NCBI GenBank assembly: GCA_963716585.1
Contig: CAVQTN010000002.1
Location: forward strand, 28,480-92,479
Direction: 5' to 3'
Length of the DNA stretch: 64,000 nucleotides
From: an uncultured Chloroflexia bacterium
GTDB lineage: Bacteria; Chloroflexota; Limnocylindria; QHBO01
The position numbers and the translations under genes were made by a program. Position 1 is the stretch's first letter. Every line of letters starts with the position of its first letter. Positions 1-64,000 of this stretch are shown here, one piece after another. Under the pieces are notes generated by a model, which saw only the letters and a program-made list of their open reading frames with translations, made no database searches and was not told the DNA's origin.

Positions 1-138
1 TAGAGGGCGCTACACGATCGTCGGTTGAGCGCGGAACTGGCCGGCGTGCCCGTGGGTGCGACCCGGGAGCGGTCCAATGCTGATCACACCGACACCTGAC
101 CATTCGCAACCGATTCGCATGGGGGGCACGACCCTTGA

Positions 139-226
139 TGGCGGAGGGGGTGGGATTCGAACCCACGGGCCGTCTCCGACCGCCGCTTTTCAAGAGCGGT
201 GCATTCGTCCACTCTGCCACCCCTCC
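139..226 (-). tRNA. tRNA-Ser (anticodon UGA), class II tRNA with long variable arm, CCA encoded
   Basis: The reverse complement folds as GGAGGGG acceptor stem, D-arm GCAGAGTGGACGAATGC, anticodon stem-loop CCGCU-CUUGAAA-AGCGG (anticodon UGA), long variable arm, T-arm GTGGG-TTCGAAT-CCCAC, discriminator G, CCA. It is very similar to E. coli tRNA-Ser(UGA). It lies immediately downstream of serS. Confidence 0.9.
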
Positions 227-254
227 GCCGGGCGCTCATTGTGCCGCATCGCGG

Positions 255-1523
255 CTAGCGGATCGTGTCGGCTCCGAAGTGCGGCTGGAGCGCCGCCGGG
301 ACGCGCACCGTGCCGTCTGCCTGCAGATGCGTCTCCAGCAACGCCGCGTAGGTGCGCGACACGCCGAGCCCCGAGCCGTTCAGCGTGTGGACCAGTTCAG
401 GACGCGCATCGCCCGACGACCGATAGCGAAGATTCATGCGGCGCGCCTGAAAATCGGTGAAGTTCGAGCAGGAGCTGACCTCCAGCCAGCGGCCCACGCC
501 AGGCGCCCACGCCTCGAGGTCATAGCCCTTTGCCGGGGCGAAGCCCAGGTCGCCGGCACAGCGCTCGACGGTGCGGTACGGGAGCTCCAGCGCCTCGAGC
601 ACCGCCTCCGCCGCACGCGTCAGCGACTCGAGCTCGTCGTGGCTGGTCTGGGGCGCGACGAACTTGACCATCTCCACCTTGTCGAACTGGTGGACGCGCA
701 GGAGGCCGCGCGTCTCCTTGCCGGCGGCTCCCGCCTCGCGGCGGAACGACGGGGTGTAGGCGGCGTGGTAGATCGGCAGTGCGTCCGCGCGCAGGATCTC
801 GTCGCGATAGATGTTGGTGACTGGCACCTCGGCGGTCGGGATCAGGTAGAGGTCGTCACGCTCGACGACGTACATCTGCGCCTCCTTGTCCGGCAGCTGG
901 CCGGTGCCACGCGCCGAGGCGGCATTGACCAGCAGGGGCGGCCACACCTCGCCGAAGCCGGCCCGGTCGGCAAGCTCGAGCATGAGCCCGATGAGCGCGC
1001 GCTGCAGCCGGGCGCCCGACCCGGTGTACAGGATGAAGCCCGATCCAGCGATCTTCGCGCCGCGCTCCAGGTCGAACAGGCCCAGCCGCGCGCCGATCTC
1101 CCAGTGGGGTGGAGCGCTGCCCTCGGCCGCGGGATCGCCCCAGCGACGGACTTCCGGGTTGTCATGCTCATTGCGACCGTCGGGGACCGATGGGTGCGGC
1201 AGGTTCGGGATGAGCAGCAGGTCCGCCGCGATGCGCGCCTCCACCTCGGCAAGCTCGACGTCGAGGCCCTTGATCTGATCCGACAGCGTGGCGAGGCGCG
1301 CCTTGAGCACGTCCGACCCGGGCGCGCCAGAGCGCAGCAGCTCGCCAACCTGCCGGCTGCCGGCGTTGCGATCACGCTTGGCCGCATCCGTCGTGGCGAG
1401 CAGGGTCCGCCGACGCGCGTCCGCCGCAAGCACGCGGTCCACCGCGTCCGGTGGCTCACCCTTGCGCGCGATGGCGCGCTTGACGCCGTCCGGATCGTCG
1501 CGGATCACCTGGACGCCGATCAC
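255..1523 (-). CDS. serS: seryl-tRNA synthetase
   Basis: 422 aa with an N-terminal coiled-coil arm and a class II catalytic core (motifs around GFGEVWPP, RREAGAAGKETRGLLRVHQFDKVE, GSGLGVSR). It overlaps the upstream lysK stop by 4 bp. Confidence 0.92.
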   Translation of the reverse strand: MIGVQVIRDDPDGVKRAIARKGEPPDAVDRVLAADARRRTLLATTDAAKRDRNAGSRQVGELLRSGAPGSDVLKARLATLSDQIKGLDVELAEVEARIAADLLLIPNLPHPSVPDGRNEHDNPEVRRWGDPAAEGSAPPHWEIGARLGLFDLERGAKIAGSGFILYTGSGARLQRALIGLMLELADRAGFGEVWPPLLVNAASARGTGQLPDKEAQMYVVERDDLYLIPTAEVPVTNIYRDEILRADALPIYHAAYTPSFRREAGAAGKETRGLLRVHQFDKVEMVKFVAPQTSHDELESLTRAAEAVLEALELPYRTVERCAGDLGFAPAKGYDLEAWAPGVGRWLEVSSCSNFTDFQARRMNLRYRSSGDARPELVHTLNGSGLGVSRTYAALLETHLQADGTVRVPAALQPHFGADTIR

Positions 1524-3148
1524 CTGCTGCCGCCCTTCGTCGAGGCGGCCGGCTCCCCCGACGCGGTGGCGGCGGCCCGCAGGCGGTCGATGACGAAGCC
1601 GCGATCGAGCGAGGCGAGCAGCGACCCGGCGCGCGGTCCGCTGGCCCGTCCGACGAAAGCCAGGTAGATCGCATTGAATGCCTTCCCCGGCGCCAGCTGC
1701 AGCTCACGGGCGCGCTCGAAGATGACCGACTGCAGCGTCTCGCCGTCCCACGCCCGCGCGTCGGGCAGCACCGCCGCCAGGGACTCCAGGTAGCGCCGTT
1801 GCGGTTCGCCGAGGGCGGCGGCGGTCTCCGGCAAGCCATCGAGCGCGACGCTGAACCGGATCCGCTCCGGCGCCCACTCCGGCAGCCAGCGGCGAACGGT
1901 GCCAAGGCGCGTCTCCAGCTCGGCGAGCTCTGGCGCGGCCAGCGGCGCGCCACGGTGGCGGCCGATCTGCTCGGCAACGCGCGTCAAGGTGGCGTTGGGC
2001 ATCTGGGCATAGGTCGCGACCTGCAGGAAGGGGGGCAGGAACCAGGTCGGCAGCGTCCGGCCCGGCAGCTGCGACAGCTCGACGATGCGGCGCTTCTGGG
2101 CGTGCTCGTCGGCATCGGCCTCGGAGGCGGGCCCCGCAAGGGCCGCGATGACGTAGGCGTCGTACTCGTCGAACAGGCGCGGAATGGTCTCGCCGTTCGG
2201 ATCGAACTCGATCGCCGTGTTGGGACGGTAGCGCAGCATCAGGAAGCGAACAATCTCCGGCGGCAGCAGCTCGACCATGGCATCGGCCGCCGCGCCGCTG
2301 CCGGCCGACGACTTCATCTTGTGCCCGCCGATGGTCAGAAACTCGTACGGCACGTTGCGCGGCGGTGTGACGCCGAACACCCCGCGGGCGAGCGCCTCGG
2401 AGCGGTCGCGTGACCCGCCGCGGGTCGACAGGTCCTTGCCGCCGGCCTCGATGGTCACGCCGAAGAGCTGCCACTTGGCCACCCAGTGAAGGTTCCACGG
2501 CAGCTTGGCCCGGCCGCCGAAGGGCGCGACTCGCCCGGAGTGACCGCAACCGGTCGCCCAGGCCACCAGGTCGGGCCGGCATCGGTATGCGACCGTCTCG
2601 CCGTCCCAGTCGTAGGCAAAGGTCGTACCGATGCGACCGCACTGCTCGCAGATGACCTGGAGCGGCAGCCAGTCAGGTCCGTGGTCGACGTGGCTGATCT
2701 CGGCGTACACGCGCCGGACATCGGCGGCGCGGTCCAGTGCGACACGGATGAAGGCGTCGAACAGCCCCGCCGCGTACTGCTCGCTGGCCCAGTACAGCTC
2801 CGGCCGAATCCCGAGCCGCTCGAAGCTGTCGAGGAAGGTTCGCGCGAAATGGCGCGCCCAGCTCTGCTCGCGGGAGCCGCGCGGCGGGGGCACATTGGCG
2901 AGCGGGATGCCCATGTGCTCGGCCACCCCTTCCCGGTTGGCCAGCGTGGCCGAGTCCATCGGGTCGAGGTCGTCGATGCCGTACAGGAACCGGACCTCCA
3001 GACCGCGCTGGCGCACGGCGCGAGCGATGGCGTCGTGGATCACGACCCCACGCAGCGCACCGACATGGATCGTTCCCGACGGCGTCTTCGAGTCGTTGAC
3101 GACCTGCGGGCCGGACGCCTCGAGAGCGATCTCGTCGGCCCAGAACAC
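1520..3148 (-). CDS. lysK: lysyl-tRNA synthetase, class I (archaeal-type LysK)
   Basis: 542 aa. N-terminus MFWADEIA...SGTIHVGALRG matches the class I LysRS HWAD/HVGN signature. Zinc-binding Cys cluster CEQCGRIG...CGHSG, KMKSS (KMSKS-type) motif, and C-terminus LASLDRGFVIDRLR as in Pyrococcus LysRS-I. Confidence 0.85.
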   Translation of the reverse strand: MFWADEIALEASGPQVVNDSKTPSGTIHVGALRGVVIHDAIARAVRQRGLEVRFLYGIDDLDPMDSATLANREGVAEHMGIPLANVPPPRGSREQSWARHFARTFLDSFERLGIRPELYWASEQYAAGLFDAFIRVALDRAADVRRVYAEISHVDHGPDWLPLQVICEQCGRIGTTFAYDWDGETVAYRCRPDLVAWATGCGHSGRVAPFGGRAKLPWNLHWVAKWQLFGVTIEAGGKDLSTRGGSRDRSEALARGVFGVTPPRNVPYEFLTIGGHKMKSSAGSGAAADAMVELLPPEIVRFLMLRYRPNTAIEFDPNGETIPRLFDEYDAYVIAALAGPASEADADEHAQKRRIVELSQLPGRTLPTWFLPPFLQVATYAQMPNATLTRVAEQIGRHRGAPLAAPELAELETRLGTVRRWLPEWAPERIRFSVALDGLPETAAALGEPQRRYLESLAAVLPDARAWDGETLQSVIFERARELQLAPGKAFNAIYLAFVGRASGPRAGSLLASLDRGFVIDRLRAAATASGEPAASTKGGSR

Positions 3149-3159
3149 GATTGGTCGGA

Positions 3160-3624
3160 TCAGCTGATCGAGATGACCGTGAAGTCGACCGGCCCGGCCG
3201 GCGCATGGACGGTGACCTTGTCCCCCTTCTTGGCACCCATCAGCGCGGCGCCCACCGGCGACTCGTTGCTGATGCGGCCCTCGCGCGGAGCAGCCTCGGC
3301 GGAGCCGACGATGGTGAACGTCTCCTCACCATCGGAGCCCTTGATGACGACCTTTGATCCGATGCCGACCTTGTCGGCGCCGTCGACCCGAGCGATGACC
3401 TCGGCGTTCTTGAGCTGACCCTCGAGCGTGGCGATGCGGCCCTCCAGGAACGACTGTTCCTGCTTGGCATCCTCGTACTCGGCGTTTTCGCTGATGTCAC
3501 CGTCCAGCTTCGCATCGTGGATGCGCTGCGCGACACGCGGGCGCTCGGTGGTGATCAGGAAGTTCAGCTCGGCCTTGAGCTTGTCGAGGCCCTCGGCGGT
3601 GAGATAGACGGGCTTGGTGTTCAT
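3160..3624 (-). CDS. greA: transcription elongation factor GreA
   Basis: The six-frame ORF is N-extended. The true start is MNTKPVYLTAEGLDKLKAELNFL at 3624 with GGAGG-like RBS context. GreA coiled-coil plus FKBP-like C-terminal domain, 154 aa. Confidence 0.85.
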   Translation of the reverse strand: MNTKPVYLTAEGLDKLKAELNFLITTERPRVAQRIHDAKLDGDISENAEYEDAKQEQSFLEGRIATLEGQLKNAEVIARVDGADKVGIGSKVVIKGSDGEETFTIVGSAEAAPREGRISNESPVGAALMGAKKGDKVTVHAPAGPVDFTVISIS

Positions 3625-3701
3625 GAGCCCCCCTTCATGGCTTCTCGGGGACATCGCCGCGGTGGGGAAGCCGTGGCGATGGACAGGTCGCGCGCAATAA
3701 C

Positions 3702-3718
3702 AAAAAAGGCCCCGGGCC
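3702..3718 (-). terminator. rho-independent terminator downstream of uppP (minus strand)
   Basis: The minus strand reads GGCCCGGGGCC hairpin followed by UUUUUU. The plus strand reads AAAAAAGGCCCCGGGCC. Confidence 0.6.
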
Positions 3719-3874
3719 TGCCACGTCCGGTGGCGTTCCCGGAGCTGGCCGCACGGGTGTGGCCAGGGTCTCGGCCGGCAGGCGCGCGTCTCTTCCAAGG
3801 GAGCGCCAACGGTTCGGCAGATTGTAGGTCCGAGCATCGCCGGTGTCAAAGATCGGTGCGTGCGCTGCGCGCGC

Positions 3875-4720
3875 TCAGCGACCGATCACCACCAGCATGA
3901 CCACCAGCGCGGCCAGGAGGATCCGATAGACGCTGAAGACAGCCACTGAATGGCGCCGCAGCCACGACAGCAGGAAGCCGATGGCCAGCATGCCGCTCAC
4001 CGCCGCAACGCCGAAGCCGACGCTGATCGCCAGCCACTCGGTGCCACTGTGCGCCTCGCTGAGCAGCCGGCGCGAACCGTACAGACCGGCACCCAGCGTG
4101 ATCGGCGTGGCGAGCAGGAAGCTGAAGCGCGCCGCCGCCTCGCGGCTGAGGCCCAGCGCCAGCCCCGCGGTGATCGTCGCGCCCGAACGGCTGATCCCCG
4201 GAATCAGCGCGAGCGCCTGGCTGAACCCAATGGTCAGGGCAGCGGGCGCGTCGAGCTCGGTCATTGCCCGGCGCCGCGCTCCGAGCCGGTCGGCCAGCCA
4301 CAGGGCGATGGCGCCGATCGCCAGGAAGCCGGCGATCAGCAGCCGCGCCACGTCCGAGTCGCCGTGGAACAGCGAGGTGATCAGGTCCTCGCCCAGGAAC
4401 CCGATGATCGCCGCGGGGATGGTGGCCATCACCAGCAACCAGGCCAGGCGTCGCTCGGGATCGCCGGCGATGCGTCGCTCGCGAACGCTGGCAACCAGCG
4501 CGGCGAGGTAGCGGACCCAGTCGCGTGCGAAATAGACGAGCAGGGCCAGCAGCGTCCCGAGGTGCAGGAAGACGTCGAAGGCGAGGCTGCTGAGCAGCCC
4601 ACCGGTGTCCCAGCCGGCCATCCACGGAGCCAGCGCCAGATGCGCCGAGGAGCTGACCGGAATGAACTCGGTCAGCCCCTGCAGCAGGCCGATCAGGGCG
4701 GCCTGGACGACGAGGTCCAA
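3875..4720 (-). CDS. uppP: undecaprenyl-diphosphate phosphatase (BacA/UppP)
   Basis: 281 aa polytopic membrane protein. N-terminus MDLVVQAALIGLLQGLTEFIPVSSSAHL and PGISRSGATI motif are typical of UppP. Confidence 0.9.
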   Translation of the reverse strand: MDLVVQAALIGLLQGLTEFIPVSSSAHLALAPWMAGWDTGGLLSSLAFDVFLHLGTLLALLVYFARDWVRYLAALVASVRERRIAGDPERRLAWLLVMATIPAAIIGFLGEDLITSLFHGDSDVARLLIAGFLAIGAIALWLADRLGARRRAMTELDAPAALTIGFSQALALIPGISRSGATITAGLALGLSREAAARFSFLLATPITLGAGLYGSRRLLSEAHSGTEWLAISVGFGVAAVSGMLAIGFLLSWLRRHSVAVFSVYRILLAALVVMLVVIGR

Positions 4721-6937
4721 CTAACGGATGAACAACGGCGCGAGCACCAGGGTGATCGTCGCCAGCAGCTTGACGAGCACGTGCAACGACGGACCGGCGG
4801 TGTCCTTGAACGGGTCACCCACCGTGTCGCCGACGACCGCCGCCGCGTGGGCCTCGGTCTTCTTGCCGAGCACGTTGCCGTCGTCATCGGTCAAATGCCC
4901 GGACTCGATGTACTTCTTGGCGTTGTCCCAGGCCCCGCCGCCGTTGTTGAGCACGGTGGCCAGCATGACGCCGGCGATGGTGCCCACCATCAGCAGGCCC
5001 GCCACGGCCTCGTGGCCGAGCAGCAGGCCCACGATGATCGGCGTTGCGACCGCCACGAGCCCGGGGGCGATCATCTGGCGCAGGGCGGCGCGAGTGGTGA
5101 TGTCGACCACGCGCGCGTAGTCGGGCCGCTGCGTGTAGTCCATGATCCCGGGCATCTCGCGAAACTGGCGGCGCACCTCGACGATGATCGTCTGCGCGGT
5201 GGTGCCCACCGCTCGGATGGCGAGGCTGGAGAAGAAGTAGACCAGCATGGCGCCGATCAACGCCGCCACGAAGACCGACACGTTCGACAGGTCGACAGAG
5301 GTGAGCAGCGTGCCCGCCGCGCGTGTCCCGGCGTCGATCTGGCGCTGCAGGATCAGGTTGACCTTGTCGATGTAGGCGCTGAACAGGAGGAAGGCGGCGA
5401 GGCTGGCCGAGGCGATGGCGTAGCCCTTGGTGAGCGCCTTGGTCGTGTTGCCGACCGCGTCCAGCCGATCGGTGATCTCGCGTGCGCTTGCTTCCGACTT
5501 GCTGAACTCGGCGATCCCGCCGGCGTTGTCGGTGATTGGCCCGAAGGTGTCCATGGCCAGGATGTACGCGGTGGTCATCAGCATGCCCATGGTCGCCACG
5601 GCGGTGCCGAAGATGCCGCCGACGTCCTTGCCGGCGGCGTTGGTCAGGCCGGCCTGCGAACCGAGCCAGTGGCTGGCGAGCAGGGCGACGCCGATCGCGA
5701 TGGCGGTCATCAGGGTCGTCTCGTAGCCGACCGCCGTACCCGAGATGATGTTGGTGGCCGCGCCGGTCTTGCTGGCCTCGGCGATCTCCTTGACCGGGCG
5801 CCACCCGCCGGCGGTGTAGTACTGGGTGATGTACACGAAGGCGACGCTGGTGATGAGGCCGACCACTCCGGCGCCGAAGAACCAGATCCAGGTCGGAATC
5901 CCGTTGGCGCCGAGATGGCCGCCGGTGTTCATCATCACCCAGGTGGTCAGCGCCAGCCCGGCAACCGACAGGATGGTCGTCACCCAGTACCCGCGGTTCA
6001 GGATGTTCATCGGGTCTTCGTCCTCGCGGCCGTTCACGAAGAACATGGCGATGATCGTCGCCAACAGGCCGAAGGCCCGCACCACCAACGGGAAGAAGAT
6101 CCATGCCTCGGGGTGCGGCCAGCCCGACGCGCTGGCGATGGCGTACACCGCAACGCCCAGGATCATGGCCCCGATGTTCTCCGCGGCGGTCGACTCGAAC
6201 AGGTCGGCGCCACGGCCGGCGCAATCGCCGACGTTGTCACCGACCAGGTCCGCGACGACGCCGGCGTTGCGCGGGTCATCCTCGGGGATGCCGGCCTCCA
6301 CCTTGCCGACCAGGTCGGAGCCGACGTCGGCCGCCTTGGTGTAGATCCCGCCGCCCAGCTGTGCGAACAGGGCGACGAAGCTGGCGCCGAAGCCGAAGCC
6401 GACGATCAGGAAGGGGGCCTGGTTCGGATGCGTGAAGCCGCCGTACGCGGCGAAGATGCCCCACACACCGAGCAGCGACAGGGCGACGACGAGGAAGCCA
6501 GAGACCGCGCCACCGCGCATCGCGATCTGCACGGCACCGACCAGGCTGTGGCGTGCCGCCGCAGCCGTGCGCAGGTTGGAGCGCACGCTGATGAACATGC
6601 CGATGATGCCCGAGGCCATGGAGCACGCCGCCCCGACGAGGAACGCGACGCCGGTGCGGATCCCGAGCTCGGTGCCGAACACATCGGTGTCCGCCACCTG
6701 CTTGCCCTCGACCACAGCGATCACCAGCCCGATGAGCAGCGCCCCTGCGATGGCGAGGATGCCGATCGTCTGATACTGCCGGCGGATAAAGGCGACCGCA
6801 CCCTCGAAGATGATGGCGGCAATCTCCTGCATCGCTTCCGTCCCGGTGTCAGCGTGGAGGACGCCCCAGGCGAGGTACAGCGCGAAGAGGATCGATGCGA
6901 CCCCGGCGACAGGGATCACCCAGGTGATGAGCTCCAT
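4721..6937 (-). CDS. hppA: membrane-bound H+-translocating pyrophosphatase, K+-independent type
   Basis: 738 aa from MELITWVIPVAG at 6937, with GGAGGA RBS just upstream. Multi-TM, with GNTTKA motif (Lys at the K+-independence position) and DVGADLVGKVE and DNVGDN motifs. The upstream 31 codons of the six-frame ORF are likely spurious. Confidence 0.9.
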   Translation of the reverse strand: MELITWVIPVAGVASILFALYLAWGVLHADTGTEAMQEIAAIIFEGAVAFIRRQYQTIGILAIAGALLIGLVIAVVEGKQVADTDVFGTELGIRTGVAFLVGAACSMASGIIGMFISVRSNLRTAAAARHSLVGAVQIAMRGGAVSGFLVVALSLLGVWGIFAAYGGFTHPNQAPFLIVGFGFGASFVALFAQLGGGIYTKAADVGSDLVGKVEAGIPEDDPRNAGVVADLVGDNVGDCAGRGADLFESTAAENIGAMILGVAVYAIASASGWPHPEAWIFFPLVVRAFGLLATIIAMFFVNGREDEDPMNILNRGYWVTTILSVAGLALTTWVMMNTGGHLGANGIPTWIWFFGAGVVGLITSVAFVYITQYYTAGGWRPVKEIAEASKTGAATNIISGTAVGYETTLMTAIAIGVALLASHWLGSQAGLTNAAGKDVGGIFGTAVATMGMLMTTAYILAMDTFGPITDNAGGIAEFSKSEASAREITDRLDAVGNTTKALTKGYAIASASLAAFLLFSAYIDKVNLILQRQIDAGTRAAGTLLTSVDLSNVSVFVAALIGAMLVYFFSSLAIRAVGTTAQTIIVEVRRQFREMPGIMDYTQRPDYARVVDITTRAALRQMIAPGLVAVATPIIVGLLLGHEAVAGLLMVGTIAGVMLATVLNNGGGAWDNAKKYIESGHLTDDDGNVLGKKTEAHAAAVVGDTVGDPFKDTAGPSLHVLVKLLATITLVLAPLFIR

Positions 6938-7100
6938 TGGTCCTCCGAAAGGGCAGCTGGCCACGGTCCGCCATTCCGGCGACCGGTCTGAACACACGGA
7001 AATCGCCGGCGATCGGGCCGCGAGCCGCATCCGCCAGCGAAGCGGCCGAATGGTAGCCCGCCGGGAGGCGCCGGGTCAACTTGCGCGGGTGGCCGTCGGC

Positions 7101-9188
7101 TCACGGGACCCAGCGCGGCTGCCAGCCATCATCTCCGATGCGACGGCTCCTTCCGCTGGACAGGTCGAACAGCCAGATACCACGCGCCGCCGGTGAGCCG
7201 CTGCGGCCGCCGGCGAGCAGCAGTCGATCCGGATCCGGGGTGAAGCGGACGGCGCTCAGCTGCATCGCGACAAGCAGGCTGCGGCCGGGACCGCCATCCG
7301 GGCGGGTCAGCCACGCGGCGCCGGTGCGGCCGCCGGGATCCAGCAACAGGTAGGCCATTCGCCCGTCGCCGTCGACCGTCGGCCGCGCGATCCCGTTCGG
7401 AAGGAGGCTGTCCACGGTCGCTTCGGCGCCGCGGTCGAGGCGAACGATCACCAGCGACCCGAGCAGCGAGTTGGCCAGGTCGCCGCTCTCGAGCTCGAGC
7501 GGCGCGACGGCCGCTCCGGGGCGCCGTGCGGGCGCGGACCCGGCACCCGACAGGCCGTTCAGCAGCAGGCCGCTCGAGTCGGGCAGCCAGACCGGCGGCT
7601 CGACCGAGCGGAAGGCTGCGGTGGTCAGACGCGCGGCGGGCAGCTCCAGCACGCCAACTCGGCCAGCCTCGTCGACAAAGGCAAGGGCGTGGCCGTCCGG
7701 GGAGTAGCGCGGCGCACGAAGCAGCGAGGCGGCCGGCTGGGCGGCGCTGGGCGATGGGGTCGCGCTGCCGGTCAGCTCGTCGGGCAGTTCAAGCTGGCGC
7801 GCGTCGCCACCGCCCGCCTCGCGGAGCCAGAGGCCCAGCCCGCTGCCGCTCGCCGCGTCGGCGCGGCCGAAGGCGATCTGCGCCCCGTTTGGTGAGTAGG
7901 TGGGATCAAACTCCAGGACGCCATCCTCGGTGAGGATGCGTCGCGATGTGCCGTCGGCGTGCTGCTCGACGAGGCGTGCACCATCGGCCACCACGAATGA
8001 GCGACCGTCGGGGGCGACGGCGTAATCCACGATCGGCGACAGCTCCGCGGAGAGCTGCCGCTGCCCGGTTCCGTCCGGATTCATGGCCCACAGGTTGGCA
8101 ACGCCCGATCGATCGGAGAGGTAGACCACCTGGTTGCCCAGGGTGGCCATCGGCGCGCCGGTCAGGAACGTCCAGGTCACCGACGCCGACAGACGAGAGC
8201 CGTCGGCACCGCGCAGGCCCGGGACGAGCGTCACCCGAAACGTCGTGTTGGGCGGCAGCGGGCCGGAGGGCTGAAACTCCAGCAGGCGGGCGTCGCCGTC
8301 CTGCAGGCCGGCCGCGCCCGGTGCGGCGACGACCGCCAGGGTGCCGGGCACGGCGGGGTCGAGCTCGAACTGGTCGTTGCCGAGGCTGCCCGGATCGAGG
8401 GCGCGGTCGAAGACGATGACGATCGGCGAGGTGACCGCGATGCCGTCGCTGGCATCGGCCGGGACGAGGCTGCGCACCGCCAGGCCGGGTGCCGTGGTCG
8501 AGAAGACGAGGCTGAAGGGCTGCTCAAGCGACGAGCCTCCGAGGTCGCGCGCACCCTGGCCGATGGTCACGGCGTAGCGCTGGTCGGCCGCCAGCGGCGC
8601 GCGTGGCTCGATCGTCAGCTGCTCGCCGCTCCAGCGCAGGTCGTAACCGACGGCCGGCGAAAGCTCGAGCGCGGTTGCCACCGAGCGCGTGTCCATGAGC
8701 GTCGAGAACGTGATGCGGATCGAGGCGTCGAGCGGCACGTCGGTCGCGTTGGCCGCGGGATCGCTGTCCACAACCTGCGGCTCGCCCACCGTCGTGAAGC
8801 CAAAGGCCGCCGAGGCCTGCTGCATCTCGTTGCCCGCGCTGTCGCGAACGCCGGGCTCGATGTGCGCCGTGAAGTCGGTCTTCGGCGGCAGCGGCTGCAG
8901 CGGGGTGAAGGTCAGGGTGCTGTCAGTCCAGCTGTAGGAGCCGTCGACGGCAGGCTCGATGCGGAAGGCGGCCTCCGCCTCCGGCTTGTCGACCGGCTCC
9001 GAGAAATGGATCTCGAGGCTGGTGCTGGTCAGCGCGACGGCGGTGTCCCCGGAGAGATGCTGACTCAGTGAGAAGCTGGTGACGCCCGGCGGACGCGAGT
9101 CGACGGTGCTGGCGTAGTACAGGATCCCGGCGAGCACGGCCGCGCCGACGACGAAGACCGCGAAGCTCCGCAGCAGCACACGCCGCAC
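7101..9188 (-). CDS. secreted or membrane-anchored protein with tandem Ig-like (Big/SbsA-type) domains and a C-terminal TolB-like beta-propeller (PD40 repeats)
   Basis: 695 aa with an N-terminal TM/signal anchor. Four or more repeats of about 90 aa with SPxxG/xDVPLDxxIxIxF patterns typical of bacterial Ig-like domains. The C-terminal half has PDG..xAF.. repeats typical of PD40/TolB propellers. The start overlaps the rpoN stop by 4 bp. Confidence 0.65.
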   Translation of the reverse strand: MRRVLLRSFAVFVVGAAVLAGILYYASTVDSRPPGVTSFSLSQHLSGDTAVALTSTSLEIHFSEPVDKPEAEAAFRIEPAVDGSYSWTDSTLTFTPLQPLPPKTDFTAHIEPGVRDSAGNEMQQASAAFGFTTVGEPQVVDSDPAANATDVPLDASIRITFSTLMDTRSVATALELSPAVGYDLRWSGEQLTIEPRAPLAADQRYAVTIGQGARDLGGSSLEQPFSLVFSTTAPGLAVRSLVPADASDGIAVTSPIVIVFDRALDPGSLGNDQFELDPAVPGTLAVVAAPGAAGLQDGDARLLEFQPSGPLPPNTTFRVTLVPGLRGADGSRLSASVTWTFLTGAPMATLGNQVVYLSDRSGVANLWAMNPDGTGQRQLSAELSPIVDYAVAPDGRSFVVADGARLVEQHADGTSRRILTEDGVLEFDPTYSPNGAQIAFGRADAASGSGLGLWLREAGGGDARQLELPDELTGSATPSPSAAQPAASLLRAPRYSPDGHALAFVDEAGRVGVLELPAARLTTAAFRSVEPPVWLPDSSGLLLNGLSGAGSAPARRPGAAVAPLELESGDLANSLLGSLVIVRLDRGAEATVDSLLPNGIARPTVDGDGRMAYLLLDPGGRTGAAWLTRPDGGPGRSLLVAMQLSAVRFTPDPDRLLLAGGRSGSPAARGIWLFDLSSGRSRRIGDDGWQPRWVP

Positions 9189-9191
9189 GGC

Positions 9192-10607
9192 CTAGCTGTG
9201 GCGCAGCCGAGCGGGCAGGATCTGCAGCTCGTCGCGGTACTTCGCGACGGTCCGTCGGGCGAGAACAACCCCGTCAGCCAGGAGCAGCTCGGCGATTTCC
9301 TGGTCCGAGTACGGATTCGCCTCGTCCTCGGCGTCGATCATCCTGCGGATCTGGTCCTTGATCCCCAGCGAGGCGGTGAAGAAGTGGCTGAAGGGCACGA
9401 CCTCGCCGGATGGGATCATCACGTACTTGTCGGCGGTCGCCCGGCTGACCGTGGACTCGTGCATGCCGATCACCTCCCCAACCTCGGCCCGGGTCAGGGA
9501 CACCAGGTGCTGGACGCCGTGTAACAGGTAGTCGCGCTGGCGATCGCACAGGCATTCGGCTATGCGCTGCATGGTCGCTCGCCGGCGGTTGATGTTGTCG
9601 ATGAAGAACTTGGCGCGGCCGACGTACTCTCGCACGTGCTGCTTCTCGTCCTCGGTCGCCTCCGCGCTGCGCAGCTGTGACGACAGGCTCGAATAGATGG
9701 GCGTCACACGCAGGCTGAAGCGCCGCGACTCGACGACCTCGACGAGGAGCTCACCGTCGACGACCCGGATGAGCACGTCCGGCCGGATGATGGTCCGGAG
9801 GCCACCCCCGCTCACGGCGGCGGTGAACGCCGAGGTCGGGTACGGGTGGAGGTTGGACTTCACGAATTCCCATGTCTCGACCACCGACTGGCTCTCGACC
9901 CCGATTCGCTGGCCGATCTCACGGAACTTGCGCTCGCCCAGCTGCTGCAGGTGGTCGCGGACCACGACCTCGGCGATCGGGGGCACAGACACCTCGTCGT
10001 CCATCTCGCGCAGATAGGCGATCTGCGCCAGCAGGCTCTCGGTGATGCTTCGTGAGCCGATGCCGATTGGCTCGAGGCCGCGCATCGCGGCGAGCACCTG
10101 CTCCACCTCCTCGAGTGTCGCACCGGTGGCCGCCGCAATCGCCTCGTCGCTCTCGGTCAGGAAGCCGCTGCCGTCCAGCGCTCCGATGACGTAGTCGGCC
10201 ACGCGGTGGAGCGCGGTCGGCAACAGGGCGTACAGGTTCCAGGTCAGGTGCTCGTCGAGCGTGAACTCGGCTTCGGCGCGCGCGATCAGGTCGAGCTCAT
10301 CGGCTTCGTCGCGCAGACGCTGCTGAGAATCGGCGGGCAGCTCGTCGACGGCGGAATCGGCCGGGTCGCCCTCGCTGGCCTTGCGAGGCATGCACTCGGT
10401 GCAGTAGTTGCCGCTGATCGGCGAGCCGCAGATTGGGCAGCTCGCCAGCTCCTCCATCTCGAGGGCGGGGTTCTCTTCGAGCTCCTGGCTGATCGCCTCC
10501 TGCAGCTCGACGGAGCTCATCTGCAGGATGTAGTTGGCGGCGATCTGCTTGGGCGTGACCTTGAGGTGCATCGCCGGCTGCAGCTGCTGCTTGAGATCGA
10601 GCGACAT
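9192..10607 (-). CDS. rpoN: RNA polymerase sigma-54 factor
   Basis: 471 aa. Region I MSLDLKQQLQ...LQMSSVELQEAISQELEENPALE, core-binding region, and C-terminal RpoN box ARRTVAKYRDEL. It also contains a C-x2-C-x9-C-x2-C insertion in region II (see findings). Confidence 0.9.
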   Translation of the reverse strand: MSLDLKQQLQPAMHLKVTPKQIAANYILQMSSVELQEAISQELEENPALEMEELASCPICGSPISGNYCTECMPRKASEGDPADSAVDELPADSQQRLRDEADELDLIARAEAEFTLDEHLTWNLYALLPTALHRVADYVIGALDGSGFLTESDEAIAAATGATLEEVEQVLAAMRGLEPIGIGSRSITESLLAQIAYLREMDDEVSVPPIAEVVVRDHLQQLGERKFREIGQRIGVESQSVVETWEFVKSNLHPYPTSAFTAAVSGGGLRTIIRPDVLIRVVDGELLVEVVESRRFSLRVTPIYSSLSSQLRSAEATEDEKQHVREYVGRAKFFIDNINRRRATMQRIAECLCDRQRDYLLHGVQHLVSLTRAEVGEVIGMHESTVSRATADKYVMIPSGEVVPFSHFFTASLGIKDQIRRMIDAEDEANPYSDQEIAELLLADGVVLARRTVAKYRDELQILPARLRHS

Positions 10608-10673
10608 GGCTCCTCAGGTCTGGAACGAAACGGCCCTGACGGGCCGGTTGCCCGATTATAGGCTGGCGACCGC

Positions 10674-11336
10674 TCAGTCCCCGCGAGGGACCGAGAGCGA
10701 TCCCGGAGCGTTGATGCGTCGGACGCCCGGCAGCCCGGCACCGTAGCTCAGCAGGCTGTAGCCCGCGGGGTCCTGCGCCACGCGCCGCCGGTAGTCACGC
10801 ATCGGCCATGCCAGCAGTGCTGCGATCCGCAGGCGGTTGACGTGGTTGTGCGCGACCACGATGGCGCAACGCGCCCGGTCATCGGCGAGCCAGGCCTCGA
10901 CCGCGTGGAAGACCGGGAAGCTGCGTCGCGCCACGTCCTCGCCGCTCTCGCCCCCGGGACAGCGCGTGTGGTACGGATCGGCCACCCAGGCGCGGCGCAG
11001 CTCGGGGTCGCGGGCTCGGCATTCATCGGCCGTCAGACCGTCCCAGGCACCGTAGTCGAGCTCCAGGAGATCCGGCTCGACCTCGACCGACTCCGGGGGA
11101 AGCCCCAGCGCACGCCCCACCGGAGCGATCGTCTGGCGGCAGCGCAGCGCCGGGCTGCTGAACAGCCGGATCTCGTCGTGCGGCAGCTCGGTCAGCTCTG
11201 CGACGAGCGTTCGCGCCAGGTCGTCCGCGACGGTCACGCCCTCGGCGGCCAGGGGCGGGTCATCCGAGCGGCCGAGGTTGCGACCGCCCGCGCTCGCCGC
11301 GGTGATCGAGTGCCGAACCAGCACCAGGCTGCCCAT
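10674..11336 (-). CDS. histidine phosphatase family protein (phosphoglycerate mutase-like)
   Basis: 220 aa. N-terminal LVRHSIT (RHG catalytic motif) and the H of AHNHV; fold family PGAM/SixA-like. Confidence 0.75.
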   Translation of the reverse strand: MGSLVLVRHSITAASAGGRNLGRSDDPPLAAEGVTVADDLARTLVAELTELPHDEIRLFSSPALRCRQTIAPVGRALGLPPESVEVEPDLLELDYGAWDGLTADECRARDPELRRAWVADPYHTRCPGGESGEDVARRSFPVFHAVEAWLADDRARCAIVVAHNHVNRLRIAALLAWPMRDYRRRVAQDPAGYSLLSYGAGLPGVRRINAPGSLSVPRGD

Positions 11337-11416
11337 CGCCGGAGTCTAGCCTCGACCGACGCATGGCGTGGAGTATGCTACCGGCCGCCTGAGTCCCATC
11401 GCCCCACGGAGCGCCG

Positions 11417-12160
11417 ATGACCTACGCCCCCAACGAAGCCACCGGTGACGCCACGCCCGCGGACAGCGAGCGACCGGCGCGCCGAAGCCTCGGCTGCGCG
11501 TTCGAAATCATCGAAACGCTCGTCCTCACCCTCGTCATCTACCTGCTCATCCACAACTTCGTCGCCCAGCCGTTCGAGGTGCAGCAGGAATCGATGCTGC
11601 CCACCATCACCCCCAGCGACTACGTGCTGATCGAGAAGGTCACGCCGCGCTTCGGCGATTACCAGCGGGGCGACGTGATCGTGTTCAATCCCCCGTCAGG
11701 CTACGAGCAGGGCGGCATCCCATTCATCAAGCGCATCATCGGGCTGCCCGGCGACAGCGTGCAGCTGGAGAACGGCCGTGTGCTGATCACCCCGCCGGGC
11801 GGCACGACGGTGCGCATCGACGAGCCCTACATCGCGCGCACCGCCGATGGCCGGCCGGTCCCCACCCAGAACCAGGCGCCGGAGCCGCAGACCGAGTGGA
11901 CGGTGCCGGCGGGCAGCTACTTCGTGATGGGTGACAACCGGATGCAGAGCGAGGACTCGCGGCGCTTCGGGCCGATCGGGCATGACGCCATCATCGGCCG
12001 CGCCTGGCTGCGCTACTTCCCGCTGGATCGCATCGGGTTCGTCCAGCGGCCGAGCTATGCCGGCCTCACCTCGCAGCCGCAGAGCTCGCCCGCCAGCAGC
12101 GCGGTTTCGACCGCGCGATGGTCGGCTGGGCCGTCGAGGACCGCGGCGGGAGCTGGCTGA
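11417..12160 (+). CDS. lepB: signal peptidase I
   Basis: TM anchor, catalytic Ser box QQESMLPTI, Lys box VFNPP.../KRIIGLPGD, and box E GDNRMQSEDSRRFG. Confidence 0.88.
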   Translation: MTYAPNEATGDATPADSERPARRSLGCAFEIIETLVLTLVIYLLIHNFVAQPFEVQQESMLPTITPSDYVLIEKVTPRFGDYQRGDVIVFNPPSGYEQGGIPFIKRIIGLPGDSVQLENGRVLITPPGGTTVRIDEPYIARTADGRPVPTQNQAPEPQTEWTVPAGSYFVMGDNRMQSEDSRRFGPIGHDAIIGRAWLRYFPLDRIGFVQRPSYAGLTSQPQSSPASSAVSTARWSAGPSRTAAGAG

Positions 12161-12616
12161 CTAGTCCTCGGAGACGATCCAGGCGTCGACGTCGCGACGG
12201 TAGTCGAGCAGCTGGTCCGCCCCGAACCACAGGTCGAGCTCCTGGGCCGAGGTCTCCGGGGCATCGGAGGCGTGGATCAGGTTCCGCAGCGCGCTGAGCC
12301 CAAGATCACCGCGGATGGTCCCGGCGTCGGCCTCGTTCGGCATGGTCTTGCCCACCAGGCGCCGGACCGTGGCGATCGCATCGGGCCCCTCGAGGGCGAC
12401 CGCGGCGACGGGGCCCGAGGTGATGAACGTGACGAGGCCCGCATAGAACGGCTTGCCCGCGTGGATCGCATAGTGCTGCTCGGCCATCCGGCGCGGCACC
12501 GTGAGCAGCCGAAGGCCGACGACCTTGAGGCCCTTGCGCTCGAAGCGGGCCAGGACCTCGCCGATGAGGCCGCGCTGCACGCCGTCAGGCTTGACGAGCA
12601 CCAGGGTTCGTTGCAT
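12161..12616 (-). CDS. ndk: nucleoside diphosphate kinase
   Basis: 151 aa. MQRTLVLVKPDGVQRGL...NLIHASD with the active-site His; classical Ndk. Confidence 0.93.
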   Translation of the reverse strand: MQRTLVLVKPDGVQRGLIGEVLARFERKGLKVVGLRLLTVPRRMAEQHYAIHAGKPFYAGLVTFITSGPVAAVALEGPDAIATVRRLVGKTMPNEADAGTIRGDLGLSALRNLIHASDAPETSAQELDLWFGADQLLDYRRDVDAWIVSED

Positions 12617-12642
12617 GCCGCTCCTTGGGGTCTGAAAAGGTC

Positions 12643-13437
12643 TCAGGCTCGAGCGGCGCGGTCGTAGGCAGCCGATGATTCGGCCTGCCGGCCGGCGGCC
12701 CGCAACAGGTCGCCGTAGAGTAGCAGACGTCCGGCCGACGGCTCATGCGCGAGGGTCGGCTCGATGAGCGCCACGCCCTCGGGGCCGATGCGCGGATCGA
12801 GGCGCAGCGCCACACCGAGCTCGCGGTCGCCCAGGTCCTCGGCGGCGGCGGCATACGCCTCCCGGGCCGACTCGAGGCGCGCATGGGCGGCCGCGGTACG
12901 GCCAGGCTCCTGCTCGGTGCTCGCCGTGACGCGCGGGGCGGCGCGGGCCGCCCTGGGACGCAGCGATGCCGGCAATGGCCAGCCGAGGCGGGTTGCCACG
13001 CCGCCGCGCAGGCGCCACGCCTCGTCCACGCCGACCGAACCGAGGACGCGTTCCATGAGCGCCGCGGCACGATCCGGCTCCCCGGAGGCAGCCGATGCCT
13101 CGGCCTCGATAAGGAGCACCAGCGGACGGCGCCGCTCCAGGCTCGAGCCGCGGATGGCTTCGAGCGCGACGCCGGCGGCGCGTGGCCGCTGCTGGCGCCA
13201 GAGTGCCTCGGCCAGCAGCCCACGCGCGACATCGGCCTCCTCCATGGCACCCGGGCCCTCCAGCTCGAGCCGCGCGATCCGGCGCCGAAGCGTCGCCTCG
13301 GCGAGTGCCGGCAGTCCCGAGGCCATCTGCGTGCGCGCCAGGGCCAGGTCGTCCGGGATCAGGTCGACGAGATATTCCTCGCCGGCCTCGTCGCTGAGCG
13401 GCGCGTCCGCACCTGGCTGGGCGTCGGTTCCGCTCAT
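12643..13437 (-). CDS. hypothetical Ala/Arg-rich helical-repeat (TPR-like) protein, translationally coupled to the M16 peptidase
   Basis: The likely start is MSGTDAQPG at 13437, whose ATG overlaps the peptidase TGA (ATGA). The longer six-frame ORF is a spurious extension into the peptidase gene. About 265 aa, helical-repeat composition, no catalytic motifs. Confidence 0.5.
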   Translation of the reverse strand: MSGTDAQPGADAPLSDEAGEEYLVDLIPDDLALARTQMASGLPALAEATLRRRIARLELEGPGAMEEADVARGLLAEALWRQQRPRAAGVALEAIRGSSLERRRPLVLLIEAEASAASGEPDRAAALMERVLGSVGVDEAWRLRGGVATRLGWPLPASLRPRAARAAPRVTASTEQEPGRTAAAHARLESAREAYAAAAEDLGDRELGVALRLDPRIGPEGVALIEPTLAHEPSAGRLLLYGDLLRAAGRQAESSAAYDRAARA

Positions 13438-14765
13438 CCGGCGAGCGCCCGCTCGAAGCGGCGCGCCGACTTGAAGGGTCCGAGCACCGCCAGGCGCGCG
13501 TGCTGCGGGGCAAGGAACCGCCGTGCCACGCGCAGCATGTCGTCGGGCGTCACCGACTCGAGGCGCTCGACGACCTCCTCGACGGTCATGATCCGGGGCA
13601 GCAGGCTCTCGCCGCTGCCGAGCCACGAGGCGACCGCACCCGTCTCCTCCATGCGCAGCTCCAGGCGGCCACGGGTGTAGGCCAGCGCGCGATCGAGCTC
13701 GGCGCCGCTGATCGGCTCCTGGACGACGCGCTCCAGCTGGTCTCTTATGGCGACCACGACGCGCTGCGCCTGGTCGGGATCGAAGCCGGCATGCACCCCG
13801 AACGTGCCGCAATCCGCATAGGTCGACGCGAAGGTCGAGACGTCGTAGGTCAGCGAGCGTCGCTCCCGCAGCTCCAGGAAGAGGCGGCTGCTCATCCCAT
13901 CGCCGAGCACGGCACCAAGCAGGTCGAGCGCCCAACGGTCGGGGTCATCGCGCGAGCTGCCGGGCATGCCCAGGCACAGGTTGCCCTGCGACAGGCGGCG
14001 ATGCACCACCCGTACCCCACCCGCCTGGCCAAGCTCGGGAGCGTGCAGCCCGGGCAGGGGGATGGGTGAGCCGTCGCCAGCCGCCGCATCTGCCAGCCAG
14101 TCGCGCGTCTGGTCGTCCCACCAGCCGGCCGCGGCGCGCAGCACCTCCTCGTGATCGATCGCGCCGGCGACCGCCAGCACGAGATGTGGGGGTCGATACC
14201 AGCGCCGCCAGTGCGCTGCCGTCGAGGCACGCGTTGCGCGCCGCACGCTGCGCGGCGTCCCGGCGATCTCGCGGCCCAGTGGGTGACCGCCGAACAGCAG
14301 TTCATCGAAGAGGGTGAACACATGGTCGCTGGGCGAGTCGACGTACATGCGGATCTCGTCGATGATCACCGGCTTCTCGGCAACGAGGTCGGACCTGCGC
14401 AGCAGCGGACGCAGGGCGAGCTCGGCGACAACCTCCAGGCCGCGCGCCGCCTGGGCGCGGGGCACCCGCGAGGAGTAGACGGTCAGCTCGCGATCGGTCG
14501 ACGCGTTGACGCTGCCGCCGCTGCCCTCGATGACCTCGGACAGCCCGCCCGCCTCCGGGTAGCCGCGCGTGCCCTTGAAGACGAGATGCTCGAGCAGGTG
14601 GGACAGGCCTGCCTGCTCCTCGTTCTCATGGCGGGAGCCGACGCCCACGAACAGAGCGACCGACACCGAACGTGCGGTCGGCATCGACTGGGTCAGCACG
14701 CGCATCCCGTTGGGAAGGACGGTGCGCTCGAAGGCCTGTCCGACGGCCGCCAGGCCGAGGCTCAC
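13434..14765 (-). CDS. M16 family zinc peptidase (pitrilysin-like, inverted zincin HxxEH)
   Basis: 443 aa. HLLEHLVFKGT (HxxEH) and a downstream Glu; two-domain M16 architecture. Confidence 0.85.
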   Translation of the reverse strand: MSLGLAAVGQAFERTVLPNGMRVLTQSMPTARSVSVALFVGVGSRHENEEQAGLSHLLEHLVFKGTRGYPEAGGLSEVIEGSGGSVNASTDRELTVYSSRVPRAQAARGLEVVAELALRPLLRRSDLVAEKPVIIDEIRMYVDSPSDHVFTLFDELLFGGHPLGREIAGTPRSVRRATRASTAAHWRRWYRPPHLVLAVAGAIDHEEVLRAAAGWWDDQTRDWLADAAAGDGSPIPLPGLHAPELGQAGGVRVVHRRLSQGNLCLGMPGSSRDDPDRWALDLLGAVLGDGMSSRLFLELRERRSLTYDVSTFASTYADCGTFGVHAGFDPDQAQRVVVAIRDQLERVVQEPISGAELDRALAYTRGRLELRMEETGAVASWLGSGESLLPRIMTVEEVVERLESVTPDDMLRVARRFLAPQHARLAVLGPFKSARRFERALAG

Positions 14766-15247
14766 CTCGGCGCGTCCTCGTCCTCATCGGTCGCATCCGA
14801 GGAGTCCGACGACATGCTGAGCTCCATCTGGATGAAGCGCAGGTCCCGCGCGAGCTCCTCCGCGTTGCGTGGCAGGGGGCGCCCGTTGGGCTGTAGCTCC
14901 TCGTCCTCGCCAGTCCGCGGCGCGCTGGCGGCGAACTCGATCTGCACCCGCTCGCTGCCGATCACCAGCGTGTAGACCAGCAGCTGCTCCGAGGTCGTGT
15001 CGAACTGCAGGTAGTCGAACGAGTCGAGGTTGAGGCAGATGGCCAGCGGCGTGAAGTAGCTCGCGACCTCCGGATGGTCGACCACCAGCCGCTCGACCCA
15101 GCCCGTTCCGCTGCTCGCTGCCTGGTTGCCGCGGTAGTAGGTGTACGTCACGGTCTGCTTGAGCAGCGGACGCAGGATGTTGTAGATGTCGCTGCGATTG
15201 GTGACGACGCCGGTGTTGATGTAGAGCTTGGCGCGCGCCTCGGACAT
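14762..15247 (-). CDS. hypothetical protein with acidic Ser/Asp/Glu-rich C-terminal tail, first gene of the M16 peptidase operon
   Basis: 161 aa. Protein-like composition (Tyr/Ile/Asn-rich N-terminal half, unlike GC-shadow ORFs). 4-bp overlap with the peptidase start. No family recognised. Confidence 0.55.
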   Translation of the reverse strand: MSEARAKLYINTGVVTNRSDIYNILRPLLKQTVTYTYYRGNQAASSGTGWVERLVVDHPEVASYFTPLAICLNLDSFDYLQFDTTSEQLLVYTLVIGSERVQIEFAASAPRTGEDEELQPNGRPLPRNAEELARDLRFIQMELSMSSDSSDATDEDEDAPR

Positions 15248-15345
15248 CAGGGCACTCTCAGCGTTGGGGGGCGATGATCGTCGGCGAGTCTAGCACCAGA
15301 CCGATGCCGTCTGGAGCGCGCCGGCCTGCTGCTAGGATAGCCCGC

Positions 15346-16179
15346 GTGCAGCTGCTCGCCGTCGACATCGGCAACACCAATATCACGCTCGGGCTGTTCG
15401 ACGGCGAGGAGCTCGTCGGCTCGTGGCGCGCGACCACCCTGCCAGGCGCAACCGAGGATGAGCTCGCCGCGTTGACGGCCGCGCTGCTGGCACTCGACGG
15501 CCACGCGCTCGACGAGCTCGAGGCGGTTGCCGTGGCCAGCGTCGTCCCGCCGCTGACCGCTACGTTCAGCCGCTTCGTCGACGAGCGGCTCGGCATCGCA
15601 CCACTGTCCGTGGACGCGTCGGCGCTGGGAGGCGTGCTCGAGATCCGGATCGACCGGCCAGCCGAGGCCGGCGCCGACCGGCTGATCAACGCGCTGGCGG
15701 CACGCATCGAGGTCGGCGGCCCGGCGATCGTCGTCGACCTGGGCACCAGCACGAATTTCGATGTCGTGGCGGCGGATGGCGCCTACATCGGCGGTGCCAT
15801 CGCCCCGGGACTGGGGCTCTCGCTTGAAGCGTTGGTCGGCCATGCCAGCAAGCTGCCGCGGATCGACCTGCAGCGGCCGCCGCATGCCATCGGCACCACT
15901 ACCGTGCACGCCATGCAGAGCGGAACCGTGCTGGGCTACATCGGGCTGGTCAGCGGCCTGCTGACCGCACTGCGCGGTGAGCTCATCGAGCTGTCGCCGC
16001 CGGGTGCTCGGGTCACGGTGCTGGCCACGGGCGGTCATACGCATCAGCCGTGGCTCCGCGAGGTCCCGGGCATCGACCGCATCGAGCCGGACCTCACGCT
16101 GCGCGGCATTCGCCACGCCTGGCAGGCGCTGCGACGGGGGGCCGCCGAGCGGCCGCGCGCCGGCGAGGCCAGGCGATGA
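15346..16179 (+). CDS. coaX: type III pantothenate kinase
   Basis: LLAVDIGNTNITLGLF N-terminus and the second phosphate motif VVDLGTSTNFD. The probable GTG start at 15346 lies 7 nt downstream of a TAGGAT -10-like hexamer, suggesting a leaderless transcript. The upstream part of the six-frame ORF is likely not translated. Confidence 0.85.
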   Translation: MQLLAVDIGNTNITLGLFDGEELVGSWRATTLPGATEDELAALTAALLALDGHALDELEAVAVASVVPPLTATFSRFVDERLGIAPLSVDASALGGVLEIRIDRPAEAGADRLINALAARIEVGGPAIVVDLGTSTNFDVVAADGAYIGGAIAPGLGLSLEALVGHASKLPRIDLQRPPHAIGTTTVHAMQSGTVLGYIGLVSGLLTALRGELIELSPPGARVTVLATGGHTHQPWLREVPGIDRIEPDLTLRGIRHAWQALRRGAAERPRAGEARR

Positions 16180-17459
16180 GCGACGGGCCGGCCACGCCCT
16201 CGCTCGCCGGGCGCCGGCTGGTCGTGGGCATCACCGGCAGCATCGCCGCCTACAAGGCGGTGCTGGTCGTGCGACGCCTGTTGGCCGCGGGCGCCATCGT
16301 CGACGTCGCCATGACCCCGGCCGCCACCCGCTTCGTCGGGGCGCTGACCCTGGCATCGCTCACCCACCGGCCGGTGCTGACCAACGTGATGGAGCTCGAC
16401 GCCGAGCAGCAGATCGCCCACATCGAGCTGGCCGAGGGCGCCGATGCGATCGTCATCGCTCCGGCGACCGCCAACGTCCTGGCCGAGCTCGCCGCCGGGC
16501 TGGTCCACGACGCCGTCACCGCCATCGCGTGTGCCAGCCGCGCGCCGGTCCTGCTGGCGCCGGCGATGGATGCCGGCATGTGGACCCACCCCGCCACGCA
16601 GCGCAATGTCGCCACGCTGCGCGAGTTCGGCTACCTGATCGTCGAGCCGGAGGTGGGCATGCTGGCCAGCGGCCTGACGGGGATCGGGCGCCTCGCCGAG
16701 CCGTCGAGCATCGTTGAGGCCATCGAGCGGCTGTTCGCCCGTTCCGGCGACCTGGAGGGCGTGCGGGTCGTCGTCAGCGCCGGCGGGACGCGCGAGCCGA
16801 TCGACCCGGTGCGCTTCATCGGCAACCGCAGCAGCGGCAAGATGGGCGTGGCCATCGCCGAGGCCGCTCGCGACCGGGGCGCTTCGGTCACGCTGGTCGC
16901 CGGTGCCATGAGCGTCACTGCGCCGCGTGGTGTGACGCTGGTCGAGGCGCTGACCGCCGCCAGCATGCGCGAGGCGATCATCCGTGCCGCGCCACAGGCC
17001 GATGTGCTGGTGATGGCCGCCGCCGTCGCCGATTTCGCCCCGGTGCGTGCCGCCAGCCGCAAGATCAAGCGCGACGGATCGGCCATGAACGTGGAGCTGG
17101 TGCCGAACCCGGACATCGTCGCCGAGGTGGGCGAGATGCCCGACGCTGTCCGGCCGTTTCTCATCGGCTTCGCCGCCGAGAGCGGCGACCTCGAGGCCAA
17201 CGCCACGGGCAAGCTGCGCGACAAGGGGCTCGACCTGATCGTGGGCAACGTCGTTGGCGGGCCGTTCGACGCCATCGGCTCCGACGAGAACAAGGTCACC
17301 GTGTTCGGCGTCGAGGGAGCCCTGACGGACTGGCCGATGCTGCCCAAGCGGCAGGTCGCCGAGCGCCTGTGGGACCTGATCGCGGACCGATACCGGAAAG
17401 CGCGCAGCGAGACGGCATCAGGAACGCGGCGGACGGGGCGAGGTCGCAGCCGCGGGTGA
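16176..17459 (+). CDS. coaBC: bifunctional phosphopantothenoylcysteine decarboxylase / phosphopantothenate-cysteine ligase
   Basis: ATG at 16176 overlaps the coaX stop (ATGA). N-terminal flavoprotein domain (VVGITGSIAAYKA, PAMDAGMW) plus C-terminal CoaB domain (VSAGGTREPIDPVRFIGNRSSGKMG). Confidence 0.9.
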   Translation: MSDGPATPSLAGRRLVVGITGSIAAYKAVLVVRRLLAAGAIVDVAMTPAATRFVGALTLASLTHRPVLTNVMELDAEQQIAHIELAEGADAIVIAPATANVLAELAAGLVHDAVTAIACASRAPVLLAPAMDAGMWTHPATQRNVATLREFGYLIVEPEVGMLASGLTGIGRLAEPSSIVEAIERLFARSGDLEGVRVVVSAGGTREPIDPVRFIGNRSSGKMGVAIAEAARDRGASVTLVAGAMSVTAPRGVTLVEALTAASMREAIIRAAPQADVLVMAAAVADFAPVRAASRKIKRDGSAMNVELVPNPDIVAEVGEMPDAVRPFLIGFAAESGDLEANATGKLRDKGLDLIVGNVVGGPFDAIGSDENKVTVFGVEGALTDWPMLPKRQVAERLWDLIADRYRKARSETASGTRRTGRGRSRG

Positions 17460-17469
17460 TCGCGCGCCG

Positions 17470-18327
17470 ATGAACGTCATCCGCGACGTTCCCGAGCTGC
17501 GCGCCGTCGTCCTCGAGCGACGGATCGGCGGCGACTCGGTCGGCTTCGTGCCGACCATGGGCTTCCTGCACGCCGGGCAGGCCTCGCTCGTGGCGCGCGC
17601 GTGCGAGGAGAACGGCTGCGTGGTCGTTTCCAGCTTCGTCAACCCCGGCGACTTCCACATGCTCGACGAGCAGACGCGCACTCCGCGCAACACCGAGCAC
17701 GACCTCGCGCTGCTCGAGCAGGCAGGCGCCGACATCGTCTTCCTTCCCGAGGTGACGACCGTGTTCCCGCCCGACGATCGCACGCGGGTCAGCGTCGAGG
17801 GCCTCACCCGCCAGCTGGAGGGGGCATCGCGGCCCGGGCACCTGGACGGCCTCACCACCGTGATGCTCAAGCTCGTGAACATCGTGGGGCCGGCGCATCT
17901 GTACCTCGGCCAGAAGCACGCCCAGCAGGTCGTCATCCTGCGCCGCCTGCTGCGCGACCTGTTCCTGAACGTCGAGCTGGTGGTCTGCCCAACCGTCCGC
18001 GCCAACGATGGCCTGGCCCTGTCGTCGGCCAACGCGCAGCTGTCCATCGAGGAGCGCCACGCGGCGACCTGCCTCTTCACGGCGCTTTCCGCGGCAGAGG
18101 CGGCGTACGACGCCGGCGAGCGCTCCGCCGAGGTGCTTCGCGCGCGCATGACCGATGCGATCGAGGCCGAGCCGATGGCCCGCCTCGACTACATCAGCGT
18201 CGCCGATGCGAACAGCCTGGCCGAGCTGCAGCGGGTCAGCGGCCCGGCCCTTGCCCTGCTCGCCGTGTGGATCGGTCGCACACGGCTCACTGACAACATG
18301 CCGCTCGCCTGGGACGTGGCGTCCTAG
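17470..18327 (+). CDS. panC: pantoate-beta-alanine ligase
   Basis: 285 aa. VPTMGFLHAGQ (HIGH-type motif, see findings) and the conserved Gln of the KHAQQVVIL/GQKD region. Confidence 0.85.
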   Translation: MNVIRDVPELRAVVLERRIGGDSVGFVPTMGFLHAGQASLVARACEENGCVVVSSFVNPGDFHMLDEQTRTPRNTEHDLALLEQAGADIVFLPEVTTVFPPDDRTRVSVEGLTRQLEGASRPGHLDGLTTVMLKLVNIVGPAHLYLGQKHAQQVVILRRLLRDLFLNVELVVCPTVRANDGLALSSANAQLSIEERHAATCLFTALSAAEAAYDAGERSAEVLRARMTDAIEAEPMARLDYISVADANSLAELQRVSGPALALLAVWIGRTRLTDNMPLAWDVAS

Positions 18328-18446
18328 GCTCTGGCCTCGGCGTTGGTGTTGGGGCGTCGCCACGTGGTGCACCCGGGCACCGAAGGTACTAGTGCGCTGT
18401 GGCGTGCCGTTCGTATGATGCCGATCGAGGCCGGTTCGCCGGTCCC

Positions 18447-18484
18447 GGAGGCCGGCGAGTGCCCACGCTCGGCCTCCTTTTCTG
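18447..18484 (+). terminator. putative intrinsic terminator after panC
   Basis: GGAGGCCG...CGGCCUCC stem followed by UUUUCU, located between convergent genes. Confidence 0.45.
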
Positions 18485-18517
18485 CCCGTCTGCCCCTCGT
18501 TGTCGGCAGGTCGCGGC

Positions 18518-19615
18518 TTACAGCCGCGCCAGCAGACCGTCGACGTCGAGCGAAGTCGCGACGAGGTCGATGATCGTGGCGATCTTCTCGGTATCGGTCG
18601 GATGCGTCTTGACCAGGATGTCGTCCACTGCCCGCGCGGTGCGGTACGTGTCCGATTCGACCAGCAGCGCGAACAGCCCGCAGCGCCGCAGCTCGTCGAG
18701 GACGGCGACGGACGGACGGAAGCCGCCGGTAAGGACCACGCCGACCACCGTCGGTCGATCCGGCGCGGCGCGGTTGGCGGCCACCGAGGCCAGTACCAGG
18801 TCTTCTCGGTCGCCCGGCGTGATGAGCAGCACGCGGTCACGAAGCAGCTCCATGGCGTGGCCGGCGTGCATGGCGCCGATCGCCACTTCACCGATCGTCT
18901 GACCGGGGGTTGCCTCGCCGCTGAGCAGCTCGCCCTCCAGGTGGGTCACGATCAGCTCGAGCGACGGATTGGCCAGCAGGTCGCTGTACGGCAGGCAGCC
19001 GAGCAGCTCGACCCCCTGCTGCGCCAGGCCCCGCTGGAGCACGTCGCGCAGCTCAGGGCGGGCCCCGACGTCGACCTTGTTGACGATCGCCCCCAGCACG
19101 CGGACGCCGTGTTCCGCGAAGAGCGCGCAATTGAGCGCGATCTCGTCGATCGGTCGCCCGACGCCGCCCTCCGACACGATGATCACCGGCGCATCGAGCG
19201 TCGCCGCCGCGCGCGCGTTCGAGAGCCCCACCACCGCGCCCACCCCGGCGTGCCCGGTTCCCTCGATGATGACCAGCTCCTTGTCGATCGCGATGCGCGC
19301 GTAGGCATCGGTCACCTGCGCGGCAAGGTCGTCGTGAATGCGGCCCATCACGAAATCGGTGGTGAAGTGTCGCGGCAGGGTCACCGGGCTCATGTCGTCC
19401 AGCGCATCGGTCAGGCCGAAGACGTCGCGAACGAGAACCGCATCCTCGTCGGCTCGCGTGCCATCGACCACCAGGTAGCGCTGTCCCACCGGCTTCAGGA
19501 AGCCGAGCCGATGCCCCCGCCGCAGCACCGCCGCGATCAGCCCCAGCGAGACCGTCGTCTTGCCACGGTTCTGGCCGGTGGCCGCCAGGAAGATGCGCTG
19601 TGCGCCGTCCCTCAC
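18518..19615 (-). CDS. BioD-like P-loop plus DRTGG domain protein (stand-alone homolog of the phosphotransacetylase N-terminal regulatory region)
   Basis: 365 aa. N-terminus FLAATGQNRGKTTVSLGL (P-loop of the BioD/CobQ-like fold), followed by a VVLTGGF (DRTGG) domain. No C-terminal Pta catalytic domain. Confidence 0.65.
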   Translation of the reverse strand: MRDGAQRIFLAATGQNRGKTTVSLGLIAAVLRRGHRLGFLKPVGQRYLVVDGTRADEDAVLVRDVFGLTDALDDMSPVTLPRHFTTDFVMGRIHDDLAAQVTDAYARIAIDKELVIIEGTGHAGVGAVVGLSNARAAATLDAPVIIVSEGGVGRPIDEIALNCALFAEHGVRVLGAIVNKVDVGARPELRDVLQRGLAQQGVELLGCLPYSDLLANPSLELIVTHLEGELLSGEATPGQTIGEVAIGAMHAGHAMELLRDRVLLITPGDREDLVLASVAANRAAPDRPTVVGVVLTGGFRPSVAVLDELRRCGLFALLVESDTYRTARAVDDILVKTHPTDTEKIATIIDLVATSLDVDGLLARL

Positions 19616-19628
19616 CGCGGCGTGCCGC

Positions 19629-20231
19629 TCACCGTGTCGTGCTGCGACGCTCGATCAGCTCGACTCCCTCGCGCAGCCGGCCGACGAGCTCGGCCTCGAC
19701 CATGTCGGGCTCGAGGTGCTCGCCGAGCCGCTCCATCATGTCTGCTGCCACGGCCAGCAGGACGTCGGCGTCGGCGATGAAGAATTGTGGCTCGTTGTTG
19801 TAGCGGACCAGGGTCAGCCGGCCCTGCAGCGTCGTGCCGCCCTCGGCGTGGGACAGCTGCGTGCCGAAGTTGTGCCCCTGGATGCCGTCCGGGTTGTTCA
19901 GGAAGTTCAGCGCGTTGTCGACCGCCAAACCGAAGCGCGCGCGCCAGGAGACGAGTCGCTCGTGGACCTCCGGCGAAAGCCCGATCTCGCCCAGCTCCTC
20001 GAAGACCTCGCGGTTGACGGTCAGCAGCCCGACCAGTGTCGAGCCCGCCCTGGAGCCGAGCATGACCTGCAGCGAGCGCTCCAGGGTGAACACGTCCGAG
20101 TCGAAGCGCGGACTGGTGGTCACCTCGGCGAGCAGGTCCTCGACGTTGTCGAGGGCGCCGGGGTCGGCGAGCGCCGTCGACATGTTCTGAATCTCTTCGC
20201 GGAACAGGAAGCGCTCTTCGTGATCGAGCAT
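19629..20231 (-). CDS. hypothetical protein (200 aa)
   Basis: The real start is MLDHEERF at 20231, preceded by GGAGGG. The long six-frame ORF upstream is an Arg-rich shadow. No recognisable family. It lies between gdhA and the DRTGG protein on the same strand. Confidence 0.5.
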   Translation of the reverse strand: MLDHEERFLFREEIQNMSTALADPGALDNVEDLLAEVTTSPRFDSDVFTLERSLQVMLGSRAGSTLVGLLTVNREVFEELGEIGLSPEVHERLVSWRARFGLAVDNALNFLNNPDGIQGHNFGTQLSHAEGGTTLQGRLTLVRYNNEPQFFIADADVLLAVAADMMERLGEHLEPDMVEAELVGRLREGVELIERRSTTR

Positions 20232-20281
20232 CCGCAGGGTCCCTCCGAGCGGCGCGCTGTGGCGCCGCCCGTATCGGCTGG

Positions 20282-21553
<1,272 letters not shown>

Positions 21554-21643
21554 CGGCTTGTGAAATGCCTCCTCTGCTGCGCGCTCGGGCGCCTCTACAC
21601 GCCGTCTCAGGGCGGAAGCTGGCCGCGAGTGCAGGGTTCCACG

Positions 21644-21674
21644 ATTATAGGGTCCGGCCGGGCCCCCCGGTGAA
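21644..21674 (-). promoter_or_regulatory. putative sigma-70-type promoter of gdhA (perfect TATAAT -10)
   Basis: The minus strand reads TTCACC(G)-18/19 nt-TATAAT about 90 nt upstream of the gdhA ATG. A perfect AT hexamer stands out in 72% GC DNA. Confidence 0.35.
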
Positions 21675-21691
21675 CGCCCCTCCCGAGCGCG

Positions 21692-22873
21692 CTAGACCAT
21701 CTCGACGGCGAGGGCCACCGCGCCACCGCCGCCCAGGCACAAAGTCGCCAGGCCGCGACGGCCGCCGGAGTGCCGGAGCGCGTACAGCAGGGTGGTCAGC
21801 ACGCGCGCCCCGGAGGCGCCGATCGGATGCCCAAGCGCGATCGCGCCGCCGTTGACGTTGACCCGGTCCCAGTCGAAGCCAAGCTCGTTGCCATCGGCCA
21901 GCACCTGCGCGGCGAAGGCCTCGTTGATCTCGATCAGGTCGAAGTCGCCGATGGTGGCGCCGAGCTTGTCGAGCAGCCGCCGGACGCCGTGGATCGGTGC
22001 CTCGAAGAGCCACTCCGGCGCGACGTCGGCCTGCGCATACCCGGTGATCCGCGCCATGGGTGTCAGGCCGTCACGGTCGATCGCCTCCTGCCCGGCAATG
22101 ACCAGTGCCGAGGCCCCGTCGGTGATGCCCGGAGCGTTGCCCGCAGTCACCGTCCCGCCATCGGGCTGGAAGGCCGGTTTCAGCTTCGCCAGGGCCTCGG
22201 CGCTGGTGTCGGCGCGCGGCGCCTCGTCTCTCGACACGATGGTGGGGCCTCTCCGACCGGCGACTTCGACCGGTACGATCTCGTCGTCGAAGGCGCCCGA
22301 CTCCTGTGCAGAGATGGCACGCTGGTGGGAGCGCAGCGCGAAGGCGTCCTGCGCCTCCCGCGTGATGTCATGCTTTCCTGCCACGCGCTCAGCGTGCAGG
22401 CCCATGTGCACATCGCAGATCGAGCACCACAGGCCGTCATGGACGGTGCTGTCCACCGCGGTCTGGTCCCCCAGCCGGTAGCCGGTGCGGGCGCCGGGGA
22501 GCAGGTACGGGCCGAGGTTCATGTTCTCCATGCCGCCCGCCACGATGACCTGCGCGTCGCCAGCGCGGATGGCGGCGCTGCCCATCATCACCGCCTTCAG
22601 GCCAGAGCCGCAGACCTTGTTGATGGTTGTCGCGCCGACGCCCTCGGGCAGGCCGCCCTTGAGCGCCGCCTGGCGGGCCGGTGCCTGGCCGACGCCCGCC
22701 TGCAGCACCTCGCCCATGATCGCCTCGTCGACGCGCTCGGGGGCGATGCCGGCACGCTCGATCGCGGCCCGGATGGCGGTCCCGCCCAGCTCGGGCGCGG
22801 GCACCGTCGAGAGGCCGCCGCCGAACTTGCCGATGGGCGTGCGGGCGGCTGAGAGGATGTACACGTCGTTCAT
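21692..22873 (-). CDS. acetyl-CoA C-acetyltransferase (thiolase II)
   Basis: The start is [19 protein letters not shown] at 22873. It has the thiolase active-site Cys region [11 protein letters not shown] and C-terminal CLGGGGAV. Confidence 0.9.
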
Positions 22874-22942
22874 GGGTCGATGGTACAGCCGGAGCCGTCG
22901 AGGGGCCACGCGGCGCCCTCGACGGGAACGCGCGCGCCGAGG

Positions 22943-24937
<1,995 letters not shown>

Positions 24938-24946
24938 GGAGCCGGC

Positions 24947-26128
24947 TCATCCCTCCCGACGCAGGCCCTCGAGAAGCTGCTGGGCGATGATGAGCCGATG
25001 GATCTGGTTCGTCCCCTCGTAGATCTGCGCCCCCTTGGCATCGCGCATGAAGCGCTCCACCGGGTTCTCGCGACTGTACCCCGCGCCGCCGTAGATCTGG
25101 ACCGCATCCGTGCTGACCCGCATGGCGGTGTCGCTGGCGAACATCTTGGCCATGCTCGAGGCGGCGTTGATCGGCCGGCCGGTGTCGCGCAGCCGCGCCG
25201 CGCGCCAGGTGAGCAGGCGCGCTGCCTCGACCGCGGTGGCCATGTCGGCGAGCATGGCCTGGATCATCTCCTGCTGCCCGATCGGCCGGCCGAACTGGCT
25301 GCGCTGGTTGGCATAGCGACCGGCGTGCTCGAGCGCGGCGCGGGCCAGGCCGACGCAGGCCGCGGCAATGCTGATCCTGCCGGAGCCGAGCGCGCTGAGA
25401 GCAACCTTCAGTCCGTCGCCCTCGCCGCCCAGTCGGTCGGTAGCCGGCACGCGGGCCTCCTCGAAGACGAGCTCCGCCGCGGTCGTGCCGCGGATGCCCA
25501 TCTTGTGCTCCTTCGCGCCGAGCCTGAACCCGGGGGTGTCGTGCTCGACCACGAAGGCGGTGATCCCCTCGCGGCCCCGCGAGCGGTCGACCGTCGCAAA
25601 CACCACATATCGCTGGGCCTCGCCGGCATTGCTGATCCAGATCTTGCTGCCGGTGAGCCGGTAATCGTCCCCGTCGCGCTCGGCGCGCAGCGCGATGGCC
25701 GAAGCGTCCGACCCCGCCTGCGGCTCGGTCAGGGCGAAGGCGCCGAGCTCGCGGCCGGCGGTCATGCCGGGCAGGAAGCGCCGGTGCTGCTCATCGGTCC
25801 CGTGCGCGAAGATGCAGAGCTGGCTCAGGATGTGGACGCTCAGCGAGACCGCCATCCCCATGTCGGCGGCGGCGATCTCCTCGCAGGCGAGAATCCAGGC
25901 GAACGTGGTCAGCCCCGCCCCGCCGACCTCTTCGGGATACGGCAGGCCGGTGATGCCAAGCTCGCCGGCGCGCTCGAAGAGGTGCCGGTCGTACCGCTCC
26001 TGCTCGTCGCGGTCGGCGGCGCCCGGTGCGATCTCGCGCTGGGCGAAGTCACGCACCGTGTCGCGAATACTGCGCTCCTCGGCGCTGAGGGCGAACGGAT
26101 CGCGGACGGTCGCGGTCGCGCGCACCAT
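24947..26128 (-). CDS. acyl-CoA dehydrogenase
   Basis: 393 aa. ACAD N/M/C domains, FALTEPQAGSD and YEGTNQIHRLIIA motifs. Confidence 0.88.
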   Translation of the reverse strand: MVRATATVRDPFALSAEERSIRDTVRDFAQREIAPGAADRDEQERYDRHLFERAGELGITGLPYPEEVGGAGLTTFAWILACEEIAAADMGMAVSLSVHILSQLCIFAHGTDEQHRRFLPGMTAGRELGAFALTEPQAGSDASAIALRAERDGDDYRLTGSKIWISNAGEAQRYVVFATVDRSRGREGITAFVVEHDTPGFRLGAKEHKMGIRGTTAAELVFEEARVPATDRLGGEGDGLKVALSALGSGRISIAAACVGLARAALEHAGRYANQRSQFGRPIGQQEMIQAMLADMATAVEAARLLTWRAARLRDTGRPINAASSMAKMFASDTAMRVSTDAVQIYGGAGYSRENPVERFMRDAKGAQIYEGTNQIHRLIIAQQLLEGLRREG

Positions 26129-27000
26129 CAGCCGATCCTGCTGCCCTGCTCGTCGTAGCGGTAGAAGCCGCGCCCGGTCTTGCGCCCGAGGTGGCCGGCC
26201 GCGACCATCTGGCGCAGGAGCGGTGCCGCCCGAAACTTCGGATCGCCGAAGCCCCGGTACAGGACGTCCAGGACGCCGAGCATCACGTCATTGCCGATGA
26301 AGTCGCTGAGCTCCAGCGGGCCCATCGGGTGGTTGAGTCCCAGTTTGGCGCCGGTGTCGATATCGTCGGCGCTGCCGGTCGAATCCATCAGCGCGAAAAC
26401 CGCCTCGTTGATGAATGGTCCGAGCATGCGATTGACCAGGAAGCCGGGGTAGTCCTTCGACTCGATGACCGTCTTGCCGAGCTCCCCCGCAAAGGAACGG
26501 CAGGCTTCGTAGGTCGCCGCATCGGTCTCGAGGCCGCGGATGATCTCGATCAGCTTCATGACCGGGACCGGGGAGAAGAAGTGCAGGCCGATGAACCTTG
26601 CCGGGCGGTCGGTCGCGGTGGCCAGGCTGGTGATGCTGATGCTGCTGGTGTTGCTGGCGAAGATCGCCTGCGGGCTTGCGACCTCGCTCAGCTCGCGCCA
26701 CGTCTCGCGCTTGAGCGCCTCGTCCTCGTAGACCGCCTCGACGACCAGGTCGTGCTCGGCGGCGCCCCGGGTGCCCTCCGCGGTGACGATGCGGCCGAGC
26801 ATGTCATCGGCCTTCGCCTGCTCCAGCCGGTGCTTGTCGACCTGGCGCTGCAGGTTGTCGGCCACACGCTGCTTTCCCCTGTCCGCGAGCGCCCCGGTAC
26901 GATCGGAGAGCGTGACCTGCTTGCCGGCGGCGACGCTGACCTGCGCGATGCCGTGGCCCATCAGCCCGGCGCCGACGACGTAGATCCGTTCGATGCTCAT
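26128..27000 (-). CDS. hbd: 3-hydroxybutyryl-CoA / 3-hydroxyacyl-CoA dehydrogenase
   Basis: The real start is MSIERIYVVGAGLMGHGIAQV (Rossmann GxGxxG) at 27000. It also has the DYPGFLVNR motif. The upstream six-frame extension is spurious. Confidence 0.88.
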   Translation of the reverse strand: MSIERIYVVGAGLMGHGIAQVSVAAGKQVTLSDRTGALADRGKQRVADNLQRQVDKHRLEQAKADDMLGRIVTAEGTRGAAEHDLVVEAVYEDEALKRETWRELSEVASPQAIFASNTSSISITSLATATDRPARFIGLHFFSPVPVMKLIEIIRGLETDAATYEACRSFAGELGKTVIESKDYPGFLVNRMLGPFINEAVFALMDSTGSADDIDTGAKLGLNHPMGPLELSDFIGNDVMLGVLDVLYRGFGDPKFRAAPLLRQMVAAGHLGRKTGRGFYRYDEQGSRIG

Positions 27001-27028
27001 CGCGACGAAGGGTAGCAGGGGCCTGCGG

Positions 27029-27949
27029 TCAAGGCCCGAGGAGCCGGGCTGCTGCGGTGATTGGATCCAGGTCGCGTGCGGCGACCGCATCCAGGGTCGC
27101 ATCCCACGCCGATGACGCACGCGCACGCCGCAGCGCGAGATCCGCCAGCGCCCGACCGATCTGGGCGCGAGCCCGATCGCGCGCCTGCTCCGGCGATCTG
27201 GCGACGGACCGATGCGCTTCGATGGCGTCGACGAGCGCGGCGACGCCATCGCCCGTCGTGGCAGTCGTGATCATGATCGGCGGGGCGGCGCGTGCGACCC
27301 GTCCACCGGCCGTCGACATCATGGCGCGCAGCTGCCGCGCGGCATGCTGGGCGCCGGGCCGATCGCCCTTGTTGACGGCGATCACGTCGGCGACCTCCAG
27401 CAGCCCGGCCTTGATGGCCTGCACCTCGTCCCCCATCTCGGGCACCTCCACCACGACGGTCGTCTCGGCGAGGTGGGCGATCTCGACCTCCGACTGGCCG
27501 GCCCCGACCGTCTCGACCAGGACCGGATCGTAGCCCGCAGCGTCGAGCGCCGCGGCGGCGGTCCAGGTCGCCGCGGCCAGGCCGCCGAGCTCGCCGCGCG
27601 AGGCCATGGACCGCATGAACACGTCGCGGTCGGCCGCGTGATCCATCATCCGGATGCGGTCGCCCATGATCGCGCCGCCGGTGTACGGCGAGCTGGGATC
27701 GACTGCCAGCACGCCCACGCGGCGGCCACGCCGCCGGAACTCGGAGATGAGCGCGTTGACCAGCGTGGACTTGCCGCTCCCCGGCGGACCGGTGATGCCC
27801 ACCAGGTGCGCCGCGCGGCCCGCGGCGAAGAGCCGCGGCAGCATCGGCCTGAGATCCGGGTCACCGCGTTCGATGGCGGTCAGCAGCCGCGCCAAGGGCC
27901 GCCGCTCACCGGTTCGCGCGGCCTCGATGAGCGCCGCGAAGTCGGTCAC
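27029..27949 (-). CDS. meaB: methylmalonyl-CoA mutase-associated G-protein chaperone (MeaB/ArgK)
   Basis: P-loop [12 protein letters not shown], and switch/NKxD region AVNKGD. 306 aa. The start overlaps the upstream B12-subunit stop. Confidence 0.88.
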
Positions 27950-28359
27950 GCGCGACTGCGCGCGTGCTCTCTGAAGTAGCGCGCGATCTGCCCGATGCTG
28001 GTGCCAGGACCGAAGACCTCTGCGACTCCCGCCGCTTTGAGCTTCGTGATGTCGGCGTCCGGGATGATCCCGCCGGCCGCGATGAGCACGTCGTCCATGC
28101 CCCGGCCACGCACCAGCTCGACGATCCGGGGCAGCAGGGCCATGTGCGCCCCGGACAGGATCGACAGGCCCACGACGTCGACGTCCTCCTGCTCGGCGGC
28201 ATCGGCCACCATCTCGGGGGTCTGCCGCAGTCCCGTGTAGATCACCTCGAAGCCCTCGTCGCGCAGCCCGCGGGCGAGCACCTTGGCGCCGCGGTCGTGG
28301 CCGTCCAGGCCCGGCTTGGCGATCAGGACGCGGATCGGAGTCGAGCGGTCGTCGGTCAT
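27946..28359 (-). CDS. B12-binding small subunit of a methylmalonyl-/isobutyryl-CoA mutase family enzyme
   Basis: 137 aa. Cobalamin-binding DxHxxG signature [11 protein letters not shown] in a Rossmann-like B12-binding domain. A separate large subunit is encoded at 42.7 kb. Confidence 0.85.
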
Positions 28360-28372
28360 CGGCCCGCCGATT

Positions 28373-28957
28373 CTAGCCTCGCCCGATCAGCTTGAGGAAC
28401 TCGTTCCGCGTGCGACCATCGCGCCGGAAGGTGCCCAGCATCGAGGAGGTGACCATCGACGCCTGCTCCTTCTTGACGCCGCGCATCATGGTGCACAGGT
28501 GCGATCCCTCGACGACGCAGGCGACGCCCTTGGGATCGACGCGCTCCATCAGGAACGTGGCGATCTGCTGGGTCATCCGTTCCTGCAGCTGCAGGCGCCG
28601 CGCGAACATGTCGACGATGCGCGGGATCTTTGACAGGCCGATGACCCGGCCGCGTGGCAGGTAGCCGACGTGCGCGCGGCCGTAGAACGGCAGCAGGTGG
28701 TGCTCGCACAGGCTGAAGAACTCGATGTCGCGGACCACGACCATCTCGTCGTAGTCGACCTCGAAGCAGGCACCGTTGATCAGCTCTTCGGGATCGGTCT
28801 GGTAGCCCGATGTCAGCTCCGCGTACATGCGCCGCACGCGCTTCGGCGTATCGACCAGACCGGGGCGTCCGGGATCCTCGCCGATCTCTTCCAGGAGGGT
28901 CCGAACGGCGGCTTCGAGCTCCCCGTCGGGCAGGCGCTGATCGTCCATTCGGGCCAT
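28373..28957 (-). CDS. folE: GTP cyclohydrolase I
   Basis: The conserved core CEHHLLPF...GLSKIPR...[13 protein letters not shown]. The start is MARMDDQ (28957 or 28948). Confidence 0.9.
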
Positions 28958-29044
28958 GCTATCAGTACGTGGGCGTGCCTCCGCGCAACGGCTAGACTGG
29001 CACCGATCGATCTGCCCGACGCACGAGTCCGACGTTTCAGCGCC

Positions 29045-29617
29045 ATGATCCTGCACCAACCCACCACGCGCGGTCATCGCCTCGGCCTGCCGAGCTTCAG
29101 CAGCCTCGGCACGGACCGCCTGGCGGCGGCGCTCGGCCGGCGGCTCGACGACGGCTATCACTACCTGCCGCGGGTCACTGCCGGCACGGAGCCGATCCAC
29201 GCCGTCGTCGTCGGCCCGGGCGGCACCTGGACGATCATGCCGGCTCACGATGCCGGACGCTTCCGCAAGCGCAACGGCCACTGGTACCGCTGGAACCGTT
29301 CGACCGAGTCATGGGTTCCGTGGGCCGCCGAGCCGGTGACCTCCGCCCGGCTCGCCGGTCACCGCCTGGAGCTGCATCTCGATCGCGCCGGCCTGCCGGC
29401 AACTGTCGAGCCGGCGCTGCTGGTGACCCCTGACGTGCAGCTCGGCTGGGAGGCGACCGAGCGACCCGGTGTGCACGTCCACGACGACGTCGCGCGACTC
29501 GCCGCACGAATCTCGCGCGACGAGGCGCTGACGCCCGCCCAGGTGGATCGCATCGTGGCCCTGCTCGATCCGCGGCAGCCGGTTCCGCGCCTCACTCCGT
29601 CGACGCATCGCGGCTGA
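29045..29617 (+). CDS. NERD (nuclease-related domain) protein
   Basis: 190 aa from MILHQ. IHAVVVGPGGTWTIM resembles the NERD signature (DHLVIGPxGVFVIE). Confidence 0.5.
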   Translation: MILHQPTTRGHRLGLPSFSSLGTDRLAAALGRRLDDGYHYLPRVTAGTEPIHAVVVGPGGTWTIMPAHDAGRFRKRNGHWYRWNRSTESWVPWAAEPVTSARLAGHRLELHLDRAGLPATVEPALLVTPDVQLGWEATERPGVHVHDDVARLAARISRDEALTPAQVDRIVALLDPRQPVPRLTPSTHRG

Positions 29618-30284
29618 CGCCCGGCAAGAGGCGCGATCGGAGCAGCGCCTCGAAGAGCAGGACGATCGCCAGCCCGGTGAGCCAGCCTCCCAGCACGTCG
29701 CTCGGGTAATGCACGCCCAGGTAGACCCGTGACACGCCGACCAGCAGCACCACCAGTCCGAGCGCGCCAATCGAGAGCATCTTGAGCGGGCGGGAGAGCG
29801 GGCTGCGGGCGATCAGCAGCGCGAAGATGCCGTAGGTGACCATTGACAGCGCCGTATGGCCTGAGGGGAAGCTGTAGCCCGGCTCGATCTCGAGGGGAGG
29901 CAGCAGGTCCGGTCTCACCCGCTGCACCAGGTCCTTGATGCCGGCGTTGGCCAGCGAGGCGACGCCGATCGTGGCGGCAGCGGCCAGCCCCAGCCACGGC
30001 CGTCGCGCCACCAGCTCGACGATGAGCACGAGCAGGGCCATGGCCGCGACCCAGGGCGTGGATCCCAGGATGGTGAGCGGCTGCAGGAACGCGAGCGGCG
30101 TGACGAGCGCGTCGCTGCGAACGGCGTCGATGATCGCCACGTCCAGGGGCCGGGTCGCGCCGGTGCTGACCGACAGCGCCAGCAGCGTCACGGCGACCAG
30201 CAACGCGGCGGCGGCGAGCAGCGGGAGAAGTGGTCGCCCTGCGACGCTGGCCGGCATGGCTTCCAAGTCTAGGGGTCGCGCCAT
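29592..30284 (-). CDS. PAP2 family phosphatase (phosphatidic acid phosphatase type 2 / undecaprenyl-PP phosphatase-like)
   Basis: Six TM segments. PAP2 motifs KDLVQRVRP, PSGH and SRVYLGVHYPSD. Confidence 0.85.
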   Translation of the reverse strand: MARPLDLEAMPASVAGRPLLPLLAAAALLVAVTLLALSVSTGATRPLDVAIIDAVRSDALVTPLAFLQPLTILGSTPWVAAMALLVLIVELVARRPWLGLAAAATIGVASLANAGIKDLVQRVRPDLLPPLEIEPGYSFPSGHTALSMVTYGIFALLIARSPLSRPLKMLSIGALGLVVLLVGVSRVYLGVHYPSDVLGGWLTGLAIVLLFEALLRSRLLPGVSRDASTE

Positions 30285-30304
30285 CGGCTCCGTATCATGC
30301 AGCG

Positions 30305-31456
30305 ATGACCAATGGCAACGCCGGCGGCGCGATCGTCGAGCTCGACCACCTCACCAAGCGATACGGCCCCCCGTCCAGCGCGCCGGCCGTCAACGATCTT
30401 TCGCTCACCATCCCCGCCGGCGAGATCTGCGTGCTGGTCGGTCCGTCGGGCTGCGGCAAGACCACGACCATGAAGATGATCAATCGATTGGTGGAGCCGA
30501 CCAGCGGCCGGGTGCTGATCGACGGCGAGGACGTGACGCGGCTGCCGGCGGTCGAGCTGCGACGCCGGATCGGGTACGTCATCCAGCAGGTCGGTCTCTT
30601 TCCGCACCTGACCATCGCCGAGAATGTGGCGGTGGTGCCGAGGCTGCTGAAGTGGCCGGGGCCGCGCGTTCGGGCGCGGGTCGACGAGCTGCTCGACCTG
30701 CTCGGGTTGGAGCCCGCGGCGTACCGCGATCGCTTCCCGGCCGAGCTGTCGGGCGGCGAGCGGCAGCGCGTGGGCGTCGGACGGGCCCTCGCGGCGGATC
30801 CACCGGTGATGCTCATGGACGAGCCGTTCGGCGCGGTGGACCCGATCCGCCGCGATCGCCTGCAGAACGAGTTCCTGCGCCTGCAGGCGCACGTGCGCAA
30901 GACGATCGTATTCGTCACGCACGACGTCGACGAGGCGATCAAGATGGCCGACCGGATCGCGATCCTGCAGATCGGCGGCGTGCTGGCCCAGTACGACACG
31001 CCCGAGACGATCCTCTCGGCACCGGCCGGCGACTTCGTGGAGCGCTTCGTCGGCGCCGATCGCGGCCTCAAACGGCTGTCACTGACCCGGGTCCGCGACC
31101 TGGCGCTCATCGAGCCGGCGCTGGCCCGCGTCGGCGAGCCCCTCGGCGAGCTGCGGCAACGCCTGTTCGCCGCGGAGGTGGACTACGCCCTGCTGGTCGA
31201 CGACCGCGATCGGCCGCTGGGTTGGATCGACGCCGACCAGCTCTCCGGCGACGGCGCGCTGCCGGCCGGGCTGGCGACGCCGGGCGCCCCACTGCTCGAA
31301 CCCGAGTCGACGCTGCGCGACGCCCTGTCGGCGATGCTCGGATCGAGCGTGCAGCTCGGCGCGGTGGTCGACGAGAAGGAGGCGGTCATCGGCCTGATCG
31401 GTGTCGACCAGATCGCCGAGATCCTGCGCGGACCGGGGGCGACGCGTGCGACCTGA
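30305..31456 (+). CDS. osmoprotectant (glycine betaine/carnitine/choline) ABC transporter ATP-binding protein with C-terminal CBS domains
   Basis: The start is MTNGN at 30305. Walker A GPSGCGKTT, signature LSGGERQRVGVGRALA, Walker B MLMDEPFGAVD, then tandem CBS modules; OpuCA/ProV-like. Confidence 0.88.
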   Translation: MTNGNAGGAIVELDHLTKRYGPPSSAPAVNDLSLTIPAGEICVLVGPSGCGKTTTMKMINRLVEPTSGRVLIDGEDVTRLPAVELRRRIGYVIQQVGLFPHLTIAENVAVVPRLLKWPGPRVRARVDELLDLLGLEPAAYRDRFPAELSGGERQRVGVGRALAADPPVMLMDEPFGAVDPIRRDRLQNEFLRLQAHVRKTIVFVTHDVDEAIKMADRIAILQIGGVLAQYDTPETILSAPAGDFVERFVGADRGLKRLSLTRVRDLALIEPALARVGEPLGELRQRLFAAEVDYALLVDDRDRPLGWIDADQLSGDGALPAGLATPGAPLLEPESTLRDALSAMLGSSVQLGAVVDEKEAVIGLIGVDQIAEILRGPGATRAT

Positions 31457-32114
31457 CGAGCCGCTGATCGACGTCGCGTGGGTGACCCGCAACCTCGACG
31501 AGATCGGGCAACGGCTGGGCGAGCACGTGGTGATGACCGTGATCGCGGTCGTCGCGGGCTTTGGGGTCTCGTTCGCGCTCTCGCTGCTCATCCGGCGCTC
31601 GCCGCGGCTCTCCGGGCCGGTGCTCGCCATTTCCGGGGTGCTCTACACCATCCCGAGCCTGGCCCTCTTCGCGCTGCTCATCCCGTTCACCGGGCTGTCG
31701 CTCCTCTCGGCCGAGGTGGCGCTGGTCAGCTACACCGTCCTGATCCTGGTGCGCAATATCGTGGCGGGGCTAGAGTCGGTGCCGAGCGACGTCAGCGAGG
31801 CCGCCATCGGGATGGGCTACAGCGCCTGGCAGCGCCTGTGGCAGATCGAGCTGCCATTGGCCGTGCCGGTCATCGTCGCCGGAGTGCGCATCGCCACGGT
31901 CACCACTATCGGGCTGGTGACGGTCACCTCGCTGATCGGCCAGGGCGGCCTGGGCTACTTCATCGTGGTGGTCGGCATCCGCCAGTTCTTCCCGACCGCG
32001 ATCTACGTCGGCGCCGTGCTGTCGATCGCGCTCGCCATCGGCGCCGACCTGGGACTTCTCGCACTGCAGTCCGGTCTCACCCCGTGGGCGCGGGCGCGTG
32101 GCGGCTCGAGCTGA
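31446..32114 (+). CDS. osmoprotectant ABC transporter permease (OpuCB-like)
   Basis: BPD-transp_1-type permease with 5-6 TM segments. Probable GTG start at 31446 overlapping the ATPase stop. Confidence 0.8.
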   Translation: MRPDEPLIDVAWVTRNLDEIGQRLGEHVVMTVIAVVAGFGVSFALSLLIRRSPRLSGPVLAISGVLYTIPSLALFALLIPFTGLSLLSAEVALVSYTVLILVRNIVAGLESVPSDVSEAAIGMGYSAWQRLWQIELPLAVPVIVAGVRIATVTTIGLVTVTSLIGQGGLGYFIVVVGIRQFFPTAIYVGAVLSIALAIGADLGLLALQSGLTPWARARGGSS

Positions 32115-32857
32115 TGGAGCTCATCGGCGCGGCGGTCGCGTGGTTGACCGACCCGAACAACTGGAGCGGCCCTGGCGGCATCCCGACCAGGCTGGTCGAG
32201 CATCTGCTGATCTCATTGGCGCCGCTGGCCGTCGCGCTGCTGGTGGCCCTGCCGGTGGGCCTCTACATCGGTCACACCGGGCGTGGCGCGCTCTTCGCCG
32301 TGTCCCTCGGAAACATCGGTCGGGCGCTGCCGTCGCTCGGCATCCTGGGCATCATCCTGCCGCTGACCCTGCCGCTCACTGCGCGCACCGGCATCCCGCT
32401 GGGGCTGCCGCCCACGCTCATCGCGCTGTTCGCCCTGGCCATTCCTCCGATCGTCACGAACGCGTACGTCGGCCTGCGCGAGATCGATCCCGACCTCGTC
32501 GAGGCGGGACGCGGCATGGGCATGCGCGAGTCCCAACTCCTGCGACAGGTCGAGCTGCCGCTGGGCATGCCGGTCATCCTGGCCGGCATCCGGACCTCGG
32601 CGGTGCAGGTCGTCGCGACCGCGACCCTCGGAGCGGTGCTGGGCATCGGCGGCTTCGGTCGCTACATCCTGGACGGCATCAGCCAAAGAGACGACGGACA
32701 GCTCATCGGCGGTGCCGTGCTGGTCGCCCTGCTCGCGATCCTCACTGAGCTGGCGTTCGCGGGGCTTCAGCGTGCGTCCGTCTCAGCTGGGCTCCGCGGC
32801 GCCCGACGGCAGGCGGCGTTGGAGCTCGGCGGCCAGGCGCTGCGGCCGCCGATCTGA
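32114..32857 (+). CDS. osmoprotectant ABC transporter permease (OpuCD-like)
   Basis: ATG at 32114 overlaps the preceding TGA (ATGA). A second BPD-type permease, 247 aa. Confidence 0.8.
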   Translation: MELIGAAVAWLTDPNNWSGPGGIPTRLVEHLLISLAPLAVALLVALPVGLYIGHTGRGALFAVSLGNIGRALPSLGILGIILPLTLPLTARTGIPLGLPPTLIALFALAIPPIVTNAYVGLREIDPDLVEAGRGMGMRESQLLRQVELPLGMPVILAGIRTSAVQVVATATLGAVLGIGGFGRYILDGISQRDDGQLIGGAVLVALLAILTELAFAGLQRASVSAGLRGARRQAALELGGQALRPPI

Positions 32858-32955
32858 ACCTGGAGGGCGTCATGGGCCCTACACAGATCGACTGATAGAC
32901 TCGGTCTTCACGTCGCGCCCGCGGCGTGGGAAGCATCGGACACAAGGAGGACCCA

Positions 32956-33904
32956 ATGCGGACCTACCGCAAGCTCGCCCTCGGGGCGTCGGTGCTGGCA
33001 CTGCTGGTCAGCGCCTGCACGACGGGTGGGGGCAGCAGCACCAGCGCATCGCCGAGCGGCAGCGTACCGGCTTCGACCGCGGTCAAGCCAAAGGTGGTGG
33101 TCGGCTCGGCCGACTTCTACGAGTCGGCCCTCGTCGCCGAGGTCTACGCGCAGGCCCTCGAGGGCAAGGGCTACACCGTCGAGCGCAAGCTGAACATCGG
33201 CGCCCGACAGGTCGACCAATGCGGCTCTCAAGTCCGGGGAGCTGAACCTGATGCCGGAGTACATCGGCAGCGAGGCGCGCGAGCTCAAGGCGACGGCCAC
33301 CGGCGACCCGGACGCGACGGCCGCGAACCTCAAGGCCGCCCTCGCGCCCCTTGGCCTGACGGTACTCGACATCGCGCCCGGACAGGACCAGAACGGCTTC
33401 GTCGTGCGCCAGGAGACGGCCGACCAGCACAGCCTGGCATCGCTGAGCGATCTCGCCAAGGTGGCCGACCAGCTGAAATGGGGGCTCCCGAAGGAGTGCT
33501 CGACCAATCCCTCCTGCGGTCAGGCGCTGAAGGATTCCTACGGGATCGACGTCAGCAAGCTGCAGGTCACCAAGCTCGACCCGTGCGGCTCGGCCATGGC
33601 GCAGGCGCTGACGTCGAGCAACATCGACGTCGCCGAGCTTTGCACCACACAGCCGGACATCGAAAGCTTCAACCTGGTCCTGCTCGACGACGACAAGCAG
33701 TCGCAGTCGGCCGACAACATGGCGCCGATCGTCCGCCAGGACCTGCTGGACGCGGCGCCCTCCGACTTCGCCGAGACGCTCAATGCGGTGTCCGCCAAGC
33801 TCACCACCGAGCAGCTCACCAAGATGAACGTCGCGGTGGCGGTCGATCACCAGGACCCCGCCAAGGTGGCCGAACAATTCCTGAAGGACAGCGGCCTGGC
33901 CTAG
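32956..33904 (+). pseudogene. osmoprotectant ABC transporter substrate-binding lipoprotein (OpuCC/OpuAC-like), interrupted by a +1 frameshift near 33216
   Basis: AAGGAGGA RBS. Lipoprotein signal LLVSAC. The N-terminal part KVVVGSADFYESALVAEVYAQALEGKGYTVERKLNIGARQVD is in frame 1. The rest ...ALKSGELNLMPEYIGSEAREL... runs to 33904 in frame 2. Removing one C from GTCGACCAATG restores a continuous ~315 aa protein. Confidence 0.8.
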
Positions 33905-33944
33905 GCCCCGTTCGTACAGCAGACCGTGCGGGGCGGCGGGCCGA

Positions 33945-34608
33945 ATGGCTCGCGGCCCCGTATCCTTGCGGCCTCGCATGTCCGACCACCTCGACCTCGC
34001 TGACTATCGCCGGCGCGTCTTCGCCCTGTACGAGCAGATGCGGCGCGACGGCCGCGCCGACCCGCTGCGCCTCGTGAACTTCCGCTCCGCCAAGGACCGG
34101 CTGCTCGCTGAGCACCCGCAGTCCCCCATCGCCGCCGATGAGCGCCGCGACTTCCGCGGCCTGGCCTACTGGCGCCACGACCCCGCACTGGCGCTGTCCG
34201 CTCGCCTCGAGCCCGATGCCGATGCGCCGCCGCTCGACCTGCCCCTTTCCGGCGAAGGTGCGGCCATCCCGTTCGCGCGCATCGGCTGGGTCAGCTTCGA
34301 GGTCGGCGGCGTCGCGTGCCGCCTGTCGGTCTACTGGCTGAACGACTACGCCGGCGGCATCTTCATCCCGTTCCGCGACGGCACCAGCGGCGCGCGAGAC
34401 GTACGGCGGCGGCCGCTACCTGTGGGACTCGTCCAAGGGCGCCGACCTCGGCGCCGACGGTGACCGGCTGACGCTCGACTTCAACTACGCCTACCACCCG
34501 TCGTGCACCTACGACCCGCGCTGGAGCTGCCCGCTGGCGCCGCAGGAGAACTGGCTGAGCGCCCCGGTCGCCGCCGGCGAGCGACTGCTCGGCGTCGGCG
34601 AATCATGA
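33945..34608 (+). pseudogene. DUF1684 family protein, interrupted by a +1 frameshift near 34390
   Basis: The N-terminal 150 aa are in one frame. The C-terminal ETYGGGRYLWDSS...DFNYAYHPSCTYDPRWSCPLAPQENWL (DUF1684 hallmark) is in the +1 frame. An extra C in AGCGGCGCGCGAG explains the shift. Confidence 0.7.
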
Positions 34609-35051
34609 GCAGCCGGACCGTCAGCCACTGCATCAAGTGCGGACGCGAGGTCGGGCCTGAGGAGACCATCTGCGCGGTCTGCAATCGGGCAGGCATGGCG
34701 ACGCCATCCGCCAGCCAGTACCACGGCACCATGGCGGTGGGCATCGTGGCGGGCGTGGTCCTGATGGCAGTCGCCGCGAGCTGGCTCCTCAGCGGCGTGG
34801 GACCGTACCGCGGCAGCGTGCTCGGCACGCAGGCGGCCCCGGGTGGGCTGCAGGCAACGGTGTCGGTGATGAACCAGGGCACCAAGCCCGGCCGCGCCAA
34901 GTGCCAGCTCATCGCCTACGACGCGCAGGGACGTTCGCTGCAGTCGCGTTCGGTCCTTTCGCCGCAGGTTCCGGGCGGCGAATCGGTGACGTTCGACGAG
35001 GGGATCCCCGCCGTCGAGCAGGCGGCCACCGTCACCGTCGACTGCCAGTAG
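34605..35051 (+). CDS. membrane protein with N-terminal zinc-ribbon (CxxC...CxxC) and extracytoplasmic domain
   Basis: 148 aa. ATG overlaps the preceding stop (ATGA). CIKCGREV...CAVCNRAG, then a TM helix MAVGIVAGVVLMAVAASWLL, then a beta-rich domain with two Cys. Confidence 0.6.
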   Translation: MSSRTVSHCIKCGREVGPEETICAVCNRAGMATPSASQYHGTMAVGIVAGVVLMAVAASWLLSGVGPYRGSVLGTQAAPGGLQATVSVMNQGTKPGRAKCQLIAYDAQGRSLQSRSVLSPQVPGGESVTFDEGIPAVEQAATVTVDCQ

Positions 35052-35058
35052 CGGGACG

Positions 35059-35596
35059 CTACTCCATGACCAGGCGGACCCCGATGACGCCGCGCGACCG
35101 CGGTTGGTCGCTGACCACGACCCAGGCCGCGTAGCTCAGGTCGACGACCCGCTGGTCGGCCGTGCCCCAGTAGCACTCGCACCAGTCGACCACCGGCAGG
35201 CGAGCGCAGCGGTCCGCGCAGACCGTGACGTGGCCGTTGACCACGCCGGTGTAGCGTCCGCCGAGCGCGCCGGGGAGCGCGACCACCGCCCGCCCGGAAA
35301 AGCCGGCCGTGCCGGCATAGTTGCTCGCACGTCCGCTGACCGTGGCCAGCGTCGAGTCGGAGACGGGTATCGCCGGCCCACGAGTCGGCCGCCGAAGTTG
35401 GCGCGCGCTGCCGCGCGTCGACGAGTCGCCGCGCGCGGACAGGACCTGCTGCTCGCGCAACCGCTCGCCCGCGCCGGCTGAGCAACTGACGCTGGATGGT
35501 TGGTGCCTCGAATGACGCCGACACGTTGGGTGATGCCGCGACCAGGACGGCCGCAGCGCCGAACAGGGCGACCAGCGCCCCGAGGAACAGTCTCAA
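35059..35596 (-). pseudogene. secreted protein, possible RlpA-like double-psi beta-barrel domain, frameshifted between signal peptide and mature domain
   Basis: The signal peptide [27 protein letters not shown] is in one frame (from 35596). The domain [71 protein letters not shown] is in another frame and ends at 35059. The shift lies near 35445-35460 in a GC run. Confidence 0.45.
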
Positions 35597-35764
35597 GTTG
35601 TCTCTCCAGTGGAGTCATCGGGCGGCGAAGAGGACGTCGGGCAACGACGTCGGAATGGGCACAGCCACCCGGGATCTGCCTTGGGTCAGGCGCAAGAAGG
35701 GTGCCAGCCGCACGCCAGGCGGTCAAATCGGGAGGTCGGCGGTGGGGGGCGCTATCCTGCCGCC

Positions 35765-37498
35765 ATGACGAGTCACGTGCCCCACCCGCGGCTTGCCGGA
35801 ATGCTCGCCATGGCGCTCATCGCGGCCCTGGCGACCACCGCGCTGGCCGCCGGCCCGCCCTTCCCGGCGCCGGTCAGCGGCCAGGCGGTATACGACCCGG
35901 CCGAGGCCATCGATCCTGCCACGGCAGCCGCGCTCGAGGGGCGCATCGACGCGATCGAGCAGCGCAGCGGGGCCGAGATCGTGGTCTACGCGCAGGTCAA
36001 GCCAGGCATCAGCGAGGAGGAGAACCTCGGCGACGCCAGGGCGCTCATGGACGAATGGGGCATCGGCCGCTCGGGCTTCGACGATGGGCTGGTGATCATG
36101 CTCGGCCTGGACGAGACGAGGCAGCACGGGCGGATCAGCCTGTTCGGCGGATCCGGTTTCCTGAGTGCCTACCTCGACGAAGGCGGGCTCAAGCGGATCA
36201 TCGACGAGCAGATTGTCCCCGCGGCCCGCAGCGGCGACATCGGCGGCGCGTTGGTCAATGCGCTGGACGCGATCGCCGGCCACGTGACAGCCGGCGGACG
36301 CGACCGGCTCAGCACACTGCGGCAAGTCAACGCGGTGTTGGGGCTGGCGGTGGCACCGTTGACCCTGCTGATCCTGGTCGGCATCGCCTTCCGTTCGTGG
36401 CGCCGTGAGGGCGACGATCCCGCGTACCTGGACAGCCCGGCGGTGCTGATGGCCGGGCCGCCGGCCGGCATGACACCGCCGCTGGCGACCGTGATGCGCC
36501 AGGGCAGGGCCACCCAGCACAGCATCGACACGACACTCGTCGAGCTTGCGAGCCGCGGCTACATCGCGTTCTTCAACCTTGATCACGTCAAGGAGGCGCG
36601 CAGCGACTCGGACCCCGACCCGGAGGTCGATCCCACGATCCTGGTGCCCCCTTCGCCGGGCGACGCACGTCCGCTCGCGGCGCCGCAGTCCCTGGCCGAT
36701 CAGACCATCCGCCGTCTGGCGGGCAGCGACGGGCGGCTCAGCCGCAGCTCACTGTGGTCGCTGAACGACAACCTGCGGCCGGTGAAGGCACGGCTCGACG
36801 CCGAGGCGATGCGGCTCGGCTGGTTCGCGCACCTCCCCGGCCCGGCCATCACGCGCTGGACGCTCATCGGCGTGGTCGAGGTGGTGGCCGGCATCGTCGT
36901 GGGGATCATCGGCTTCGTGGTGCCGATCAGCGGCGCGACGCTGCTGGGCGGCGCGATCGTCCTGGGCGGGTTGGTGACCATCGCCTTCGCTCAGGCCATG
37001 AGCAAGCGCACCCCGCAGGGTGCGATGGTCGATGCGATGCTGAAAGCGTACCGGCGCACGCTGCAGAAGACGCTCGAGCAGGCGCGCTCGATGACCGAGG
37101 TCGTCGCGGACGAGACGGTTCGGATCCTGGCCGATACTCCCGACAAGGCCGTGGTCTGGGGCTTTGCCCTCGGCCTGCACGGCGAGGTCTCGACCGTGCT
37201 CGAACGCAGCCTCGAGGACGCGCGTGCGGAACACAGCAACGGCCCGGCCTACTACCCGTACTGGATCAGCACGGCGTCTTCCTCGCCTGCCACCGCATTC
37301 GCCGGCCCCGCTGCCGGCGCCACGGTCTTCCCCGGCAGTGGCAGTGGCTTTTCGGGCTCGGCCATCCCCGACTTTGGCGGCATGTTCTCGGCGCTCGGCA
37401 GCATCGGCTCGTCGCCGCCCTCGAGCTCAAGCAGCTCGGGTGGCGGATTCGGCGGCGGCGGCAGCTCCGGTGGCGGAGGGGCGAGCGGCAGTTTCTAG
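35765..37498 (+). CDS. TPM-domain (TLP18.3/Psb32/MOLO-1) plus DUF2207 membrane protein with Gly/Ser-rich C-terminal tail
   Basis: The start is MTSHVPHP at 35765. Signal/TM, then a TPM-like domain (ALEGRIDAIEQRSGAEIVVYAQV...DDGLVIMLGLD). Central and C-terminal TM helices typical of DUF2207. The C-terminus is SSSSSGGGFGGGGSSGGGGASGSF. Confidence 0.7.
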   Translation: MTSHVPHPRLAGMLAMALIAALATTALAAGPPFPAPVSGQAVYDPAEAIDPATAAALEGRIDAIEQRSGAEIVVYAQVKPGISEEENLGDARALMDEWGIGRSGFDDGLVIMLGLDETRQHGRISLFGGSGFLSAYLDEGGLKRIIDEQIVPAARSGDIGGALVNALDAIAGHVTAGGRDRLSTLRQVNAVLGLAVAPLTLLILVGIAFRSWRREGDDPAYLDSPAVLMAGPPAGMTPPLATVMRQGRATQHSIDTTLVELASRGYIAFFNLDHVKEARSDSDPDPEVDPTILVPPSPGDARPLAAPQSLADQTIRRLAGSDGRLSRSSLWSLNDNLRPVKARLDAEAMRLGWFAHLPGPAITRWTLIGVVEVVAGIVVGIIGFVVPISGATLLGGAIVLGGLVTIAFAQAMSKRTPQGAMVDAMLKAYRRTLQKTLEQARSMTEVVADETVRILADTPDKAVVWGFALGLHGEVSTVLERSLEDARAEHSNGPAYYPYWISTASSSPATAFAGPAAGATVFPGSGSGFSGSAIPDFGGMFSALGSIGSSPPSSSSSSGGGFGGGGSSGGGGASGSF

Positions 37499-37582
37499 GG
37501 CCGCCGCGCCCACGTCATCGAGGCGCGAATCGGGGCGGCGGGCAGCTGGCGGTACTGGCGCCGGCCGGCGAAGGCGGGTATC

Positions 37583-38602
37583 GTGGAGCGCATGCAAGAT
37601 GACCGACGAGGTGGAGGAGGCCGGTCCGGCGGGCGGCCGGGTGGAGCACGGCGCGATTTCGGCCCGCGCCGCGACTTCGGTGATCGCGACACCCGCGGTG
37701 CGCGCCGCGAGTTTCCGCGCGAGCGGCCCTATCCATCTGGCGATCGGCCGCAGGGCGGCCAGCGGCCCTACCCCGGCGGTGAGCACCGCGACCGCGGTAC
37801 GCCGCGACCGATGCCATCGCGCCCCACACCGCGGAGCGCGATGGACGAGGGCGGCATGGCGATTCGCCTCGACCCGCGCCGGCTGTCGCTCCTCAAGCAG
37901 CTCTCCGGCGAGTCCGGACTGCGGCCCGGCGAGCTCGTCACGCAGTGGGTCGAGGAACGACTGGACGCGGAACGCACGGGCAGCCAGGCGCCGGCGACCG
38001 GCAGCGCGTCGGCCGGCGGCAGCGGCTCCGCTTCGCCGGCGCTCGCGGCCCTGACGAGGCGAGTCGACGACCTTGCTCGGCGCGTCGAGCAGCTCACTGC
38101 CACGTCGCTGGCTGCTCCGACCGGGACCGCAGCGGCTGACGATCGACCCGGCTCGGCCGGGAATGACAATGGCCGGCGACGGCGTACCGAGACAGCCACC
38201 GCGGGCACCCAAATCCGCGGGGCGACCACGGGGCGCGCAGCCGCGAGCAAGCGCGCAACGGCGACGGGAGCGCGACGAGCGACCCGAGCCAAGGCACCGG
38301 CACCCACGGAGACAGCAGCGGCGCCCACGGCGACCGCAGCGAAGGCGACCGCGCGCCCGAGCCGCCCGTCCGGCGCCGGCAAGCGCGTGCCTCTCCACGA
38401 CGAGATCGCCCGCATCGTTTCCGAGGCTGGGCCAATGACCGCGGCGCAGATCGCCCAGGCGATCGTCGATGGCGGCCGTTACACCGCGCCGCGTAGCGCT
38501 CGGCCACTCGACGCGGCCATCGTCAACAGCCGCGTCTCGAACCCGATCTACCGCTCGCGATTCCGCCGTCAGGACGGAAAGATCGGCCTCGCCGAAGGCT
38601 GA
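37583..38602 (+). CDS. hypothetical DNA-binding protein: RGG/RDFG-repeat N-terminus, RHH-like segment, coiled coil, basic Ala/Thr-rich linker, C-terminal HARE-HTH winged helix
   Basis: 339 aa. Repeats RDFGPRRDFGDR and RPQGGQRPYPGG. The segment MAIRLDPRRLSLLKQLSGESGLRPGELVTQWVEERL is predicted strand-helix-helix. The C-terminus HDEIARIVSEAGPMTAAQIAQAIVDGGRYTAPRSARPLDAAIVNSRVSNPIYRSRFRRQDGKIGLAE matches the HARE-HTH pattern. Confidence 0.6.
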   Translation: MERMQDDRRGGGGRSGGRPGGARRDFGPRRDFGDRDTRGARREFPRERPYPSGDRPQGGQRPYPGGEHRDRGTPRPMPSRPTPRSAMDEGGMAIRLDPRRLSLLKQLSGESGLRPGELVTQWVEERLDAERTGSQAPATGSASAGGSGSASPALAALTRRVDDLARRVEQLTATSLAAPTGTAAADDRPGSAGNDNGRRRRTETATAGTQIRGATTGRAAASKRATATGARRATRAKAPAPTETAAAPTATAAKATARPSRPSGAGKRVPLHDEIARIVSEAGPMTAAQIAQAIVDGGRYTAPRSARPLDAAIVNSRVSNPIYRSRFRRQDGKIGLAEG

Positions 38603-38609
38603 GCGTCGC

Positions 38610-38819
38610 TCAATCCTCGAGGACGAAGGTCACCAGGATGTTGACCTGGAACTCGATGCTGCCATCGCGGCCGACATTGACGCGCTCCTCCTTGACCCAC
38701 GCGCTGCGGACCTGACGCAGCGTCTTGTTCGCGCGCTCGATGCCCTGGCGGACCGCATCCGCGAAGCTCTCGGTCGAGGTGCAGGACAGCTCGGTGACTC
38801 TCGCAACGGACATGTGCAT
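38610..38819 (-). CDS. dodecin (flavin-binding) family protein
   Basis: 69 aa: MHMSVARVTELSCTSTESFADAVRQGIERANKTLRQVRSAWVKEERV...FQVNILVTFVLED, with AAGGAG RBS. The upstream part of the six-frame ORF is spurious. Confidence 0.8.
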   Translation of the reverse strand: MHMSVARVTELSCTSTESFADAVRQGIERANKTLRQVRSAWVKEERVNVGRDGSIEFQVNILVTFVLED

Positions 38820-38979
38820 GACTCCTTCTTGAGACTGGCTCGGGGAGATTGCCAAGTATCGTCCATTGACGAACGCGCGGTGACGTCGCACACTGTTCGG
38901 CACGAAGCGTCGGCGTACTCCTTTTCGGATTGCGATTGCGAGCGTTTCTGCATCGGTCCGAGGAGGCCCGAACAACACC

Positions 38980-39186
38980 ATGCCAACAGGCACCATCAAG
39001 CGCATCGTTGCGGACCGTGGATTCGGCTTCATTGCCGACGATCGTGGCAACGAGCACTTCTTCCACTTCTCCGGCTTGGCCGATGGGCTGCAGATCGAGC
39101 AGCTCCAGGTCGGTCAGCAGGTCAACTTCGAGACGGAGCGTTCCGACCGCGGTCCCCGCGCAACGAACGTCGCACCGGTCGAGTAG
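38980..39186 (+). CDS. cold-shock domain protein (CspA family)
   Basis: 68 aa: GTIKRIVADRGFGFIADDRGNEHFFHFSGL, with RNP1/RNP2-like motifs. It has an about 160 nt 5' region typical of csp genes. Confidence 0.85.
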   Translation: MPTGTIKRIVADRGFGFIADDRGNEHFFHFSGLADGLQIEQLQVGQQVNFETERSDRGPRATNVAPVE

Positions 39187-39219
39187 GACCAAAGCGGCCC
39201 GTCCGGGCCGCTGACCACG

Positions 39220-39256
39220 GAACGAGGCGCCCTTCGGGGCGCCTCGTTCGTTCTCC
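39220..39256 (+). terminator. putative intrinsic terminator after csp (13-bp stem, UUCG loop, U-containing tail)
   Basis: GAACGAGGCGCCC-UUCG-GGGCGCCUCGUUC followed by GUUCUCC. A second upstream hairpin is GCGGCCC-GUCC-GGGCCGC. It lies between convergent genes. Confidence 0.5.
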
Positions 39257-39299
39257 CGACTGCGTTCCCTCGTCCGTCCGTGCCGGAGTGCCGCGGGAC

Positions 39300-40319
39300 T
39301 CAGGCATGGCCGCCGCTCCACGCCAGGAGCTCGTCGGGGGCCAGGGTGTTGACCACCGATCCCGCCTCCACCCCACAGCGAGCCGCCCGCTCACAGCCGA
39401 AGGGCTGCCAGGCCAGCTGCCCGGGGGCGTGCGCGTCCGAGTCGATGGCGAAGCGGCAGCCTGCCTCGACGGCCAAGCGCAGCAGGCGCTTGGGCGGATC
39501 CGCTCGCTCCGGGCGCGAATTGACCTCGATCGCCTTGTCGAAGCGAGCCGCGGCGGCGAACACGATCTCCGCATCGAATGTCGACTCGGGGCGCGGCCGC
39601 CTGCGGACCTTGAGCCTCCCGGTGACGTGTCCCAGGACGTCGAGATGCGGGTTGGCGAGCGCGGCAACCAGCCGGCGGGTCATCGGCTCCGCCGGCATGC
39701 GCAGCTCGGAATGGGCGCTGCCCACGACGACGTCCAGGCGCGCAAGCAGCTCCTCGGACTGGTCGAGCGTGCCATCCGAGAGGATGTCGACCTCGATGCC
39801 GGTCAGAATGCGGAACGGCCCGAGCTCGGCGTTGAGCGCGGCGACCTCCTCCAGCTGTGCGTGCAGGCGTTCCGGCGAGAGCCCGTTGGCGACCGTCAGC
39901 CGCGGCGAGTGGTCGGTCAGGACCATGTACTCGTGTCCAAGGTCTCGCGCCGTCTCGGCCATCTCGCGGATCGGCGCGCCGCCGTCGCTCCAATCGGAAT
40001 GCACGTGGCAGTCGCCGCGAAGGGCGTTGCACAGCTCCTCACCGCCCTCGACCGCCGGTCGCCCGCCGGTCGCCTCCAGGCGACGCAGGTACACCGGTTC
40101 CTCCTGGCGCATCGACTCCAGGATCGTGCGCTCCAGGACCTCGCCGATTCCCGGCAGCTGCCGCAGCGAGCCACTCCGCGCATGGCCGGCCAGCTCTTCG
40201 GGGCCGAGCGCGGCGAGCGAATCCGCCGCGTTGCGAAAGGCGCCGACGCGATAACCCGGCTCGTGGGCCGCCTCGAGCAGGAACGCGATGCGACGCAGGT
40301 CGGCGACGACGTCGCGCAT
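39300..40319 (-). CDS. PHP-domain phosphoesterase with N-terminal PolX-type 8-kDa helix-hairpin-helix domain (PolX lacking the polymerase core)
   Basis: 339 aa. N-terminus LRRIAFLLEAAHEP...LRQLPGIGEVLERTI (HhH of the PolX lyase domain), then PHP motifs GDCHVHSDWSDG, LTDHS, GIEVDI, and C-terminal DSDAH. No palm/thumb segment. Confidence 0.7.
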   Translation of the reverse strand: MRDVVADLRRIAFLLEAAHEPGYRVGAFRNAADSLAALGPEELAGHARSGSLRQLPGIGEVLERTILESMRQEEPVYLRRLEATGGRPAVEGGEELCNALRGDCHVHSDWSDGGAPIREMAETARDLGHEYMVLTDHSPRLTVANGLSPERLHAQLEEVAALNAELGPFRILTGIEVDILSDGTLDQSEELLARLDVVVGSAHSELRMPAEPMTRRLVAALANPHLDVLGHVTGRLKVRRRPRPESTFDAEIVFAAAARFDKAIEVNSRPERADPPKRLLRLAVEAGCRFAIDSDAHAPGQLAWQPFGCERAARCGVEAGSVVNTLAPDELLAWSGGHA

Positions 40320-40323
40320 CGGA

Positions 40324-41262
40324 CTAGGGAAGCGTCAGGATGCGCCGCGGATTTTCGATGGTCATCTGCTGGATCTCGCCCTCCCCCACGGCGGCGGTGC
40401 GCAGCTTGGGCAGGAAGTGCTGCTGCAGGTAGACGTAGCCGAAGCCGCCGTAGGCCTTCAGCTGCGCGTTGTGGCAGACATCCTGGCTGAGCAGCAGCTG
40501 TTCGCCGAAGCCGCGCTCAAGCAGCTCGACGATCAGCTCGATCAGCCGCGGCTCGGCGGCTTCCTCGATCCCGAAGCGCTGGCCCAGGAAGTCGAACTGC
40601 AGGTTCGCGCCCCGGTCCAGGATCGCAAGGTAGTGGTCGAGGTTCGGGTACGAGTCGGCGTGTCCGATGACCACACGCGCCGGATCCACGGACTCTTCCT
40701 CGAAGATGGCCAGCTGGGCGAGGCCCACCGGCGACATCACGGCATGGGTGCTGATCGCCATGCCGGTCTGCCGCGCAGCGCGCGCCGCGGCGCGATGCAC
40801 GCGCTCCTCGCGAGCGCTGACCCACGGCTTGTCGGTGCCGATCTCGCCGATGATTCCCGGCCGCACCCCCGTGCCGGCGACCCCGTCGGCGAGCTCGCGG
40901 ATCATCTCGCCGGCAAGGTCGTCGACGCTGCGTCGATCGATGAGCGCCTCGACCGGGTAGTAGGCCTCGCGATACCAGCCGGTGCCCATCACGATCTGCA
41001 GCCGGGTGCTGCCCGCCAGGCGGCGCAGCCGCTCCGGGTCGCGGCCCACGCCCGGGGCGGTCAAATCCACCAGCGTCGCGCCGCCGCGGCGGCGGAAGTC
41101 GCGCAGCTCGTCCGCGACGAGCTCCTCGTCGGGCGTCAGCTCCCAGTAGTCCCATCGGTCTCGGACGTGCCACAGCGAGATCCCGGTGTGCTCGTGCGGC
41201 AGCGTGAAGCCAACGCTGTCGGGAGGAATCGGTCCGGCGACGGTCATGACGTGGGGTGCCAT
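40324..41262 (-). CDS. phosphotriesterase family (PTE/Php) metal-dependent hydrolase
   Basis: The start is MAPHVMTVAG at 41262. GFTLPHEH (the His-x-His motif of the amidohydrolase fold) and downstream His/Asp ligands. The six-frame ORF N-extension is spurious. Confidence 0.8.
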   Translation of the reverse strand: MAPHVMTVAGPIPPDSVGFTLPHEHTGISLWHVRDRWDYWELTPDEELVADELRDFRRRGGATLVDLTAPGVGRDPERLRRLAGSTRLQIVMGTGWYREAYYPVEALIDRRSVDDLAGEMIRELADGVAGTGVRPGIIGEIGTDKPWVSAREERVHRAAARAARQTGMAISTHAVMSPVGLAQLAIFEEESVDPARVVIGHADSYPNLDHYLAILDRGANLQFDFLGQRFGIEEAAEPRLIELIVELLERGFGEQLLLSQDVCHNAQLKAYGGFGYVYLQQHFLPKLRTAAVGEGEIQQMTIENPRRILTLP

Positions 41263-41423
41263 CTGGCTCACCTCGGCGATCGGTTCGCTCCGGCCAGCGC
41301 ACAGGGGCCGCCGCAGCGAGGATTTCGTGGATGGCGCCATGTTGCCATGCGCGGCGCGAAGGCATGGCGCCGACCCCCGGCAGCGGCTAGCCTTGCCGCA
41401 CCCCGAGCAGGAGCAACGGACGC

Positions 41424-42695
41424 ATGGCCCTCGAGACCAATCGGACGGCAATCCCGGACAACAGCTGGACCGCGGCTCAACAGGACGTCGACGACGCGGC
41501 CGCGCGCCTGCAGCTCGACGACGGCATGCGACGCGTGCTGCGCGTGCCGAAGCGCGAGCTGCAGGTCGACTTCCCGGTAACGATGGATAACGGCACGGTC
41601 CGGACGTTCACCGGCTTCCGCGTCCACCACAACATCAATCGCGGGCCGGCAACCGGTGGCGTGCGCTTCACCCGCGATCTGACCCTCGACCTCGTGCGTG
41701 CCCAGGCCATGCTCAACAGCTGGAAGGCGGCGCTCGTCCAGATTCCGTATGGCGGTGCGGCCGGCGGCGTTGTCGTCAACCCCCGGCGGCTGAGCCGCCA
41801 CGAGCGCGAGGGGCTCACCCGGCGCTACGCGACAGAAATCAGCCCGTTCATGGGACCGGAGCGTGACATCCCGACCCCGGACGTCAACACCGGGTCACAG
41901 ACCATGGCCTGGATCATGGACACCTACTCGATGCACGTCGGCCACACCGTCGCGGCGGTCGTCTCGGGCAAGCCGCTCGAGATCGGCGGCACGCGCGGAC
42001 GGCGCGAGGCGACCAGCCGCGGCGCGTTCCGCACCATTGCCGCCTGCGCCCGAACGATCGATCTGAGCCTCGACGGTGCGCGGGTCGCGATGCAGGGCTT
42101 CGGCCGGGTCGGCAGCATCCTGGCCGAGATGCTGTGCCAGGCCGGCTGCCGGGTGATCGCCATCGCCGACGATCGAGATGCGGTGACGCGGGCGTCGGGC
42201 ATCGACGTCGACCGGGCGACCGGCTGGATCCACGAGCACGACACGATCGGCGGCCTGCCGGACACCGAGCCGATGGATCGGGCCGAGATCTTCTCAGCCG
42301 ACTGCGAGATCCTCGTCTCGGCAGGGGTCCAGAACCAGGTCACTGCCGCGAACGCGGGCGCGGTCCGGGCGCGGATCGTGGCCGAGGCGTCGAACGCGCC
42401 CACGACGCCCGACGCACACGCCATCCTGCGCGAGTCGGGTATCCGGGTCATCCCCGACATCCTGTGCACGGCCGGCGGCATGGTGCTCGGCTACTTCGAG
42501 TGGGTCCAGGACATGCAGTCCTTTTTCTGGACCGATGCGGAGATCACCGATCAGCTCGACCGGATGATGGACGCCGCCTTCGCCGAGGTCGTGGCCACCA
42601 GCGAGGCGAAGAAGGTGGACCTGCGCAGCGCGGCGATGATGGTGGCGGTCGGTCGCGTGGCGGAGGCGACGCAGCTGCGCGGTCTCTACCCGTAG
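41424..42695 (+). CDS. glutamate dehydrogenase paralog lacking two of the three active-site lysines (probable non-catalytic or regulatory GDH-like subunit)
   Basis: 423 aa, collinear with gdhA (20282..21553). PAKGG becomes PATGG and GGGKGG becomes GGAAGG. The second Lys (WKAA) and the Asp box PTPDVNT are retained. Confidence 0.85.
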
Positions 42696-42750
42696 GACAT
42701 CAGGGCGCATCCGCTTGCCGGGGCATCGGTCTTGCCCTCAAGATTGCGCC

Positions 42751-44497
<1,747 letters not shown>

Positions 44498-44736
44498 GCT
44501 CGAACGCGCCGAGATCCTCGCGGGGGAGCGGCGCGGTTCCCGGCTCGCCGTGGGGCGGTCCACCGAGAGTAAAACGCAGGGCACGCGCCCGCGCCGTCCC
44601 CCCACCGCCTCATCCTGCCTGAGAGATCATTACCAGCCGCTTACTGGCGGCTTATCGAGTGGCCGACCGGTTCCGTCGCGCGCAAGCGTCGGCGCGCTCC
44701 TCGGACCTGGCGGTGCCCGTATCCTCATCCGAGAAC

Positions 44737-45606
44737 ATGAAGCTGCATCTGGTCGACGCAACCTTCGAGCTGTTTCGCGCCTGGTTCTCGCGGCCCCCGG
44801 AGCGCGCCCCTGACGGCCGCCCGGTGAGCGCCGTGCACGGGCTGTTGGATTCGATGCTCGCGCTCCTGCGCGAGTCCGATGTGACCCACATCGGCGCCGC
44901 AACCGACCACGTCATCGAGTCCTGGCGCAACGACGTGTATCCGGGATACAAGTCCAGCGCAGGCATCGCGCCGGAGCTGCTCTCGCAGTTCGAGGACGCC
45001 GAGCGAGCCCTGCGCGCCATCGGCATCACCACCTGGGCGATGGTCGAGGACGAGGCCGATGACGCCATCGCGACGGCCGTCGCCCGCTTCAGCGGGGAGG
45101 TCGAGCAGACCGTCATCTGCTCGGTCGACAAGGACCTTGCGCAGTGCGTCGCGGACGGTCGCGTGGTGCTGCGCGATCGAATCCGCAACCGCACGTACGA
45201 TGAGGAGGGCGTCATTGAGAAATGGGGCGTCCCGCCCGCCAGCATTCCCGACTATCTCGCCCTGGTGGGCGACGCGTCCGACGGGTTTCCCGGACTTGCC
45301 GGCTGGGGTGCCAAGTCGGCCGCGGCCGTCCTGGCTCGCTGGGGCCACCTCGATGCAATCCCGCCAAGCGCGCTCGACTGGGAACTTCCCCTGCGGAGTG
45401 CCAGCCGCCTGGCCGCGACCCTGGCGGAGGGCCGGTCCGAGGCGCTGCTCTACCGGCGCCTGGCGACGCTCGGCACCGATTCGAAGATCGGCACCAACCG
45501 CCTGGCGGAGCTCGAGTGGCGCGGTGTGCCGCGCGACGAGTTCATCGGCCTGTGCGACGAGCTCGGCTTCAACCGGATTCGGGAACGGGTGCATCGCTGG
45601 GCCTGA
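44737..45606 (+). CDS. 5'-3' exonuclease / flap endonuclease (Pol I N-terminal-like)
   Basis: The start is MKLHLVDATFELFRA at 44737. PIN-like 5'-nuclease domain with acidic clusters (VDKDLAQCV, GDASDGFPGLAGWG) and an H3TH motif. Confidence 0.85.
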   Translation: MKLHLVDATFELFRAWFSRPPERAPDGRPVSAVHGLLDSMLALLRESDVTHIGAATDHVIESWRNDVYPGYKSSAGIAPELLSQFEDAERALRAIGITTWAMVEDEADDAIATAVARFSGEVEQTVICSVDKDLAQCVADGRVVLRDRIRNRTYDEEGVIEKWGVPPASIPDYLALVGDASDGFPGLAGWGAKSAAAVLARWGHLDAIPPSALDWELPLRSASRLAATLAEGRSEALLYRRLATLGTDSKIGTNRLAELEWRGVPRDEFIGLCDELGFNRIRERVHRWA

Positions 45607-45668
45607 CCGTGGCGCGGTACTTTCGTTGGAATGTGGCGCACTGAGCTGCGCTGGTACGGTGCGGGCCC

Positions 45669-46832
45669 ATGTCACGACTGCCACGAGCTGGCGCCGGCCT
45701 GCTGCTCGCCGCCTTCCTTGCCGCGCTGACTGCCGCTCCGGGCAGCCCGCCGCCGGCTGCGGCCGCCTCGTGCAGCAGCTGGAGCTCCGACACGCAGCCG
45801 CCGCCGACGATTCGCGTCTTCCGCAACGCCAGTGGCGCCGTCGACACGGTCGACTTCCGGGCGTACGTCAAGAACGTCCTGTCGCGCGAGTGGATCGGCT
45901 CCTGGACCACCGAATCTCTGCGCTCCGGCGCGTTGGCCGTCAAGAACTACGCGTGGTACCAGGTGCTGCACTGGCGCGGCTACGTGGCTGCCGCCGGCGG
46001 CCAGTGCTTCGACGTGTTCGATACGACGCGCGACCAGGTCTACGACCCCTCGCTGCCGACCTGGGCCGGCGCAGCCTCCGCGGTGGACGCGACCTGGGCG
46101 ACCCTCGCGCTGAAAGCCGGCAGGATCTTCCCGACCTACTACAACGCGGGCACGCCCCACGAAGCGTGTGGCGCCAATGCCAACGGCTGGAAGCTGTACC
46201 AGTGGGGCACGCAGGGCTGCGGCCTGGCCGGCAGGAGCGCCGCTCAGATCATGGCGATCTACTACACGGGCGTCGTGGTCAGCCAGGCACCACCCGCCGC
46301 GCCGCCGCCCACGACGCCCTCGCCTGCGCCGTCGCCCAGTCCTCCGCAGCCGGCAACCACGCCCAGGCCATCGCCGACCGCGAGCATCGGCCCGTCGCAG
46401 GATCCGGCCCCGACCGCCCAGCCCACGCCGACGCCGCCGTCCATGCCCACGCCCACTCCCAGCGTTGCGCCGACTCCACTCCCGGATCCCAGCCTGCCTG
46501 GCGGCGGGCAGTCGGGCGTGGTCGACGTCGCCACGCCGCCACCTGCCCCACCCCCGCAGCCCAGGCCGATCGTCGTCAGGGCCGGCGCCGCGGCGTCAGC
46601 GACGGCCGCAGCGCACCAGGCGCCGCGCGCCTCGACGCGGTGGCGACGCCTGGAGATCCCGCAGGGCGCCGACATGGCGCCGTCCGCGCCCCCGCCGTCG
46701 GACGGCGATCTGCGCCTCGCGAGCTTCCACGTCCTGTTCCCGCAGGTTCTGCGACGGCTCGCGGCCGGGTTCGTCGATGAGCTCTTCCCGACCGAGCCCG
46801 GCCTCCTTCTCGCATTGCTGCCATCGGGCTGA
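45669..46832 (+). CDS. secreted SpoIID/LytB-domain protein with Pro-rich C-terminal region
   Basis: Signal peptide MSRLPRAGAGLLLAAFLAALTAAPGS. Domain motifs YVKNVLSREWIGSWTTESLRSGALAVKNYAWYQ and QCFDVFDTTRDQVY (compare SpoIID ...AVAARTYA... C.TTHCQVY). Long PT/PS-rich linker. Confidence 0.6.
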   Translation: MSRLPRAGAGLLLAAFLAALTAAPGSPPPAAAASCSSWSSDTQPPPTIRVFRNASGAVDTVDFRAYVKNVLSREWIGSWTTESLRSGALAVKNYAWYQVLHWRGYVAAAGGQCFDVFDTTRDQVYDPSLPTWAGAASAVDATWATLALKAGRIFPTYYNAGTPHEACGANANGWKLYQWGTQGCGLAGRSAAQIMAIYYTGVVVSQAPPAAPPPTTPSPAPSPSPPQPATTPRPSPTASIGPSQDPAPTAQPTPTPPSMPTPTPSVAPTPLPDPSLPGGGQSGVVDVATPPPAPPPQPRPIVVRAGAAASATAAAHQAPRASTRWRRLEIPQGADMAPSAPPPSDGDLRLASFHVLFPQVLRRLAAGFVDELFPTEPGLLLALLPSG

Positions 46833-46908
46833 GCTGACCGCTCGCGGCGCGGTCACGGCGTTCCGGGCACGGGCCTTGCGAAGGAGCGCACCAAGAGGAG
46901 GATTCCAC

Positions 46909-47268
46909 ATGATCGAACGCGTCCGCGATGACATCTCGGACAAGGCCGGCGCGGTCGGCAACGAGCTCAGCGCACTCGGCTGGCTGATTCGCACCGCGGT
47001 CCTCGCCGCTGTGGGCGGCGCCATCTACCAGGAGATGCGCAAGCCGCCGAACGAGCGGACGTGGCACGGCCGGCTGCTCGGTTTCGTGCCGTATGACTTC
47101 CGGCTCCCGGACCTGCAGCGACTCCGGGACAGCTACTGGAACACGGGCAGCACCCGGCTGTTCAGCGACATGCCGGTCGGTGTCGGCTGGGGGGTCAACA
47201 TCCCGGCGCTGCTCGGGCGGCTGGGTCTGATGAGCAAGCGAAAGCGGCGAACGTCGAAGCAGGCCTGA
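46909..47268 (+). CDS. hypothetical small protein (119 aa) with one TM segment
   Basis: AAGAGGAGGA RBS 8 nt upstream of ATG 46909. Hydrophobic stretch ALGWLIRTAVLAAVGGAIY. Basic C-terminus. Confidence 0.5.
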   Translation: MIERVRDDISDKAGAVGNELSALGWLIRTAVLAAVGGAIYQEMRKPPNERTWHGRLLGFVPYDFRLPDLQRLRDSYWNTGSTRLFSDMPVGVGWGVNIPALLGRLGLMSKRKRRTSKQA

Positions 47269-47314
47269 CCCATCGGGGCGGTCCGACGATGGTTGCGCTA
47301 GCATCCGGCCCGAG

Positions 47315-47773
47315 ATGCCCGCCTGGTTCCCTGTCCTGCTGATCGTGCATATCGGCCTCGCCGTGGCACTGCTTGCGCCCAGCCTGATCATGCCCTTCGT
47401 GCTACGTCGTCGGCCGGCCGGTCAGCAGGCGGACGCTCCGACGCGGCTGCTGGCCGGCATGCAGGGCAACGGCACGCTGCTCATCGGGCTGGGCCTGGCC
47501 GTCACCGGGGTCGGCCTGCTGCTGACGCTGGGCACGGGGCTGCTGAGCCAGCCATGGATGCTCGTGGCGCTCGGCATCTACGCCGCGAACCTGCTGGTGG
47601 CGGCCTTCGTCTCCCGACCGAACCTGCGACGCCTTGTGGGCCTGGCGCAGGCCGACACTGATGACGCTGCCTGGACCCGGCGCGCCAAGCGACAGCGCTA
47701 CGTGGCCTACGCCATGGCTGCGGCGACCGGCGCCATCGGCTTTCTGATGAGCACCAAGCCGGCGCTCTGGTAG
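47315..47773 (+). CDS. membrane protein (four TM helices; DUF2269-like)
   Basis: 152 aa, four predicted TM segments, coding-like composition. Confidence 0.55.
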   Translation: MPAWFPVLLIVHIGLAVALLAPSLIMPFVLRRRPAGQQADAPTRLLAGMQGNGTLLIGLGLAVTGVGLLLTLGTGLLSQPWMLVALGIYAANLLVAAFVSRPNLRRLVGLAQADTDDAAWTRRAKRQRYVAYAMAAATGAIGFLMSTKPALW

Positions 47774-47775
47774 GG

Positions 47776-47880
47776 CTAGAAGTTGGGGATCGGCAGCGGT
47801 CGGCCCATCAGCCAGAACAGGCCCGCGACCATCAGCAAGATGGCGATGACGAAGAACGCCAGCCAGCGCAGGACTTCCAT
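47776..47880 (-). CDS. possible 34-aa single-TM micro-protein
   Basis: MEVLRWLAFFVIAILLMVAGLFWLMGRPLPIPNF; GGGAG about 13 nt upstream. Only a weak ab initio call. Confidence 0.25.
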   Translation of the reverse strand: MEVLRWLAFFVIAILLMVAGLFWLMGRPLPIPNF

Positions 47881-47997
47881 TGCTCGGATGAGGCTCCCTA
47901 GGCAGCGATCGGCACGACTCCCGGGCGTGCGGAGGGGATTGTACGCCGGGCAGTCCAGTTCTCCGGCGCTGGGGCGGCCCGCTCTAGAATCCGTAGC

Positions 47998-49275
47998 GTG
48001 ACCCTGCGCCTGCACGACGCTCGCCGCGGCGAAGTCGTCCCCTTCGAACCTATCGATGGCGAGCCAATCGGCCTGTACGTGTGCGGCGTGACGCCCTACG
48101 ACACCGGCCACCTGGGTCATGCGTTCACCTACGTCAGCTTCGACGTTCTGCATCGGTACCTCGAGTACCTCGGCCATGACGTTCAATACGTGCAGAACCT
48201 GACCGACGTCGACGACGACCTGCTGCGCAAGGCACGCGAGCTCGGCGAGGACTACATCGAGCTCGGCAACCGCCACGTCACGACCTTTCTGACCGAGATG
48301 GCGGCGCTCAACTGGCTGCCGCCGGATCGCCTCACGCGTGCCACCGAGCACATCCCCGAGATGCTGGCGCTGATCGGGCTGCTGCTCGACCGTGGCCATG
48401 CCTACCTCGCCGAGGGGCACGCCTACTTCAGCGTCAACAGCGACCCGCATTACGGCGAGCTGTCCAAGCTGACAGCGGTGGAGATGCTGCCCATCGCCAA
48501 CGAGCGCGGGAACGTGCCGGACATGCCCGGCAAGCGCGACCCGCTCGACTTCGTGCTGTGGCAGCCATCGGCAGCCGACGAGCCGTCGTGGCCGTCCCCC
48601 TGGGGAGCGGGACGTCCCGGCTGGCATATCGAGTGTTCGGCCATGAGCATGACCTACCTCGGCGAGCGCTTCGAGATCCATGGCGGTGGCCTTGATCTGA
48701 TCTTCCCGCATCACGAGTCGGAGATCGCGCAGAGCGAGGGCGCCACTGGCCAGCGCCCCTTCGTCAGCTACTGGATGCACACCGGCATGCTCAGCCACGA
48801 GGGCGACAAGATGAGCAAGTCACTGGGCAACCTCGTGCTCGTGCGCGATCTGCTGGCTTCCTATCCGGGCGACGCGATCCGGCACTACCTCATCTCGCGC
48901 CATTACCGTGCCGAGGTGCACTACGACCACGCCGCCCTCGAGGCGTCGGTGCTGCAGGCCGGTCGCCTTCGCTTCGCCTGCCGCGTGGCCGAAGATCTCG
49001 AGCCACTCGCGCCGGCGCTGGCCATCCCCGCGGAGTTGCATCCGATCGTCGCCGAACACCGCACCCGCTTCCTGGCGGCCATGGACGACGACCTCGACAC
49101 GCCGGCCGCGCTCGTCGAGCTGCACGCGCTCGCCGGCCTCTGCCAGCGCACCGAGGAACGCGACGTGATCACCCAGGCGGGCTGGATGGTGCGCGAGCTC
49201 GGCGCTCGCATCCTTGGACTGCGGCTGGCGACACCGGCTGCGCGGCTGAAGGCGGACGAGGCGGTCCCGGCGTGA
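47998..49275 (+). CDS. cysteine ligase of the CysRS family; short form with MshC-like features (Cys-tRNA synthetase or mycothiol ligase)
   Basis: 425 aa. HIGH (TGHLGHAFTY), zinc-ligand Cys, KMSKS (GDKMSKSLGN), and the PSWPSPWGAGRPGWHIECSAM block. The C-terminus is about 140 aa after KMSKS, shorter than canonical CysRS and similar in length to MshC. GTG start at 47998 is 7 nt after a TAGAAT hexamer. Confidence 0.75.
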   Translation: MTLRLHDARRGEVVPFEPIDGEPIGLYVCGVTPYDTGHLGHAFTYVSFDVLHRYLEYLGHDVQYVQNLTDVDDDLLRKARELGEDYIELGNRHVTTFLTEMAALNWLPPDRLTRATEHIPEMLALIGLLLDRGHAYLAEGHAYFSVNSDPHYGELSKLTAVEMLPIANERGNVPDMPGKRDPLDFVLWQPSAADEPSWPSPWGAGRPGWHIECSAMSMTYLGERFEIHGGGLDLIFPHHESEIAQSEGATGQRPFVSYWMHTGMLSHEGDKMSKSLGNLVLVRDLLASYPGDAIRHYLISRHYRAEVHYDHAALEASVLQAGRLRFACRVAEDLEPLAPALAIPAELHPIVAEHRTRFLAAMDDDLDTPAALVELHALAGLCQRTEERDVITQAGWMVRELGARILGLRLATPAARLKADEAVPA

Positions 49276-49823
49276 CGCGCGAGGCGGCGCCCTTGCCCGA
49301 GAAGGACGAAAGCGTCCCGATCAGCGTCAGGCTGGGGGCCGTCGTTCCACCCGAGGACCCCGAGGACTGGACGCGGCCGCTGACCTGGGTAGCGGCACTT
49401 GGCATGCTTGCGCCGCCGATCGTTGCGCTGCTCTGGTTCTGGATCGCTCCGCCACGCACCGGCGCCGGGCAGCTTCCCGCCACGACGCTGCTCGCCGCGG
49501 CGGTCGCCCTCGGCGGCGTGGTCACCGGGGCCACCCAGATCGGCGCGGTGCGCGCCTTCGCGGGGACGCTCGGCGCCGCCCTGTTCGGTGCGCTGGCCAC
49601 GGTCATCGTGGGTGCTGCGATGGCCGGGGAGCGCCAGGTCGGGGCCGCTTCGCCGAGCCTGGCCGTCGCGTTCGGCGGGGCGGCGGCTGGGCTGGCGGGA
49701 GCCCTGGCGGCCTCGACCATCGCACCGTCGCTCGCACCGGCCGCGTCGCGCCTGCGACGTGGACTGGCACCGGCCGGCATCGGGCTGATCGTCGCCGTCG
49801 TCGTCGCGCGCCTGCTAGCGTAG
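49272..49823 (+). CDS. hypothetical polytopic membrane protein
   Basis: 183 aa. GTG start overlaps the upstream stop (GTGA). Four or five hydrophobic helices rich in Ala/Gly. Confidence 0.5.
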   Translation: MTREAAPLPEKDESVPISVRLGAVVPPEDPEDWTRPLTWVAALGMLAPPIVALLWFWIAPPRTGAGQLPATTLLAAAVALGGVVTGATQIGAVRAFAGTLGAALFGALATVIVGAAMAGERQVGAASPSLAVAFGGAAAGLAGALAASTIAPSLAPAASRLRRGLAPAGIGLIVAVVVARLLA

Positions 49824-49828
49824 CGCCT

Positions 49829-51046
49829 ATGCAATCGACCGCCGCGAGCCGTCCGTTGCGAGCCTCGACCGGCCTCGCGGCGATCGGCCGGCTGCGCGGC
49901 TGGGCGCTCGTGCCGATCCTGCTGCCGGTGCTGGCCGGGGTCGTGTATTTCTTCACCGGCCCGATGGCCTCCGGCAGCGACGTCTACGTCCCTCTCGCGG
50001 ACGCCCTGCTCCACGGACGCTTCACGATCGAGGATCGCTCCTGGTTGGAGCTGGTTCCCAGCGCATCCGGCTCGCTCGTCCCCTTCCCGCCGGCCCCGGC
50101 CCTGCTGCTCATGCCGATCGTCGCGGTCATGGGTGCGCAGCCCTGGTACGCGGAGCTGCCGTCGAACGTGATGACCTCGATCATCGGCGGGGCGAATGTC
50201 GCCCTCGCCTGGTCGATGCTGTCGGCGTGGGGCGTATCGTTCAAGACGAGGCTGTGGCTGGTGGTCGCCTTCGCCTTCACCATCCACTGGTGGGTGGCGG
50301 GTTCCGCCGGCACTCACCTGTACGCGCAGGTGTGCGGCGTCTTCTTCACGCTCATTGCCCTCAACCTGGCGATTCGCCGGAAATGGCCGTGGGTCGCCGG
50401 CCTGATGATCGGTCTGGCCGCAGCCAGCCGGCTGCCGATGGGCCTCGCGCTGCCGCTGCTCCTCGGCTTCTACGGCTACCGGCCGCGCTGGGCGCATGCC
50501 GAGCTGCTGCTCGGGCTGGCAATCCCCGCCATGCTGGTGGCGGCCTACAACATCGCGCGCTTCGGCTCACCCACCGACTTCGGCTATGCGCGCATCGTCT
50601 CGAGCAATGGACTGGTGACGGACGAGCCCTGGTTCCGCGACGGGATCGTCTCGCTCAGCTACATTCCGCGCAACCTGTACGCCATCTTCTTCCAGAGCTT
50701 CGACTGGGTCGACCAGGTTCCCTTCCTGCGGCCCTCGTGGACCGGCGCCGCGATCACCTTCACCGCGCCGTTCCTGTTCTGGGTCGTCGCCGCGCGCGGT
50801 CGCGTGGCGATCGGTGTGGCCGCGGCCGTGGTGCTCGTTCTGCTGCCTGACGTCATGCACGGCTCATGGGGCTTCGCGCAGTTCGGCTATCGGTTCATGC
50901 TCGACGCCATGCCGCTGCTGCTGCTGCTGCTGGGCCTGGTGTGGCGTGATCGCATCTCACTGCCCGCACGCGCCGCGATCGTCTTCTCGGTGGCGATGCA
51001 TGCCTACGCCTTCTTCGTCATCAACGTTCTGAACTTCGTCGCGTAG
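49829..51046 (+). CDS. integral membrane glycosyltransferase-like protein (GT-C fold; DUF2029/PMT-like)
   Basis: 405 aa, about 10 TM helices, periplasmic loops with conserved Asp/Glu near the N-terminus (DVYVPLADALLHG). Architecture is like polyprenyl-phosphate-sugar-dependent glycosyltransferases. Confidence 0.45.
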   Translation: MQSTAASRPLRASTGLAAIGRLRGWALVPILLPVLAGVVYFFTGPMASGSDVYVPLADALLHGRFTIEDRSWLELVPSASGSLVPFPPAPALLLMPIVAVMGAQPWYAELPSNVMTSIIGGANVALAWSMLSAWGVSFKTRLWLVVAFAFTIHWWVAGSAGTHLYAQVCGVFFTLIALNLAIRRKWPWVAGLMIGLAAASRLPMGLALPLLLGFYGYRPRWAHAELLLGLAIPAMLVAAYNIARFGSPTDFGYARIVSSNGLVTDEPWFRDGIVSLSYIPRNLYAIFFQSFDWVDQVPFLRPSWTGAAITFTAPFLFWVVAARGRVAIGVAAAVVLVLLPDVMHGSWGFAQFGYRFMLDAMPLLLLLLGLVWRDRISLPARAAIVFSVAMHAYAFFVINVLNFVA

Positions 51047-51057
51047 CCGCCCATCGC

Positions 51058-51606
51058 TCAGGCGGCGGGCGACTTTCGGCTCAGGCGCTTGGCCAGCCCA
51101 CCGACGGTCAATGCCAGGCCGAGGGCGATGATGCCCACCGCGCCGACCACCCGGAACGCCTCGCCGCCGAAGGCGGTGGCGAAGGCAAGGTAGGCGACCA
51201 CCGCGCCGGCGGCGATCCCCGAGCCGATCCACTTGAAGGCCGGGGCGTCCGCGATCCATCCGGCGGCGTACATGCCGAAGCCCAGGCTGAACGGGATGCT
51301 GGTCCACAGGTAGCTCCACGACATCCATCGGTCGGCGAGGCTGGTGTACAGCAGCACGGCGCCGACGCCGGCGAAGATCACACCCGGAATGACCATCCCC
51401 GCGCGAAGCCTACGGTGCTGGCCACCGATGAGCGCCGGGACGAGGAAGAATAGTGACAGTCCGATGACGAGCGCCGGCCACCAGGCGAGCACGTCGTCAC
51501 GGATGCCGAGCCCGCCGAACCATCGGCTGAGCGGGTCGCTGGCCAGCACCAGCACGCCGATAACGAGCAGCATCAGCCCGATCAGCAGCTCGATGGTGCG
51601 GCTCAT
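51058..51606 (-). CDS. hypothetical polytopic membrane protein
   Basis: Probable start MSRTIELLIGLMLLVIG. Five or six TM helices. The six-frame ORF extends to 51666. Confidence 0.5.
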   Translation of the reverse strand: MSRTIELLIGLMLLVIGVLVLASDPLSRWFGGLGIRDDVLAWWPALVIGLSLFFLVPALIGGQHRRLRAGMVIPGVIFAGVGAVLLYTSLADRWMSWSYLWTSIPFSLGFGMYAAGWIADAPAFKWIGSGIAAGAVVAYLAFATAFGGEAFRVVGAVGIIALGLALTVGGLAKRLSRKSPAA

Positions 51607-51688
51607 GCGGGCGAGTATACCGATGAGCCCGCTGCGGTCCGAAGGAGCGGTTTCGGCCGCAGGCAAATGGCTGGGCCGGCCGGCCGAG

Positions 51689-52336
51689 CTACGGCGAGGA
51701 CCGAATGGTCAACCCCACGGCGAACGTGGTCGGGCCCGTATCGCTGAATGCGCTCCTCGACTGGTCGAGGACGACATAGTCGCCGGCCGCGAGGCTGCCC
51801 AGGTCGAAGTAATCCACTGAGCCGTTGAGGCTGACGCCCAGCAGCCGATCGTAGCTACCCGCAACCGTGCCATCGACGTTCCCGACGAAGACGTCGTCCA
51901 GGTCGCCCATGAGGTAGGTGCGCGCCCCGGCCGGCAGGCTGACGACCGGCACGTCGGGCCAATGGCTGGCCGCCGGGTCGAAGGCGTGGGTGCCCTCGAG
52001 CCGAGCGTGGGGGGCCGGCCGGCAGCTCAGCGACGCGCCGTCCTCGCAGACCACCCACGAGCCCAGGCGCAGGTTGGCGTAGTAGGCCTGCTGCAGCACG
52101 TCGGCCACGTGCGGTTGCTGGATCAGGCCGCCGTCACCTCGCACCGACGGAGGTTCGGCGCTGGCATTCGCCGCCGAGCTTGGCCCGATGATCACGGTCC
52201 GCACCCGATCTGGCGCCGATCCCAGCTGGAAGCCGATCAGGAACGCGATGAGCAGTCCGGCGGATGCCCCGATGCCAAGCAGCAGCGGAGTCCCCGGACC
52301 CGACAGCGTCGGCCGTCCACTGCTCGATTCGATCAC
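51689..52336 (-). CDS. hypothetical membrane-anchored extracytoplasmic protein
   Basis: 215 aa. N-terminal TM LLLGIGASAGLLIAFLIGF, then a beta-rich domain with two Cys. Confidence 0.5.
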   Translation of the reverse strand: MIESSSGRPTLSGPGTPLLLGIGASAGLLIAFLIGFQLGSAPDRVRTVIIGPSSAANASAEPPSVRGDGGLIQQPHVADVLQQAYYANLRLGSWVVCEDGASLSCRPAPHARLEGTHAFDPAASHWPDVPVVSLPAGARTYLMGDLDDVFVGNVDGTVAGSYDRLLGVSLNGSVDYFDLGSLAAGDYVVLDQSRSAFSDTGPTTFAVGLTIRSSP

Positions 52337-52378
52337 GACGACACTCTATGCCGGCCGGGCCCGCGAGACCGACGGCCG

Positions 52379-53575
52379 CTACATCTCTCCCTCGTACGCC
52401 GGCTGCGGCATGCGCAGCTGCCGGTCCTTGCGATAGCCGAGCAGGTAGTCGGCCTGCATCAGGGTGTGGATCTGTGACGTTCCCTCGTAGATCACCGAGC
52501 CCTTGCTGTTGCGCATGTAGCGTTCCACGGGGTACTCGTTGGAGTAGCCATAGGCGCCATGCACCTGGATGGCGTCCATGGCGGACTGCACGGCGTGGTC
52601 GGTGGCGAACCACTTGGCCAGCGATGTCTCGCGCGTGCTGCGCTCCCCGCGATTCTTCTTCCAGCCCGCCTTCCAGACAAGCAGCCGTCCCGCCTCGAGG
52701 CCCTGCTCCATGCGAGCCAGCATCTGCTTGACCAGCTGGTGGCGGCCGATCTCCTCGCCGAACGCCGAACGTTCGTGCGCGTACTTGACCGATGCGTCCA
52801 GGCACGCCTGTGTCAACCCAACTGAGCCAGCGGCCACCGTGTAACGCCCCTGGTCGATGGCGCTCATGGCGATCGTGAAGCCCTCGCCCTCTTCGCCGAC
52901 CCGGTTGGCGACCGGCACCTCGCAGTCGCTGAAGTAGACGATCCCGGTGTTGCCGGCACGCACGCCGAGCTTGCCGTGCAGTGAATCGGACGAGAAACCG
53001 GCGAAGCCGCGCTCGACGATGAAGGCGCTGATGCCCTTGTGCCCCTTGCCCTTGTCGAGCGTGGCGAAGGTGAGGAAATGGTCGGCGGTGTCGGCCAGGC
53101 TGATCCAGATCTTCGAGCCGTTGAGGATGTAGCGATCGCCGTCTCGGCGAGCGGTGGTCGACAGGTTGCCGGCATCCGACCCGACGCCCGGTTCGGTCAG
53201 CGCGAAGGTGGCGATCTTCTCCCCCTGCGCCTGCGGAACGAGGTACCGCTCCTTCTGCTCCTCCGACGCCCACTGCAGCAGCGTCAGCGAGTTGAGCCCG
53301 GTGTGCACCGACAGGATCACGCGGAAGGCGGTGTCGGCGCGCTCCATCTCCTCGCACAGCAGCGCGAAGGCGATGTAGTCCATCCCCGCGCCGCCGTAGC
53401 GCTCCGGGATCGGCAAGCCCAGGAAGCCCTCGGCCCCCATCTTGTCGTACAGGCTGCGGTCGTACTCGGCGTTGGCATCCATCTCGGCGATGCGCGGCAG
53501 GATCTCGCGCTCGGCGAAGGCACGCGCGGTGCGCTGCACCTCGCGCTGCGCATCGGTGAGAGAAAAGTCGATCAT
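52379..53575 (-). CDS. acyl-CoA dehydrogenase
   Basis: 398 aa. ACAD motifs FALTEPGVGSD and YEGTSQIHTLM, with a short C-terminal extension. Confidence 0.88.
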   Translation of the reverse strand: MIDFSLTDAQREVQRTARAFAEREILPRIAEMDANAEYDRSLYDKMGAEGFLGLPIPERYGGAGMDYIAFALLCEEMERADTAFRVILSVHTGLNSLTLLQWASEEQKERYLVPQAQGEKIATFALTEPGVGSDAGNLSTTARRDGDRYILNGSKIWISLADTADHFLTFATLDKGKGHKGISAFIVERGFAGFSSDSLHGKLGVRAGNTGIVYFSDCEVPVANRVGEEGEGFTIAMSAIDQGRYTVAAGSVGLTQACLDASVKYAHERSAFGEEIGRHQLVKQMLARMEQGLEAGRLLVWKAGWKKNRGERSTRETSLAKWFATDHAVQSAMDAIQVHGAYGYSNEYPVERYMRNSKGSVIYEGTSQIHTLMQADYLLGYRKDRQLRMPQPAYEGEM

Positions 53576-53648
53576 GACGCCTGATTCTACCGATGCGCCC
53601 CGCTTCAGGCGGGCGGGTCAATCCCGACCGGTTCGTCGGTGATTCGGA

Positions 53649-53679
53649 TTGACGAAGGAATGACCTTAGGCTAGCCTAA
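53649..53679 (+). promoter_or_regulatory. putative promoter (-35 TTGACG, -10 TAGCCT) overlapped by a perfect 14-bp palindrome TTAGGCTAGCCTAA, a candidate metalloregulator operator upstream of the FTR1 permease
   Basis: The palindrome at 53666..53679 is AT-rich in a 72% GC background. Its half-sites TTAGG/CCTAA resemble DtxR/IdeR-type iron boxes. It lies 80 nt upstream of the FTR1 start. Confidence 0.45.
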
Positions 53680-53760
53680 CTCGCGACCAGCATGCGCCGC
53701 CCGAACAGCGAGCCGGCGCGCTCACGACACCAGGAGTGCTCCCCTTTGGACTTCGGTTTC

Positions 53761-54618
53761 ATGACGACCGGCCTGCTCACCGGCCTGCGCGAGGGCGTCG
53801 AGGCCGCGCTCATCGTGAGCATCATCCTCGCCTACCTGGCGAGGACGGGGAACGGCAGGCACGCGGGCAAGATCTGGTTCGGCTCAGGCGCCGCGATCAC
53901 GGTGAGCGTCGCTGCGGGCGTCGTCCTGTTCGTGAGCATCGGCGGACTGAAAGCGCCGGCGGAGCAGATCTTCGAGGGCAGCGCCATGCTGCTGGCGGCA
54001 GCGGTCGTCACCTGGATGCTGTTCTGGATGCGGCGCACGGCGGCGTCGGCCAAGGGTGACCTGCAGGCCAGCGTCGACCGTCATCTCGTCGAGGGCAGCG
54101 TCTGGGGACTGGCGATCCTCGCCTTTACCGCGGTCATCCGCGAGGGCATCGAGACGTCCCTCTTCCTGATGGCGCAGGCACAGGCGGCAACGCAGGCGGA
54201 CGGCAGTGCTCTGAGTACGCTGTTGGGTGCCGTCATCGGCCTGGCCATTGCCGTCGTCATCGGCTACGGCTTCTACAAGGGCGCGCGCGTCCTCAACCTG
54301 CGTACGTTCTTCCGGTGGACGGGTATCGCCCTGGTGTTCATCGCCGCCGGGCTGCTGAGCCACGGTATCCACGAATTCATCGAGGCCGGCGTCATCTCGT
54401 TCGGCAGCGCCACCGCCTTCGACATCCGTACGGTGCTGTCGGACGAGGCAGGGATCGGGCAATGGCTGCGCGCCATCTTCGGGTACAGCGCGAACCCGGA
54501 GTGGATCACCTTCGTCGCCTGGCTGGCCTACGTGACCGCGGTGCTGACTGCCTACCTGCGACCCGTCGAGCGGCGCCCCGCCGCGTCGCGCTCCGAGCAG
54601 AAGGTCGCCGGCGCCTGA
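53761..54618 (+). CDS. high-affinity iron permease FTR1/EfeU family
   Basis: Seven TM helices and two RExxE motifs (LREGVEAAL and IREGIETSL). A TTG at 53746 is an alternative in-frame start. Confidence 0.85.
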   Translation: MTTGLLTGLREGVEAALIVSIILAYLARTGNGRHAGKIWFGSGAAITVSVAAGVVLFVSIGGLKAPAEQIFEGSAMLLAAAVVTWMLFWMRRTAASAKGDLQASVDRHLVEGSVWGLAILAFTAVIREGIETSLFLMAQAQAATQADGSALSTLLGAVIGLAIAVVIGYGFYKGARVLNLRTFFRWTGIALVFIAAGLLSHGIHEFIEAGVISFGSATAFDIRTVLSDEAGIGQWLRAIFGYSANPEWITFVAWLAYVTAVLTAYLRPVERRPAASRSEQKVAGA

Positions 54619-54667
54619 CCCTGTGCGGGACGATGCGCCCCGGCCCGCTGCTCATCGGCCGGACGGC

Positions 54668-54838
54668 TCCACCGGGTGGCGGTAACCGCGAACGAGCGCG
54701 GCTCGACGGCCCCTTCCAACCCTGGTTCTGCCGCGGGACGACCGAAACCGGAAACCTGCGGCCGATTCTGCCGCCAAGTTGATCGGTACCTCCACCCGGT
54801 GGCAAAACCGCGGACGAACTCGACGGCACCAGCGACCC
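54668..54838. repeat. two imperfect direct repeats of about 45 nt, each beginning with a CCACC-N-GGTGG palindrome, in a convergent intergenic region
   Basis: 54668-54715 is TCCACCGGGTGGCGGTAACCGCGAACGAGCGCGGCTCGACGGC. 54791-54838 is TCCACCCGGTGGCAAAACCGCGGACGAACTCGACGGC. Confidence 0.4.
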
Positions 54839-54852
54839 CCGGGCCGGAGACG

Positions 54853-55638
54853 TCAGGAGTTTGACTGCCCGGATCCGGCGGTGACGCCCATGAACTCGAG
54901 CATCTGGCCCCAGGCATCGGCCGATGCGTCGGCGAACGCCTCCGCCTTGCGGTCGAAGAACGAGTGTGGCGCCCCGTCGTACACCACGAACCGATGCTCG
55001 ACGCCCGCCTCGTTCAGTGCTCGGTCGAAGGCATCGCGCGCATCGCCCGTGATGGACCGGTCGGCGCCGCCGAACAGGCCGAGCACCGGGCAGCTGAATC
55101 GTCGCGCTTCGTCGGCGGGCGCCGGCAGACCGCTCCGATGCTCGCCAACCGGCGGGCCGTAAAAACCGATCACGCCGTCGAGGCCCAGGCTGTTCGTCGC
55201 CTGCAGGAAGCTGATCCGCCCACCGACGCAGAAGCCGACGCTGTACAGCCGCTCAGGCTGCCCACCGTCGGGGGAGCGGAGGAACTCGGCGGCTGCGGCG
55301 ACGTCGGCGTTGACGCCATCAAGGCTCAGCTGCACGACGTGCGGGGCGTACTCGAAATCCGCGCCCCGCTTGCCGGTCCCGGCGCTCCTCGAATACAGGT
55401 CGAAGGTGATGGCGTGCACGCCGGCCTGGGCGAAGCGCAGCGCCAGCTCCTCGTAGTACGGGTGGAGGCCACGGATGTCGGGGATGATCACGATGCCAGC
55501 GCCGCTGGGCTGCTCGGCGCGCGCCGCGAAGGCGGCGACCCGGGTACCGTCGGCAGAGGTCAGGGTCAGGTCGCGCGAGTCGAGGGCCGAGCCGCGGATG
55601 GGTGGTAGAGGGGGATGATCATCTGCTTCGAAACACAT
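54853..55638 (-). CDS. dienelactone hydrolase family protein
   Basis: 261 aa alpha/beta hydrolase. Nucleophile elbow GFCVGG, and C-terminal catalytic HSF. Confidence 0.8.
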   Translation of the reverse strand: MCFEADDHPPLPPIRGSALDSRDLTLTSADGTRVAAFAARAEQPSGAGIVIIPDIRGLHPYYEELALRFAQAGVHAITFDLYSRSAGTGKRGADFEYAPHVVQLSLDGVNADVAAAAEFLRSPDGGQPERLYSVGFCVGGRISFLQATNSLGLDGVIGFYGPPVGEHRSGLPAPADEARRFSCPVLGLFGGADRSITGDARDAFDRALNEAGVEHRFVVYDGAPHSFFDRKAEAFADASADAWGQMLEFMGVTAGSGQSNS

Positions 55639-55647
55639 GGACCGATG

Positions 55648-56463
55648 TTACGCGTGCACCGCGCCAGAGAGGCGCGAAACCACCTCGCCGACCGCGGGCG
55701 CGCCGCCGTCACGCATCGCGGCAACCAGCGCCGAGCCCACCACGATGCCGTCGGCCACTCCCCGGAGCTCGCGCGCCTGATCGGGAGTCGAGATGCCGAA
55801 GCCGGCGGCAACCGGCAGACGTCCGGCGGCTGCCACGGCGACGCGCCGCAGCAACGCCGCGGCTCCCTCGGCCAGCCGCTCCCGCGCGCCCGTCACGCCG
55901 AGCAGCGGAACGACGTACAGGAAGCCGGTCGAGGCCTCGATCGCCGCCTCCATGCGCGGCGCAGCCGTGTTCGGTGCGACGAGGAAGGTGAGCGCCAGGC
56001 CACGGTCGGCCGCCGAGCGCTCGAAGCCCGGCATCTCGCCGGCAGGCAGGTCCGGGACGATGAGGCCGTCGCAGCCGGCCTCGGCCAGCCTTCGGAGGGC
56101 GGTCTCGGCGCCCACCGCGAGCAGCGGGTTGAGGTAGGTCATCGCCAGGATGGGCTGCTCCAGGCCCCGCGAACGGAGCGCTGCCACCATCCGCAACGCC
56201 GAGTCGAACCCGCCACCGTGCTCGAGCGCCACGCGGCCCGCCCCGGCGATCACCGGGCCGTCGGCCAGCGGGTCGCTGAATGGGACGCCCACCTCCAGGA
56301 TGTCCGCTCCGCAGCGCAGCGCAGCCTCGCCCGCATCGGTCCCGGCCTCATCGGTCGGAAAGCCGGCCATGACGTACGCGACAAAGGCTGATCGGCCGGC
56401 ATCGGTCGCCGACGCAAACGCGGCGCGCACCCGCGCGGCGCCATCGGGAGCGGACGAGCTCAT
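55648..56463 (-). CDS. trpA: tryptophan synthase alpha chain
   Basis: 271 aa. [17 protein letters not shown] and [10 protein letters not shown] motifs. The start overlaps the upstream trpCFB stop. Confidence 0.92.
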
Positions 56464-59132
56464 GCGGAGGCGGCAGCCAGCGCGGAGGTCAGCGCGCCTT
56501 CGACAATCGCGAGGTCTTTGTCGCCTCGGCCGGACAGGTTCACGAGCACCGCGGCCGAAGCGGTCAGCGAGGGCAGCAGGCGCAGCGCCGCCGCTACCGC
56601 GTGGGCAGATTCCAGCGCCGGCACGATCCCGCAGCGACGGGAGAGCCAGTGCAGCGCCTCGAGTGCCTCGTCGTCGGTGGCGCGTTCAACGTCGAGGCGC
56701 CCGGACGCGGCCAGCGCCGAGAGCTGCGGACCCACGCCCGGATAGTCGAGACCCGCGGACAGGGAGTGCGGCTCGACGACCTGACCGTCCGCCGTCTGGG
56801 TGAGCATCGTGAAGGCGCCATGCAGCACGCCGGGCCGGCCCAAACCCAGCGAGGCGGCGTTGTCGCCGAGCGCGTCGCCCCGGCCGCCGGCCTCGACCCC
56901 GATCAGCCGCACCGACGTGTCCAGGAACGGTCGGAACAGCCCGATTGCGTTCGATCCCCCGCCGACGCACGCCATGGCCACATCGGGGAGACGACCCAAC
57001 CGGTCCAGCATCTGCGCTCGCGCCTCGCGCCCGATGACCGACTGGAGCTCGGCCACCATGTCCGGGTACGGATGCGGACCCGCCGCCGAGCCGAGGACAT
57101 AGAAGGTCGTCTCGACGTTCGCCACCCAGTCGCGCAGCGCCTCGTTCAGCGCATCGCGCAGCGTGCCGTTGCCAGTCTCGACCGGGCGCACGGTAGCGCC
57201 AAGCAGGTGCATGCGCTGGACGTTCGGCGCCTGGCGCTCGATGTCGGTGGTGCCCATGTACACCACGCACTCCAGGCCGAGCAGCGCGCAGGCGGTCGCC
57301 GTCGCCACGCCGTGCTGGCCGGCGCCGGTCTCGGCAATCACCCGCGGCTTGCCCATGCGCTCCGCCAGCAGCGTCTGCCCGATGGCGTTGTTGATCTTGT
57401 GGGCGCCGGTGTGCGCCAGGTCCTCGCGCTTGAGGAACACGCGCTGGCCCACGCCGCCACGCTCGGCGAGCGCGCCGCGCGGAATCTCGAAGATGGGCGT
57501 GGGGCGACCGATGAAATCACGATGCAGACGCCGAAGTTCGGCGGTGTACGCCGGGTCGCGTTTGGCCGCCGCCCAGGCGGCGGCCAGCTCGGCGAGCGCC
57601 GGGATGAGCGTCTCGGGGACGTAGCGTCCCCCGAAGCGGCCGAAGCGGCCCCTGGCGTCGACCCGATCCGCGCCGGTCGGGTCGCGCCGCGCATTGCGGG
57701 CGAAGGTCCTGATGCGTCGCACGTCCGCTTCGCCGTTGCGCTCGAGGCCGCCACTGGCGTCGACCAGCGCGGGGCGGGCAGTGGCGACTGCGCGAGCAAC
57801 GTTCGCCGGCGTCAGGCCCCCCGCCAGGCCGATCGGCAAGATGCGGTTGAGGCGTCTGACAAGCTGCAGGTCCGGGGTGCGTCCCGATCCCCCGCCCTCG
57901 GCATTGGTCGCGCCCTCGAGCAGGAGGCGCGTCGCTCCGGCCGCGTACCACGCTTCGGCGAGGCGCAGCGTGTGGCGCACTCCGTTGGCTCCGTGCAGGA
58001 CGCCGATCAGTTCGTCGTGGTCCACGGCCGCAAGCCAGGCCGGCGGCTCGTCGAATCCCGAAAGCTGCACGTTGCGAATGCCGCTTGAGCCAACCCCGGC
58101 CGCGACCTCTTCGCGCGTCGGCCGATGGAAGACGAGAACCGGCTTCGGCCCGCCGTTGAGGTCGTTGGCCAACGCGCCGGCGAGCTCCAGCGAGATGCTC
58201 CGACGGCGCCCCGAAGCCACGACGAAACCGGCGAAGTCCGCGCCGGCCGCGACCGCGGCCCGGACTCCCGCCTCCGATCGTGTGCCACACACCTTCACCA
58301 ACGTGCGCTTGGGCGGCGACGGCACGACAACCGGCTCGCGTTGCGGCGCAGCGTCCACCAGGTGGCGGGCCGCGGCCGCCGGATCGCCGGACGAGAGCAG
58401 ACTCGTCCCGACCAGCACGCCGTGAGCGCCCGCCTCGGCCGCTCGGTCAAGGTCGGCTGAGCTCGCCAGGCCACTTTCCGCGATGAGCGTGGCACCGGAC
58501 AATCGCGCCTGCGCGACGAGGCGCATGGCACGCGGCACATCCGTCTCGAGCGTCGCCAGGTCGCGGGCGTTGACGCCGATCAGGGTCGCGTCCGCTCGCA
58601 AGGCGCGCTCCAGCTCGGCTTCGTCGTGCACCTCGACCAGCGCGTCCAGGCCGGCTTCGCCGGTGGCTTCGAGCAGCTCGCGCAGCCGGTTACCCCGAAG
58701 GGCCCGGACGATGAGCAGGACCGCATCCGCCCCGAGGGCTCGCGCCTGGAAGACCTGGTAGCGGCTCGTCGTGAAGTCCTTGCGCAGGACCGGCAGGCCG
58801 ATGCCGGACGCCGCCCGCAGGTCCTCGTCACTGCCGCCGAAGCGCGTCGGCTCGGTGAGGATCGAGAGGGCGGCCGCACCGGCGCCGGCGTACGCGCGCG
58901 CCAGCTCGACCACATCGCCGATCTCTTCGAAGCTGCCCGCCGAGGGCGAGGCGCGCTTGATCTCGGCGACGAGACCCAGCCGGTCGCCGTGGCGCAGCGC
59001 TGCCTCGAAGCGGCGGGCTGGGGGCCGGGCCTCCACCTCGCGCTGCAGCTCGCGCATCGGCACGATCCGGGCATCGTGACGCGCCCGGGCACGCGAAGCA
59101 GCCAGGAGCTCGTGGAGCACGCTGCGGCTCAT
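56460..59132 (-). CDS. trifunctional fusion: indole-3-glycerol-phosphate synthase (TrpC), phosphoribosylanthranilate isomerase (TrpF) and tryptophan synthase beta (TrpB)
   Basis: A single 890-aa ORF. Residues 1-265 are IGPS ([27 protein letters not shown]). Residues 270-470 are PRAI (LVKVCGT..., [18 protein letters not shown]). Residues 480-890 are TrpB ([45 protein letters not shown]). No Met or stop at the junctions. Confidence 0.85.
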
Positions 59133-60169
59133 GGGCGGATCGCCGCTGCGGCGGTGACCACCTCGGCGGCCCTGCCCGAATCGATGGAGGTCGCGGCCAT
59201 CTCGACGCCTTCGCCGACGTCGTTGGCGCGCCCGGCAGCGAACAGCGCGGCGCCGGCGTTGAGCAGGGTGACGTCGCGGGCCGGACCCGGCTCGCCGCCG
59301 AGCACCGACATCGCGATCGCCGCATTGAGCTGTGCATCGCCACCGGCCAGGACAAGGGCCGGCGCGCGGCGCAGACCCAGCGTTGCCGCATCGATCTCGA
59401 GCTCCGCGATCACCCGGCCCTCGATGAGCAGTGCCCGGTTCGGCCCGTTGAGTGTCAGCTCGTCGAGGCCCTCTGGCGAGTGGATGACCAGTGCCCGTTC
59501 GGTCGGCAGGCGCGCCAAGGCCCCGGCAATGAGCGGCAGCAGACGCTCATCGGCCACGCCCAGGAGCTGCCGACGTACCCCGGCCGGCGACGAGATCGGT
59601 CCGAGCAGGTTGAAGACGGTGCGCATCGGCAGCTCGCGGCGAATCGGCATGGCGTGTTTCAGCGCCGGATGGTAGGAGGGCGCGAACATGAAGCCGAAGC
59701 ACGTCTCGCGAATGGACCGCGCGACCGCCTCGGGCCCGGGATCGAGGGCGATGCCGAGTGCCTCGACGAGGTCTGCGGATCCGCATCGGCTGGTGATCGC
59801 GCGGTTCCCGTGCTTGGCCACCGGCACGCCGGCGCCGGCCACAACGAAGGCGGCCAGCGTCGAGATGTTGAACGTGCCACTCCCGTCTGCGCCGGTGCCA
59901 CACAGGTCCACCGCGTCATCGGGCGCCTCGACCTTGACGGCGCGGGCGCGCATCACCCGGGCGAATGCCGCCAGCTCCTCCGGTGTCTCGCCGCGCACGC
60001 GCAGCATGGCCAGCAGCGCGGCGACCTGCGTCGCCGGCGCCCTGCCGTCCATCAGCTCTTCCATGGCGGCCTCGGCCAGCGGCGCAGGCATCGCGGCGCC
60101 GTTGGCGACCAGCTCCACCGCGGCGGCCACCGCGGGCCGATGCTCCTGCGTCGCTTGCGTGCCTGCCAT
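59129..60169 (-). CDS. trpD: anthranilate phosphoribosyltransferase
   Basis: 346 aa. [39 protein letters not shown]-binding region. First gene of the trp cluster, with a GAGGA SD. Confidence 0.92.
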
Positions 60170-60185
60170 GGTTCATCCTCGGGTA

Positions 60186-60470
60186 CCGCAACGCCTCCAT
60201 CCATACAAAGGGACGGAGGCGTTCTTCCGCGGTGCCACCCTGGTTCGAGTCCGTTGCTGCGGGCTCGCGCTCGGTTCGACCGCTGCTAACGGGGGTCGGG
60301 TCCGTCGCCGCCTACTGCCCGCCGTCGGCGGGATTTCGGAGCGAGGCTCGCGGGTCCCACGTGGTCCGCATCGTGCACGCCGGCTCCCACGCTCCCGGCT
60401 CGCTGGTGTGGCTCGTTGCAGCGGACGACTCGTCCCGGTCAACGCCTGTCGTGTTCAATTGAGCGCGCAT
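60186..60470 (-). promoter_or_regulatory. candidate Trp-specific T-box riboswitch leader of the trpD-trpCFB-trpA operon
   Basis: The minus strand contains the canonical T-box 14-mer AGGGUGGCACCGCG (60228..60241) about 60 nt upstream of the trpD ATG, preceded by a long stem-III-like hairpin. It is followed by a 13-bp hairpin AACGCCUCCGUCC-CUUUGUAU-GGAUGGAGGCGUU (60190..60223) carrying anti-SD/SD-like CCUCC/GGAGG. The UGGC bulge sequence matches discriminator G of tRNA-Trp. Two UGG triplets sit in candidate specifier-loop contexts. A possible promoter is TTGACG-17-CATGAT (60492..60469). Confidence 0.55.
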
Positions 60471-60521
60471 CATGGGCCGATGGGCTGCGCCCGTCAACCG
60501 GCCGCGCCGCGGAGGTTGCCG

Positions 60522-61733
60522 TCAGCCGAAGCTGGGAACGCGGAGCACGGCCACGTAGGTCCCGGCAACCAGGGCGGCGGCGACCACCAGGTAGACCGAG
60601 GCGCGGATCGCCAGCGGCATCGGCTGCCGCAATCGTTCGCCGGACGGCCCGCGGAACATGGTCGCGATCGTCTCGACGTGTTGCGGCGGCAGCAGGAAGC
60701 CGATGACGCCGCCGACGACCAGCCCGCCGACATGCCCCGTCCAGCTGATCCCCGGCACGGCGAAGGTGATGACCAGGTTGATGACCAGCAGCGTGCCCAC
60801 CTGGCTGAGCAGTGCACGCGCCTGTTGGGTCGTCGCCACGTGGTGGCGCCGGGTCACGACGAAGGCGAGCCCGAAGAGACCGAAAATGGCACCCGACGCC
60901 CCGGCGGCCGACTGGTTGGGGTCCACCAGGATGGTCAGCACGCTGCCACCCGCGGCGCACAGCATGTACATCACGAAATACTCGATGTGGCCGTACATCT
61001 GCTCCAGGATCGGGCCGAACAGGTAGAGCGCGTACATGTTGAAGGCGATGTGCAGCAACCCCAGATGCAGGAACGCGCTGGTGAAGATGCGCCACCATTC
61101 GCCCTGGGCCACACCGTTGGCGCAGATCACGCCGGCCTGCAGGATGGGCGACCCTGCGCCGCAGGCCCCGATGCTCACGGGTCCGCCGCCTCCCCCTCCG
61201 CCTCCACCGAACAGGCCGAAGTTGAAGCCGCTCATCAGGCCGTCGGCGAGGAAGACGAGGACGTTGGCCGCGATGATCGCCCAGGTCGCGTAGGCCGGGT
61301 AGGCCGCATAAGGCCCGCGCGCCCTGTTGAACTGGCGGCGCGCAGCGAAGTCGTGGCCGGTCTCCTTGAGCAGCCAAGCGATGCGATTGGCAATCGCTCC
61401 ACGCTCATGCGCCGGGGCGCGGCGGTCGGCCTCGCGGTAGGCCTCGGTGGCATCCTCCAGGTGGCCGTCACGAACCAGCTGCTCGGCGACGGCGCGCCAG
61501 CCCTGCCAGGCTGCGGCTCCGCCGGTGTTGGCGGCCTGCTGCCAGGCGACCATGGCTGCCGGCTCGTCGTCGCTGCGATAGCGCGCCTGGCCGATCGACA
61601 GCCACGCCTCGCCGGCGAGGTCGTGGTCGGGGTGGCCGGTCAGCGGCCCCAGGATGCGTACCGCCGCGTCGAGGTCCCCCGAGTCGAGAAGGCGTCGCCC
61701 CTCGGCGAGGCGCATCCGCGGTTCGTCAGTCAT
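60522..61733 (-). CDS. rhomboid family intramembrane serine protease with N-terminal cytoplasmic TPR-like domain
   Basis: 403 aa. TPR-like N-terminus, then six TM segments with a GASGAIFG (GxSG) catalytic Ser and the His of HVGGLVVG. Poly-Gly linker GGGGGGGGG. Confidence 0.85.
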   Translation of the reverse strand: MTDEPRMRLAEGRRLLDSGDLDAAVRILGPLTGHPDHDLAGEAWLSIGQARYRSDDEPAAMVAWQQAANTGGAAAWQGWRAVAEQLVRDGHLEDATEAYREADRRAPAHERGAIANRIAWLLKETGHDFAARRQFNRARGPYAAYPAYATWAIIAANVLVFLADGLMSGFNFGLFGGGGGGGGGPVSIGACGAGSPILQAGVICANGVAQGEWWRIFTSAFLHLGLLHIAFNMYALYLFGPILEQMYGHIEYFVMYMLCAAGGSVLTILVDPNQSAAGASGAIFGLFGLAFVVTRRHHVATTQQARALLSQVGTLLVINLVITFAVPGISWTGHVGGLVVGGVIGFLLPPQHVETIATMFRGPSGERLRQPMPLAIRASVYLVVAAALVAGTYVAVLRVPSFG

Positions 61734-61854
61734 CGCGCCGTAGTATGCCGGGCAACGAGAACGACCGCCGAGACGTTGGCACCTCGACGGCCGTTCAGTC
61801 GCCCCCTGGAGGAGCGGATCGCTCCGGTGGGCCCGGAGCGAGCATCAAATGGGG

Positions 61855-62061
61855 TTACTTGGCGCGGCGCAGGAAGTCCAGCACGTCGTCGTAACGGAAA
61901 CGACGATCGCCGCGTTTGCAGACCCGGAAGAACGGCAGCTCGCCGCGGTCTCCCAGGCGCTTCACGGTGTTGACGTGCAGGTGCAGCATCTCGGCGACTT
62001 CCGACGCCGTCAGCAGCTTTCCCACTTCGTTTGTCATCATCGGTGTTGTTCTCCGGATCAC
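61855..62061 (-). CDS. excisionase/MerR-family helix-turn-helix DNA-binding protein
   Basis: 68 aa (real start possibly MTNEV). LTASEVAEMLHLHVNTVKRLGDRGELPFFRV...RFRYDDVLDFL matches the excisionase-family HTH_17 pattern. Confidence 0.7.
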   Translation of the reverse strand: MIRRTTPMMTNEVGKLLTASEVAEMLHLHVNTVKRLGDRGELPFFRVCKRGDRRFRYDDVLDFLRRAK

Positions 62062-62170
62062 GCGCCACCTGAAGGGTGCGGTGGGCGTTGCTCGTGATCG
62101 GATAGTAAGGTTGGGGTGCCGTTTTCAGGCCCGGTACTTTCGGGGGATCGGCAGGGGTACGTTTCTCGTC

Positions 62171-62523
62171 ATGGCCGTCTATGAGCGTCACGTCTTCGTC
62201 TGCACGCGCGGTGAGTGGTGCCCGGCGGTGGACGGGGACGGGATCGGCGTCCACGCCCGCCTGAAGAGCCTGGTCACGGCCGCCGGGCTTGGCGACCGGT
62301 TGCGGATCAACCATTCCGGCTGCCTTTCACAGTGCGGCCATGGACCGATGCTGGTGGTCTACCCCGACGGCGTGTGGTACGCGGGCGTCGCACCCACCGA
62401 TGCCGACGAGATCTTCGAGCGCCACCTGCTCGGCGGCGAGCCGGTCGAACGCCTGCGCTACGACCCACCCACGATGGGGGCTCACAAGCTGCCGCGCGAT
62501 GCCTCCGGGCACGTCCTCGATTG
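62171..62523 (+). CDS. thioredoxin-like [2Fe-2S] ferredoxin
   Basis: 117 aa from MAVYERHVFVC. Cys ligands in VFVCTRGEWCP and HSGCLSQCGHGPMLVVYP, as in thioredoxin-like 2Fe-2S ferredoxins. Confidence 0.75.
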
Positions 62524-63429
62524 ACCGATACGGACCGCGCGCAGCACCTGCTCGACGAACGGACGGCAGCACGGGCCTCGGGCGACTTCGCGACGGCCGA
62601 TGCGCTCCGCGACGACCTGCGCGCCCTCGGCTGGGAAGTCGAGGACGCGGCATCCGGCTCGACGCTGCGCGCCACCCTGCCGCCGGCACCGGTCGCCACC
62701 GGGTACGCGCGTCCCGAGGACCTGGCGTCGCTGCTCCACGAGCCGGCCTTGGTCGACGCGTCGCTGCTCGTGGTCGCGGATGAGCATGCAGACGACCTCG
62801 AGCGCTTCCTGGGCGGCCTGGCGGCCCACCCGCCGGGTGCCTCGTGGGAGCTGATCGTGGTCGCCAACGCGCCGTCGTATGACGTCGGGCCATTGCTTCG
62901 GGGCGACGTCACGCGACTGTCAACCACCACGCGCCTGGGCTGGGCCGATGCGGTCAATCTCGGCCTTCGCCGCTCGCGGGGCGCGATCACGATTCTGCTC
63001 GACACGTCGGTCGAGCCGATCGGCGACTTCGTGGCACCACTGCTGGGCATGTTCGAGGACACCTCGGTCGGGATCGCCGGCGGCTGGGGCGTCGTGACCG
63101 AGGATGGCCGCCATTTCGAGGACGCGCGGCCCGGCCCGGTCCACGCGGTCGAGGCGTACTGCCTGGCCATCCGCCGCGAGGCGCTGCGCGCGGTGGGTGG
63201 AGGCTTCGATCCGCACTTCCGCTTCTACCGGAACGCGGACCTCGACCTCGGCTTCGCGGTGCGCGACGCCGGCTGGCGGGCGGTTGCACTTGAGCTGCCG
63301 CTGACGCGCCACGAGCACCGCGCCTGGATCGCGCTCGCCGACGGCGAGCGCGATCGCCTCTCGAAGCGCAACTTCTATCGCTTCCTCAAGCACTGGGGCG
63401 ATCGGCGCGACCTGCTGCGGCGCGACTGA
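62521..63429 (+). CDS. glycosyltransferase family 2 protein with an N-terminal segment resembling the C-terminal helical tail of Cys-tRNA synthetase
   Basis: A TTG at 62521 overlaps the ferredoxin stop. N-terminus DRAQHLLDERTAARASGDFATADALRDDLRALGWEVED. GT-A core LLVVADEHADDLERFLGGL...ILLDTSVEP..., a DxD-like region and the C-terminal HFRFYRNADLDLGFAV. Confidence 0.65.
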   Translation: MTDTDRAQHLLDERTAARASGDFATADALRDDLRALGWEVEDAASGSTLRATLPPAPVATGYARPEDLASLLHEPALVDASLLVVADEHADDLERFLGGLAAHPPGASWELIVVANAPSYDVGPLLRGDVTRLSTTTRLGWADAVNLGLRRSRGAITILLDTSVEPIGDFVAPLLGMFEDTSVGIAGGWGVVTEDGRHFEDARPGPVHAVEAYCLAIRREALRAVGGGFDPHFRFYRNADLDLGFAVRDAGWRAVALELPLTRHEHRAWIALADGERDRLSKRNFYRFLKHWGDRRDLLRRD

Positions 63430-64000
63430 GCCCCGCCAATCGGCACACGGCAACGGCGGTGGCAGCCACCGTGGCGGCCAGGCGGTCGTAGTCGAGGCTG
63501 TCGGGCAGGTCGAGGCCAGTGTGATAACGCGGGTTGCGCAGGTCGGCCGTATCGGTCACCTGGATGGCGGGGATGGCGTGCCGCCAGAATGCGACGTGGT
63601 CGCTGCGGGCGAAATGGCGGACGGTCGGCACCAGCCAGGGCAGCAGCCGGCCGATGACCGGCAGGTCGAGCGGATCACGCACCAGCAGCGAGGCGTCGAC
63701 GCCCGCCACCGCCACCAGCGCTTCGCCGAACGCCCGCGCCAGCGGCAGGCCGCTCGAGCGGTAGATGGTCAGCGTCCAGACGCCGGCCATCTGCAGGGCC
63801 GCGGCCCGCCGCAGCTGCCCCGGATAGAGCAGGCCCAGCCCCGGCGGGATGCGCTGGCTGTTGGCGCGTGAATCGGTGTAGCCAATGCACTCGAAGACAA
63901 CGGCGCCGGCAATCGGACGCTCCGCCGCCTGCTCGGCGATGAGGGCCTCCGCGCCGCCGAAGTCGCCCGACTCCTCGAGGTCGACCACGGCCAGCACGAG
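63386..64000 (-). CDS. M28 family zinc peptidase (partial; N-terminus beyond the window edge)
   Basis: C-terminal 200 aa with the EE-box LAVVDLEESGDFGGAEAL and HT..D metal ligand region RYHTGLDLPDSLD. The gene continues past position 64000. Confidence 0.6.
   Translation of the reverse strand, partial: LVLAVVDLEESGDFGGAEALIAEQAAERPIAGAVVFECIGYTDSRANSQRIPPGLGLLYPGQLRRAAALQMAGVWTLTIYRSSGLPLARAFGEALVAVAGVDASLLVRDPLDLPVIGRLLPWLVPTVRHFARSDHVAFWRHAIPAIQVTDTADLRNPRYHTGLDLPDSLDYDRLAATVAATAVAVCRLAGLSRAAAGRADRPSA

Follow-up and report, generated by a model that had tools for sequence, protein, structure and literature searches.

A sigma-54 factor of Limnocylindria with a predicted Cys4 metal-binding knuckle at the position of region II.1

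Gene content of the rpoN locus

The DNA analysed here, a stretch of 64,000 nucleotides (hereafter the window) from an uncultured Limnocylindria bacterium, contains a complete rpoN gene in the local gene order histidine phosphatase, rpoN, Big_5/PD40 protein, membrane H+-pyrophosphatase, BacA and GreA (Table 1). All three sigma-54 Pfam domains were identified in the rpoN product, with a full-length match of PF00309 to region I (profile positions 1-46 of 46). The product scored 299.5 bits against the NCBIfam rpoN equivalog TIGR02395 (cut-off, 277.35 bits), and its best match among the solved sigma-54 chains in the PDB had an E-value of 2.8e-47 over residues 5-469. Judged by these matches, it is a bona fide sigma-54, and the region I and RpoN box assigned to it in the original prediction were both recovered. 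In the AF2 model, region I contains two helices (residues 19-29 and 32-45; pLDDT 84-98). Of all parts of sigma-54, region II is conserved least (PMC10786286); it is variable and is not a strict defining trait of the family. In this protein, residues 73-112 of region II are acidic (12 D/E vs 5 K/R) and predicted to be disordered, with pLDDT values below 50 at residues 79-99 and 110-112, whereas residues 57-72 are instead predicted to form a structured Cys4 knuckle. The acidic stretch DEADELD, which closes region II, aligns with a conserved D-E-x-F-D-P block of the relatives in an alignment of representatives.

Table 1. Features of the rpoN locus, with positions in the window
Feature	Coordinates	Strand	Evidence and remarks
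Histidine-phosphatase superfamily gene	10674..11336	-	PF00300, 6.3e-38; 66 nt before rpoN
TATAAT (perfect)	10655..10660	-	read from sequence; 48 nt upstream of rpoN ATG
GC-rich hairpin CGGCCC-GTCA-GGGCCG	10631..10646	-	terminator-like scan, sequence
rpoN Shine-Dalgarno GAGGAG	10610..10615	-	sequence; GAGG kept in L082 and L083
rpoN, sigma-54 factor	9192..10607	-	471 aa, complete; stop TAG at 9192-9194
Region I (activator-interacting domain, AID), residues 6-51, last residues ENPALE	10455..10592	-	PF00309, 3.9e-12
Cys4 knuckle CPICGSPISGNYCTEC, residues 57-72 (C57, C60, C69, C72)	10392..10439	-	conservation, AF2
Rest of region II, residues 73-112, acidic linker	10272..10391	-	composition, pLDDT, alignment
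Core-binding domain (CBD), residues 110-305	9693..10280	-	PF04963, 4.2e-35
DNA-binding domain (DBD) with HTH, residues 324-469	9201..9638	-	PF04552, 1.8e-38
RpoN box ARRTVAKYR, residues 450-458	9234..9260	-	six-frame motif search
Spacer GCC (3 nt), rpoN stop to next GTG	9189..9191	-	sequence; no overlap
Membrane-anchored or exported protein, 695 aa	7101..9188	-	Big_5, 1.5e-47; PD40, 2.4e-07
Membrane H+-pyrophosphatase gene, downstream	4721..7030	-	PF03030, 6.7e-244

The position of the histidine-phosphatase gene upstream of rpoN is conserved in three loci of relatives (L001, L082 and L083). Between the two genes lies a candidate -10 element of the sigma-70 type that lacks a good -35; the corresponding hexamer is TATAAT in L083 and TATACT in L082. 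Because this element is conserved despite a GC content of 70%, rpoN is apparently transcribed from a sigma-70-type promoter of its own. The hairpin found between the hexamer and the start codon may form a structure in the 5'-UTR or, alternatively, act as a weak terminator for the upstream gene. The absence of the hpf/ptsN neighbourhood, as originally described, was borne out: Pfam searches of the window ORFs identified no hpf, ptsN or lptB among the rpoN neighbours, and only rpoN itself is in common with the proteobacterial operon lptB-rpoN-hpf-ptsN-rapZ-npr, none of whose partner genes is in the window. As the rpoN-hpf-ptsN operon is a proteobacterial habit, this absence is unremarkable.

The original prediction also held that rpoN is translationally coupled to the next gene by a 4-bp overlap, but the junction reads TAG, GCC and then GTG (at 9188), i.e. 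a gap of 3 nt; this GTG start is backed by the N-termini of orthologues (MRRVLLR and MRAVVLR). The gap is 5 and 19 nt in relatives. Since 3 nt leave no space for a terminator, the proposed co-transcription of the two genes is plausible, and a sigma-70-like promoter match for the following H+-pyrophosphatase gene was found at 7050-7079. The 695-aa product, a putative Limnocylindria-specific envelope protein, consists of an N-terminal hydrophobic segment or anchor, three Ig-like domains of the Big_5 family and, at the C-terminus, a beta-propeller of the PD40 type, resembling PD40 envelope proteins and Big_5 surface proteins; it matches designed PD40-type propellers in the PDB, and no peptidase domain was identified in it. 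The Ig-like and PD40 assignments thus agree with those first made, but the protein is 'TolB-like' at the repeat level only. A TolB orthologue was rejected: TolB requires an equivalog-level match and an N-terminal TolB domain, whereas the match to TIGR02800 reached 47.2 bits (cut-off, 343 bits) and was limited to residues 351-447. An orthologous gene follows rpoN in L082 and L083, but the adjacency is confined to Limnocylindria and has disappeared in relatives at 52% identity or less. It is a local gene-order feature that lies outside the sigma-54 mechanism.

Sequence, predicted fold and distribution of the knuckle

The four cysteines described in the original prediction are present, but their spacing is Cx2C-x8-Cx2C and not the x9 claimed. 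In an HMMER alignment to E. coli sigma-54, the knuckle sits where region II.1 (RII.1) lies in enterobacterial sigma-54. The protein is 471 aa long, compared with 477 aa in E. coli; because the knuckle is matched to early E. coli region II without adding length, the term 'insertion' used for it is misleading. Both full-length and isolated-segment AF2 models yielded a knuckle with beta bridges at pLDDT 82-91. A Foldseek search with a 43-residue model returned no significant match (best E, 2.2) in a list that is rich in zinc modules. None of the curated Pfam or NCBIfam models covers the segment, and its sub-threshold Pfam matches are all to zinc-ribbon families, e.g. DZR (21.9 bits for a relative, below the cut-off of 27.3) and Zn_ribbon, with Zn_ribbon_3 at 10.9 bits, likewise sub-threshold, for the window sequence. 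The segment combines two CxxC knuckles, a short spacer and conservation of all four cysteines, the features expected of a C4 zinc ribbon or knuckle. A rubredoxin was considered and rejected: the module comprises 16-20 residues with an 8-residue spacer, compared with a rubredoxin fold of ~45-54 residues that has two widely separated CxxCG knuckles and an aromatic core, and the rubredoxin fold matches were not significant. Taken together, the conserved sequence and the models argue for a site that very probably binds a metal, as originally predicted, with zinc as the probable metal.

All four cysteines are kept in 120 of 120 close relatives, and also in 120 of 120 relatives at 42-48% identity, so that the possibility that they are not conserved, which would have counted against the prediction, fails decisively. 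In alignment A1 (67 sequences, 29-75% identity), they account for four of only 15 invariant columns, and they are invariant in alignment A2 as well. The loop residues between them vary in A1; other than the cysteines, one glycine and one hydrophobic position are conserved in the knuckle, and the remaining surface residues are not. The register is nearly fixed, with the knuckle starting 6 residues past the end of region I (NPALE) in 339 of 355 sequences; the inter-knuckle spacer is 8 residues, and the first knuckle is often CPxCG. The number of cysteines in the segment is all-or-none among 214 sigma-54 sequences (4-5 in 126, none in 85 and 1-3 in 3), indicating that the pattern is not due to chance.

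The Cys4 motif is carried by the majority of the 150 nearest cluster representatives (50% identity) and by seven of 78 sigma-54 genes sampled across many phyla. All seven are of the Chloroflexota type, and the motif is absent from all 71 other genes of this sample; the knuckle is, by this distribution, a normal clade-wide sigma-54 architecture and not a private insertion of the gene under study. A neighbour-joining tree restricted to region III places all 126 Cys4 sequences on the same side of one split. That side also holds ~12 small, scattered groups lacking the cysteines (17 sequences), and the module is therefore dispensable in some lineages of the clade. The Cys4 sequences originate from Limnocylindria, Ktedonobacterales, Chloroflexia, Anaerolineae and at least one MAG labelled Armatimonadota.

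Enhancer dependence and comparison with known systems

No enhancer-binding protein (bEBP) was identified in the 64-kb window by motif search, by a home-made bEBP HMM applied to six-frame ORFs or by Pfam searches of ~50 ORFs, in line with the original prediction. Nor did the window contain -24/-12 sites (-24 GG / -12 GC) above chance: four were found with up to one mismatch (3.84 expected), and the single exact one is inside an ORF. In related lineages, by contrast, Cys4-type rpoN genes adjoin PF00158 proteins. In Anaerolineae, the neighbours are a PAS kinase and a REC-AAA+ bEBP, the bEBP lacking an HTH in four loci, whereas in another Chloroflexota group the neighbour is an NtrC-type bEBP bearing HTH_8. 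Perfect TGGCAC-N5-TTGCA sites also occur at conserved positions near the rpoN genes of relatives. These adjoining bEBPs and promoters suggest that the Cys4 type acts as an ordinary enhancer-dependent sigma-54; for the present organism, we infer the same from these relatives together with the conserved state of its region I.

Canonical sigma-54 factors (Klebsiella, E. coli and Aquifex; PDB 5BYH, 5NWT, 7QV9 and 5UI5) have region I, the core-binding domain, the ELH-HTH and the RpoN box in common with the present protein, their overall length is the same, and they likewise pair with bEBPs and promoters of this kind. The difference lies in early region II, which is acidic and largely unstructured in the canonical proteins and is occupied by the knuckle here; no Cys4 knuckle is present in the solved sigma-54 structures of the PDB. 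Other initiation factors in which activity can hinge on a Cys-bound metal include ZAS anti-sigma factors (for example RsrA), CorE-type ECF sigma factors, which have a Cys-rich domain, and DksA with its zinc finger. They belong to the sigma-70/ECF world or act in the secondary channel, and their HxxxCxxC motifs or C-terminal Cys-rich extensions are unlike the knuckle.

Sigma-70 region 1.1 is a folded element that is N-terminal to the core-binding parts and lies in the downstream DNA channel, and RII.1 of sigma-54 has been described as its positional analogue (PMC5095919). Region 1.1 is, however, a helical acidic domain without metal that shares no homology with the knuckle, which is placed at the RII.1 position by alignment. 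In TFIIB and archaeal TFB, a Cys4 B-ribbon is followed by a flexible B-reader/B-linker that extends into the cleft of the polymerase and its RNA exit path, and RII.3 of sigma-54 has been likened to the B-linker (PMC5095919). This likeness is an analogy only: the fold search with the knuckle gave no match to the B-ribbon, and the B-ribbon site on the polymerase corresponds to the position of the sigma-54 core-binding domain and not to that of RII.1 (PMC5095919).

Possible roles of the knuckle

The explanation that we consider somewhat probable is that of an ordinary Limnocylindria sigma-54 with a clade-specific plan, in which a Cys4 metal knuckle replaces RII.1 and which is otherwise classically enhancer-dependent. 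The 16-residue CPxCG-x7-CxxC knuckle located directly after region I most likely chelates a single metal ion in a structural role (probably zinc) and is predicted to fold into a tiny zinc-ribbon-like module taking the place of RII.1; the usual disordered acidic linker would follow, and then RII.3, an acidic block that connects to the core-binding domain. RII.1 of enterobacterial sigma-54 plugs the downstream-DNA channel of RNA polymerase, as sigma-70 region 1.1 does (PMC5095919). The knuckle may similarly act as a folded plug or hinge in place of an acidic coil, compact, rigid and attached where region I ends, and may help to keep the holoenzyme closed until the AAA+ activator remodels region I. 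The plug or hinge role is drawn from the alignment position relative to a distant homologue, whose own N-terminal region II several cryo-EM structures leave unresolved (PMC10786286).

A mechanical function is conceivable but unlikely. Region I is held by its N-terminus in the pore of bEBP hexamers, which have been proposed to translocate and unfold it; a metal-clamped knuckle could resist this unfolding and set the end point of pulling, which would thereby be converted into displacement of regions I and II. Region I does enter the PspF pore in structures, and the number of residues unfolded and the way in which the reaction is terminated are regarded as open by the authors (PMC9770992). The fixed distance of the knuckle from the end of region I would suit such a stop, and the variable loops suggest that selection acts on the fold and not on a binding surface. 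The idea is, however, purely inferential: sigma-54 of all other sampled phyla works without a stop of this kind, some clade members have lost the knuckle, and the PspF contacts are residue-specific, with no processive tracking (PMC9770992). The sensory role raised in the original prediction is speculative, and we rate it as rather unlikely. Oxidation, nitrosylation or the loss or gain of zinc would unfold the knuckle and alter activity, so that sigma-54 itself would be a redox or metal sensor; in a variant, the site would be a rubredoxin-like Fe(Cys)4 centre instead of a zinc site. The site adjoins the regulatory region I, and its frequent CPxCG is a motif common to rubredoxins and zinc ribbons. 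In other proteins of transcription and proteostasis, Cys4 zinc sites can serve as redox switches, as in the DksA zinc finger and RsrA. The zinc-ribbon chaperone Ruc/Rv0991c is reported to be another example (PMC7448276). Nevertheless, the sequence has no feature by which sensing and structural sites could be told apart, the ZAS-type H-x3-C-x2-C motif is absent, with no histidine in or near the Cys4 motif, and the small size and insignificant fold matches noted above speak against the iron variant. The knuckle is also kept both in aerobic soil and freshwater lineages and in anaerobic Anaerolineae, and no redox-related genes are conserved beside rpoN in the loci of relatives examined.

We regard as quite improbable a docking or protection module, which would contact protein or nucleic acid and so stabilize sigma-54, aid core binding or recruit a partner. 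Such a module would be a built-in counterpart of FlgZ (HP0958, DUF164) of Helicobacter pylori, whose CxxC...CxxC zinc ribbon, resembling the knuckle in this pattern, is functionally tied to sigma-54. FlgZ is required for RpoN stability and protection from turnover, RpoN accumulation needs its zinc-ribbon cysteines, and FlgZ-type proteins have been linked to organisms in which the bEBPs have no DNA-binding domain (PMC3372290); the bEBPs of the four Anaerolineae loci likewise lack an HTH. However, the same sigma type is paired with the HTH_8-bearing bEBP elsewhere in Chloroflexota, and the poorly conserved surface of the knuckle argues against a specific conserved interface. Moreover, FlgZ acts in trans as a separate coiled-coil protein with a spacing of 18-26 residues, compared with 8 in the knuckle, and neither the profile search nor the fold search linked the knuckle to DUF164. 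A chance arrangement of cysteines within a variable linker, with neither metal nor function, would agree with the low conservation of region II and with the loss of the cysteines in several clade lineages. It is nevertheless extremely improbable and effectively refuted by conservation, given the share of the cysteines in the invariant columns of the whole protein, their all-or-none count, the fixed register and the confident AF2 model.

A structural knuckle within an otherwise ordinary sigma-54 thus remains our preferred reading. The original prediction had allowed that the segment might belong to a known variable but common sigma-54 subtype. The subtype is indeed common, yet no description of a Cys4 knuckle in sigma-54 was found in the literature searched, and these genes appear to represent a new, clade-wide sigma-54 subtype.

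A conserved, position-locked Cys4 element in sigma-54

The rpoN ORF of the window, in which the G+C content is approximately 70% throughout, encodes a 471-aa protein with Pfam matches to the sigma-54 AID (3.9e-12), CBD (4.2e-35) and DBD (1.8e-38) domains. The protein contains the RpoN box ARRTVAKYR, found by motif search, and scored 299.5 bits against the NCBI curated rpoN equivalog model (cut-off, 277.35), and its nearest relatives are labelled Candidatus Limnocylindria or Chloroflexi/Chloroflexota. The ORF is a bona fide sigma-54 gene. Residues 57–72 of the product (CPICGSPISGNYCTEC) include four cysteines (C57, C60, C69 and C72) arranged as Cx2C-x8-Cx2C, the spacer being one residue shorter than the x9 given in the original prediction. 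A second cysteine pair (C352 and C354, C-L-C) is present in region III, outside the conserved columns of a 67-sequence alignment.

The alignment of RpoN orthologues proposed in the original prediction bore the motif out: all four cysteines are kept in 120 of the 120 closest homologues (identity of at least 74%). When the 150 nearest sigma-54 clusters were drawn from 1.84 billion 50%-identity cluster representatives, CxxC-x(6-11)-CxxC was found at the same position in most of them, those at 30–45% identity. The alignment of 67 proteins (29–75% identity to the window protein) contains 15 invariant columns, four of which are the cysteines, and the residues between them are variable, which points to the fold, and not a particular interaction surface, as the target of selection. 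A profile search with this alignment recovered 120 further proteins (42–48% identity), every one of which carries the motif with the 8-residue spacer; the named proteins among them are from Chloroflexota without exception. Exactly six residues separate NPALE, at the end of region I, from the first cysteine in 339 of 355 motif-bearing sequences. Moreover, among 214 sigma-54 sequences, the segment contains four or five cysteines in 126, none in 85 and one to three in only 3, an all-or-none distribution such as a metal site would be expected to show. The Cys4 element is thus deeply conserved and locked in position.

Phyletic range of the element

Species-representative genomes were scanned using the RpoN box as the key, and 80 loci were kept among the matches listed; these represent a quasi-random sample of phyla rather than a census, with Firmicutes and Thermotogota apparently outside it, and 78 of them have a usable N-terminus. 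Seven of these 78 genes (among the matches listed) carry the Cys4 motif: those of one Chloroflexia MAG (L003), five Anaerolineae MAGs (L005, L011, L024, L025 and L028) and L002 (DATLPP010000109.1), a 4.3-kb contig with 65% GC labelled Candidatus Udaeobacter (Verrucomicrobiota). The motif is absent from the other 71, which include members of Pseudomonadota, Myxococcota, Verrucomicrobiota, Acidobacteriota, Nitrospirota and Planctomycetota. L002 contains a Limnocylindria-like Cys4 rpoN (52% identity) together with an H+-PPase gene and was probably misbinned. The source contig of P0059, a protein labelled Methylomirabilota that is 76% identical to the window sigma-54, also looks misbinned.

By their names, distant clusters extend the range to Ktedonobacterales and to one cluster labelled Armatimonadota, and beyond Chloroflexota the range rests on this single cluster, with few taxon names among the 30 distant representatives. 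In a neighbour-joining tree based on region III only, a crude tree from a representative set biased toward the query, one split sets apart 143 sequences, which include all 126 Cys4 sequences (126/126). The 17 Cys-less sequences among the 143 are distributed in about a dozen small scattered groups, which look like the products of repeated loss. Within the samples covered, the element is restricted to a single clade, and NPALE-x6-CxxC-x8-CxxC can serve as a simple sequence marker for the Cys4 sigma-54 lineage.

Enhancer circuitry and neighbours of rpoN

No AAA+ enhancer-binding protein (bEBP) gene was found in the 64-kb window by searching for GAFTGA/Walker motifs, by applying an HMM built from four Anaerolineae bEBPs to all six-frame ORFs, or by Pfam analysis of approximately 50 ORFs, in agreement with the original prediction. 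The window also lacks hpf and ptsN, as had been noted, and lptB; because that rpoN operon is a proteobacterial habit, the absence of its genes is uninformative. The genes present have housekeeping functions and include those for seryl-, lysyl- and cysteinyl-tRNA synthetases, GreA, BacA, H+-PPase, NDK, signal peptidase, pantothenate/CoA, fatty-acid oxidation and trp functions. A frame of 1028 codons without a stop encodes IGPS (trpC), PRAI (trpF) and PALP (trpB-like) domains and could be either a three-domain fusion or adjacent genes sharing a frame. Five ORFs show coding-like GC3 and lack any Pfam match at E <= 1e-5.

Matches to the -24/-12 promoter occur in the window at the level of chance (4 observed versus 3.84 expected), and the sole exact site lies inside an ORF. 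A perfect TATAAT is located upstream of rpoN in this 70% GC genome and is conserved in two Limnocylindria relatives (TATAAT in L083 and TATACT in L082), suggesting that the window rpoN has a sigma-70-type promoter. Between the TATAAT and the GAGGAG ribosome site lies a 6-bp GC hairpin, which may be either a structural element of the 5'-UTR or a weak terminator for the phosphatase gene upstream.

Partners of the classical kind, both bEBPs and promoters, exist in the Cys4 clade. Downstream of the Cys4-type rpoN, four Anaerolineae loci encode a PAS histidine kinase and then a response regulator of 389–400 aa, which contains REC, Sigma54_activat and AAA-lid domains and no C-terminal HTH. In another Chloroflexota group (L084 and L085; 44–45% identity), rpoN is preceded by genes for an NtrC-type bEBP with HTH_8 and a 114-aa product. 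The loci of relatives were scanned for TGGCAC-N5-TTGCA, allowing no substitution in GG or GC, and L084 and L085 each contain a zero-mismatch site that precedes the 114-aa ORF and rpoN. This site points into the 114-aa ORF (which has no Pfam match), followed by rpoN and by an acyl-CoA dehydrogenase/thiolase/methylmalonyl-CoA mutase cluster. All five Anaerolineae loci (5/5) contain a site directly upstream of rpoN (0, 0, 1, 2 and 2 mismatches), and four of them contain a second site just 3' of the bEBP gene. An ORF of approximately 110–130 aa lies downstream of the second site, and its N-terminus looks hydrophobic in L024 and L028. As we calculate that chance would yield a perfect 11-base match approximately 0.008 times per locus, perfect sites at conserved positions indicate that the Cys4-type sigma-54 is embedded in ordinary enhancer-dependent circuitry. 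Judging from these promoter sequences, Cys4-type rpoN appears to be autoregulated in those lineages, as the canonical site directly upstream of the gene suggests for Anaerolineae.

On its 3' side, the window rpoN ends with ...CAC AGC TAG (TAG at 9194-9192), followed by GCC and a GTG start codon at 9188; the two genes are therefore separated by a 3-nt gap, not joined by the 4-bp overlap originally described. The GTG start is supported by the N-termini of the orthologues (MRRVLLR for L083; MRAVVLR for L082, which also has a GGGAGG ribosome site), and the corresponding gaps in relatives are 5 and 19 nt. The two window genes are in the same frame (9188-9194), separated by TAG and one codon, but read-through or fusion was rejected because the L083 pair lies in different frames and the downstream gene has its own start; the shared frame is probably a coincidence. 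The 695-aa product of the downstream gene combines a hydrophobic anchor at its N-terminus with three Big_5 stretches (1.5e-47) and blades of a PD40-type propeller. The Ig-like and PD40 assignments of the original prediction thus hold, whereas the likeness to TolB extends no further than the repeats: the protein scored 47 bits against a TolB cut-off of 343 and is not a TolB orthologue.

The gene order NDK, signal peptidase (opposite strand), histidine phosphatase, rpoN, Big_5/PD40 protein, H+-PPase, BacA and GreA is kept in the Limnocylindria relatives (75 and 85% identity). In L002 (52% identity), the H+-PPase gene directly follows rpoN, and lineages further removed have other genes beside rpoN. 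A functional module of sigma-54 and the Big_5/PD40 protein was rejected as a general feature, as the two genes are no longer adjacent once identity drops to 52% or lower; it is plausible that rpoN and the envelope-protein gene are co-transcribed, but as a local feature. It has been argued that sigma-54 relates generally to the cell exterior (Francke et al., PMC3162934). Such a role is compatible with the adjacency but not specific to it, and the gene-neighbourhood finding is of local interest only.

Coordinates of features in the window and in the loci of relatives
Locus	Feature	Position	Strand	Remark
Window	rpoN	9192-10607	-	sigma-54
Window	Cys4 motif	10392-10439	-	residues 57–72
Window	C352/C354 pair	9546-9554	-	region III
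Window	Big_5/PD40 protein gene	7101-9188	-	3' of rpoN
Window	TATAAT	10655-10660	-	48 nt before rpoN ATG
Window	GC hairpin	10631-10646	-	
Window	exact -24/-12 site	35692-35706		inside ORF
Window	trp frame	56463-59546	-	
Window	ORF without Pfam match	49250-51043	+	
Window	ORF without Pfam match	51061-51708	-	
Window	ORF without Pfam match	51692-52345	-	
Window	ORF without Pfam match	34464-35048	+	
Window	ORF without Pfam match	14765-15289	-	
L084	sigma-54 promoter	7466-7481		TGGCACGGATATTGCA; within 3' end of NtrC-type bEBP gene
L085	sigma-54 promoter	7467-7482		same sequence and placement
L005	site upstream of rpoN	5878-5893		
L011	site upstream of rpoN	4471-4486		
L025	site upstream of rpoN	5871-5886		
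L024	site upstream of rpoN	5875-5890		
L028	site upstream of rpoN	5849-5864		
L005	second site	10520-10535		
L024	second site	10496-10511		
L025	second site	10480-10495		
L028	second site	10467-10482		

Predicted structure and possible roles of the knuckle

The mechanism of sigma-54 is known almost wholly from enterobacterial and Aquifex proteins, in which region II has been described as acidic, poorly conserved and largely dispensable, with an N-terminal part that is invisible in several cryo-EM maps. Whereas region II of these canonical proteins is acidic, that of the Cys4 clade is predicted to begin with a compact knuckle. The structure prediction of region II suggested in the original prediction yielded a knuckle modelled at a pLDDT of 82–91: AlphaFold2 with the 67-sequence alignment gave a mean pLDDT of 88.8 for the window sigma-54 (86 for residues 51–60 and 82 for residues 61–70), and a separate model of residues 40–82 gave 87–91 for the knuckle. 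The full-length model contains a short strand (49–53), bridges at 56, 63, 65 and 68, and a helix (72–78), and pLDDT falls below 50 at residues 79–99 and 110–112. A Foldseek search of the 43-residue model against the PDB returned no significant match (best E, 2.2), the segment being too small for Foldseek statistics; the list was full of zinc modules, which is not evidence at this length. No curated Pfam/NCBIfam domain was found for the knuckle using the full protein or isolated segments, and its Pfam matches were to zinc-ribbon families only, all sub-threshold. The knuckle cysteines are present in none of the solved sigma-54 structures.

The window sigma-54 is no longer than that of E. coli, and the HMMER alignment places the knuckle opposite the start of E. 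coli region II. The linker that follows (residues 73–112) is acidic (12 D/E and 5 K/R), and the acidic block that comes next aligns with a conserved D-E-x-F-D-P block of relatives. In the Klebsiella holoenzyme, RII.1, the first part of region II, occupies the downstream DNA channel, as does sigma-70 region 1.1; the remainder of region II threads the template path and RNA exit channel (PMC5095919; PMC10786286). We infer that the knuckle holds a single metal ion, most likely zinc, in a minimal ribbon fold and that it would act in place of RII.1, as a compact element joined to the end of region I.

What the knuckle may do beyond this was considered under three ranked alternatives. Ranked first is a mechanical stop, by which the knuckle would limit the activator's unfolding of region I; the N-terminal end of region I enters the bEBP pore, and what limits this unfolding is explicitly an open question (PMC9770992). 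The redox or metal switch put forward in the original prediction is possible, though speculative, and follows next, and the third is a built-in stabiliser, which would be comparable to FlgZ, a trans-acting zinc-ribbon protein (PMC3372290). It is on balance unlikely that the knuckle goes beyond passive scaffolding to take an active part in the sigma-54 switch, whether as a metal-clamped stop limiting the pull of the AAA+ activator on region I or as a thiol/metal switch gating enhancer-dependent transcription. If the mechanical stop were real, it would bear on how the remodelling reaction ends (PMC9770992). An active role would mean that a whole bacterial phylum uses a mechanistically distinct sigma-54 with a TFIIB-like layout in which a ribbon precedes a linker reaching into the cleft, and a redox- or metal-responsive site would make this, to our knowledge, the first sigma-54 to sense a signal directly.

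Reviews of sigma-54 describe region II as acidic and with no predicted structure, and a search confined to 7.7 million PMC papers and bioRxiv (subscription-only papers lay outside it) turned up nothing on cysteines or zinc in this region. The Cys4 sigma-54 is of interest to specialists as a natural experiment on region II rather than as a new system, and it may provide a better-ordered sample for structural work. A clade with a predicted metal-clamped module in register with region I would be a natural variant with which to probe whether RII.1 acts as a plug, a hinge or an activator stop.

Follow-up and report, generated by a model that had tools for sequence, protein, structure and literature searches.

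The open reading frame at 37583..38602 on the + strand of the window (the whole stretch of DNA analysed, 64,000 nucleotides) raises two questions: where its product begins, and what a protein of such composite build might do. The initial annotation described a multi-module nucleic-acid-binding architecture without a characterised relative, and this description has held up, as searches of Pfam, NCBIfam, PADLOC, PHROGs and PDB sequences returned no family-level match for the window protein. All of its database homologues are annotated as hypothetical. The family is small (274 clusters) and essentially confined to the Limnocylindria, an abundant and uncultivated soil and freshwater class. The gene is a conserved, uncharacterised gene of this class, and the architecture of its product is a new one built from known modules (Table 1).

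Start codon, promoter and transcript

In the public annotation, the gene starts at an internal methionine codon at 37856, 88 codons late, yielding a protein of 248 aa, and gene callers choose this internal start both for the same gene (P0331) and for most homologues. Comparison of about 50 loci instead identifies the ATG at 37592 as the translation start, predicting a product of 336 aa, 35 kDa and a pI of 11.6. This assignment follows from the conserved N-terminal peptide, the concentration of variation at the third position of codons, the lowered GC3 over codons 2-8 and a conserved −35/−10 promoter. Across orthologous loci, the 88-codon extension varies more at codon position 3 than at positions 1 and 2, and its frame is open in every complete locus, with frame-keeping indels over a length of 66-113 codons. 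GC3 is 0.43 at codons 2-8 of the upstream ATG, 0.76 further downstream and 0.83 past the internal Met, and this 5′ dip is seen at the upstream ATG only, not at the internal Met. Frame-specific GC by itself is indecisive on the extension, whose GC3 of 0.74 is below that of the neighbouring genes. Translation from the upstream ATG, with the repeat region translated, had been proposed before and is borne out by the conserved ATG and peptide, the codon-position pattern, the placement of the promoter and the GC3 dip, whereas the length of 339 aa given at that time has to be corrected to 336, as the GTG at 37583 falls within the predicted −10 box. That the true product would be the 248-aa form, with the repeat region as an untranslated leader, is scarcely credible: it is favoured by the choice of the public gene callers, by a GAGG 5 nt ahead of the internal ATG in the window and by the low GC3 of the extension, but it has against it the open frame with its in-frame indels, the conserved ATG and peptide at which the extension ends, the synonymous-site pattern of its substitutions, a promoter positioned for a transcript beginning at the upstream ATG, a GC3 ramp at that ATG only, and the switching of the D/E codon ahead of the internal Met between GAG and GAC among loci, which leaves no conserved GAGG and thus no conserved Shine-Dalgarno sequence there. 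An additional internal start may operate alongside the ATG at 37592.

The promoter elements are conserved in position relative to this ATG. Alignment of 50 loci on the ATG places [C]TGGCGC (or TGGCCA/TGGTCA) at a fixed position between unconserved flanks, and this element may be either a −35 element or an operator. In 45 of these loci, the conserved ATG is preceded by a TAnnnT box that stops 6-8 nt short of it. Leaderless genes lack a Shine-Dalgarno sequence, and their published signal is a TANNNT located some 12 bp ahead of the start codon (PMC3160421). The geometry of the window and of these 45 loci fits that signal, with TAnnnT in the corresponding place, and the mRNA is predicted, given where the box ends, to be leaderless and to start at the ATG at 37592. 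A generic sigma-70 promoter scan called no promoter, and the −35 element of the conserved promoter is weak; an Rfam search of 35000-42000 gave no match. The palindrome CGCCGGCCGGCG is found in the window at 37559-37570, and one subclade has an inverted repeat, GCTGG-N12-CCAGC, that covers the stretch between −35 and −10. Autoregulation through a promoter operator was set aside, as inverted repeats show no significant enrichment relative to shuffled sequence, roughly half of the loci lack them, and their occurrence is restricted to a subclade.

The truncation by gene callers is probably due to the combination of a leaderless gene and compositionally odd first 88 codons. As standard gene callers truncate the gene in most genomes, searches and domain censuses that use the public annotation miss the N-terminal tail.

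Table 1. Features of the gene and of its predicted product in window coordinates; residues are numbered from the ATG at 37592.
Feature	Coordinates	Strand	Basis or remark
−35-like element TGGCGC	37556..37561	+	17 nt upstream of −10 box; conserved among loci
−10 box TATCGT (TAnnnT)	37579..37584	+	ends 7 nt ahead of ATG
Start codon ATG (assigned from sequence)	37592..37594	+	protein opens MQDDRRGGGG; ATG conserved, followed by M-x-[YFND]-[DE]-R-R in ~50 loci
Arg/Gly/Pro/Asp-rich disordered region, residues 1-88, RDFG/DRP/RPGG-type motifs	37592..37855	+	AlphaFold2 pLDDT ~46-51
Ribbon-helix-helix-like module, residues 89-130, MAIRLDPRRLSLLKQLSGESGLRPGELVTQWVEERLDAERTG	37856..37981	+	AlphaFold2 helices 95-108 and 112-128, pLDDT ~92
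Short Ser/Ala/Gly linker, residues 131-147	37982..38032	+	composition, low pLDDT
Amphipathic helix / short coiled coil, residues 148-174	38033..38113	+	AlphaFold2 helix 149-173, pLDDT ~90
Ala/Thr/Arg-rich basic disordered linker, residues 175-265	38114..38386	+	AlphaFold2 pLDDT 40-48
HARE-HTH-like winged helix, residues 266-336	38387..38599	+	AlphaFold2
Stop codon TGA	38600..38602	+	

Modules of the predicted protein

The N-terminal tail, a disordered polyampholyte by prediction, consists of 24% R, 22% G, 15% P and 10% D, with a net charge of +8. Across the family its length varies between 66 and 113 aa and its net charge stays constant at +6 to +10. The tail is Arg-rich, with Phe/Tyr and Gly interspersed, and the dominant motifs in the family are RPGG, GDRP, GGRP and FGDR. 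A search with the tail by itself gave no match. The Arg/Gly/Asp/Pro repeat region of the initial annotation thus stands as regards composition and disorder, but its likeness to RGG boxes does not: an RGG box comprises two or more closely spaced RGG/RG repeats, and the tail contains a single RGG and three RG in its 88 residues (family mean, 0.9 RGG), so that this assignment was rejected.

The monomer model of residues 89-130 shows an extended N-terminal segment followed by two helices, the arrangement of a ribbon-helix-helix (RHH) unit. Members of the RHH superfamily are obligate dimers that touch DNA with an antiparallel beta-ribbon formed between the subunits. Mean column identity of this module is 84% in 53 orthologues, and the two folded modules, RHH-like and winged helix, are 74-84% conserved per alignment column in the same set, which argues that the features of the layout are not due to chance. 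Weak Pfam matches occur in orthologues to RHH_10 (19/53, best E 0.003), RHH_9 (5/53) and RHH_4 (2/53), and in paralogues to RHH_1 and NikA-like models; the RHH-like sequence of the window itself has no RHH Pfam match, and no RHH model reaches threshold. The strand residues predicted to face DNA (S/A, R, D) are invariant in orthologues and different in paralogues. The following helix, at 149-173, has an a/d heptad pattern over three heptads and is likely, judging from the model, to be an oligomerisation element. Homologues match the coiled-coil Pfam models DUF7310 (41/121), Matrilin_ccoil and HalX, and in PDB profile searches the full-length, winged-helix and RHH alignments matched nothing but coiled coils (such as Lpp, sigma-1 and YadA), apart from an artefactual match to a RecA-fusion repeat. 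The RHH-like unit noted earlier is accordingly recovered through its AlphaFold2 fold and the weak RHH matches in homologues, and the coiled coil and basic Ala/Thr-rich linker through AlphaFold2, heptads and composition.

The basic linker of 91 residues contains 30% A, 18% T and 15% R and has a net charge of +13; tandem DNA repeats of 18 nt and 21 nt are found at 38253-38341. Of 54 orthologous loci, 45 carry an AT-hook, [KR]..GRP[RP]K (KRGPGRPRK, KRRGRPPK and similar), and Pfam AT_hook matches are found in 22/121 homologues. The window protein, in which the linker reads NGRRRRTE, lacks this motif of a GRP core with Arg/Lys on its flanks, and the canonical form is also missing in loci L002, L004, L005, L007 and L048. 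By this comparison the AT-hook has been lost in the clade to which the window belongs, a loss that makes a role on AT-rich DNA or as a silencer a weaker reading for the window protein.

The C-terminal module, modelled alone, is predicted to adopt the winged helix-turn-helix fold, with three helices and a beta-hairpin wing, that a HARE-HTH domain should have (pLDDT 88, pTM 0.79). PF05066 (HARE-HTH) is the best Pfam match of this winged helix, yet it remains below its gathering cut-off of 25.9 bits. The window domain scores 12.5 bits (E 0.2), paralogues score 16-23 bits, and the family consensus reaches 24.7 bits (E 3e-5) and covers model positions 9-69 of 71. The match appears at E<=0.1 in 30/121 homologues (best 4.9e-5), and the full-length window protein has none at E<=1. 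Comparison by hhalign with 51 RNA polymerase delta N-terminal domains gave an E of 0.003 and a probability of 10% over 51 columns in the correct register, and with a single delta sequence no match. Structure searches returned generic winged helices only and did not single out members of the HARE-HTH family. The domain had been called a clear HARE-HTH; a winged helix is indeed predicted, but with the best Pfam match below cut-off and a delta hhalign probability of 10%, it is not a clear one.

Distribution and gene neighbourhood

The gene belongs to a block of nine genes whose synteny extends throughout the class (about 80 loci), which indicates, from gene order, a vertically inherited core gene of the Limnocylindria. 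Upstream of it is a gene for a TPM/DUF2207 membrane protein, and downstream, on the opposite strand, one for dodecin. The neighbours reported initially, a cold-shock protein, dodecin and PolX-PHP, are present, but they do not support a stress role: the block is syntenic throughout the class, so that adjacency says nothing on such a role, and the cold-shock gene adjoins in only 6 of 80 loci, the six closest. A functional link to any of these neighbours was set aside for the same reasons, as was an RHH antitoxin of a toxin-antitoxin pair, there being no adjacent co-directional toxin gene.

No paralogue was found elsewhere in the window. The combination of RHH, coiled coil, basic linker and winged helix is maintained in paralogues, and weak Pfam matches to RHH, HARE-HTH, AT_hook and coiled-coil models recur across 121 homologues and distant paralogues.

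Candidate functions and known systems

The modules suggest, on the strength of models and sequence, an oligomeric, multivalent DNA binder that would act as a nucleoid-associated or architectural protein or as a global regulator, a reading held tentatively and with slightly less than even confidence. In such a protein, the RHH module would dimerise and read DNA by its beta-ribbon, the coiled coil would steady this dimer or link dimers, two winged helices on flexible basic linkers would touch further DNA sites, and both basic disordered regions would supply non-specific nucleic-acid affinity. The outcome would be a multivalent oligomer that bridges or coats DNA. What defines nucleoid-associated proteins is a high abundance together with binding that is non-specific; those of the bridging H-NS/Lsr2/Rok type occupy and bridge DNA genome-wide, with an AT bias or without specificity. 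In RNA polymerase delta, the HARE-HTH domain contacts the polymerase rather than DNA, which counts against a nucleoid role. Two further observations point the same way: the RHH, HARE-HTH and coiled-coil assignments all lie below curated thresholds for the window protein, and the invariant RHH strand residues would equally fit a sequence-specific regulator.

It is possible, though on balance unlikely, that the protein is instead a sequence-specific and perhaps autoregulatory transcription factor and not a general chromatin protein, with an RHH dimer or tetramer on a defined operator, as in Mnt and Arc, and the winged helix as a second specific contact. In favour of this alternative, the classical repressors that bind operators include RHH proteins whose C-terminus forms a coiled coil, for example P22 Mnt. 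The contrast between orthologues and paralogues in the DNA-facing strand residues is what would be expected if DNA specificities diverge, and the conserved CTGGCGC at the gene's own promoter, the subclade inverted repeat and the window palindrome are consistent with an operator. However, the promoter repeats do not significantly exceed those in shuffled sequence, about half of the loci lack them, and the element at −35 may be just a −35 box. Moreover, about 180 of the 336 residues are basic and disordered and most orthologues carry an AT-hook, which would be unusual in a simple repressor, and, the whole block being syntenic, no target gene stands out as conserved in a divergent or downstream position.

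An RNA-binding or RNA-polymerase-associated factor, in which the tail would bind RNA and the HARE-HTH-like domain would dock on the polymerase, coupling transcription with RNA handling, appears decidedly improbable. RG-rich tails of RNA helicases bind RNA, and the delta subunit N-terminal domain docks on RNA polymerase. Consistent with this idea, the Pfam family that the winged helix matches best is the one to which delta belongs, the tail is Arg-rich with interspersed Phe/Tyr and Gly, and a cold-shock gene adjoins in the six closest loci. Against it stand the 10% probability in the comparison with 51 delta domains, a tail with one RGG that matches no RGG-box definition and found nothing when searched alone, a cold-shock neighbour that is not conserved, and the RHH and AT-hook, which are DNA-binding modules.

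A bolder form of the favoured multivalent DNA binder, speculative and rather improbable as it stands, would make the protein a lineage-specific bacterial chromatin protein. DNA bridging would fall to the RHH dimer and a pair of tethered HARE-like winged helices, and the charge-conserved, Arg-rich disordered regions, acting through Arg/aromatic "stickers", would condense the nucleoid, possibly with RNA, as an independently arisen functional analogue of linker histones or H-NS in an ancient, uncultivated class of Chloroflexota. If the favoured reading as a multivalent DNA binder is right, the Limnocylindria would hold a class-wide core DNA-organising protein whose combination of disordered tail, RHH, coiled coil, AT-hook linker and HARE-like winged helix is not described elsewhere, and which would be a candidate for studying disordered basic regions in bacterial nucleoid organisation.

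Among known systems, the HARE-HTH family (PF05066; RNA polymerase delta N-terminal domain, ASXL, HB1 and restriction-enzyme N-termini) shares with the C-terminal module a winged helix with a long H2-H3 loop, and it is the best Pfam match, extending over nearly the whole model for the consensus and recurring in paralogues. It is also a mobile domain, and the same winged helix is found here fused to a PifA-like KAP NTPase, an XRE HTH and a membrane protein; the fusion to the PifA-like defence NTPase hints at a portable DNA-sensing module. Unlike established members, the domain scores under the cut-off and has a low hhalign probability against delta, and the signature RVSNPxYRxRF is specific to the winged helix of this family.

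The RHH repressors of the P22 Mnt and Arc/CopG/MetJ type resemble the module at 89-130 in having a strand with alternating hydrophobics and two helices joined by a G-x-x-x-G/S-E turn, and, as in Mnt, a short coiled coil comes next that could pair dimers. In contrast to these repressors, the module is part of a protein of 336 aa, where a disordered tail of 88 aa lies on one side of it and a second DNA-binding domain on the other, reaches threshold with no Pfam RHH model and adjoins no toxin or partition partner gene. Linker histones H1/H5 combine a winged-helix globular domain with an Ala/Lys/Pro-rich basic tail, but here the basic tail precedes the winged helix and is rich in Arg/Thr instead of Lys, the sequences are unrelated, and the bacterial protein also has an RHH module.

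Rok, H-NS and Lsr2 differ in that they show no detectable homology to the protein, which has an extra RHH module and an N-terminal disordered tail and, in the window, lacks the AT-hook. The likeness, one of architecture and not of homology, lies in the predicted succession of an oligomerisation module, a basic flexible linker and a C-terminal DNA-binding domain. It extends to the canonical AT-hook of most orthologues, comparable to the AT-hook-like motif of this group, and to a host genome high in G+C; in Rok, moreover, the DNA-binding domain is itself a winged helix, and the paralogues give weak matches to WH_Rok.

Translation start and disordered regions

The most useful concrete results of this analysis are the corrected, putatively leaderless start of the gene under study (the target) and the finding that the disordered tail which this start restores to the product is conserved across the class; the public record for this gene gives the product as a 248-aa short form beginning at an internal Met (37856). 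The core motif M[AS]IRLDPRR was found in 55 loci and the sequence read in frame upstream of it. Wherever a contig end does not truncate the locus, 66-113 open codons lead back to a conserved ATG, whose peptide reads M-x-[YFND]-[DE]-R-R-(P/G)-D-R-R-x-G-G-G-R-P-G-G, or MQDDRRGGGG in the clade of the window. Extensions differ in length among loci, and the frame is never lost. Heterozygosity at codon positions 1/2/3 is 0.29/0.21/0.44 and 0.33/0.34/0.55 at the conserved ends of the extension, compared with 0.66/0.61/0.56 in the non-coding spacer; this variation chiefly at third positions points to constraint at the protein level. GC3 over codons 2-8 from the upstream ATG is 0.43, as against 0.76 further on, and no comparable drop follows the internal Met (GC3 = 0.83 there). 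Ahead of the internal Met, the GAGG of the window varies among loci, as the codon there alternates between GAG and GAC. The GTG that opens the ORF was rejected as a start, since it overlaps the -10 box. It is concluded that the product has 336 aa, while a further internal start in addition to the upstream ATG is possible. The ORF and elements described in the initial annotation are real, with a corrected start, and its view that the repeat region is translated from an upstream ATG is borne out by the conserved ATG and peptide, the third-position variation and the GC3 ramp.

Features of the target, its product and its surroundings (residues counted from ATG 37592; pLDDT from AlphaFold2)
Feature	Position	Strand	Details
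TPM/DUF2207 membrane-protein gene	35609-37498	+	upstream; 629-aa GTG ORF
Target promoter stretch with direct repeat and palindrome	37546-37570	+	direct repeat CTGGCG-gta-CTGGCG; -35/spacer region
-35-like element	37556-37561	+	conserved [C]TGGCGC in ATG-aligned loci
Perfect 12-bp palindrome	37559-37570	+	CGCCGGCCGGCG; -35/spacer region
-10 box (TAnnnT)	37579-37584	+	conserved hexamer in ATG-aligned loci
Target ORF	37583-38602	+	339 codons from GTG; in-frame ATG at 37592
Tandem DNA repeats	38253-38341	+	18 nt and 21 nt; encode Ala/Thr-rich linker (APTETAAAPTATAAKAT...)
Dodecin ORF as listed	38610-39050	-	146 aa; dodecin domain residues 81-144 only
Cold-shock protein gene	38980-39186	+	CSD, 68 aa; between dodecin and PolX-like gene
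PolX-like gene	39300-40319	-	339 aa; N-terminal HhH (HHH_8) and PHP domain
Candidate leaderless starts (examples)	30305, 47998	+	TAnnnT spacing
Candidate leaderless starts (examples)	51606, 53575	-	TAnnnT spacing
N-terminal tail	residues 1-88		disordered; pLDDT about 46-51
RHH-like helices	residues 95-108, 112-128		pLDDT about 92
Coiled-coil helix	residues 149-173		pLDDT about 90
Second disordered region	residues 174-265		pLDDT 40-48
Winged helix	residues 268-333		compact H-(b)-H-H-b-b; pLDDT above 90

In the AlphaFold2 model, built on a 121-sequence alignment, two regions are disordered. The N-terminal tail (R 24%, G 22%, P 15%, D 10%; net charge +8) ranges from 66 to 113 aa across the family, yet keeps a net charge of +6 to +10 and about six aromatic residues. 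It had been likened to RGG boxes, a resemblance that does not hold: the window protein's tail has one RGG only, with RPGG, GDRP, GGRP and FGDR recurring instead, and by its sequence it is an RG-rich polyampholyte. The second region (A 30%, T 18%, R 15%; net charge +13) carries a canonical AT-hook (e.g. KRGPGRPRK, KRRGRPPK) in 45 of 54 loci compared; the window protein, like its closest relatives, lacks the GRP core. The length of this linker differs widely between orthologues, consistent with expansion and contraction via repeat slippage. The whole protein has 35.2 kDa and a pI of 11.6.

Folded modules

The RHH-like segment MAIRLDPRRLSLLKQLSGESGLRPGELVTQWVEERLDAER (84% mean column identity in 53 orthologues) follows the strand, helix, G-x-x-x-G-E turn, helix pattern of ribbon-helix-helix (RHH) proteins. 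In Pfam scans of the 53 members individually, RHH_10 is matched by 19 (best E 0.003), RHH_9 by five and RHH_4 by two, all below threshold, and the window protein's own sequence matches no RHH model; distant paralogues give weak RHH_1 and NikA-like matches. The RHH assignment of the initial annotation stands as probable at a sub-threshold level, with a hypothetical dimer. Its coiled coil and basic Ala/Thr-rich linker are upheld: the helix has hydrophobic residues spaced 3-4-3-4, homologues match coiled-coil Pfam models, a PDB profile search returns only coiled coils, and the linker is strongly positive.

Modelled by itself, the winged helix has a pLDDT of 88.4 and a pTM of 0.79. In Foldseek the top match is the Z-beta domain of ZBP1, with IdeR, MarR-type and MotA winged helices next, a variety indicating a generic winged-helix fold. 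At the sequence level, HARE-HTH (PF05066, cut-off 25.9 bits) is the recurrent best Pfam match. A direct Pfam/NCBIfam scan of the whole product gives nothing significant, with HARE-HTH absent even at E<=1; the window domain by itself scores 12.5 bits (E 0.2), nine of ten distant relatives 16-23 bits, and the family consensus 24.7 bits (positions 9-69 of 71), while 30 of 121 homologues scanned individually reach E<=0.1 (best E 4.9e-5). Matching a broad family alignment to 51 RNA polymerase delta N-terminal domains by hhalign places the helices in the right register, at a probability of only 10%. What had been called a clear HARE-HTH is thus a winged helix scoring below the curated cut-off, and is best called HARE-HTH-like.

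More remote members of the family, 157-244 aa long, keep the RHH, coiled coil, basic linker and winged helix and lack the R/G/P/D tail; one of these, HUG47358.1, is from Limnocylindria in a different gene context, indicating a paralogue. The winged helix is also C-terminal in a PifA-like KAP NTPase (PADLOC PifA match E 4e-68), an XRE-type HTH protein and a multi-pass membrane protein (database relatives P0257, 824 aa from a Logan contig, P0264 and P0258), and thus behaves as a mobile module. HARE-HTH domains typically show such mobility in defence contexts (PMC10853773), and the sequences suggest a portable DNA-sensing module, used in defence proteins too.

Distribution and gene neighbourhood

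Around the target, G+C is ~75%, and the antisense and off-frame ORFs overlapping it are expected at such a composition. A search of 5.8 billion proteins yields 291 relatives, all annotated as hypothetical and, where labelled by organism, all from Candidatus Limnocylindria or Chloroflexota metagenome-assembled genomes. Most have 190-220 aa and begin at the equivalent of the internal Met, with the Arg/Gly/Pro/Asp-rich extension on about a dozen. The family is small: an exhaustive HMMER run over 1.84 billion cluster representatives finds only 274 clusters at E<=1e-3 (49 at E<=1e-30). In 185,579 species-representative genomes, 95 loci are found, nearly all Limnocylindria/Chloroflexota by label, the few others being taken to be binning errors; L055 and L056 are one contig counted twice among the loci. 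Set against the 164 public genomes of this uncultivated class in GTDB R220 (PMC13212565), this count indicates that the gene is widespread in Limnocylindria. Two contigs of one bin (L031 and L033, assembly DATFEC01) each carry the target with neighbours, more likely through strain heterogeneity or redundant assembly than true duplication. The newness lies in an uncharacterised, lineage-restricted architecture, whose DNA-binding modules are known ones.

Essentially all 80 loci conserve the block DUF1684, DUF4307, TPM/DUF2207, target, dodecin(-), PolX-like HhH+PHP(-), phosphotriesterase(-) and glutamate dehydrogenase. Only the six loci nearest the window have the cold-shock gene in its place, and it looks like a clade-specific insertion. 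As the block is common to the whole class, adjacency reflects synteny rather than a functional link. The proposal of a stress-responsive factor is without support. The PolX-like gene, in which no polymerase catalytic domain is detected, adjoins dodecin in 58 of the 80 loci. The N-terminal extension of the dodecin ORF is probably spurious, since it overlaps the cold-shock gene on the opposite strand, and the real gene probably has about 70 codons. The Gly/Ser-rich C-terminus of TPM/DUF2207 (...GSF*), encoded immediately ahead of the target promoter, is shared by most loci.

Promoter and proposed mode of action

When upstream DNA is aligned on the ATG, a TAnnnT hexamer (TATCGT, TATGGT, TAGAGT or TAAGGT) ends 6-8 nt before it in 45 of 50 loci, with a conserved [C]TGGCGC 17 nt further upstream and the surrounding sequence otherwise unconserved. 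Bacterial leaderless genes have TANNNT ~12 bp before the start (PMC3160421), and the geometry here is that described for them, from which we infer the transcription start. TPM/DUF2207 may also be leaderless, with 577 aa rather than 629 aa, as TATCCT ends 6 nt before an in-frame ATG (35765). At thirteen other likely genes in the window, a candidate start is preceded by TAnnnT (TAGAAT, TATACT, TATCAT, others) at 6-8 nt, against a rough chance expectation of ~4; leaderless transcripts thus seem common in the host.

The modules of the target are predicted, and a mode of action can be proposed from them. An RHH dimer would use its beta-ribbon to read DNA and would be stabilised, or paired with another dimer, by the coiled coil. 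Further DNA sites would be contacted by two winged helices, each on a long basic linker that in most orthologues bears an AT-hook, and the two basic disordered regions would contribute non-specific affinity. As the leading but tentative reading, such a multivalent oligomer fits a role in the nucleoid, as an associated or architectural protein, or one in global regulation. The earlier interpretation as a whole is partly supported. A sequence-specific, possibly autoregulatory repressor is a weaker candidate: the conserved CTGGCGC, and an inverted repeat GCTGG-N12-CCAGC at the same promoter place in one subclade, speak for it, and this repeat or the palindrome may be a candidate operator; however, promoter inverted repeats overall are not enriched over shuffled sequence in the orthologous loci, so that autoregulation stays a hint. 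An RNA-binding or RNA-polymerase-associated factor is improbable, and the short annotated form as sole product is very hard to credit beside the conserved upstream start. For the multivalent DNA-binding protein favoured here, the pairing or stabilising of dimers by a coiled coil would resemble that of Mnt, and the overall layout is comparable to those of Rok, H-NS and Lsr2.

Follow-up and report, generated by a model that had tools for sequence, protein, structure and literature searches.

What function is left to a glutamate dehydrogenase (GDH) that has lost its catalytic lysine is the question raised by the 64-kb stretch of DNA analysed here (the window), in which two ORFs of the GDH fold were found, each encoding 423 aa. 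They lie 20 kb apart on opposite strands and are called copy 1 and copy 2 below; no third GDH was found in the 64-kb window. The main genes and the spacer discussed are as follows.

20282..21553, minus strand: catalytic GDH paralog (copy 1) with all canonical residues, the presumed partner of copy 2
40324..41262, minus strand: phosphotriesterase (PTE)-family gene (PF02126), divergent neighbour of copy 2, syntenic throughout the clade of copy 2
41263..41423, no strand: divergent intergenic spacer of 161 nt between the PTE gene and copy 2
41424..42695, plus strand: GDH paralog predicted to be non-catalytic (copy 2), 423 aa, with domains ELFV_dehydrog_N and ELFV_dehydrog; identical in the second assembly L001
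42751..44497, plus strand: large subunit of an acyl-CoA mutase (PF01642), with its start 55 nt beyond copy 2

A preliminary description of this DNA had proposed two collinear, full-length GDHs with about 55–60% identity. The coordinates hold, and BLASTP gave 56% identity and 73% positives with 0 gaps over 423 residues. The strand of copy 1, on which that description was silent, is the minus strand, and a beta-oxidation-type gene cluster has this gene at its 3′ end. PF02812 and PF00208 were matched full-length by both copies; copy 2 scored 159.7 and 205 bits, respectively, covering the whole profile and exceeding the gathering score. Against the NCBIfam equivalog GdhA_Arch copy 2 scored 425 bits and copy 1 587 bits, and neither passes the cutoff of 750; this score is a poor discriminator, since copy 1 also falls below the cutoff. 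The closest sequence matches of copy 2 are canonical hexameric GDHs (E 2e-120). The AF2 model of copy 2 has a pLDDT of 79.5 and a pTM of 0.82, with low confidence at residues 143–188, and its best Foldseek matches were Thermus and Thermotoga GDHs (TM 0.83–0.85); PDB 7mfm, a GDH-glutamate synthase complex, was also among the matches.

Comparison of the active-site motifs revealed that copy 1 reads RGPAKGG, WKCA and FGGGKGG, and thus keeps the three active-site lysines attributed to it, and that copy 2 reads RGPATGG, WKAA and YGGAAGG. For numbering after C. symbiosum GDH (CsGDH), residues 41–167 of copy 2 were aligned by HMMER to residues 53–179 of 1bgv_A; because the aligned segments are equal in length, CsGDH numbers are obtained by adding 12 to those of copy 2. 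T77 then corresponds to K89, N98 to Q110, K101 to K113, A113 to K125, T151 to A163 and D153 to D165. This alignment, which the preliminary description had called for, places the substituted positions at the catalytic lysine sites, and bears out its reading that the gamma-carboxyl lysine became Thr and the general-base lysine Ala. The change of residue 112 from Gly to Ala is meaningless, as GGAKGG is common among lysine-bearing GDHs. The residues of interest are listed below, with counts for the 119 members of the clade of copy 2 and the best-listed 120 catalytic orthologs; the N373, V377 and S380 positions were placed from the known NAGGVxxS motif.

41652..41654, plus strand: codon of Thr77, CsGDH Lys89 position, which binds the gamma-carboxyl; T, S or A in 119/119 clade members versus K in 120/120 best-listed catalytic orthologs
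41724..41726, plus strand: codon of Lys101, CsGDH Lys113 position (alpha-carboxyl binder); kept, being K in 115 of the 119 and R in the other 4
41760..41762, plus strand: codon of Ala113, catalytic CsGDH Lys125 position; M, A, F or S in 119/119 clade members versus K in 120/120 best-listed catalytic orthologs
41880..41882, plus strand: codon of Asp153, CsGDH Asp165 position; kept in 119/119
42468..42491, plus strand: pocket segment T349-A-G-G-M353-V-L-G356 (N-A-G-G-V-T-V-S in copy 1); CsGDH N373, V377 and S380 positions all changed

Both gamma-carboxyl ligands, Lys89 and Ser380, are therefore gone from copy 2 (Thr77 and Gly356, the latter being G in 93 of the 119 clade members), and the glutamate pocket is remodelled more widely, at the Q110, A163, N373, V377 and S380 positions and by arginines gained at 191 and 194. 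Within the clade the pocket positions have been re-fixed to new residues (N98, T/S151, R191, R194, T/S349). Residue 113 varies (M in 92, A in 21, F in 4 and S in 2 of 119) and tends to pair with residue 353, A113 occurring with M353 and M113 with L353. The Rossmann residues G225, G227 and G230 and D249 are invariant in the clade, and Arg193, the equivalent of CsGDH R205, is kept. The Asp box and the Rossmann motif had been described as conserved, and the Asp165 equivalent and the Rossmann glycines are indeed kept; the altered C-terminal pocket segment comes in addition. The old active site is re-fixed and not just relaxed, and it could bind a new ligand as opposed to being an inert scaffold. 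A site rebuilt in this manner would combine retained Lys101, Asp153 and Arg193 with newly fixed Asn98, Thr151, Arg191, Arg194 and Thr349.

The characterised Glu, Leu, Phe and Val dehydrogenases conserve the equivalent of Lys125 and depend on it for catalysis, and changes of the K89/S380 type alter side-chain specificity among these enzymes. Because the catalytic role of K125 is established, copy 2 is predicted to be inactive. The allosteric leucine-binding site at the subunit interfaces of Thermus GDH (PMC9570180) is retained: its residues (RR of TRRY, D of MDTYS and the C-terminal R-G-L-Y-P; R135 and D166) are invariant in 119/119 members of the copy 2 clade and in 120/120 best-listed catalytic orthologs.

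An independent assembly of the same organism (L001) is 99.8% identical to the window over 21.3 kb and has 0 differences within 41424..42695; the substitutions of copy 2 are thus not sequencing errors, since the gene in L001 is identical. Elsewhere the window differs from L001 by 6 single-base indel errors in 21 kb, one of which, an extra C at 43621, frameshifts the neighbouring mutase gene, intact with 581 aa in L001.

For each copy the best 120 homologs were listed. Full-length relatives of copy 2, of which 119 were aligned, share 63–100% identity and all come from Limnocylindria MAGs; Lys at the equivalents of 77 and 113 is absent in 119/119, and among the best 120 homolog clusters it occurs at neither position wherever the motif was found. 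The clade is abundant in soil and freshwater Limnocylindria. Within it, 166 of 423 columns are at least 98% invariant, the clade-specific fixed residues including H68, T83, L86, N98, R121, G157, T190, R194, R228, D250, A253, R286, F290, G301 and Q303, and about 62 positions fixed in the catalytic orthologs are changed. The dN/dS ratio (NG86, closest pairs) is 0.12–0.18 in the copy 2 clade versus 0.06–0.13 in catalytic orthologs. Copy 2 evolves about twice as fast as the catalytic copy, its best 120 homologs being 68–100% identical versus 83–92% for copy 1. Its divergence (63–84% identity) is on par with that of the neighbouring PolX and PTE genes, and its GC3 of 0.90 is the same as that of its neighbours. 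Conservation by domain (oligomerisation versus NAD domain) shows the same trend in both clades and so does not discriminate for retention of the interface. The earlier view that the gene is under selection and not a decaying pseudogene is strongly supported by this clade-wide conservation and by the dN/dS values. Taken together, the sequence data support copy 2 being a non-catalytic GDH-like protein kept by selection.

A neighbour-joining tree recovered the copy 2 clade as monophyletic in 200/200 bootstraps, and its sister was exactly the Limnocylindria catalytic clade in 157/200. On average the clade shares 58% identity with the catalytic clade and 39% with GdhA, the regulatory GDH subunit of Thermus. 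Grouping with GdhA occurred in 0/200 bootstraps, and orthology of copy 2 to GdhA (39–41% identity) was rejected. The gene goes back to a duplication of the catalytic GDH within Limnocylindria that is specific to this lineage and independent of GdhA.

The surroundings of copy 2 were compared among its relatives. The 160-nt regulatory region proposed upstream of the gene did not hold up: it is an ordinary divergent spacer, scans of 41100–42900 gave no Rfam match (E <= 1) and no relevant sigma-70 promoter or terminator, and the upstream regions of relatives align with only 54% column identity. A structured regulatory leader was therefore rejected. The conserved neighbours are the PTE-family gene, PolX and the acyl-CoA mutase gene, with no nitrogen-metabolism genes among them. 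Downstream there is usually the mutase gene, at a distance of as little as 11–61 nt in several genomes; however, in several genomes it is separated from the GDH gene by a 3–4 kb insertion carrying an opposite-strand LuxR-type regulator, and the mutase's own partner genes are absent nearby. The adjacency to mutase and PTE that had been pointed out is thus conserved as synteny, but its mutase link is interrupted in some relatives, and a functional GDH-mutase operon was down-weighted for the same reasons. With this adjacency broken and the mutase's partners absent from the vicinity, gene order says little about function at this locus; moreover, the sampled genomes are all fairly close relatives, so that the synteny may be mere inheritance. 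A second GDH was found near the copy 2 gene in 0/15 Limnocylindria loci (3–10 kb flanks). Among the 15 closest GdhB-like loci (L008–L022), 11 carry a tandem of one gene lacking and one retaining the catalytic lysine. Among the loci (at most 80) listed in a pattern-limited scan of genome contigs, no MAG carried both a lysine-less and a catalytic GDH. That no catalytic GDH gene adjoins the copy 2 gene in the 15 Limnocylindria loci and that its neighbours are not nitrogen-metabolism genes speak against a partnership of copies 1 and 2, and the re-fixing of the old active site to new residues counts against a regulatory subunit as well.

By analogy with Thermus GdhA, to which it would be convergent, we lean slightly towards copy 2 being a pseudo-GDH that acts as a regulatory subunit in hetero-hexamers with copy 1. 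The retained interface leucine site and the presence of a catalytic paralog in the same genome count in favour of this. A catalytic GDH was duplicated within the Limnocylindria lineage, and the lysine-less copy has been under purifying selection since. It keeps the fold of a hexamer-type GDH subunit and would have lost oxidative deamination, which we propose it cannot perform because the general-base lysine (CsGDH K125) is missing. Glutamate recognition would probably be lost too, because the K89 and S380 ligands are gone and bulkier hydrophobic residues fill the side-chain pocket. Copy 2 would then co-assemble with copy 1 (20282..21553) and tune its activity or allosteric response.

Several other explanations have to be weighed against a regulatory subunit. 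That the gene is a decaying pseudogene or an assembly or sequencing artefact is scarcely credible: the window does contain indel errors, one of them in the adjacent mutase gene, but the ORF of copy 2 is intact and identical in L001, the same substitutions recur in 119/119 relatives from many independent metagenomes, and dN/dS is low, with divergence like that of PolX and PTE. This reading is refuted by the conservation, and the 63–100% identity spread rules out a single-sequence contaminant. A possible, though less than probable, role is that of a stand-alone homo-hexameric sensor or moonlighting regulator, whose ligand would be NAD(H), a neutral amino acid or acid, or both, and which would control something other than GDH, for instance the product of the adjacent acyl-CoA mutase gene, a transcription factor or glutamate synthase. 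Such a sensor would account for the invariant Rossmann glycines and D249, the retained equivalents of the alpha-carboxylate Lys, D165 and R205, the re-fixed pocket with R191 and R194 at its mouth, the conserved PTE linkage with mutase usually downstream, and the absence of any linkage to a catalytic GDH; GDH-fold proteins are also seen to bind other proteins, as in PDB 7mfm. The broken mutase adjacency, the missing mutase partners and the close kinship of the sampled genomes count against it, and the searched literature names a non-GDH partner for a GDH of this kind in only one case, an APRT homolog bound to the GdhAB complex of Thermus.

The new pocket residues, under strong purifying selection, would also suit a neofunctionalised enzyme that uses NAD(P) in another reaction without the Lys125 general base, its substrate being, for instance, an amino acid or 2-oxo acid that is neutral or carries a different charge. 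The D165, K113 and R205 equivalents and cofactor-binding glycines are kept, and changes like those at K89 and S380 are known to shift specificity between Glu, Leu, Phe and Val dehydrogenases. We nonetheless consider this quite improbable, as the Lys125 equivalent is essential in characterised family members, residue 113 is variable unlike a catalytic residue, with no conserved replacement base evident, the pairing of residues 113 and 353 resembles cavity packing and not catalysis, and Thermus GdhA, which alone among characterised proteins shares the motif, is reported inactive. The broader notion that copy 2 is not a GDH subunit appears rather doubtful; on this view its pocket would be rebuilt for a new ligand, and the hexamer would sense a metabolite or NAD(H), or even be a new enzyme, with another partner, e.g. 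the acyl-CoA mutase, as its target.

In the searched literature Thermus GdhA is the only pseudo-GDH described, and the clade of copy 2 adds a second, independently evolved lineage. Among the nearest GDH-family cluster representatives, 19/150 (about 1 in 8) lack the catalytic Lys, which points to a class of pseudoenzymes derived from GDH that is large, polyphyletic, spread across bacteria and for the most part unstudied; together with the new lineage, this suggests recurrent conversion of GDH into a non-catalytic subunit regulating the carbon-nitrogen branch point. Genes of the copy 2 clade are publicly annotated as "glutamate dehydrogenase (NAD(P)+)", and metabolic reconstructions of Limnocylindria MAGs therefore over-count GDH activity.

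Regulation of an active enzyme by a dead paralog within a hetero-oligomer is reported for the trypanosomatid AdoMetDC prozyme and the dead paralog of deoxyhypusine synthase (PMC5201418, PMC3663545); their folds and organisms are unrelated to the window protein, and the comparison is an analogy only. Compared with canonical hexameric GDHs (Thermus GdhB, 3AOG; Thermotoga maritima, 1B26; copy 1), copy 2 has the same length, domain order and cofactor glycines but is without the catalytic Lys and the glutamate side-chain ligands.

The closest parallel is GdhA of T. thermophilus (TTC1211; PDB 3AOE chains E–H), the regulatory subunit of the GdhA-GdhB hetero-hexamer, whose complex with GdhB is the one bound by the APRT homolog. 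The inactivity of GdhA, the hetero-hexamer and its activation by leucine are experimental (PMC9570180). Meiothermus-type GdhA homologs (L011–L013, L017, L022) belong to the Thermus GdhA lineage, and in the tree GdhA has as its sister the 50%-cluster representative with the same motifs (P0196). Like copy 2 they have lost both lysines (RGPALGG and GGSAGG), but the Lys89 position is Leu in them versus Thr/Ser in the copy 2 clade, and their genes stand in tandem with a catalytic gdhB, unlike the window gene. In Thermus, too, gdhA lies directly upstream of gdhB, whereas 20 kb and a change of strand separate the copy 2 gene from its catalytic counterpart. GdhA and copy 2 share 41% identity and are not orthologous, and T. 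thermophilus GdhA retains the Lys89 and Ser380 equivalents, neither of which is present in copy 2. The analogy drawn in the preliminary description is thus closer than proposed in its motif and limited by separate descent and the lack of a gdhA-gdhB-style tandem. Relative to Thermus GdhA, copy 2 combines the same replacement of the catalytic lysine with loss of both gamma-carboxyl ligands and separation from its presumed partner gene. By the residues of GdhA read from a gdhA-gdhB locus on a Thermus metagenome contig, both are full-length proteins of the hexamer-type GDH fold in which the catalytic Lys is replaced by Ala within an identical GGAAGG; both are altered at the positions matching A163, N373 and V377 and at the residues that come next, both retain the K113 and D165 equivalents, the residues of the leucine site and the C-terminal R-G-x-Y-P, and each shares its genome with a catalytic paralog.

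Two glutamate dehydrogenase (GDH) genes were found in the window, and a tblastn search with copy 1 as query detected no third one there:

20282..21553, minus strand: copy 1, catalytic GDH paralog, 423-aa ORF with Pfam domains ELFV_dehydrog_N and ELFV_dehydrog
41424..42695, plus strand: copy 2, dead GDH paralog, 423-aa ORF with the same two domains

Both copies matched the two Pfam profiles over their full length, and the alignment of all 423 residues showed 56% identity and 73% positives without gaps, confirming the collinear pair noted in the preliminary description. The motifs of copy 1 are RGPAKGG, WKCA and FGGGKGG, so that all three active-site lysines are present as described, and those of copy 2 are RGPATGG, WKAA and YGGAAGG. 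Numbering of Clostridium symbiosum GDH (Cs) was assigned by HMMER alignment of positions 3-129 of a copy-2 fragment with residues 53-179 of 1bgv_A; the aligned spans are equal in length, and the copy-2 number plus 12 therefore gives the Cs number. Residues T77, N98, K101, A113, T151 and D153 of copy 2 thus correspond to K89, Q110, K113, K125, A163 and D165. In the GDH family, K89 and S380 bind the gamma-carboxyl group and K113 the alpha-carboxyl group, while K125 serves as general base and D165 acts in proton transfer. The two substitutions previously proposed, at the gamma-carboxyl-binding and the catalytic lysine, were therefore placed correctly. The G-to-A change at residue 112 has no meaning, since GGAKGG is common in lysine-bearing GDHs.

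The rest of the fold, the Asp box and the Rossmann motif of copy 2 had been described as conserved, which is true of the overall fold, D153 and the Rossmann glycines, but not of the N373, V377 and S380 positions, all replaced in the change from NAGGVTVS (copy 1) to TAGGMVLG (copy 2), nor of the A163 position, which is Thr. At pocket positions 77, 98, 109, 113, 151, 191, 194, 349, 353, 354, 355 and 356, the catalytic clade (copy-1 orthologs) has K-M-Y-K-A-L-N-N-V-T-V-S, the dead clade (relatives of copy 2) most commonly T-N-W-M-T-R-R-S-L-L-L-G, and copy 2 itself T-N-Y-A-T-R-R-T-M-V-L-G. In the dead-clade pocket, the Ser and both positive charges by which the side chain of glutamate is held are absent; bulkier hydrophobic residues stand at 113 and 353-355, and two arginines have been gained beside the conserved R193. 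A113 occurs mostly with M353 and M113 with L353, an association confounded by phylogeny; the pairing resembles mutual adjustment of residue size within a tightly packed cavity.

A protein identical to copy 2 is recorded from a second assembly of the same organism (L001), which is 99.8% identical to the window over 21.3 kb; none of the 33 mismatches and 6 single-base indels falls within 41424..42695. Besides 43621, the indels are at 33213, 34391, 35473, 41279 and 51648, and consensus errors may have disrupted ORF calls close to them. Among 5.8 billion proteins searched, the best 120 cluster representatives matching copy 2 have 68-100% identity to it; all come from Chloroflexota/Candidatus Limnocylindria MAGs and metagenomes, almost all are 415-445 aa long, and none has Lys at position 77 or 113 in any readable motif. 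In a MAFFT alignment of 119 of these dead-clade representatives with 120 copy-1 orthologs, position 77 is T in 97, S in 18 and A in 4 of the former, and position 113 is M in 92, A in 21, F in 4 and S in 2; both are K in all 120 catalytic orthologs. The dead clade shows little or no variation at K101, D153, R193 and D249, in the Gly-rich loops or at the Rossmann glycines. Columns at least 98% invariant number 166 of 423 in the dead clade versus 265 in the catalytic clade. Many of the 62 positions that are fixed in the catalytic clade and different in the dead clade have been fixed anew, as H68, T83, L86, N98, R121, G157, T190, R194, R228, V229, D250, A253, A265, R286, F290, G301 and Q303.

Nei-Gojobori dN/dS was 0.12-0.18 for the closest dead-clade pairs (dS 0.55-0.8) and 0.06-0.13 for catalytic pairs; these ratios are rough because dS is near saturation in a 70% GC genome, though far under 1 in both clades. 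Copy 2 diverges at about twice the rate of copy 1 (68-100% versus 83-92% identity among the best 120 homologs of each) and at about that of its neighbours PolX and PTE, and its GC3 (0.90) is similar to that of surrounding genes. The AlphaFold2 model from a 64-sequence alignment has a pLDDT of 79.5 and a pTM of 0.82, and Foldseek matched it best to the GDHs of Thermus and Thermotoga (TM 0.83-0.85). With the ORF identical in L001, the substitutions clade-wide and dN/dS low, there is practically no room for a pseudogene or artefact. Judged from sequence, copy 2 is very probably a selected, folded member of the GDH fold lacking GDH activity, in agreement with the earlier reading.

Nearly all of the 15 loci examined share one gene order, in which PolX(PHP) and PTE on the minus strand precede the dead GDH on the plus strand, with the acyl-CoA mutase large subunit gene (plus strand) 11 nt to about 3.6 kb downstream; no second GDH lies within 3-10 kb of the dead GDH at these loci. 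The adjacency to mutase and PTE genes remarked on earlier is thus real synteny, but it carries little functional weight. The adjoining features are as follows:

41263..41423, no strand: 161-nt divergent intergenic spacer 5' of the dead GDH
42751..44497, plus strand: acyl-CoA mutase large subunit, frameshifted by one extra C at 43621 relative to L001
L002 11361..14651, L004 11378..14888 and L005 8719..12229 (loci of relatives), opposite strand: LuxR-type insert between dead GDH and mutase

The window mutase starts 55 nt past the dead-GDH stop codon with no terminator predicted between them, so co-transcription is possible. It is intact in L001 (581 aa) and measures 561-583 aa in relatives where complete; the frameshift is probably an assembly indel, not a real pseudogene. 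In some relatives the insert consists of the LuxR-type regulator (AAA_16 + TPR + GerE, 939-1017 aa) and a small ORF, both opposite in strand to the dead GDH. The PTE-family gene is split in two at L002 8887..9826 on a 2.24-Mb contig, where the ORF call has 115 aa and tblastn gives two segments, through either a frameshift or real decay. The supposed 160-nt regulatory region proved to be an ordinary divergent spacer: neither an Rfam match nor a sigma-70-like promoter was detected in it, and its column identity across orthologous loci is 54%. In several of these loci (L003 about 9870-9915 and the equivalent in L006 and L007) the spacer contains a GC-rich inverted repeat, conserved in part, of the form GTGCCGGTGCGGC ... 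GCCGCCGGCAC with GTGCCA after it; the repeat is weak or degenerate in window 41263..41330, and could be an operator.

Copy 1 ends a minus-strand cluster (20282..27270) encoding a 3-hydroxyacyl-CoA dehydrogenase, an acyl-CoA dehydrogenase, an AMP-binding acyl-CoA ligase and a thiolase, with an AAA_26/DRTGG protein after copy 1; such surroundings are unusual for a GDH.

For comparison with Thermus, the sequence of its catalytic subunit GdhB was rebuilt from a PDB alignment and used to scan metagenome contigs, and GdhA was read as the gene upstream of gdhB on L008, a contig 99% identical to T. thermophilus. GdhA is 41% identical to copy 2, 42% to copy 1 and 46% to GdhB, while the dead clade has mean identities of 58% to the catalytic clade, 49% to GdhB and 39% to GdhA. 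A neighbour-joining (NJ) tree was built from 157 sequences, 131 of them recovered by searching 1.84 billion 50%-identity cluster representatives exhaustively with HMMER. In this tree the dead clade has a long stem and pairs with the Limnocylindria catalytic clade as its sister; GdhA lies far off, grouped with other sequences that lack the lysine. Dead-clade monophyly was recovered in 200/200 bootstraps and the dead plus live clade in 141/200; a further run gave exactly the live clade as sister of the dead clade in 157/200 replicates, and a sister group with GdhA in none of 200. NJ on corrected p-distances is a modest method, yet the identity gap (58% versus 39%) makes independent origin robust: these sequences indicate convergence with GdhA, not orthology.

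At least eight dead-type loci (63-84% identity) were among the listed matches in GTDB species genomes, all Limnocylindria or 'uncultured Chloroflexia' MAGs. In a motif scan of the 150 nearest 50%-identity GDH representatives, 19 had no catalytic Lys and 8 no Lys89 equivalent, the latter most frequently replaced by Leu; the 19 (among P0124-P0270) carry S, Q, M, A, R, H, G or C instead. With lysine-less representatives in at least four separate places of the tree, such paralogs are recurrent, and pseudo-GDHs appear widespread and polyphyletic. Public sources name dead-clade proteins 'glutamate dehydrogenase (NAD(P)+)' or 'Glu/Leu/Phe/Val dehydrogenase', as they do the catalytic clade; automatic annotation does not tell the two apart.

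Two secondary sources describe GdhA of Thermus as a regulatory subunit without catalytic activity, which assembles with GdhB into a hetero-hexamer and mediates its activation by leucine, bound where subunits meet (PMC9570180; bioRxiv 10.1101/2025.10.31.685773). The dead GDH may likewise enter mixed hexamers with the catalytic paralog and regulate it, the most likely role in our view though hardly more probable than not. This exact precedent supports it, as do the convergence on one replaced residue, the interface leucine-site residues kept in both paralogs and the catalytic paralog encoded in this genome. The role is an inference, weakened in that the dead and live genes are unlinked. The main rival, which we consider less likely, is a sensor that stands alone and acts on some other partner; it is favoured by the pocket residues fixed anew and by the conserved neighbourhood of non-GDH genes. 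A new enzymatic activity is improbable, because residue 113 varies (M, A, F, S) and a replacement base is not evident. The regulatory-partner reading was raised as one possible role in the preliminary description, whose overall interpretation is supported with three corrections: convergence, wider remodelling, and the little weight of upstream region and adjacency.

Literature searches on inactive GDH paralogs turned up just the Thermus case, and none for Limnocylindria. The dead-then-live GDH tandem is present in 11 of the 15 loci of highest GdhB identity (L008-L022, 78-99%) and absent at L014-L016 and L018. Meiothermus-like loci L011-L013, L017 and L022 (about 1500-2900) have it, the dead member carrying RGPALGG and GGSAGG, as do other Deinococcota-like loci, L019-L021; GGASGG or GGAAGG with a GGLxMDYLEW segment also occurs in dead members of these tandems. 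Dead-member motifs differ among these loci, and the GdhA lineage therefore varies in the substrate ligands lost. GdhA of L008 (419 aa) has RGPAKGG, WMTLKAA and PFGGAAGG. It thus shares with copy 2 the Lys-to-Ala replacement at the same site in an identical hexapeptide, but keeps the Lys89 equivalent, whereas Meiothermus-like homologs have lost both lysines. Both Limnocylindria clades keep without variation the residues that bind allosteric leucine in Thermus, namely the second R of TRRY, the D of MDTYS and R-G-L-Y-P at the C-terminus. Copy 2 is probably a pseudo-GDH subunit, a variant of a kind already known from Thermus.

Follow-up and report, generated by a model that had tools for sequence, protein, structure and literature searches.

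Why should a perfect, AT-rich palindrome lie across the promoter of a solitary iron-permease gene in GC-rich DNA, and what would bind to it? The window, by which we mean the whole stretch of 64,000 nucleotides that was analysed, contains such a sequence in the intergenic region 53576-53745, between an acyl-CoA dehydrogenase gene and an FTR1 gene. A preliminary description of this DNA had reported a perfect 14-bp palindrome with TTAGG/CCTAA arms, and the sequence is present as described. The elements of the locus are as follows.

52379-53575, minus strand: divergent acyl-CoA dehydrogenase gene (Pfam), sharing the intergenic region with FTR1
53620-53644, no strand: IR1, an inverted repeat AATCCCGAC-N6-GTCGGTGATT (N6 = cggttc) just upstream of the -35 element, recognized by conservation
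53649-53654, plus strand: predicted -35 element TTGACG of the FTR1 promoter, from conservation in related promoters
53661-53679, no strand: 19-bp register TGACCTTAGGCTAGCCTAA with possible weak half-sites for a second dimer, 15/19 against the consensus TWAGGTWAGSCTWACCTWA
53666-53679, no strand: perfect 14-bp palindrome TTAGGCTAGCCTAA (TTAGG-CTAG-CCTAA), predicted one-dimer operator of the DtxR/IdeR type (iron box)
53672-53677, plus strand: predicted -10 element TAGCCT, within the right half of the palindrome, from conservation in related promoters
53732-53736, plus strand: putative ribosome-binding site AGGAG, 9 nt ahead of TTG 53746, judged from the sequence
53746-54618, plus strand: FTR1/EfeU-family iron permease of 290 amino acids from TTG 53746, monocistronic (Pfam PF03239, E = 4e-56)

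The palindrome is rare in its surroundings. Even at a tolerance of 3 mismatches, it is the sole match to TTAGGCTAGCCTAA in 64 kb (0.19 expected from shuffled sequences). A search for TWAGG-N4-CCTWA at no more than one mismatch likewise returned it as the single site, so that the 64-kb window holds no further members of a possible regulon defined by this pattern. Four other CTAGCCT spots (11343, 28370, 28989 and 41384) have nothing in common beyond a possible -10 element. The GC content ranges from 0.67 to 0.73 and is about 0.70 overall, rather than the 72% first given, but the palindrome does stand out as AT-rich: among the eight perfect 14-bp palindromes of the window, it is the only such one, with 8 A/T positions compared to 0 to 4 in the others. 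Further copies, for which a search had been suggested, are absent from the window and numerous in related loci and in metagenome contigs (see below).

The stretch 53649-53679 runs from the start of the -35 element to the end of the palindrome, which spans the last six bases of the 17-nt spacer, the -10 hexamer and two bases past it. The coordinates thus agree with the overlap between the palindrome and a TTGACG-N17-TAGCCT promoter that the preliminary description had proposed, the promoter itself being deduced from conservation. Of 54 related promoters, 47 have TTGACG exactly 17 nt ahead of TAGCCT, and 4 more have TTGACT in its place. A generic promoter and terminator scan of 53400-53900 called nothing; the promoter escaped it since TAGCCT shares only 3 of its 6 bases with TATAAT. 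In related promoters devoid of the box, TTGACG-N17-TAGCAT stands in the same place, which supports TAGCCT as the -10 element and the box as being laid over it. We therefore presume that TTGACG and TAGCCT form an active promoter. The -10 hexamer itself accounts for part of the conservation at this site, namely, that of TAGCCT.

The product of the gene carries both RExxE motifs (REGVE and REGIE), as had been noted for this lone FTR1 gene, which indeed stands by itself. Homologues of 289 to 296 amino acids align over the whole 290-residue product and, in some sources, go by the name "iron uptake transporter permease EfeU." The start is likely TTG 53746, and the distance of 80 nt given earlier is recovered when counted from the palindrome start to this codon. 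Among relatives, the palindrome-to-start-codon distance varies from 7 to 70 nt; hence, the in-frame ATG 53692, the mechanical start of the open reading frame, is not conserved. In 58 of 80 related loci, FTR1 likewise has the acyl-CoA dehydrogenase gene as its divergent neighbor; on its other side in the window lies a dienelactone hydrolase gene, which is convergent.

Two observations concern other genes of the window. The acyl-CoA dehydrogenase gene has a TAGAAT sequence (53589-53584, minus strand) 8 nt before its ATG, without a recognizable -35 element, and its transcript is probably leaderless; GATTCTAGCC recurs at the start region of this gene (window 53573-53589, minus strand) in related loci. 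Furthermore, 56460-59132 (minus strand) constitutes one open reading frame of 890 amino acids that joins IGPS (TrpC), PRAI (TrpF) and a PALP/TrpB-type domain, an unusual triple fusion located between trpA (55648-56463) and trpD (59129-60172).

The nearest relatives of the FTR1 protein (84-85% identity and below) belong to MAGs named Candidatus Limnocylindria, of the Chloroflexota. Eighty related FTR1 loci and the window made up a comparison set of 856 kb, in which the 10-mer core AGGCTAGCCT occurs in 37 copies, all of them at a distance of 44-82 nt ahead of an FTR1 start. When 54 promoters were aligned without gaps, the consensus was At.CCGACc....c.tCGGT.aTTCGg.TTGACGaA.g...g..G T.AGGCTAGCCT.A ct. 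The site in these promoters is TWAGGCTAGCCTWA, i.e., T-W-A-G-G-C-T-A-G-C-C-T-W-A flanked by G on the left and C on the right, with the 17-nt spacing to the -35 element fixed. AGG and CCT are unvaried in all 54 sites, while A or T prevails at positions 2 (45/54) and 13 (50/54); the combinations of these two positions include TAAGG..CCTTA (21 times), TTAGG..CCTAA (13 times) and TCAGG..CCTAA (8 times). Conservation of this strength across 54 related promoters indicates that the palindrome is not a product of chance. The same promoter module (IR1, TTGACGAA and the box) precedes an SBP_bac_6 (Fe3+-type) lipoprotein gene, not FTR1, in five other Limnocylindria contigs.

L085, 2633-3727: SBP_bac_6 gene behind the module
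L102, 1978-3063: SBP_bac_6 gene behind the module
L122, 2204-3307: SBP_bac_6 gene behind the module
L131, 2050-3046: SBP_bac_6 gene behind the module
L166, 221-1355: SBP_bac_6 gene behind the module

At locus L064, the SBP_bac_6 gene (6907-7935) comes after FTR1; the window contains no copy of this gene.

The second conserved element of these promoters, IR1, starts 44 nt before the 16-mer GTWAGGCTAGCCTWAC (the site with its flanking G and C) in all loci of the window's type. In 792 kb, 28 of 35 matches to the IR1 pattern sit 87-125 nt before an FTR1 start, and the repeat is kept in loci without the iron box. In the window, IR1 lies upstream of the -35 element, which rules out a role as an RNA element in the transcript of FTR1. 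Loci of the Limnocylindrales type have it in the 5' leader, after the -10 element, as a near-perfect 9-7-9 palindrome. The repeat is almost confined to FTR1 and Fe3+ binding-protein promoters of Limnocylindria and does not accompany the 16-mer in other phyla. Its occurrences elsewhere, in the form AATCCCGAC-N6/7-GTCGG(G/T)GATT, are as follows.

L054, 2490-2512: IR1
L074, 932-954: IR1
L207, ~9686: IR1
L208, 9496-9518: IR1
L209, ~9900: IR1

The arms of the palindrome recall the binding sites of DtxR and IdeR. The consensus of the 19-bp DtxR/IdeR iron box is TTAGGTTAG(G/C)CTAACCTAA (PMC1382209). Crystal structures of Saccharopolyspora erythraea IdeR resolve the box into four CCTAA pentamers, of which one dimer contacts repeats 1 and 3, and a site designed for a single dimer binds IdeR at a KD of about 78 nM with the stoichiometry of one dimer (PMC8464063). 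Within the pentamer CCTWA, C1/C2 and T3 are essential, A4 and A5 are less so, and position 4 is tolerant (PMC8464063). Repeats 1 and 3 amount to TTAGG-N4-CCTAA (5 + 4 + 5 bp), which is the spacing of the window palindrome. The preliminary description had taken TTAGG/CCTAA for the DtxR/IdeR half-site, and the pentamer is indeed the same, with AGG and CCT being invariant; its remark that the central spacing departs from the IdeR consensus has to be revised, as the spacing is that of the one-dimer pair formed by repeats 1 and 3 (PMC8464063). The pattern of conservation (CCT fixed, A or T at position 4 and A at position 5) tracks the base requirements of IdeR.

The 14-mer corresponds to consensus positions 1-14 or 6-19, in each case with one mismatch. 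The window matches the full box at 14/19 in the right-extended register and at 15/19 in the left-extended one, in which related sites mostly reach 14-16/19. The left flank of these sites, T-G-R-S-G, is weakly TWAGG-like, and the right flank bears no resemblance to CCTWA. With 4 mismatches in the 19-bp register, the window site is missed by a 19-mer search. One-dimer sites are, however, accepted IdeR targets, so an incomplete set of four pentamers does not exclude membership among the iron boxes. The site agrees with such a box in its inverted TWAGG/CCTWA pentamers, in its one-dimer spacing and in its overlap with the inferred FTR1 promoter, and it is best described as a putative one-dimer iron box, to which a second dimer would bind weakly, if at all. 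No paper was found in a literature search for the 14-mer or the 12-mer as exact strings, and the 10-mer core was met once, in a predicted DtxR site of C. efficiens.

Comparison with characterized sites places the window box more precisely. It shares the pentamer and the invariant C-C-T with the actinobacterial 19-bp box (IdeR of M. tuberculosis and DtxR of C. diphtheriae/C. glutamicum; PMC1382209, PMC8464063), and like that box it overlaps an iron-uptake promoter in the layout of a repressor site (PMC1382209). It differs in having two good pentamers of four and in its center, a fixed CTAG in which the -10 element also begins. The host here belongs to the Chloroflexota (class Limnocylindria) and is not an actinobacterium, which matters since IdeR/DtxR boxes have been characterized mainly in Actinobacteria. 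The "half binding site" of S. erythraea IdeR (Marcos-Torres et al. 2021, PMC8464063) has the same inverted CCTAA pentamers at the spacing of repeats 1 and 3. That site is designed or, in its natural form (C23S1), degenerate, whereas the predicted window site is a perfect natural palindrome; unlike the S. erythraea half site, this form is kept across a whole class and also occurs in other phyla.

If the palindrome is an iron box, it should recur before genes of iron homeostasis, and across genomes it does, with one site in the 64 kb of the window. Metagenome contigs were scanned with the 16-mer GTWAGGCTAGCCTWAC as the query, a choice that samples only sites with both flanking G and C and thus leaves aside those with a left flank like the window's own. 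The 16-mer was found in at least 120 loci with GC contents of 0.30 to 0.77, about 25 of which are Limnocylindria relatives and not independent. Among the matches listed, 93 immediate flanking genes were identified, including 17 FTR1 genes, about 10 genes for Fe3+-type binding proteins, 4 for Peripla_BP_2 and 4 for siderophore-interacting proteins, as well as 2 each for FeoA, SufBD and DtxR-family proteins. Six of the 17 FTR1 proteins are only 34-42% identical to that of the window (L089, L095, L139, L116, L142 and L165; contigs of 49-70% GC). Pfam checks of genes beside the 16-mer identified FeoB (L083, L092), FeoA (L093), ferritin (L084), heme oxygenase (L141), Lys/Orn N-monooxygenase (L104), a siderophore-interacting protein (L114) and DtxR-family proteins (L129, L178). 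DtxR-family genes are present in 5 of the 120 listed loci, and a Fur gene is present in 1. The flanks of the 16-mer complete a 19-bp box (at least 3 of 4 TWAG matches) in 38 cases among the matches listed, compared to 14.6 expected; examples are TTAGGTTAGGCTAGCCTAA at L105 and TTAGGTAAGGCTAGCCTAA at L133.

Several of the metagenome sites have features of their own. A near-perfect box, TTAGGTAAGGCTAGCCTAA (18/19), lies ahead of a ribosomal protein S4 paralogue at L133 (~1007-1027) and L135 (~650-670), on a contig of ~70% GC. At L116 (~4040-4063) and L142 (~3225-3248), the sequence ATAGG-TAAGG-CTAG-CCTTA-CCTAC forms two overlapping 19-bp boxes; this contig has about 70% GC, and its FTR1 protein is 42% identical to that of the window. 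In contigs of 43-49% GC (L107 ~1159, L117 ~1164, L134 ~3472 and L148 ~9280), the 16-mer occupies the center of a palindrome of ~40 bp, CCCTCCCTTTTGTTAGGCTAGCCTAACAAAAGGGAGGG, which looks like a hairpin or a repeat element rather than a simple operator.

Which protein would read the box? The 64-kb window holds no homologue of DtxR, IdeR, MntR or Fur, so the regulator that the preliminary description had hoped to identify is not encoded there; by their listed Pfam families, the other 45 open reading frames are housekeeping genes, with no iron-uptake or metal-regulator family among them. Searches for DtxR homologues returned no protein from the source contig of the window among the 240 matches listed. 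Related MAGs commonly carry DtxR-family genes. Six related loci that lack the CTAG-centered box (L037, L054, L060, L062, L074 and L078) have a three-domain DtxR-family gene as the divergent neighbor of FTR1, and Pfam confirmed this assignment for L037, L054 and L060. Further genes of the L054 type are divergent from FTR1 at L207 and L208 and from an SBP-permease-ATPase operon at L209.

L054, 1630-2376, minus strand: DtxR-family gene of the L054 type
L060, 4998-5768, minus strand: DtxR-family gene of the L054 type
L207-L209, 10001-~10770, plus strand: DtxR-family genes of the L054 type

The intergenic regions shared by these genes contain exact TNAGG-N4-CCTNA palindromes (TCAGGTCCGCCTGA at L054, TCAGGCGAGCCTGA at L060, TCAGGTAGCCCTGA at L208 and TCAGGGATGCCTGA at L209); scaled from the window scan, about 0.001 exact sites would be expected per 270 bp. 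No other exact site occurs within about 20 kb at L208 and L209, where a second, looser copy of the intergenic palindrome lies over the -35 element. The boxes at these sister-lineage genes are TCAGG/CCTGA and not TWAGG/CCTWA. Within the class, the arrangement ties a DtxR-family protein and the T-N-A-G-G form of the box to the same pair of target genes. The proposal of a metal-dependent repressor operator, as first made from the layout, thus gains from conservation, from recurrence at iron genes and from the DtxR-family neighbors in sister lineages, all of which argue in its favor at the level of sequence.

The L054-type proteins are not canonical. Compared to IdeR (PDB 1fx7), M10 is replaced by G, H98 by D, C102 by G, E105 by Q and H106 by G, and the recognition helix reads S-T-Q-A-A-S-E where IdeR has S-G-P-T-V-S-Q. 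A TCPHGN motif is invariant in these proteins, and the family comprises 4744 relatives at E values up to 1e-10. The Limnocylindrales loci (L054, L060, L062, L074, L078 and L207-L209) have the targets (FTR1 and SBP_bac_6), the T-N-A-G-G-N4-C-C-T-N-A form and IR1 in common with the window. In contrast, their TCAGG/CCTGA boxes lie upstream of and over the -35 element with IR1 after the -10 element, an order that is reversed in the window; moreover, their regulator is adjacent and lacks the primary metal ligands of IdeR, while no regulator lies near the window site. A Fur gene adjoins FTR1 in two related loci, L018 (6959-7705, minus strand) and L039. A second type of DtxR-family gene (L037 type) adjoins FTR1 at L037 (5093-5809, minus strand), L203 (10001-10723) and L206, at L203 together with cupredoxin and ferritin genes, and in these loci a different palindrome (TGACCTCTAAGGTCA / ACCTCTAAGGT) follows the -10 element. 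The L037-type loci (L203, L206) were considered as an explanation of the window box and rejected, as their ACCTCTAAGGT-type palindrome differs. Regulators and operators at FTR1 have evidently turned over within the class.

These sister loci suggest an extended scheme, which we put forward tentatively and consider rather doubtful: Limnocylindria may control iron by means of two operators, the one-dimer box and IR1 (AATCCCGAC-N7-GTCGGGATT), with a divergent DtxR-family protein running the system. In such a system, box and IR1 would always occur together at FTR1 and Fe3+ binding-protein promoters, with their order swapped between lineages. The regulator would lack all four primary ligands of IdeR (M10, C102, E105 and H106), and metal might be sensed otherwise, for instance, through the invariant TCPHGN. 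Should this hold, the window box would be read by a noncanonical sensor and not by a textbook IdeR, and GTWAGGCTAGCCTWAC would serve several phyla as a natural DtxR operator that binds one dimer with high affinity.

The conclusion that we consider likely is a simpler one, namely, that the palindrome is the operator of a metal-dependent repressor of the DtxR/IdeR family on the FTR1 promoter. The best-surviving alternative keeps the family and changes the metal: a Mn-sensing member of the MntR, TroR or SloR type would read the operator, and the permease would answer to Mn2+. By tblastn, some DtxR-family genes beside the 16-mer encode MntR-like ligands (E at the C102 position at L129 and D at M10 at L180), and JGI labels many DtxR-family relatives as "Mn-dependent," although this label is generic. 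The genes behind the box are, however, iron systems (FTR1, Fe3+-type binding proteins, FeoAB, siderophore functions, ferritin and heme oxygenase), and the pentamer is that of the IdeR/DtxR iron box. Known operators of Mn sensors (B. subtilis MntR and SloR) also look different from the window box. Control by manganese therefore seems improbable, and iron is presumably the metal that is sensed.

A regulator of another family (e.g., of the ArsR, MarR, Rrf2 or TetR type) might instead bind the palindrome, its likeness to an iron box being coincidental. The window has no regulator gene that would name the DtxR family, the conserved IR1 suggests that at least one further factor may act, and the DtxR-like neighbors of the sister lineages have noncanonical DNA-reading helices. 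This idea is harder still to sustain than control by manganese: conservation matches the base requirements of IdeR at each position, the 16-mer lies within full 19-bp boxes more often than by chance, and DtxR-family genes outnumber Fur genes beside it. The conserved sequence could also be nothing but promoter, consisting of a -10 element and an extended upstream element with accidental dyad symmetry. TAGCCT does lie at -10 distance from a conserved -35 element, and GGCTAGCCT is retained in a few loci in which the outer arms have decayed (L024, L034, L044, L048 and L050). A promoter alone, however, leaves unexplained why AGG does not vary at spacer positions -17 to -15 and why the outer T/A and G/C pairs repeat the right arm in mirror image. 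Those related promoters in which the box is missing have TAGCAT and no symmetry, and the 16-mer precedes iron genes at 30-77% GC, where promoters are quite different; we consider this reading very improbable. Finally, an RNA or DNA hairpin (attenuator, stabilizer or processing site) in place of a protein site would fit the frequent joint change of positions 2 and 13, which would also keep a stem, but merits next to no credence, given that the stem of 5 bp, with a folding energy of -4.7 kcal/mol, does not surpass shuffled sequences (z = +0.39), that 20 of 54 sites are noncomplementary at these positions and that the predicted transcription start lies downstream of the palindrome, which would thus not be transcribed intact. 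An Rfam search over 53450-53850 at E values up to 1 gave no match, and an RNA reading was dropped, as neither the palindrome nor the putative 5' leader folds better than shuffled sequences and Rfam offers no match.

For the DtxR/IdeR-type operator, the following course of events would apply. Under metal sufficiency (most likely Fe2+), one metal-loaded repressor dimer would settle on the palindrome, its two recognition helices reading TTAGG (53666-53670) and CCTAA (53675-53679). Bound over the spacer and TAGCCT, the repressor would keep RNA polymerase off, and no FTR1 permease would be made; under metal shortage, it would leave and the permease would be expressed. FTR1 would thus very probably be off when metal is plentiful. 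We infer that the palindrome is bound, in a metal-dependent and repressive manner, by a DtxR-family protein that this genome encodes.

FTR1-type iron uptake is under the control of Fur in E. coli (efeUOB) and B. subtilis (ywbLMN). The window locus likewise combines an FTR1/EfeU permease with a predicted operator for an iron-sensing repressor over the promoter. The regulator family and the box differ, as there it is a Fur box, and the EfeO/EfeB partners found there are absent beside the FTR1 gene of the window. Inspection of the intergenic sequence for a Fur box (an AT-rich GATAATGATAATCATTATC-type 19-mer or 7-1-7 repeats) found none.

A metal-loaded repressor seated on a -10 element is already a textbook mechanism; what is new is its setting in a little-studied lineage. 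Limnocylindria are an abundant, uncultured class of Chloroflexota in freshwater and soil, and we know of no experimental genetics for them. The finding provides a concrete candidate cis element for iron regulation in this class. The one-dimer iron box, seen in vitro only in 2021, would be met here as a perfectly conserved natural operator, as predicted from the aligned promoters. Since the same 16-mer marks iron-uptake genes at very different GC contents, a search for TWAGG-N4-CCTWA may be used to annotate iron regulons in metagenomes.
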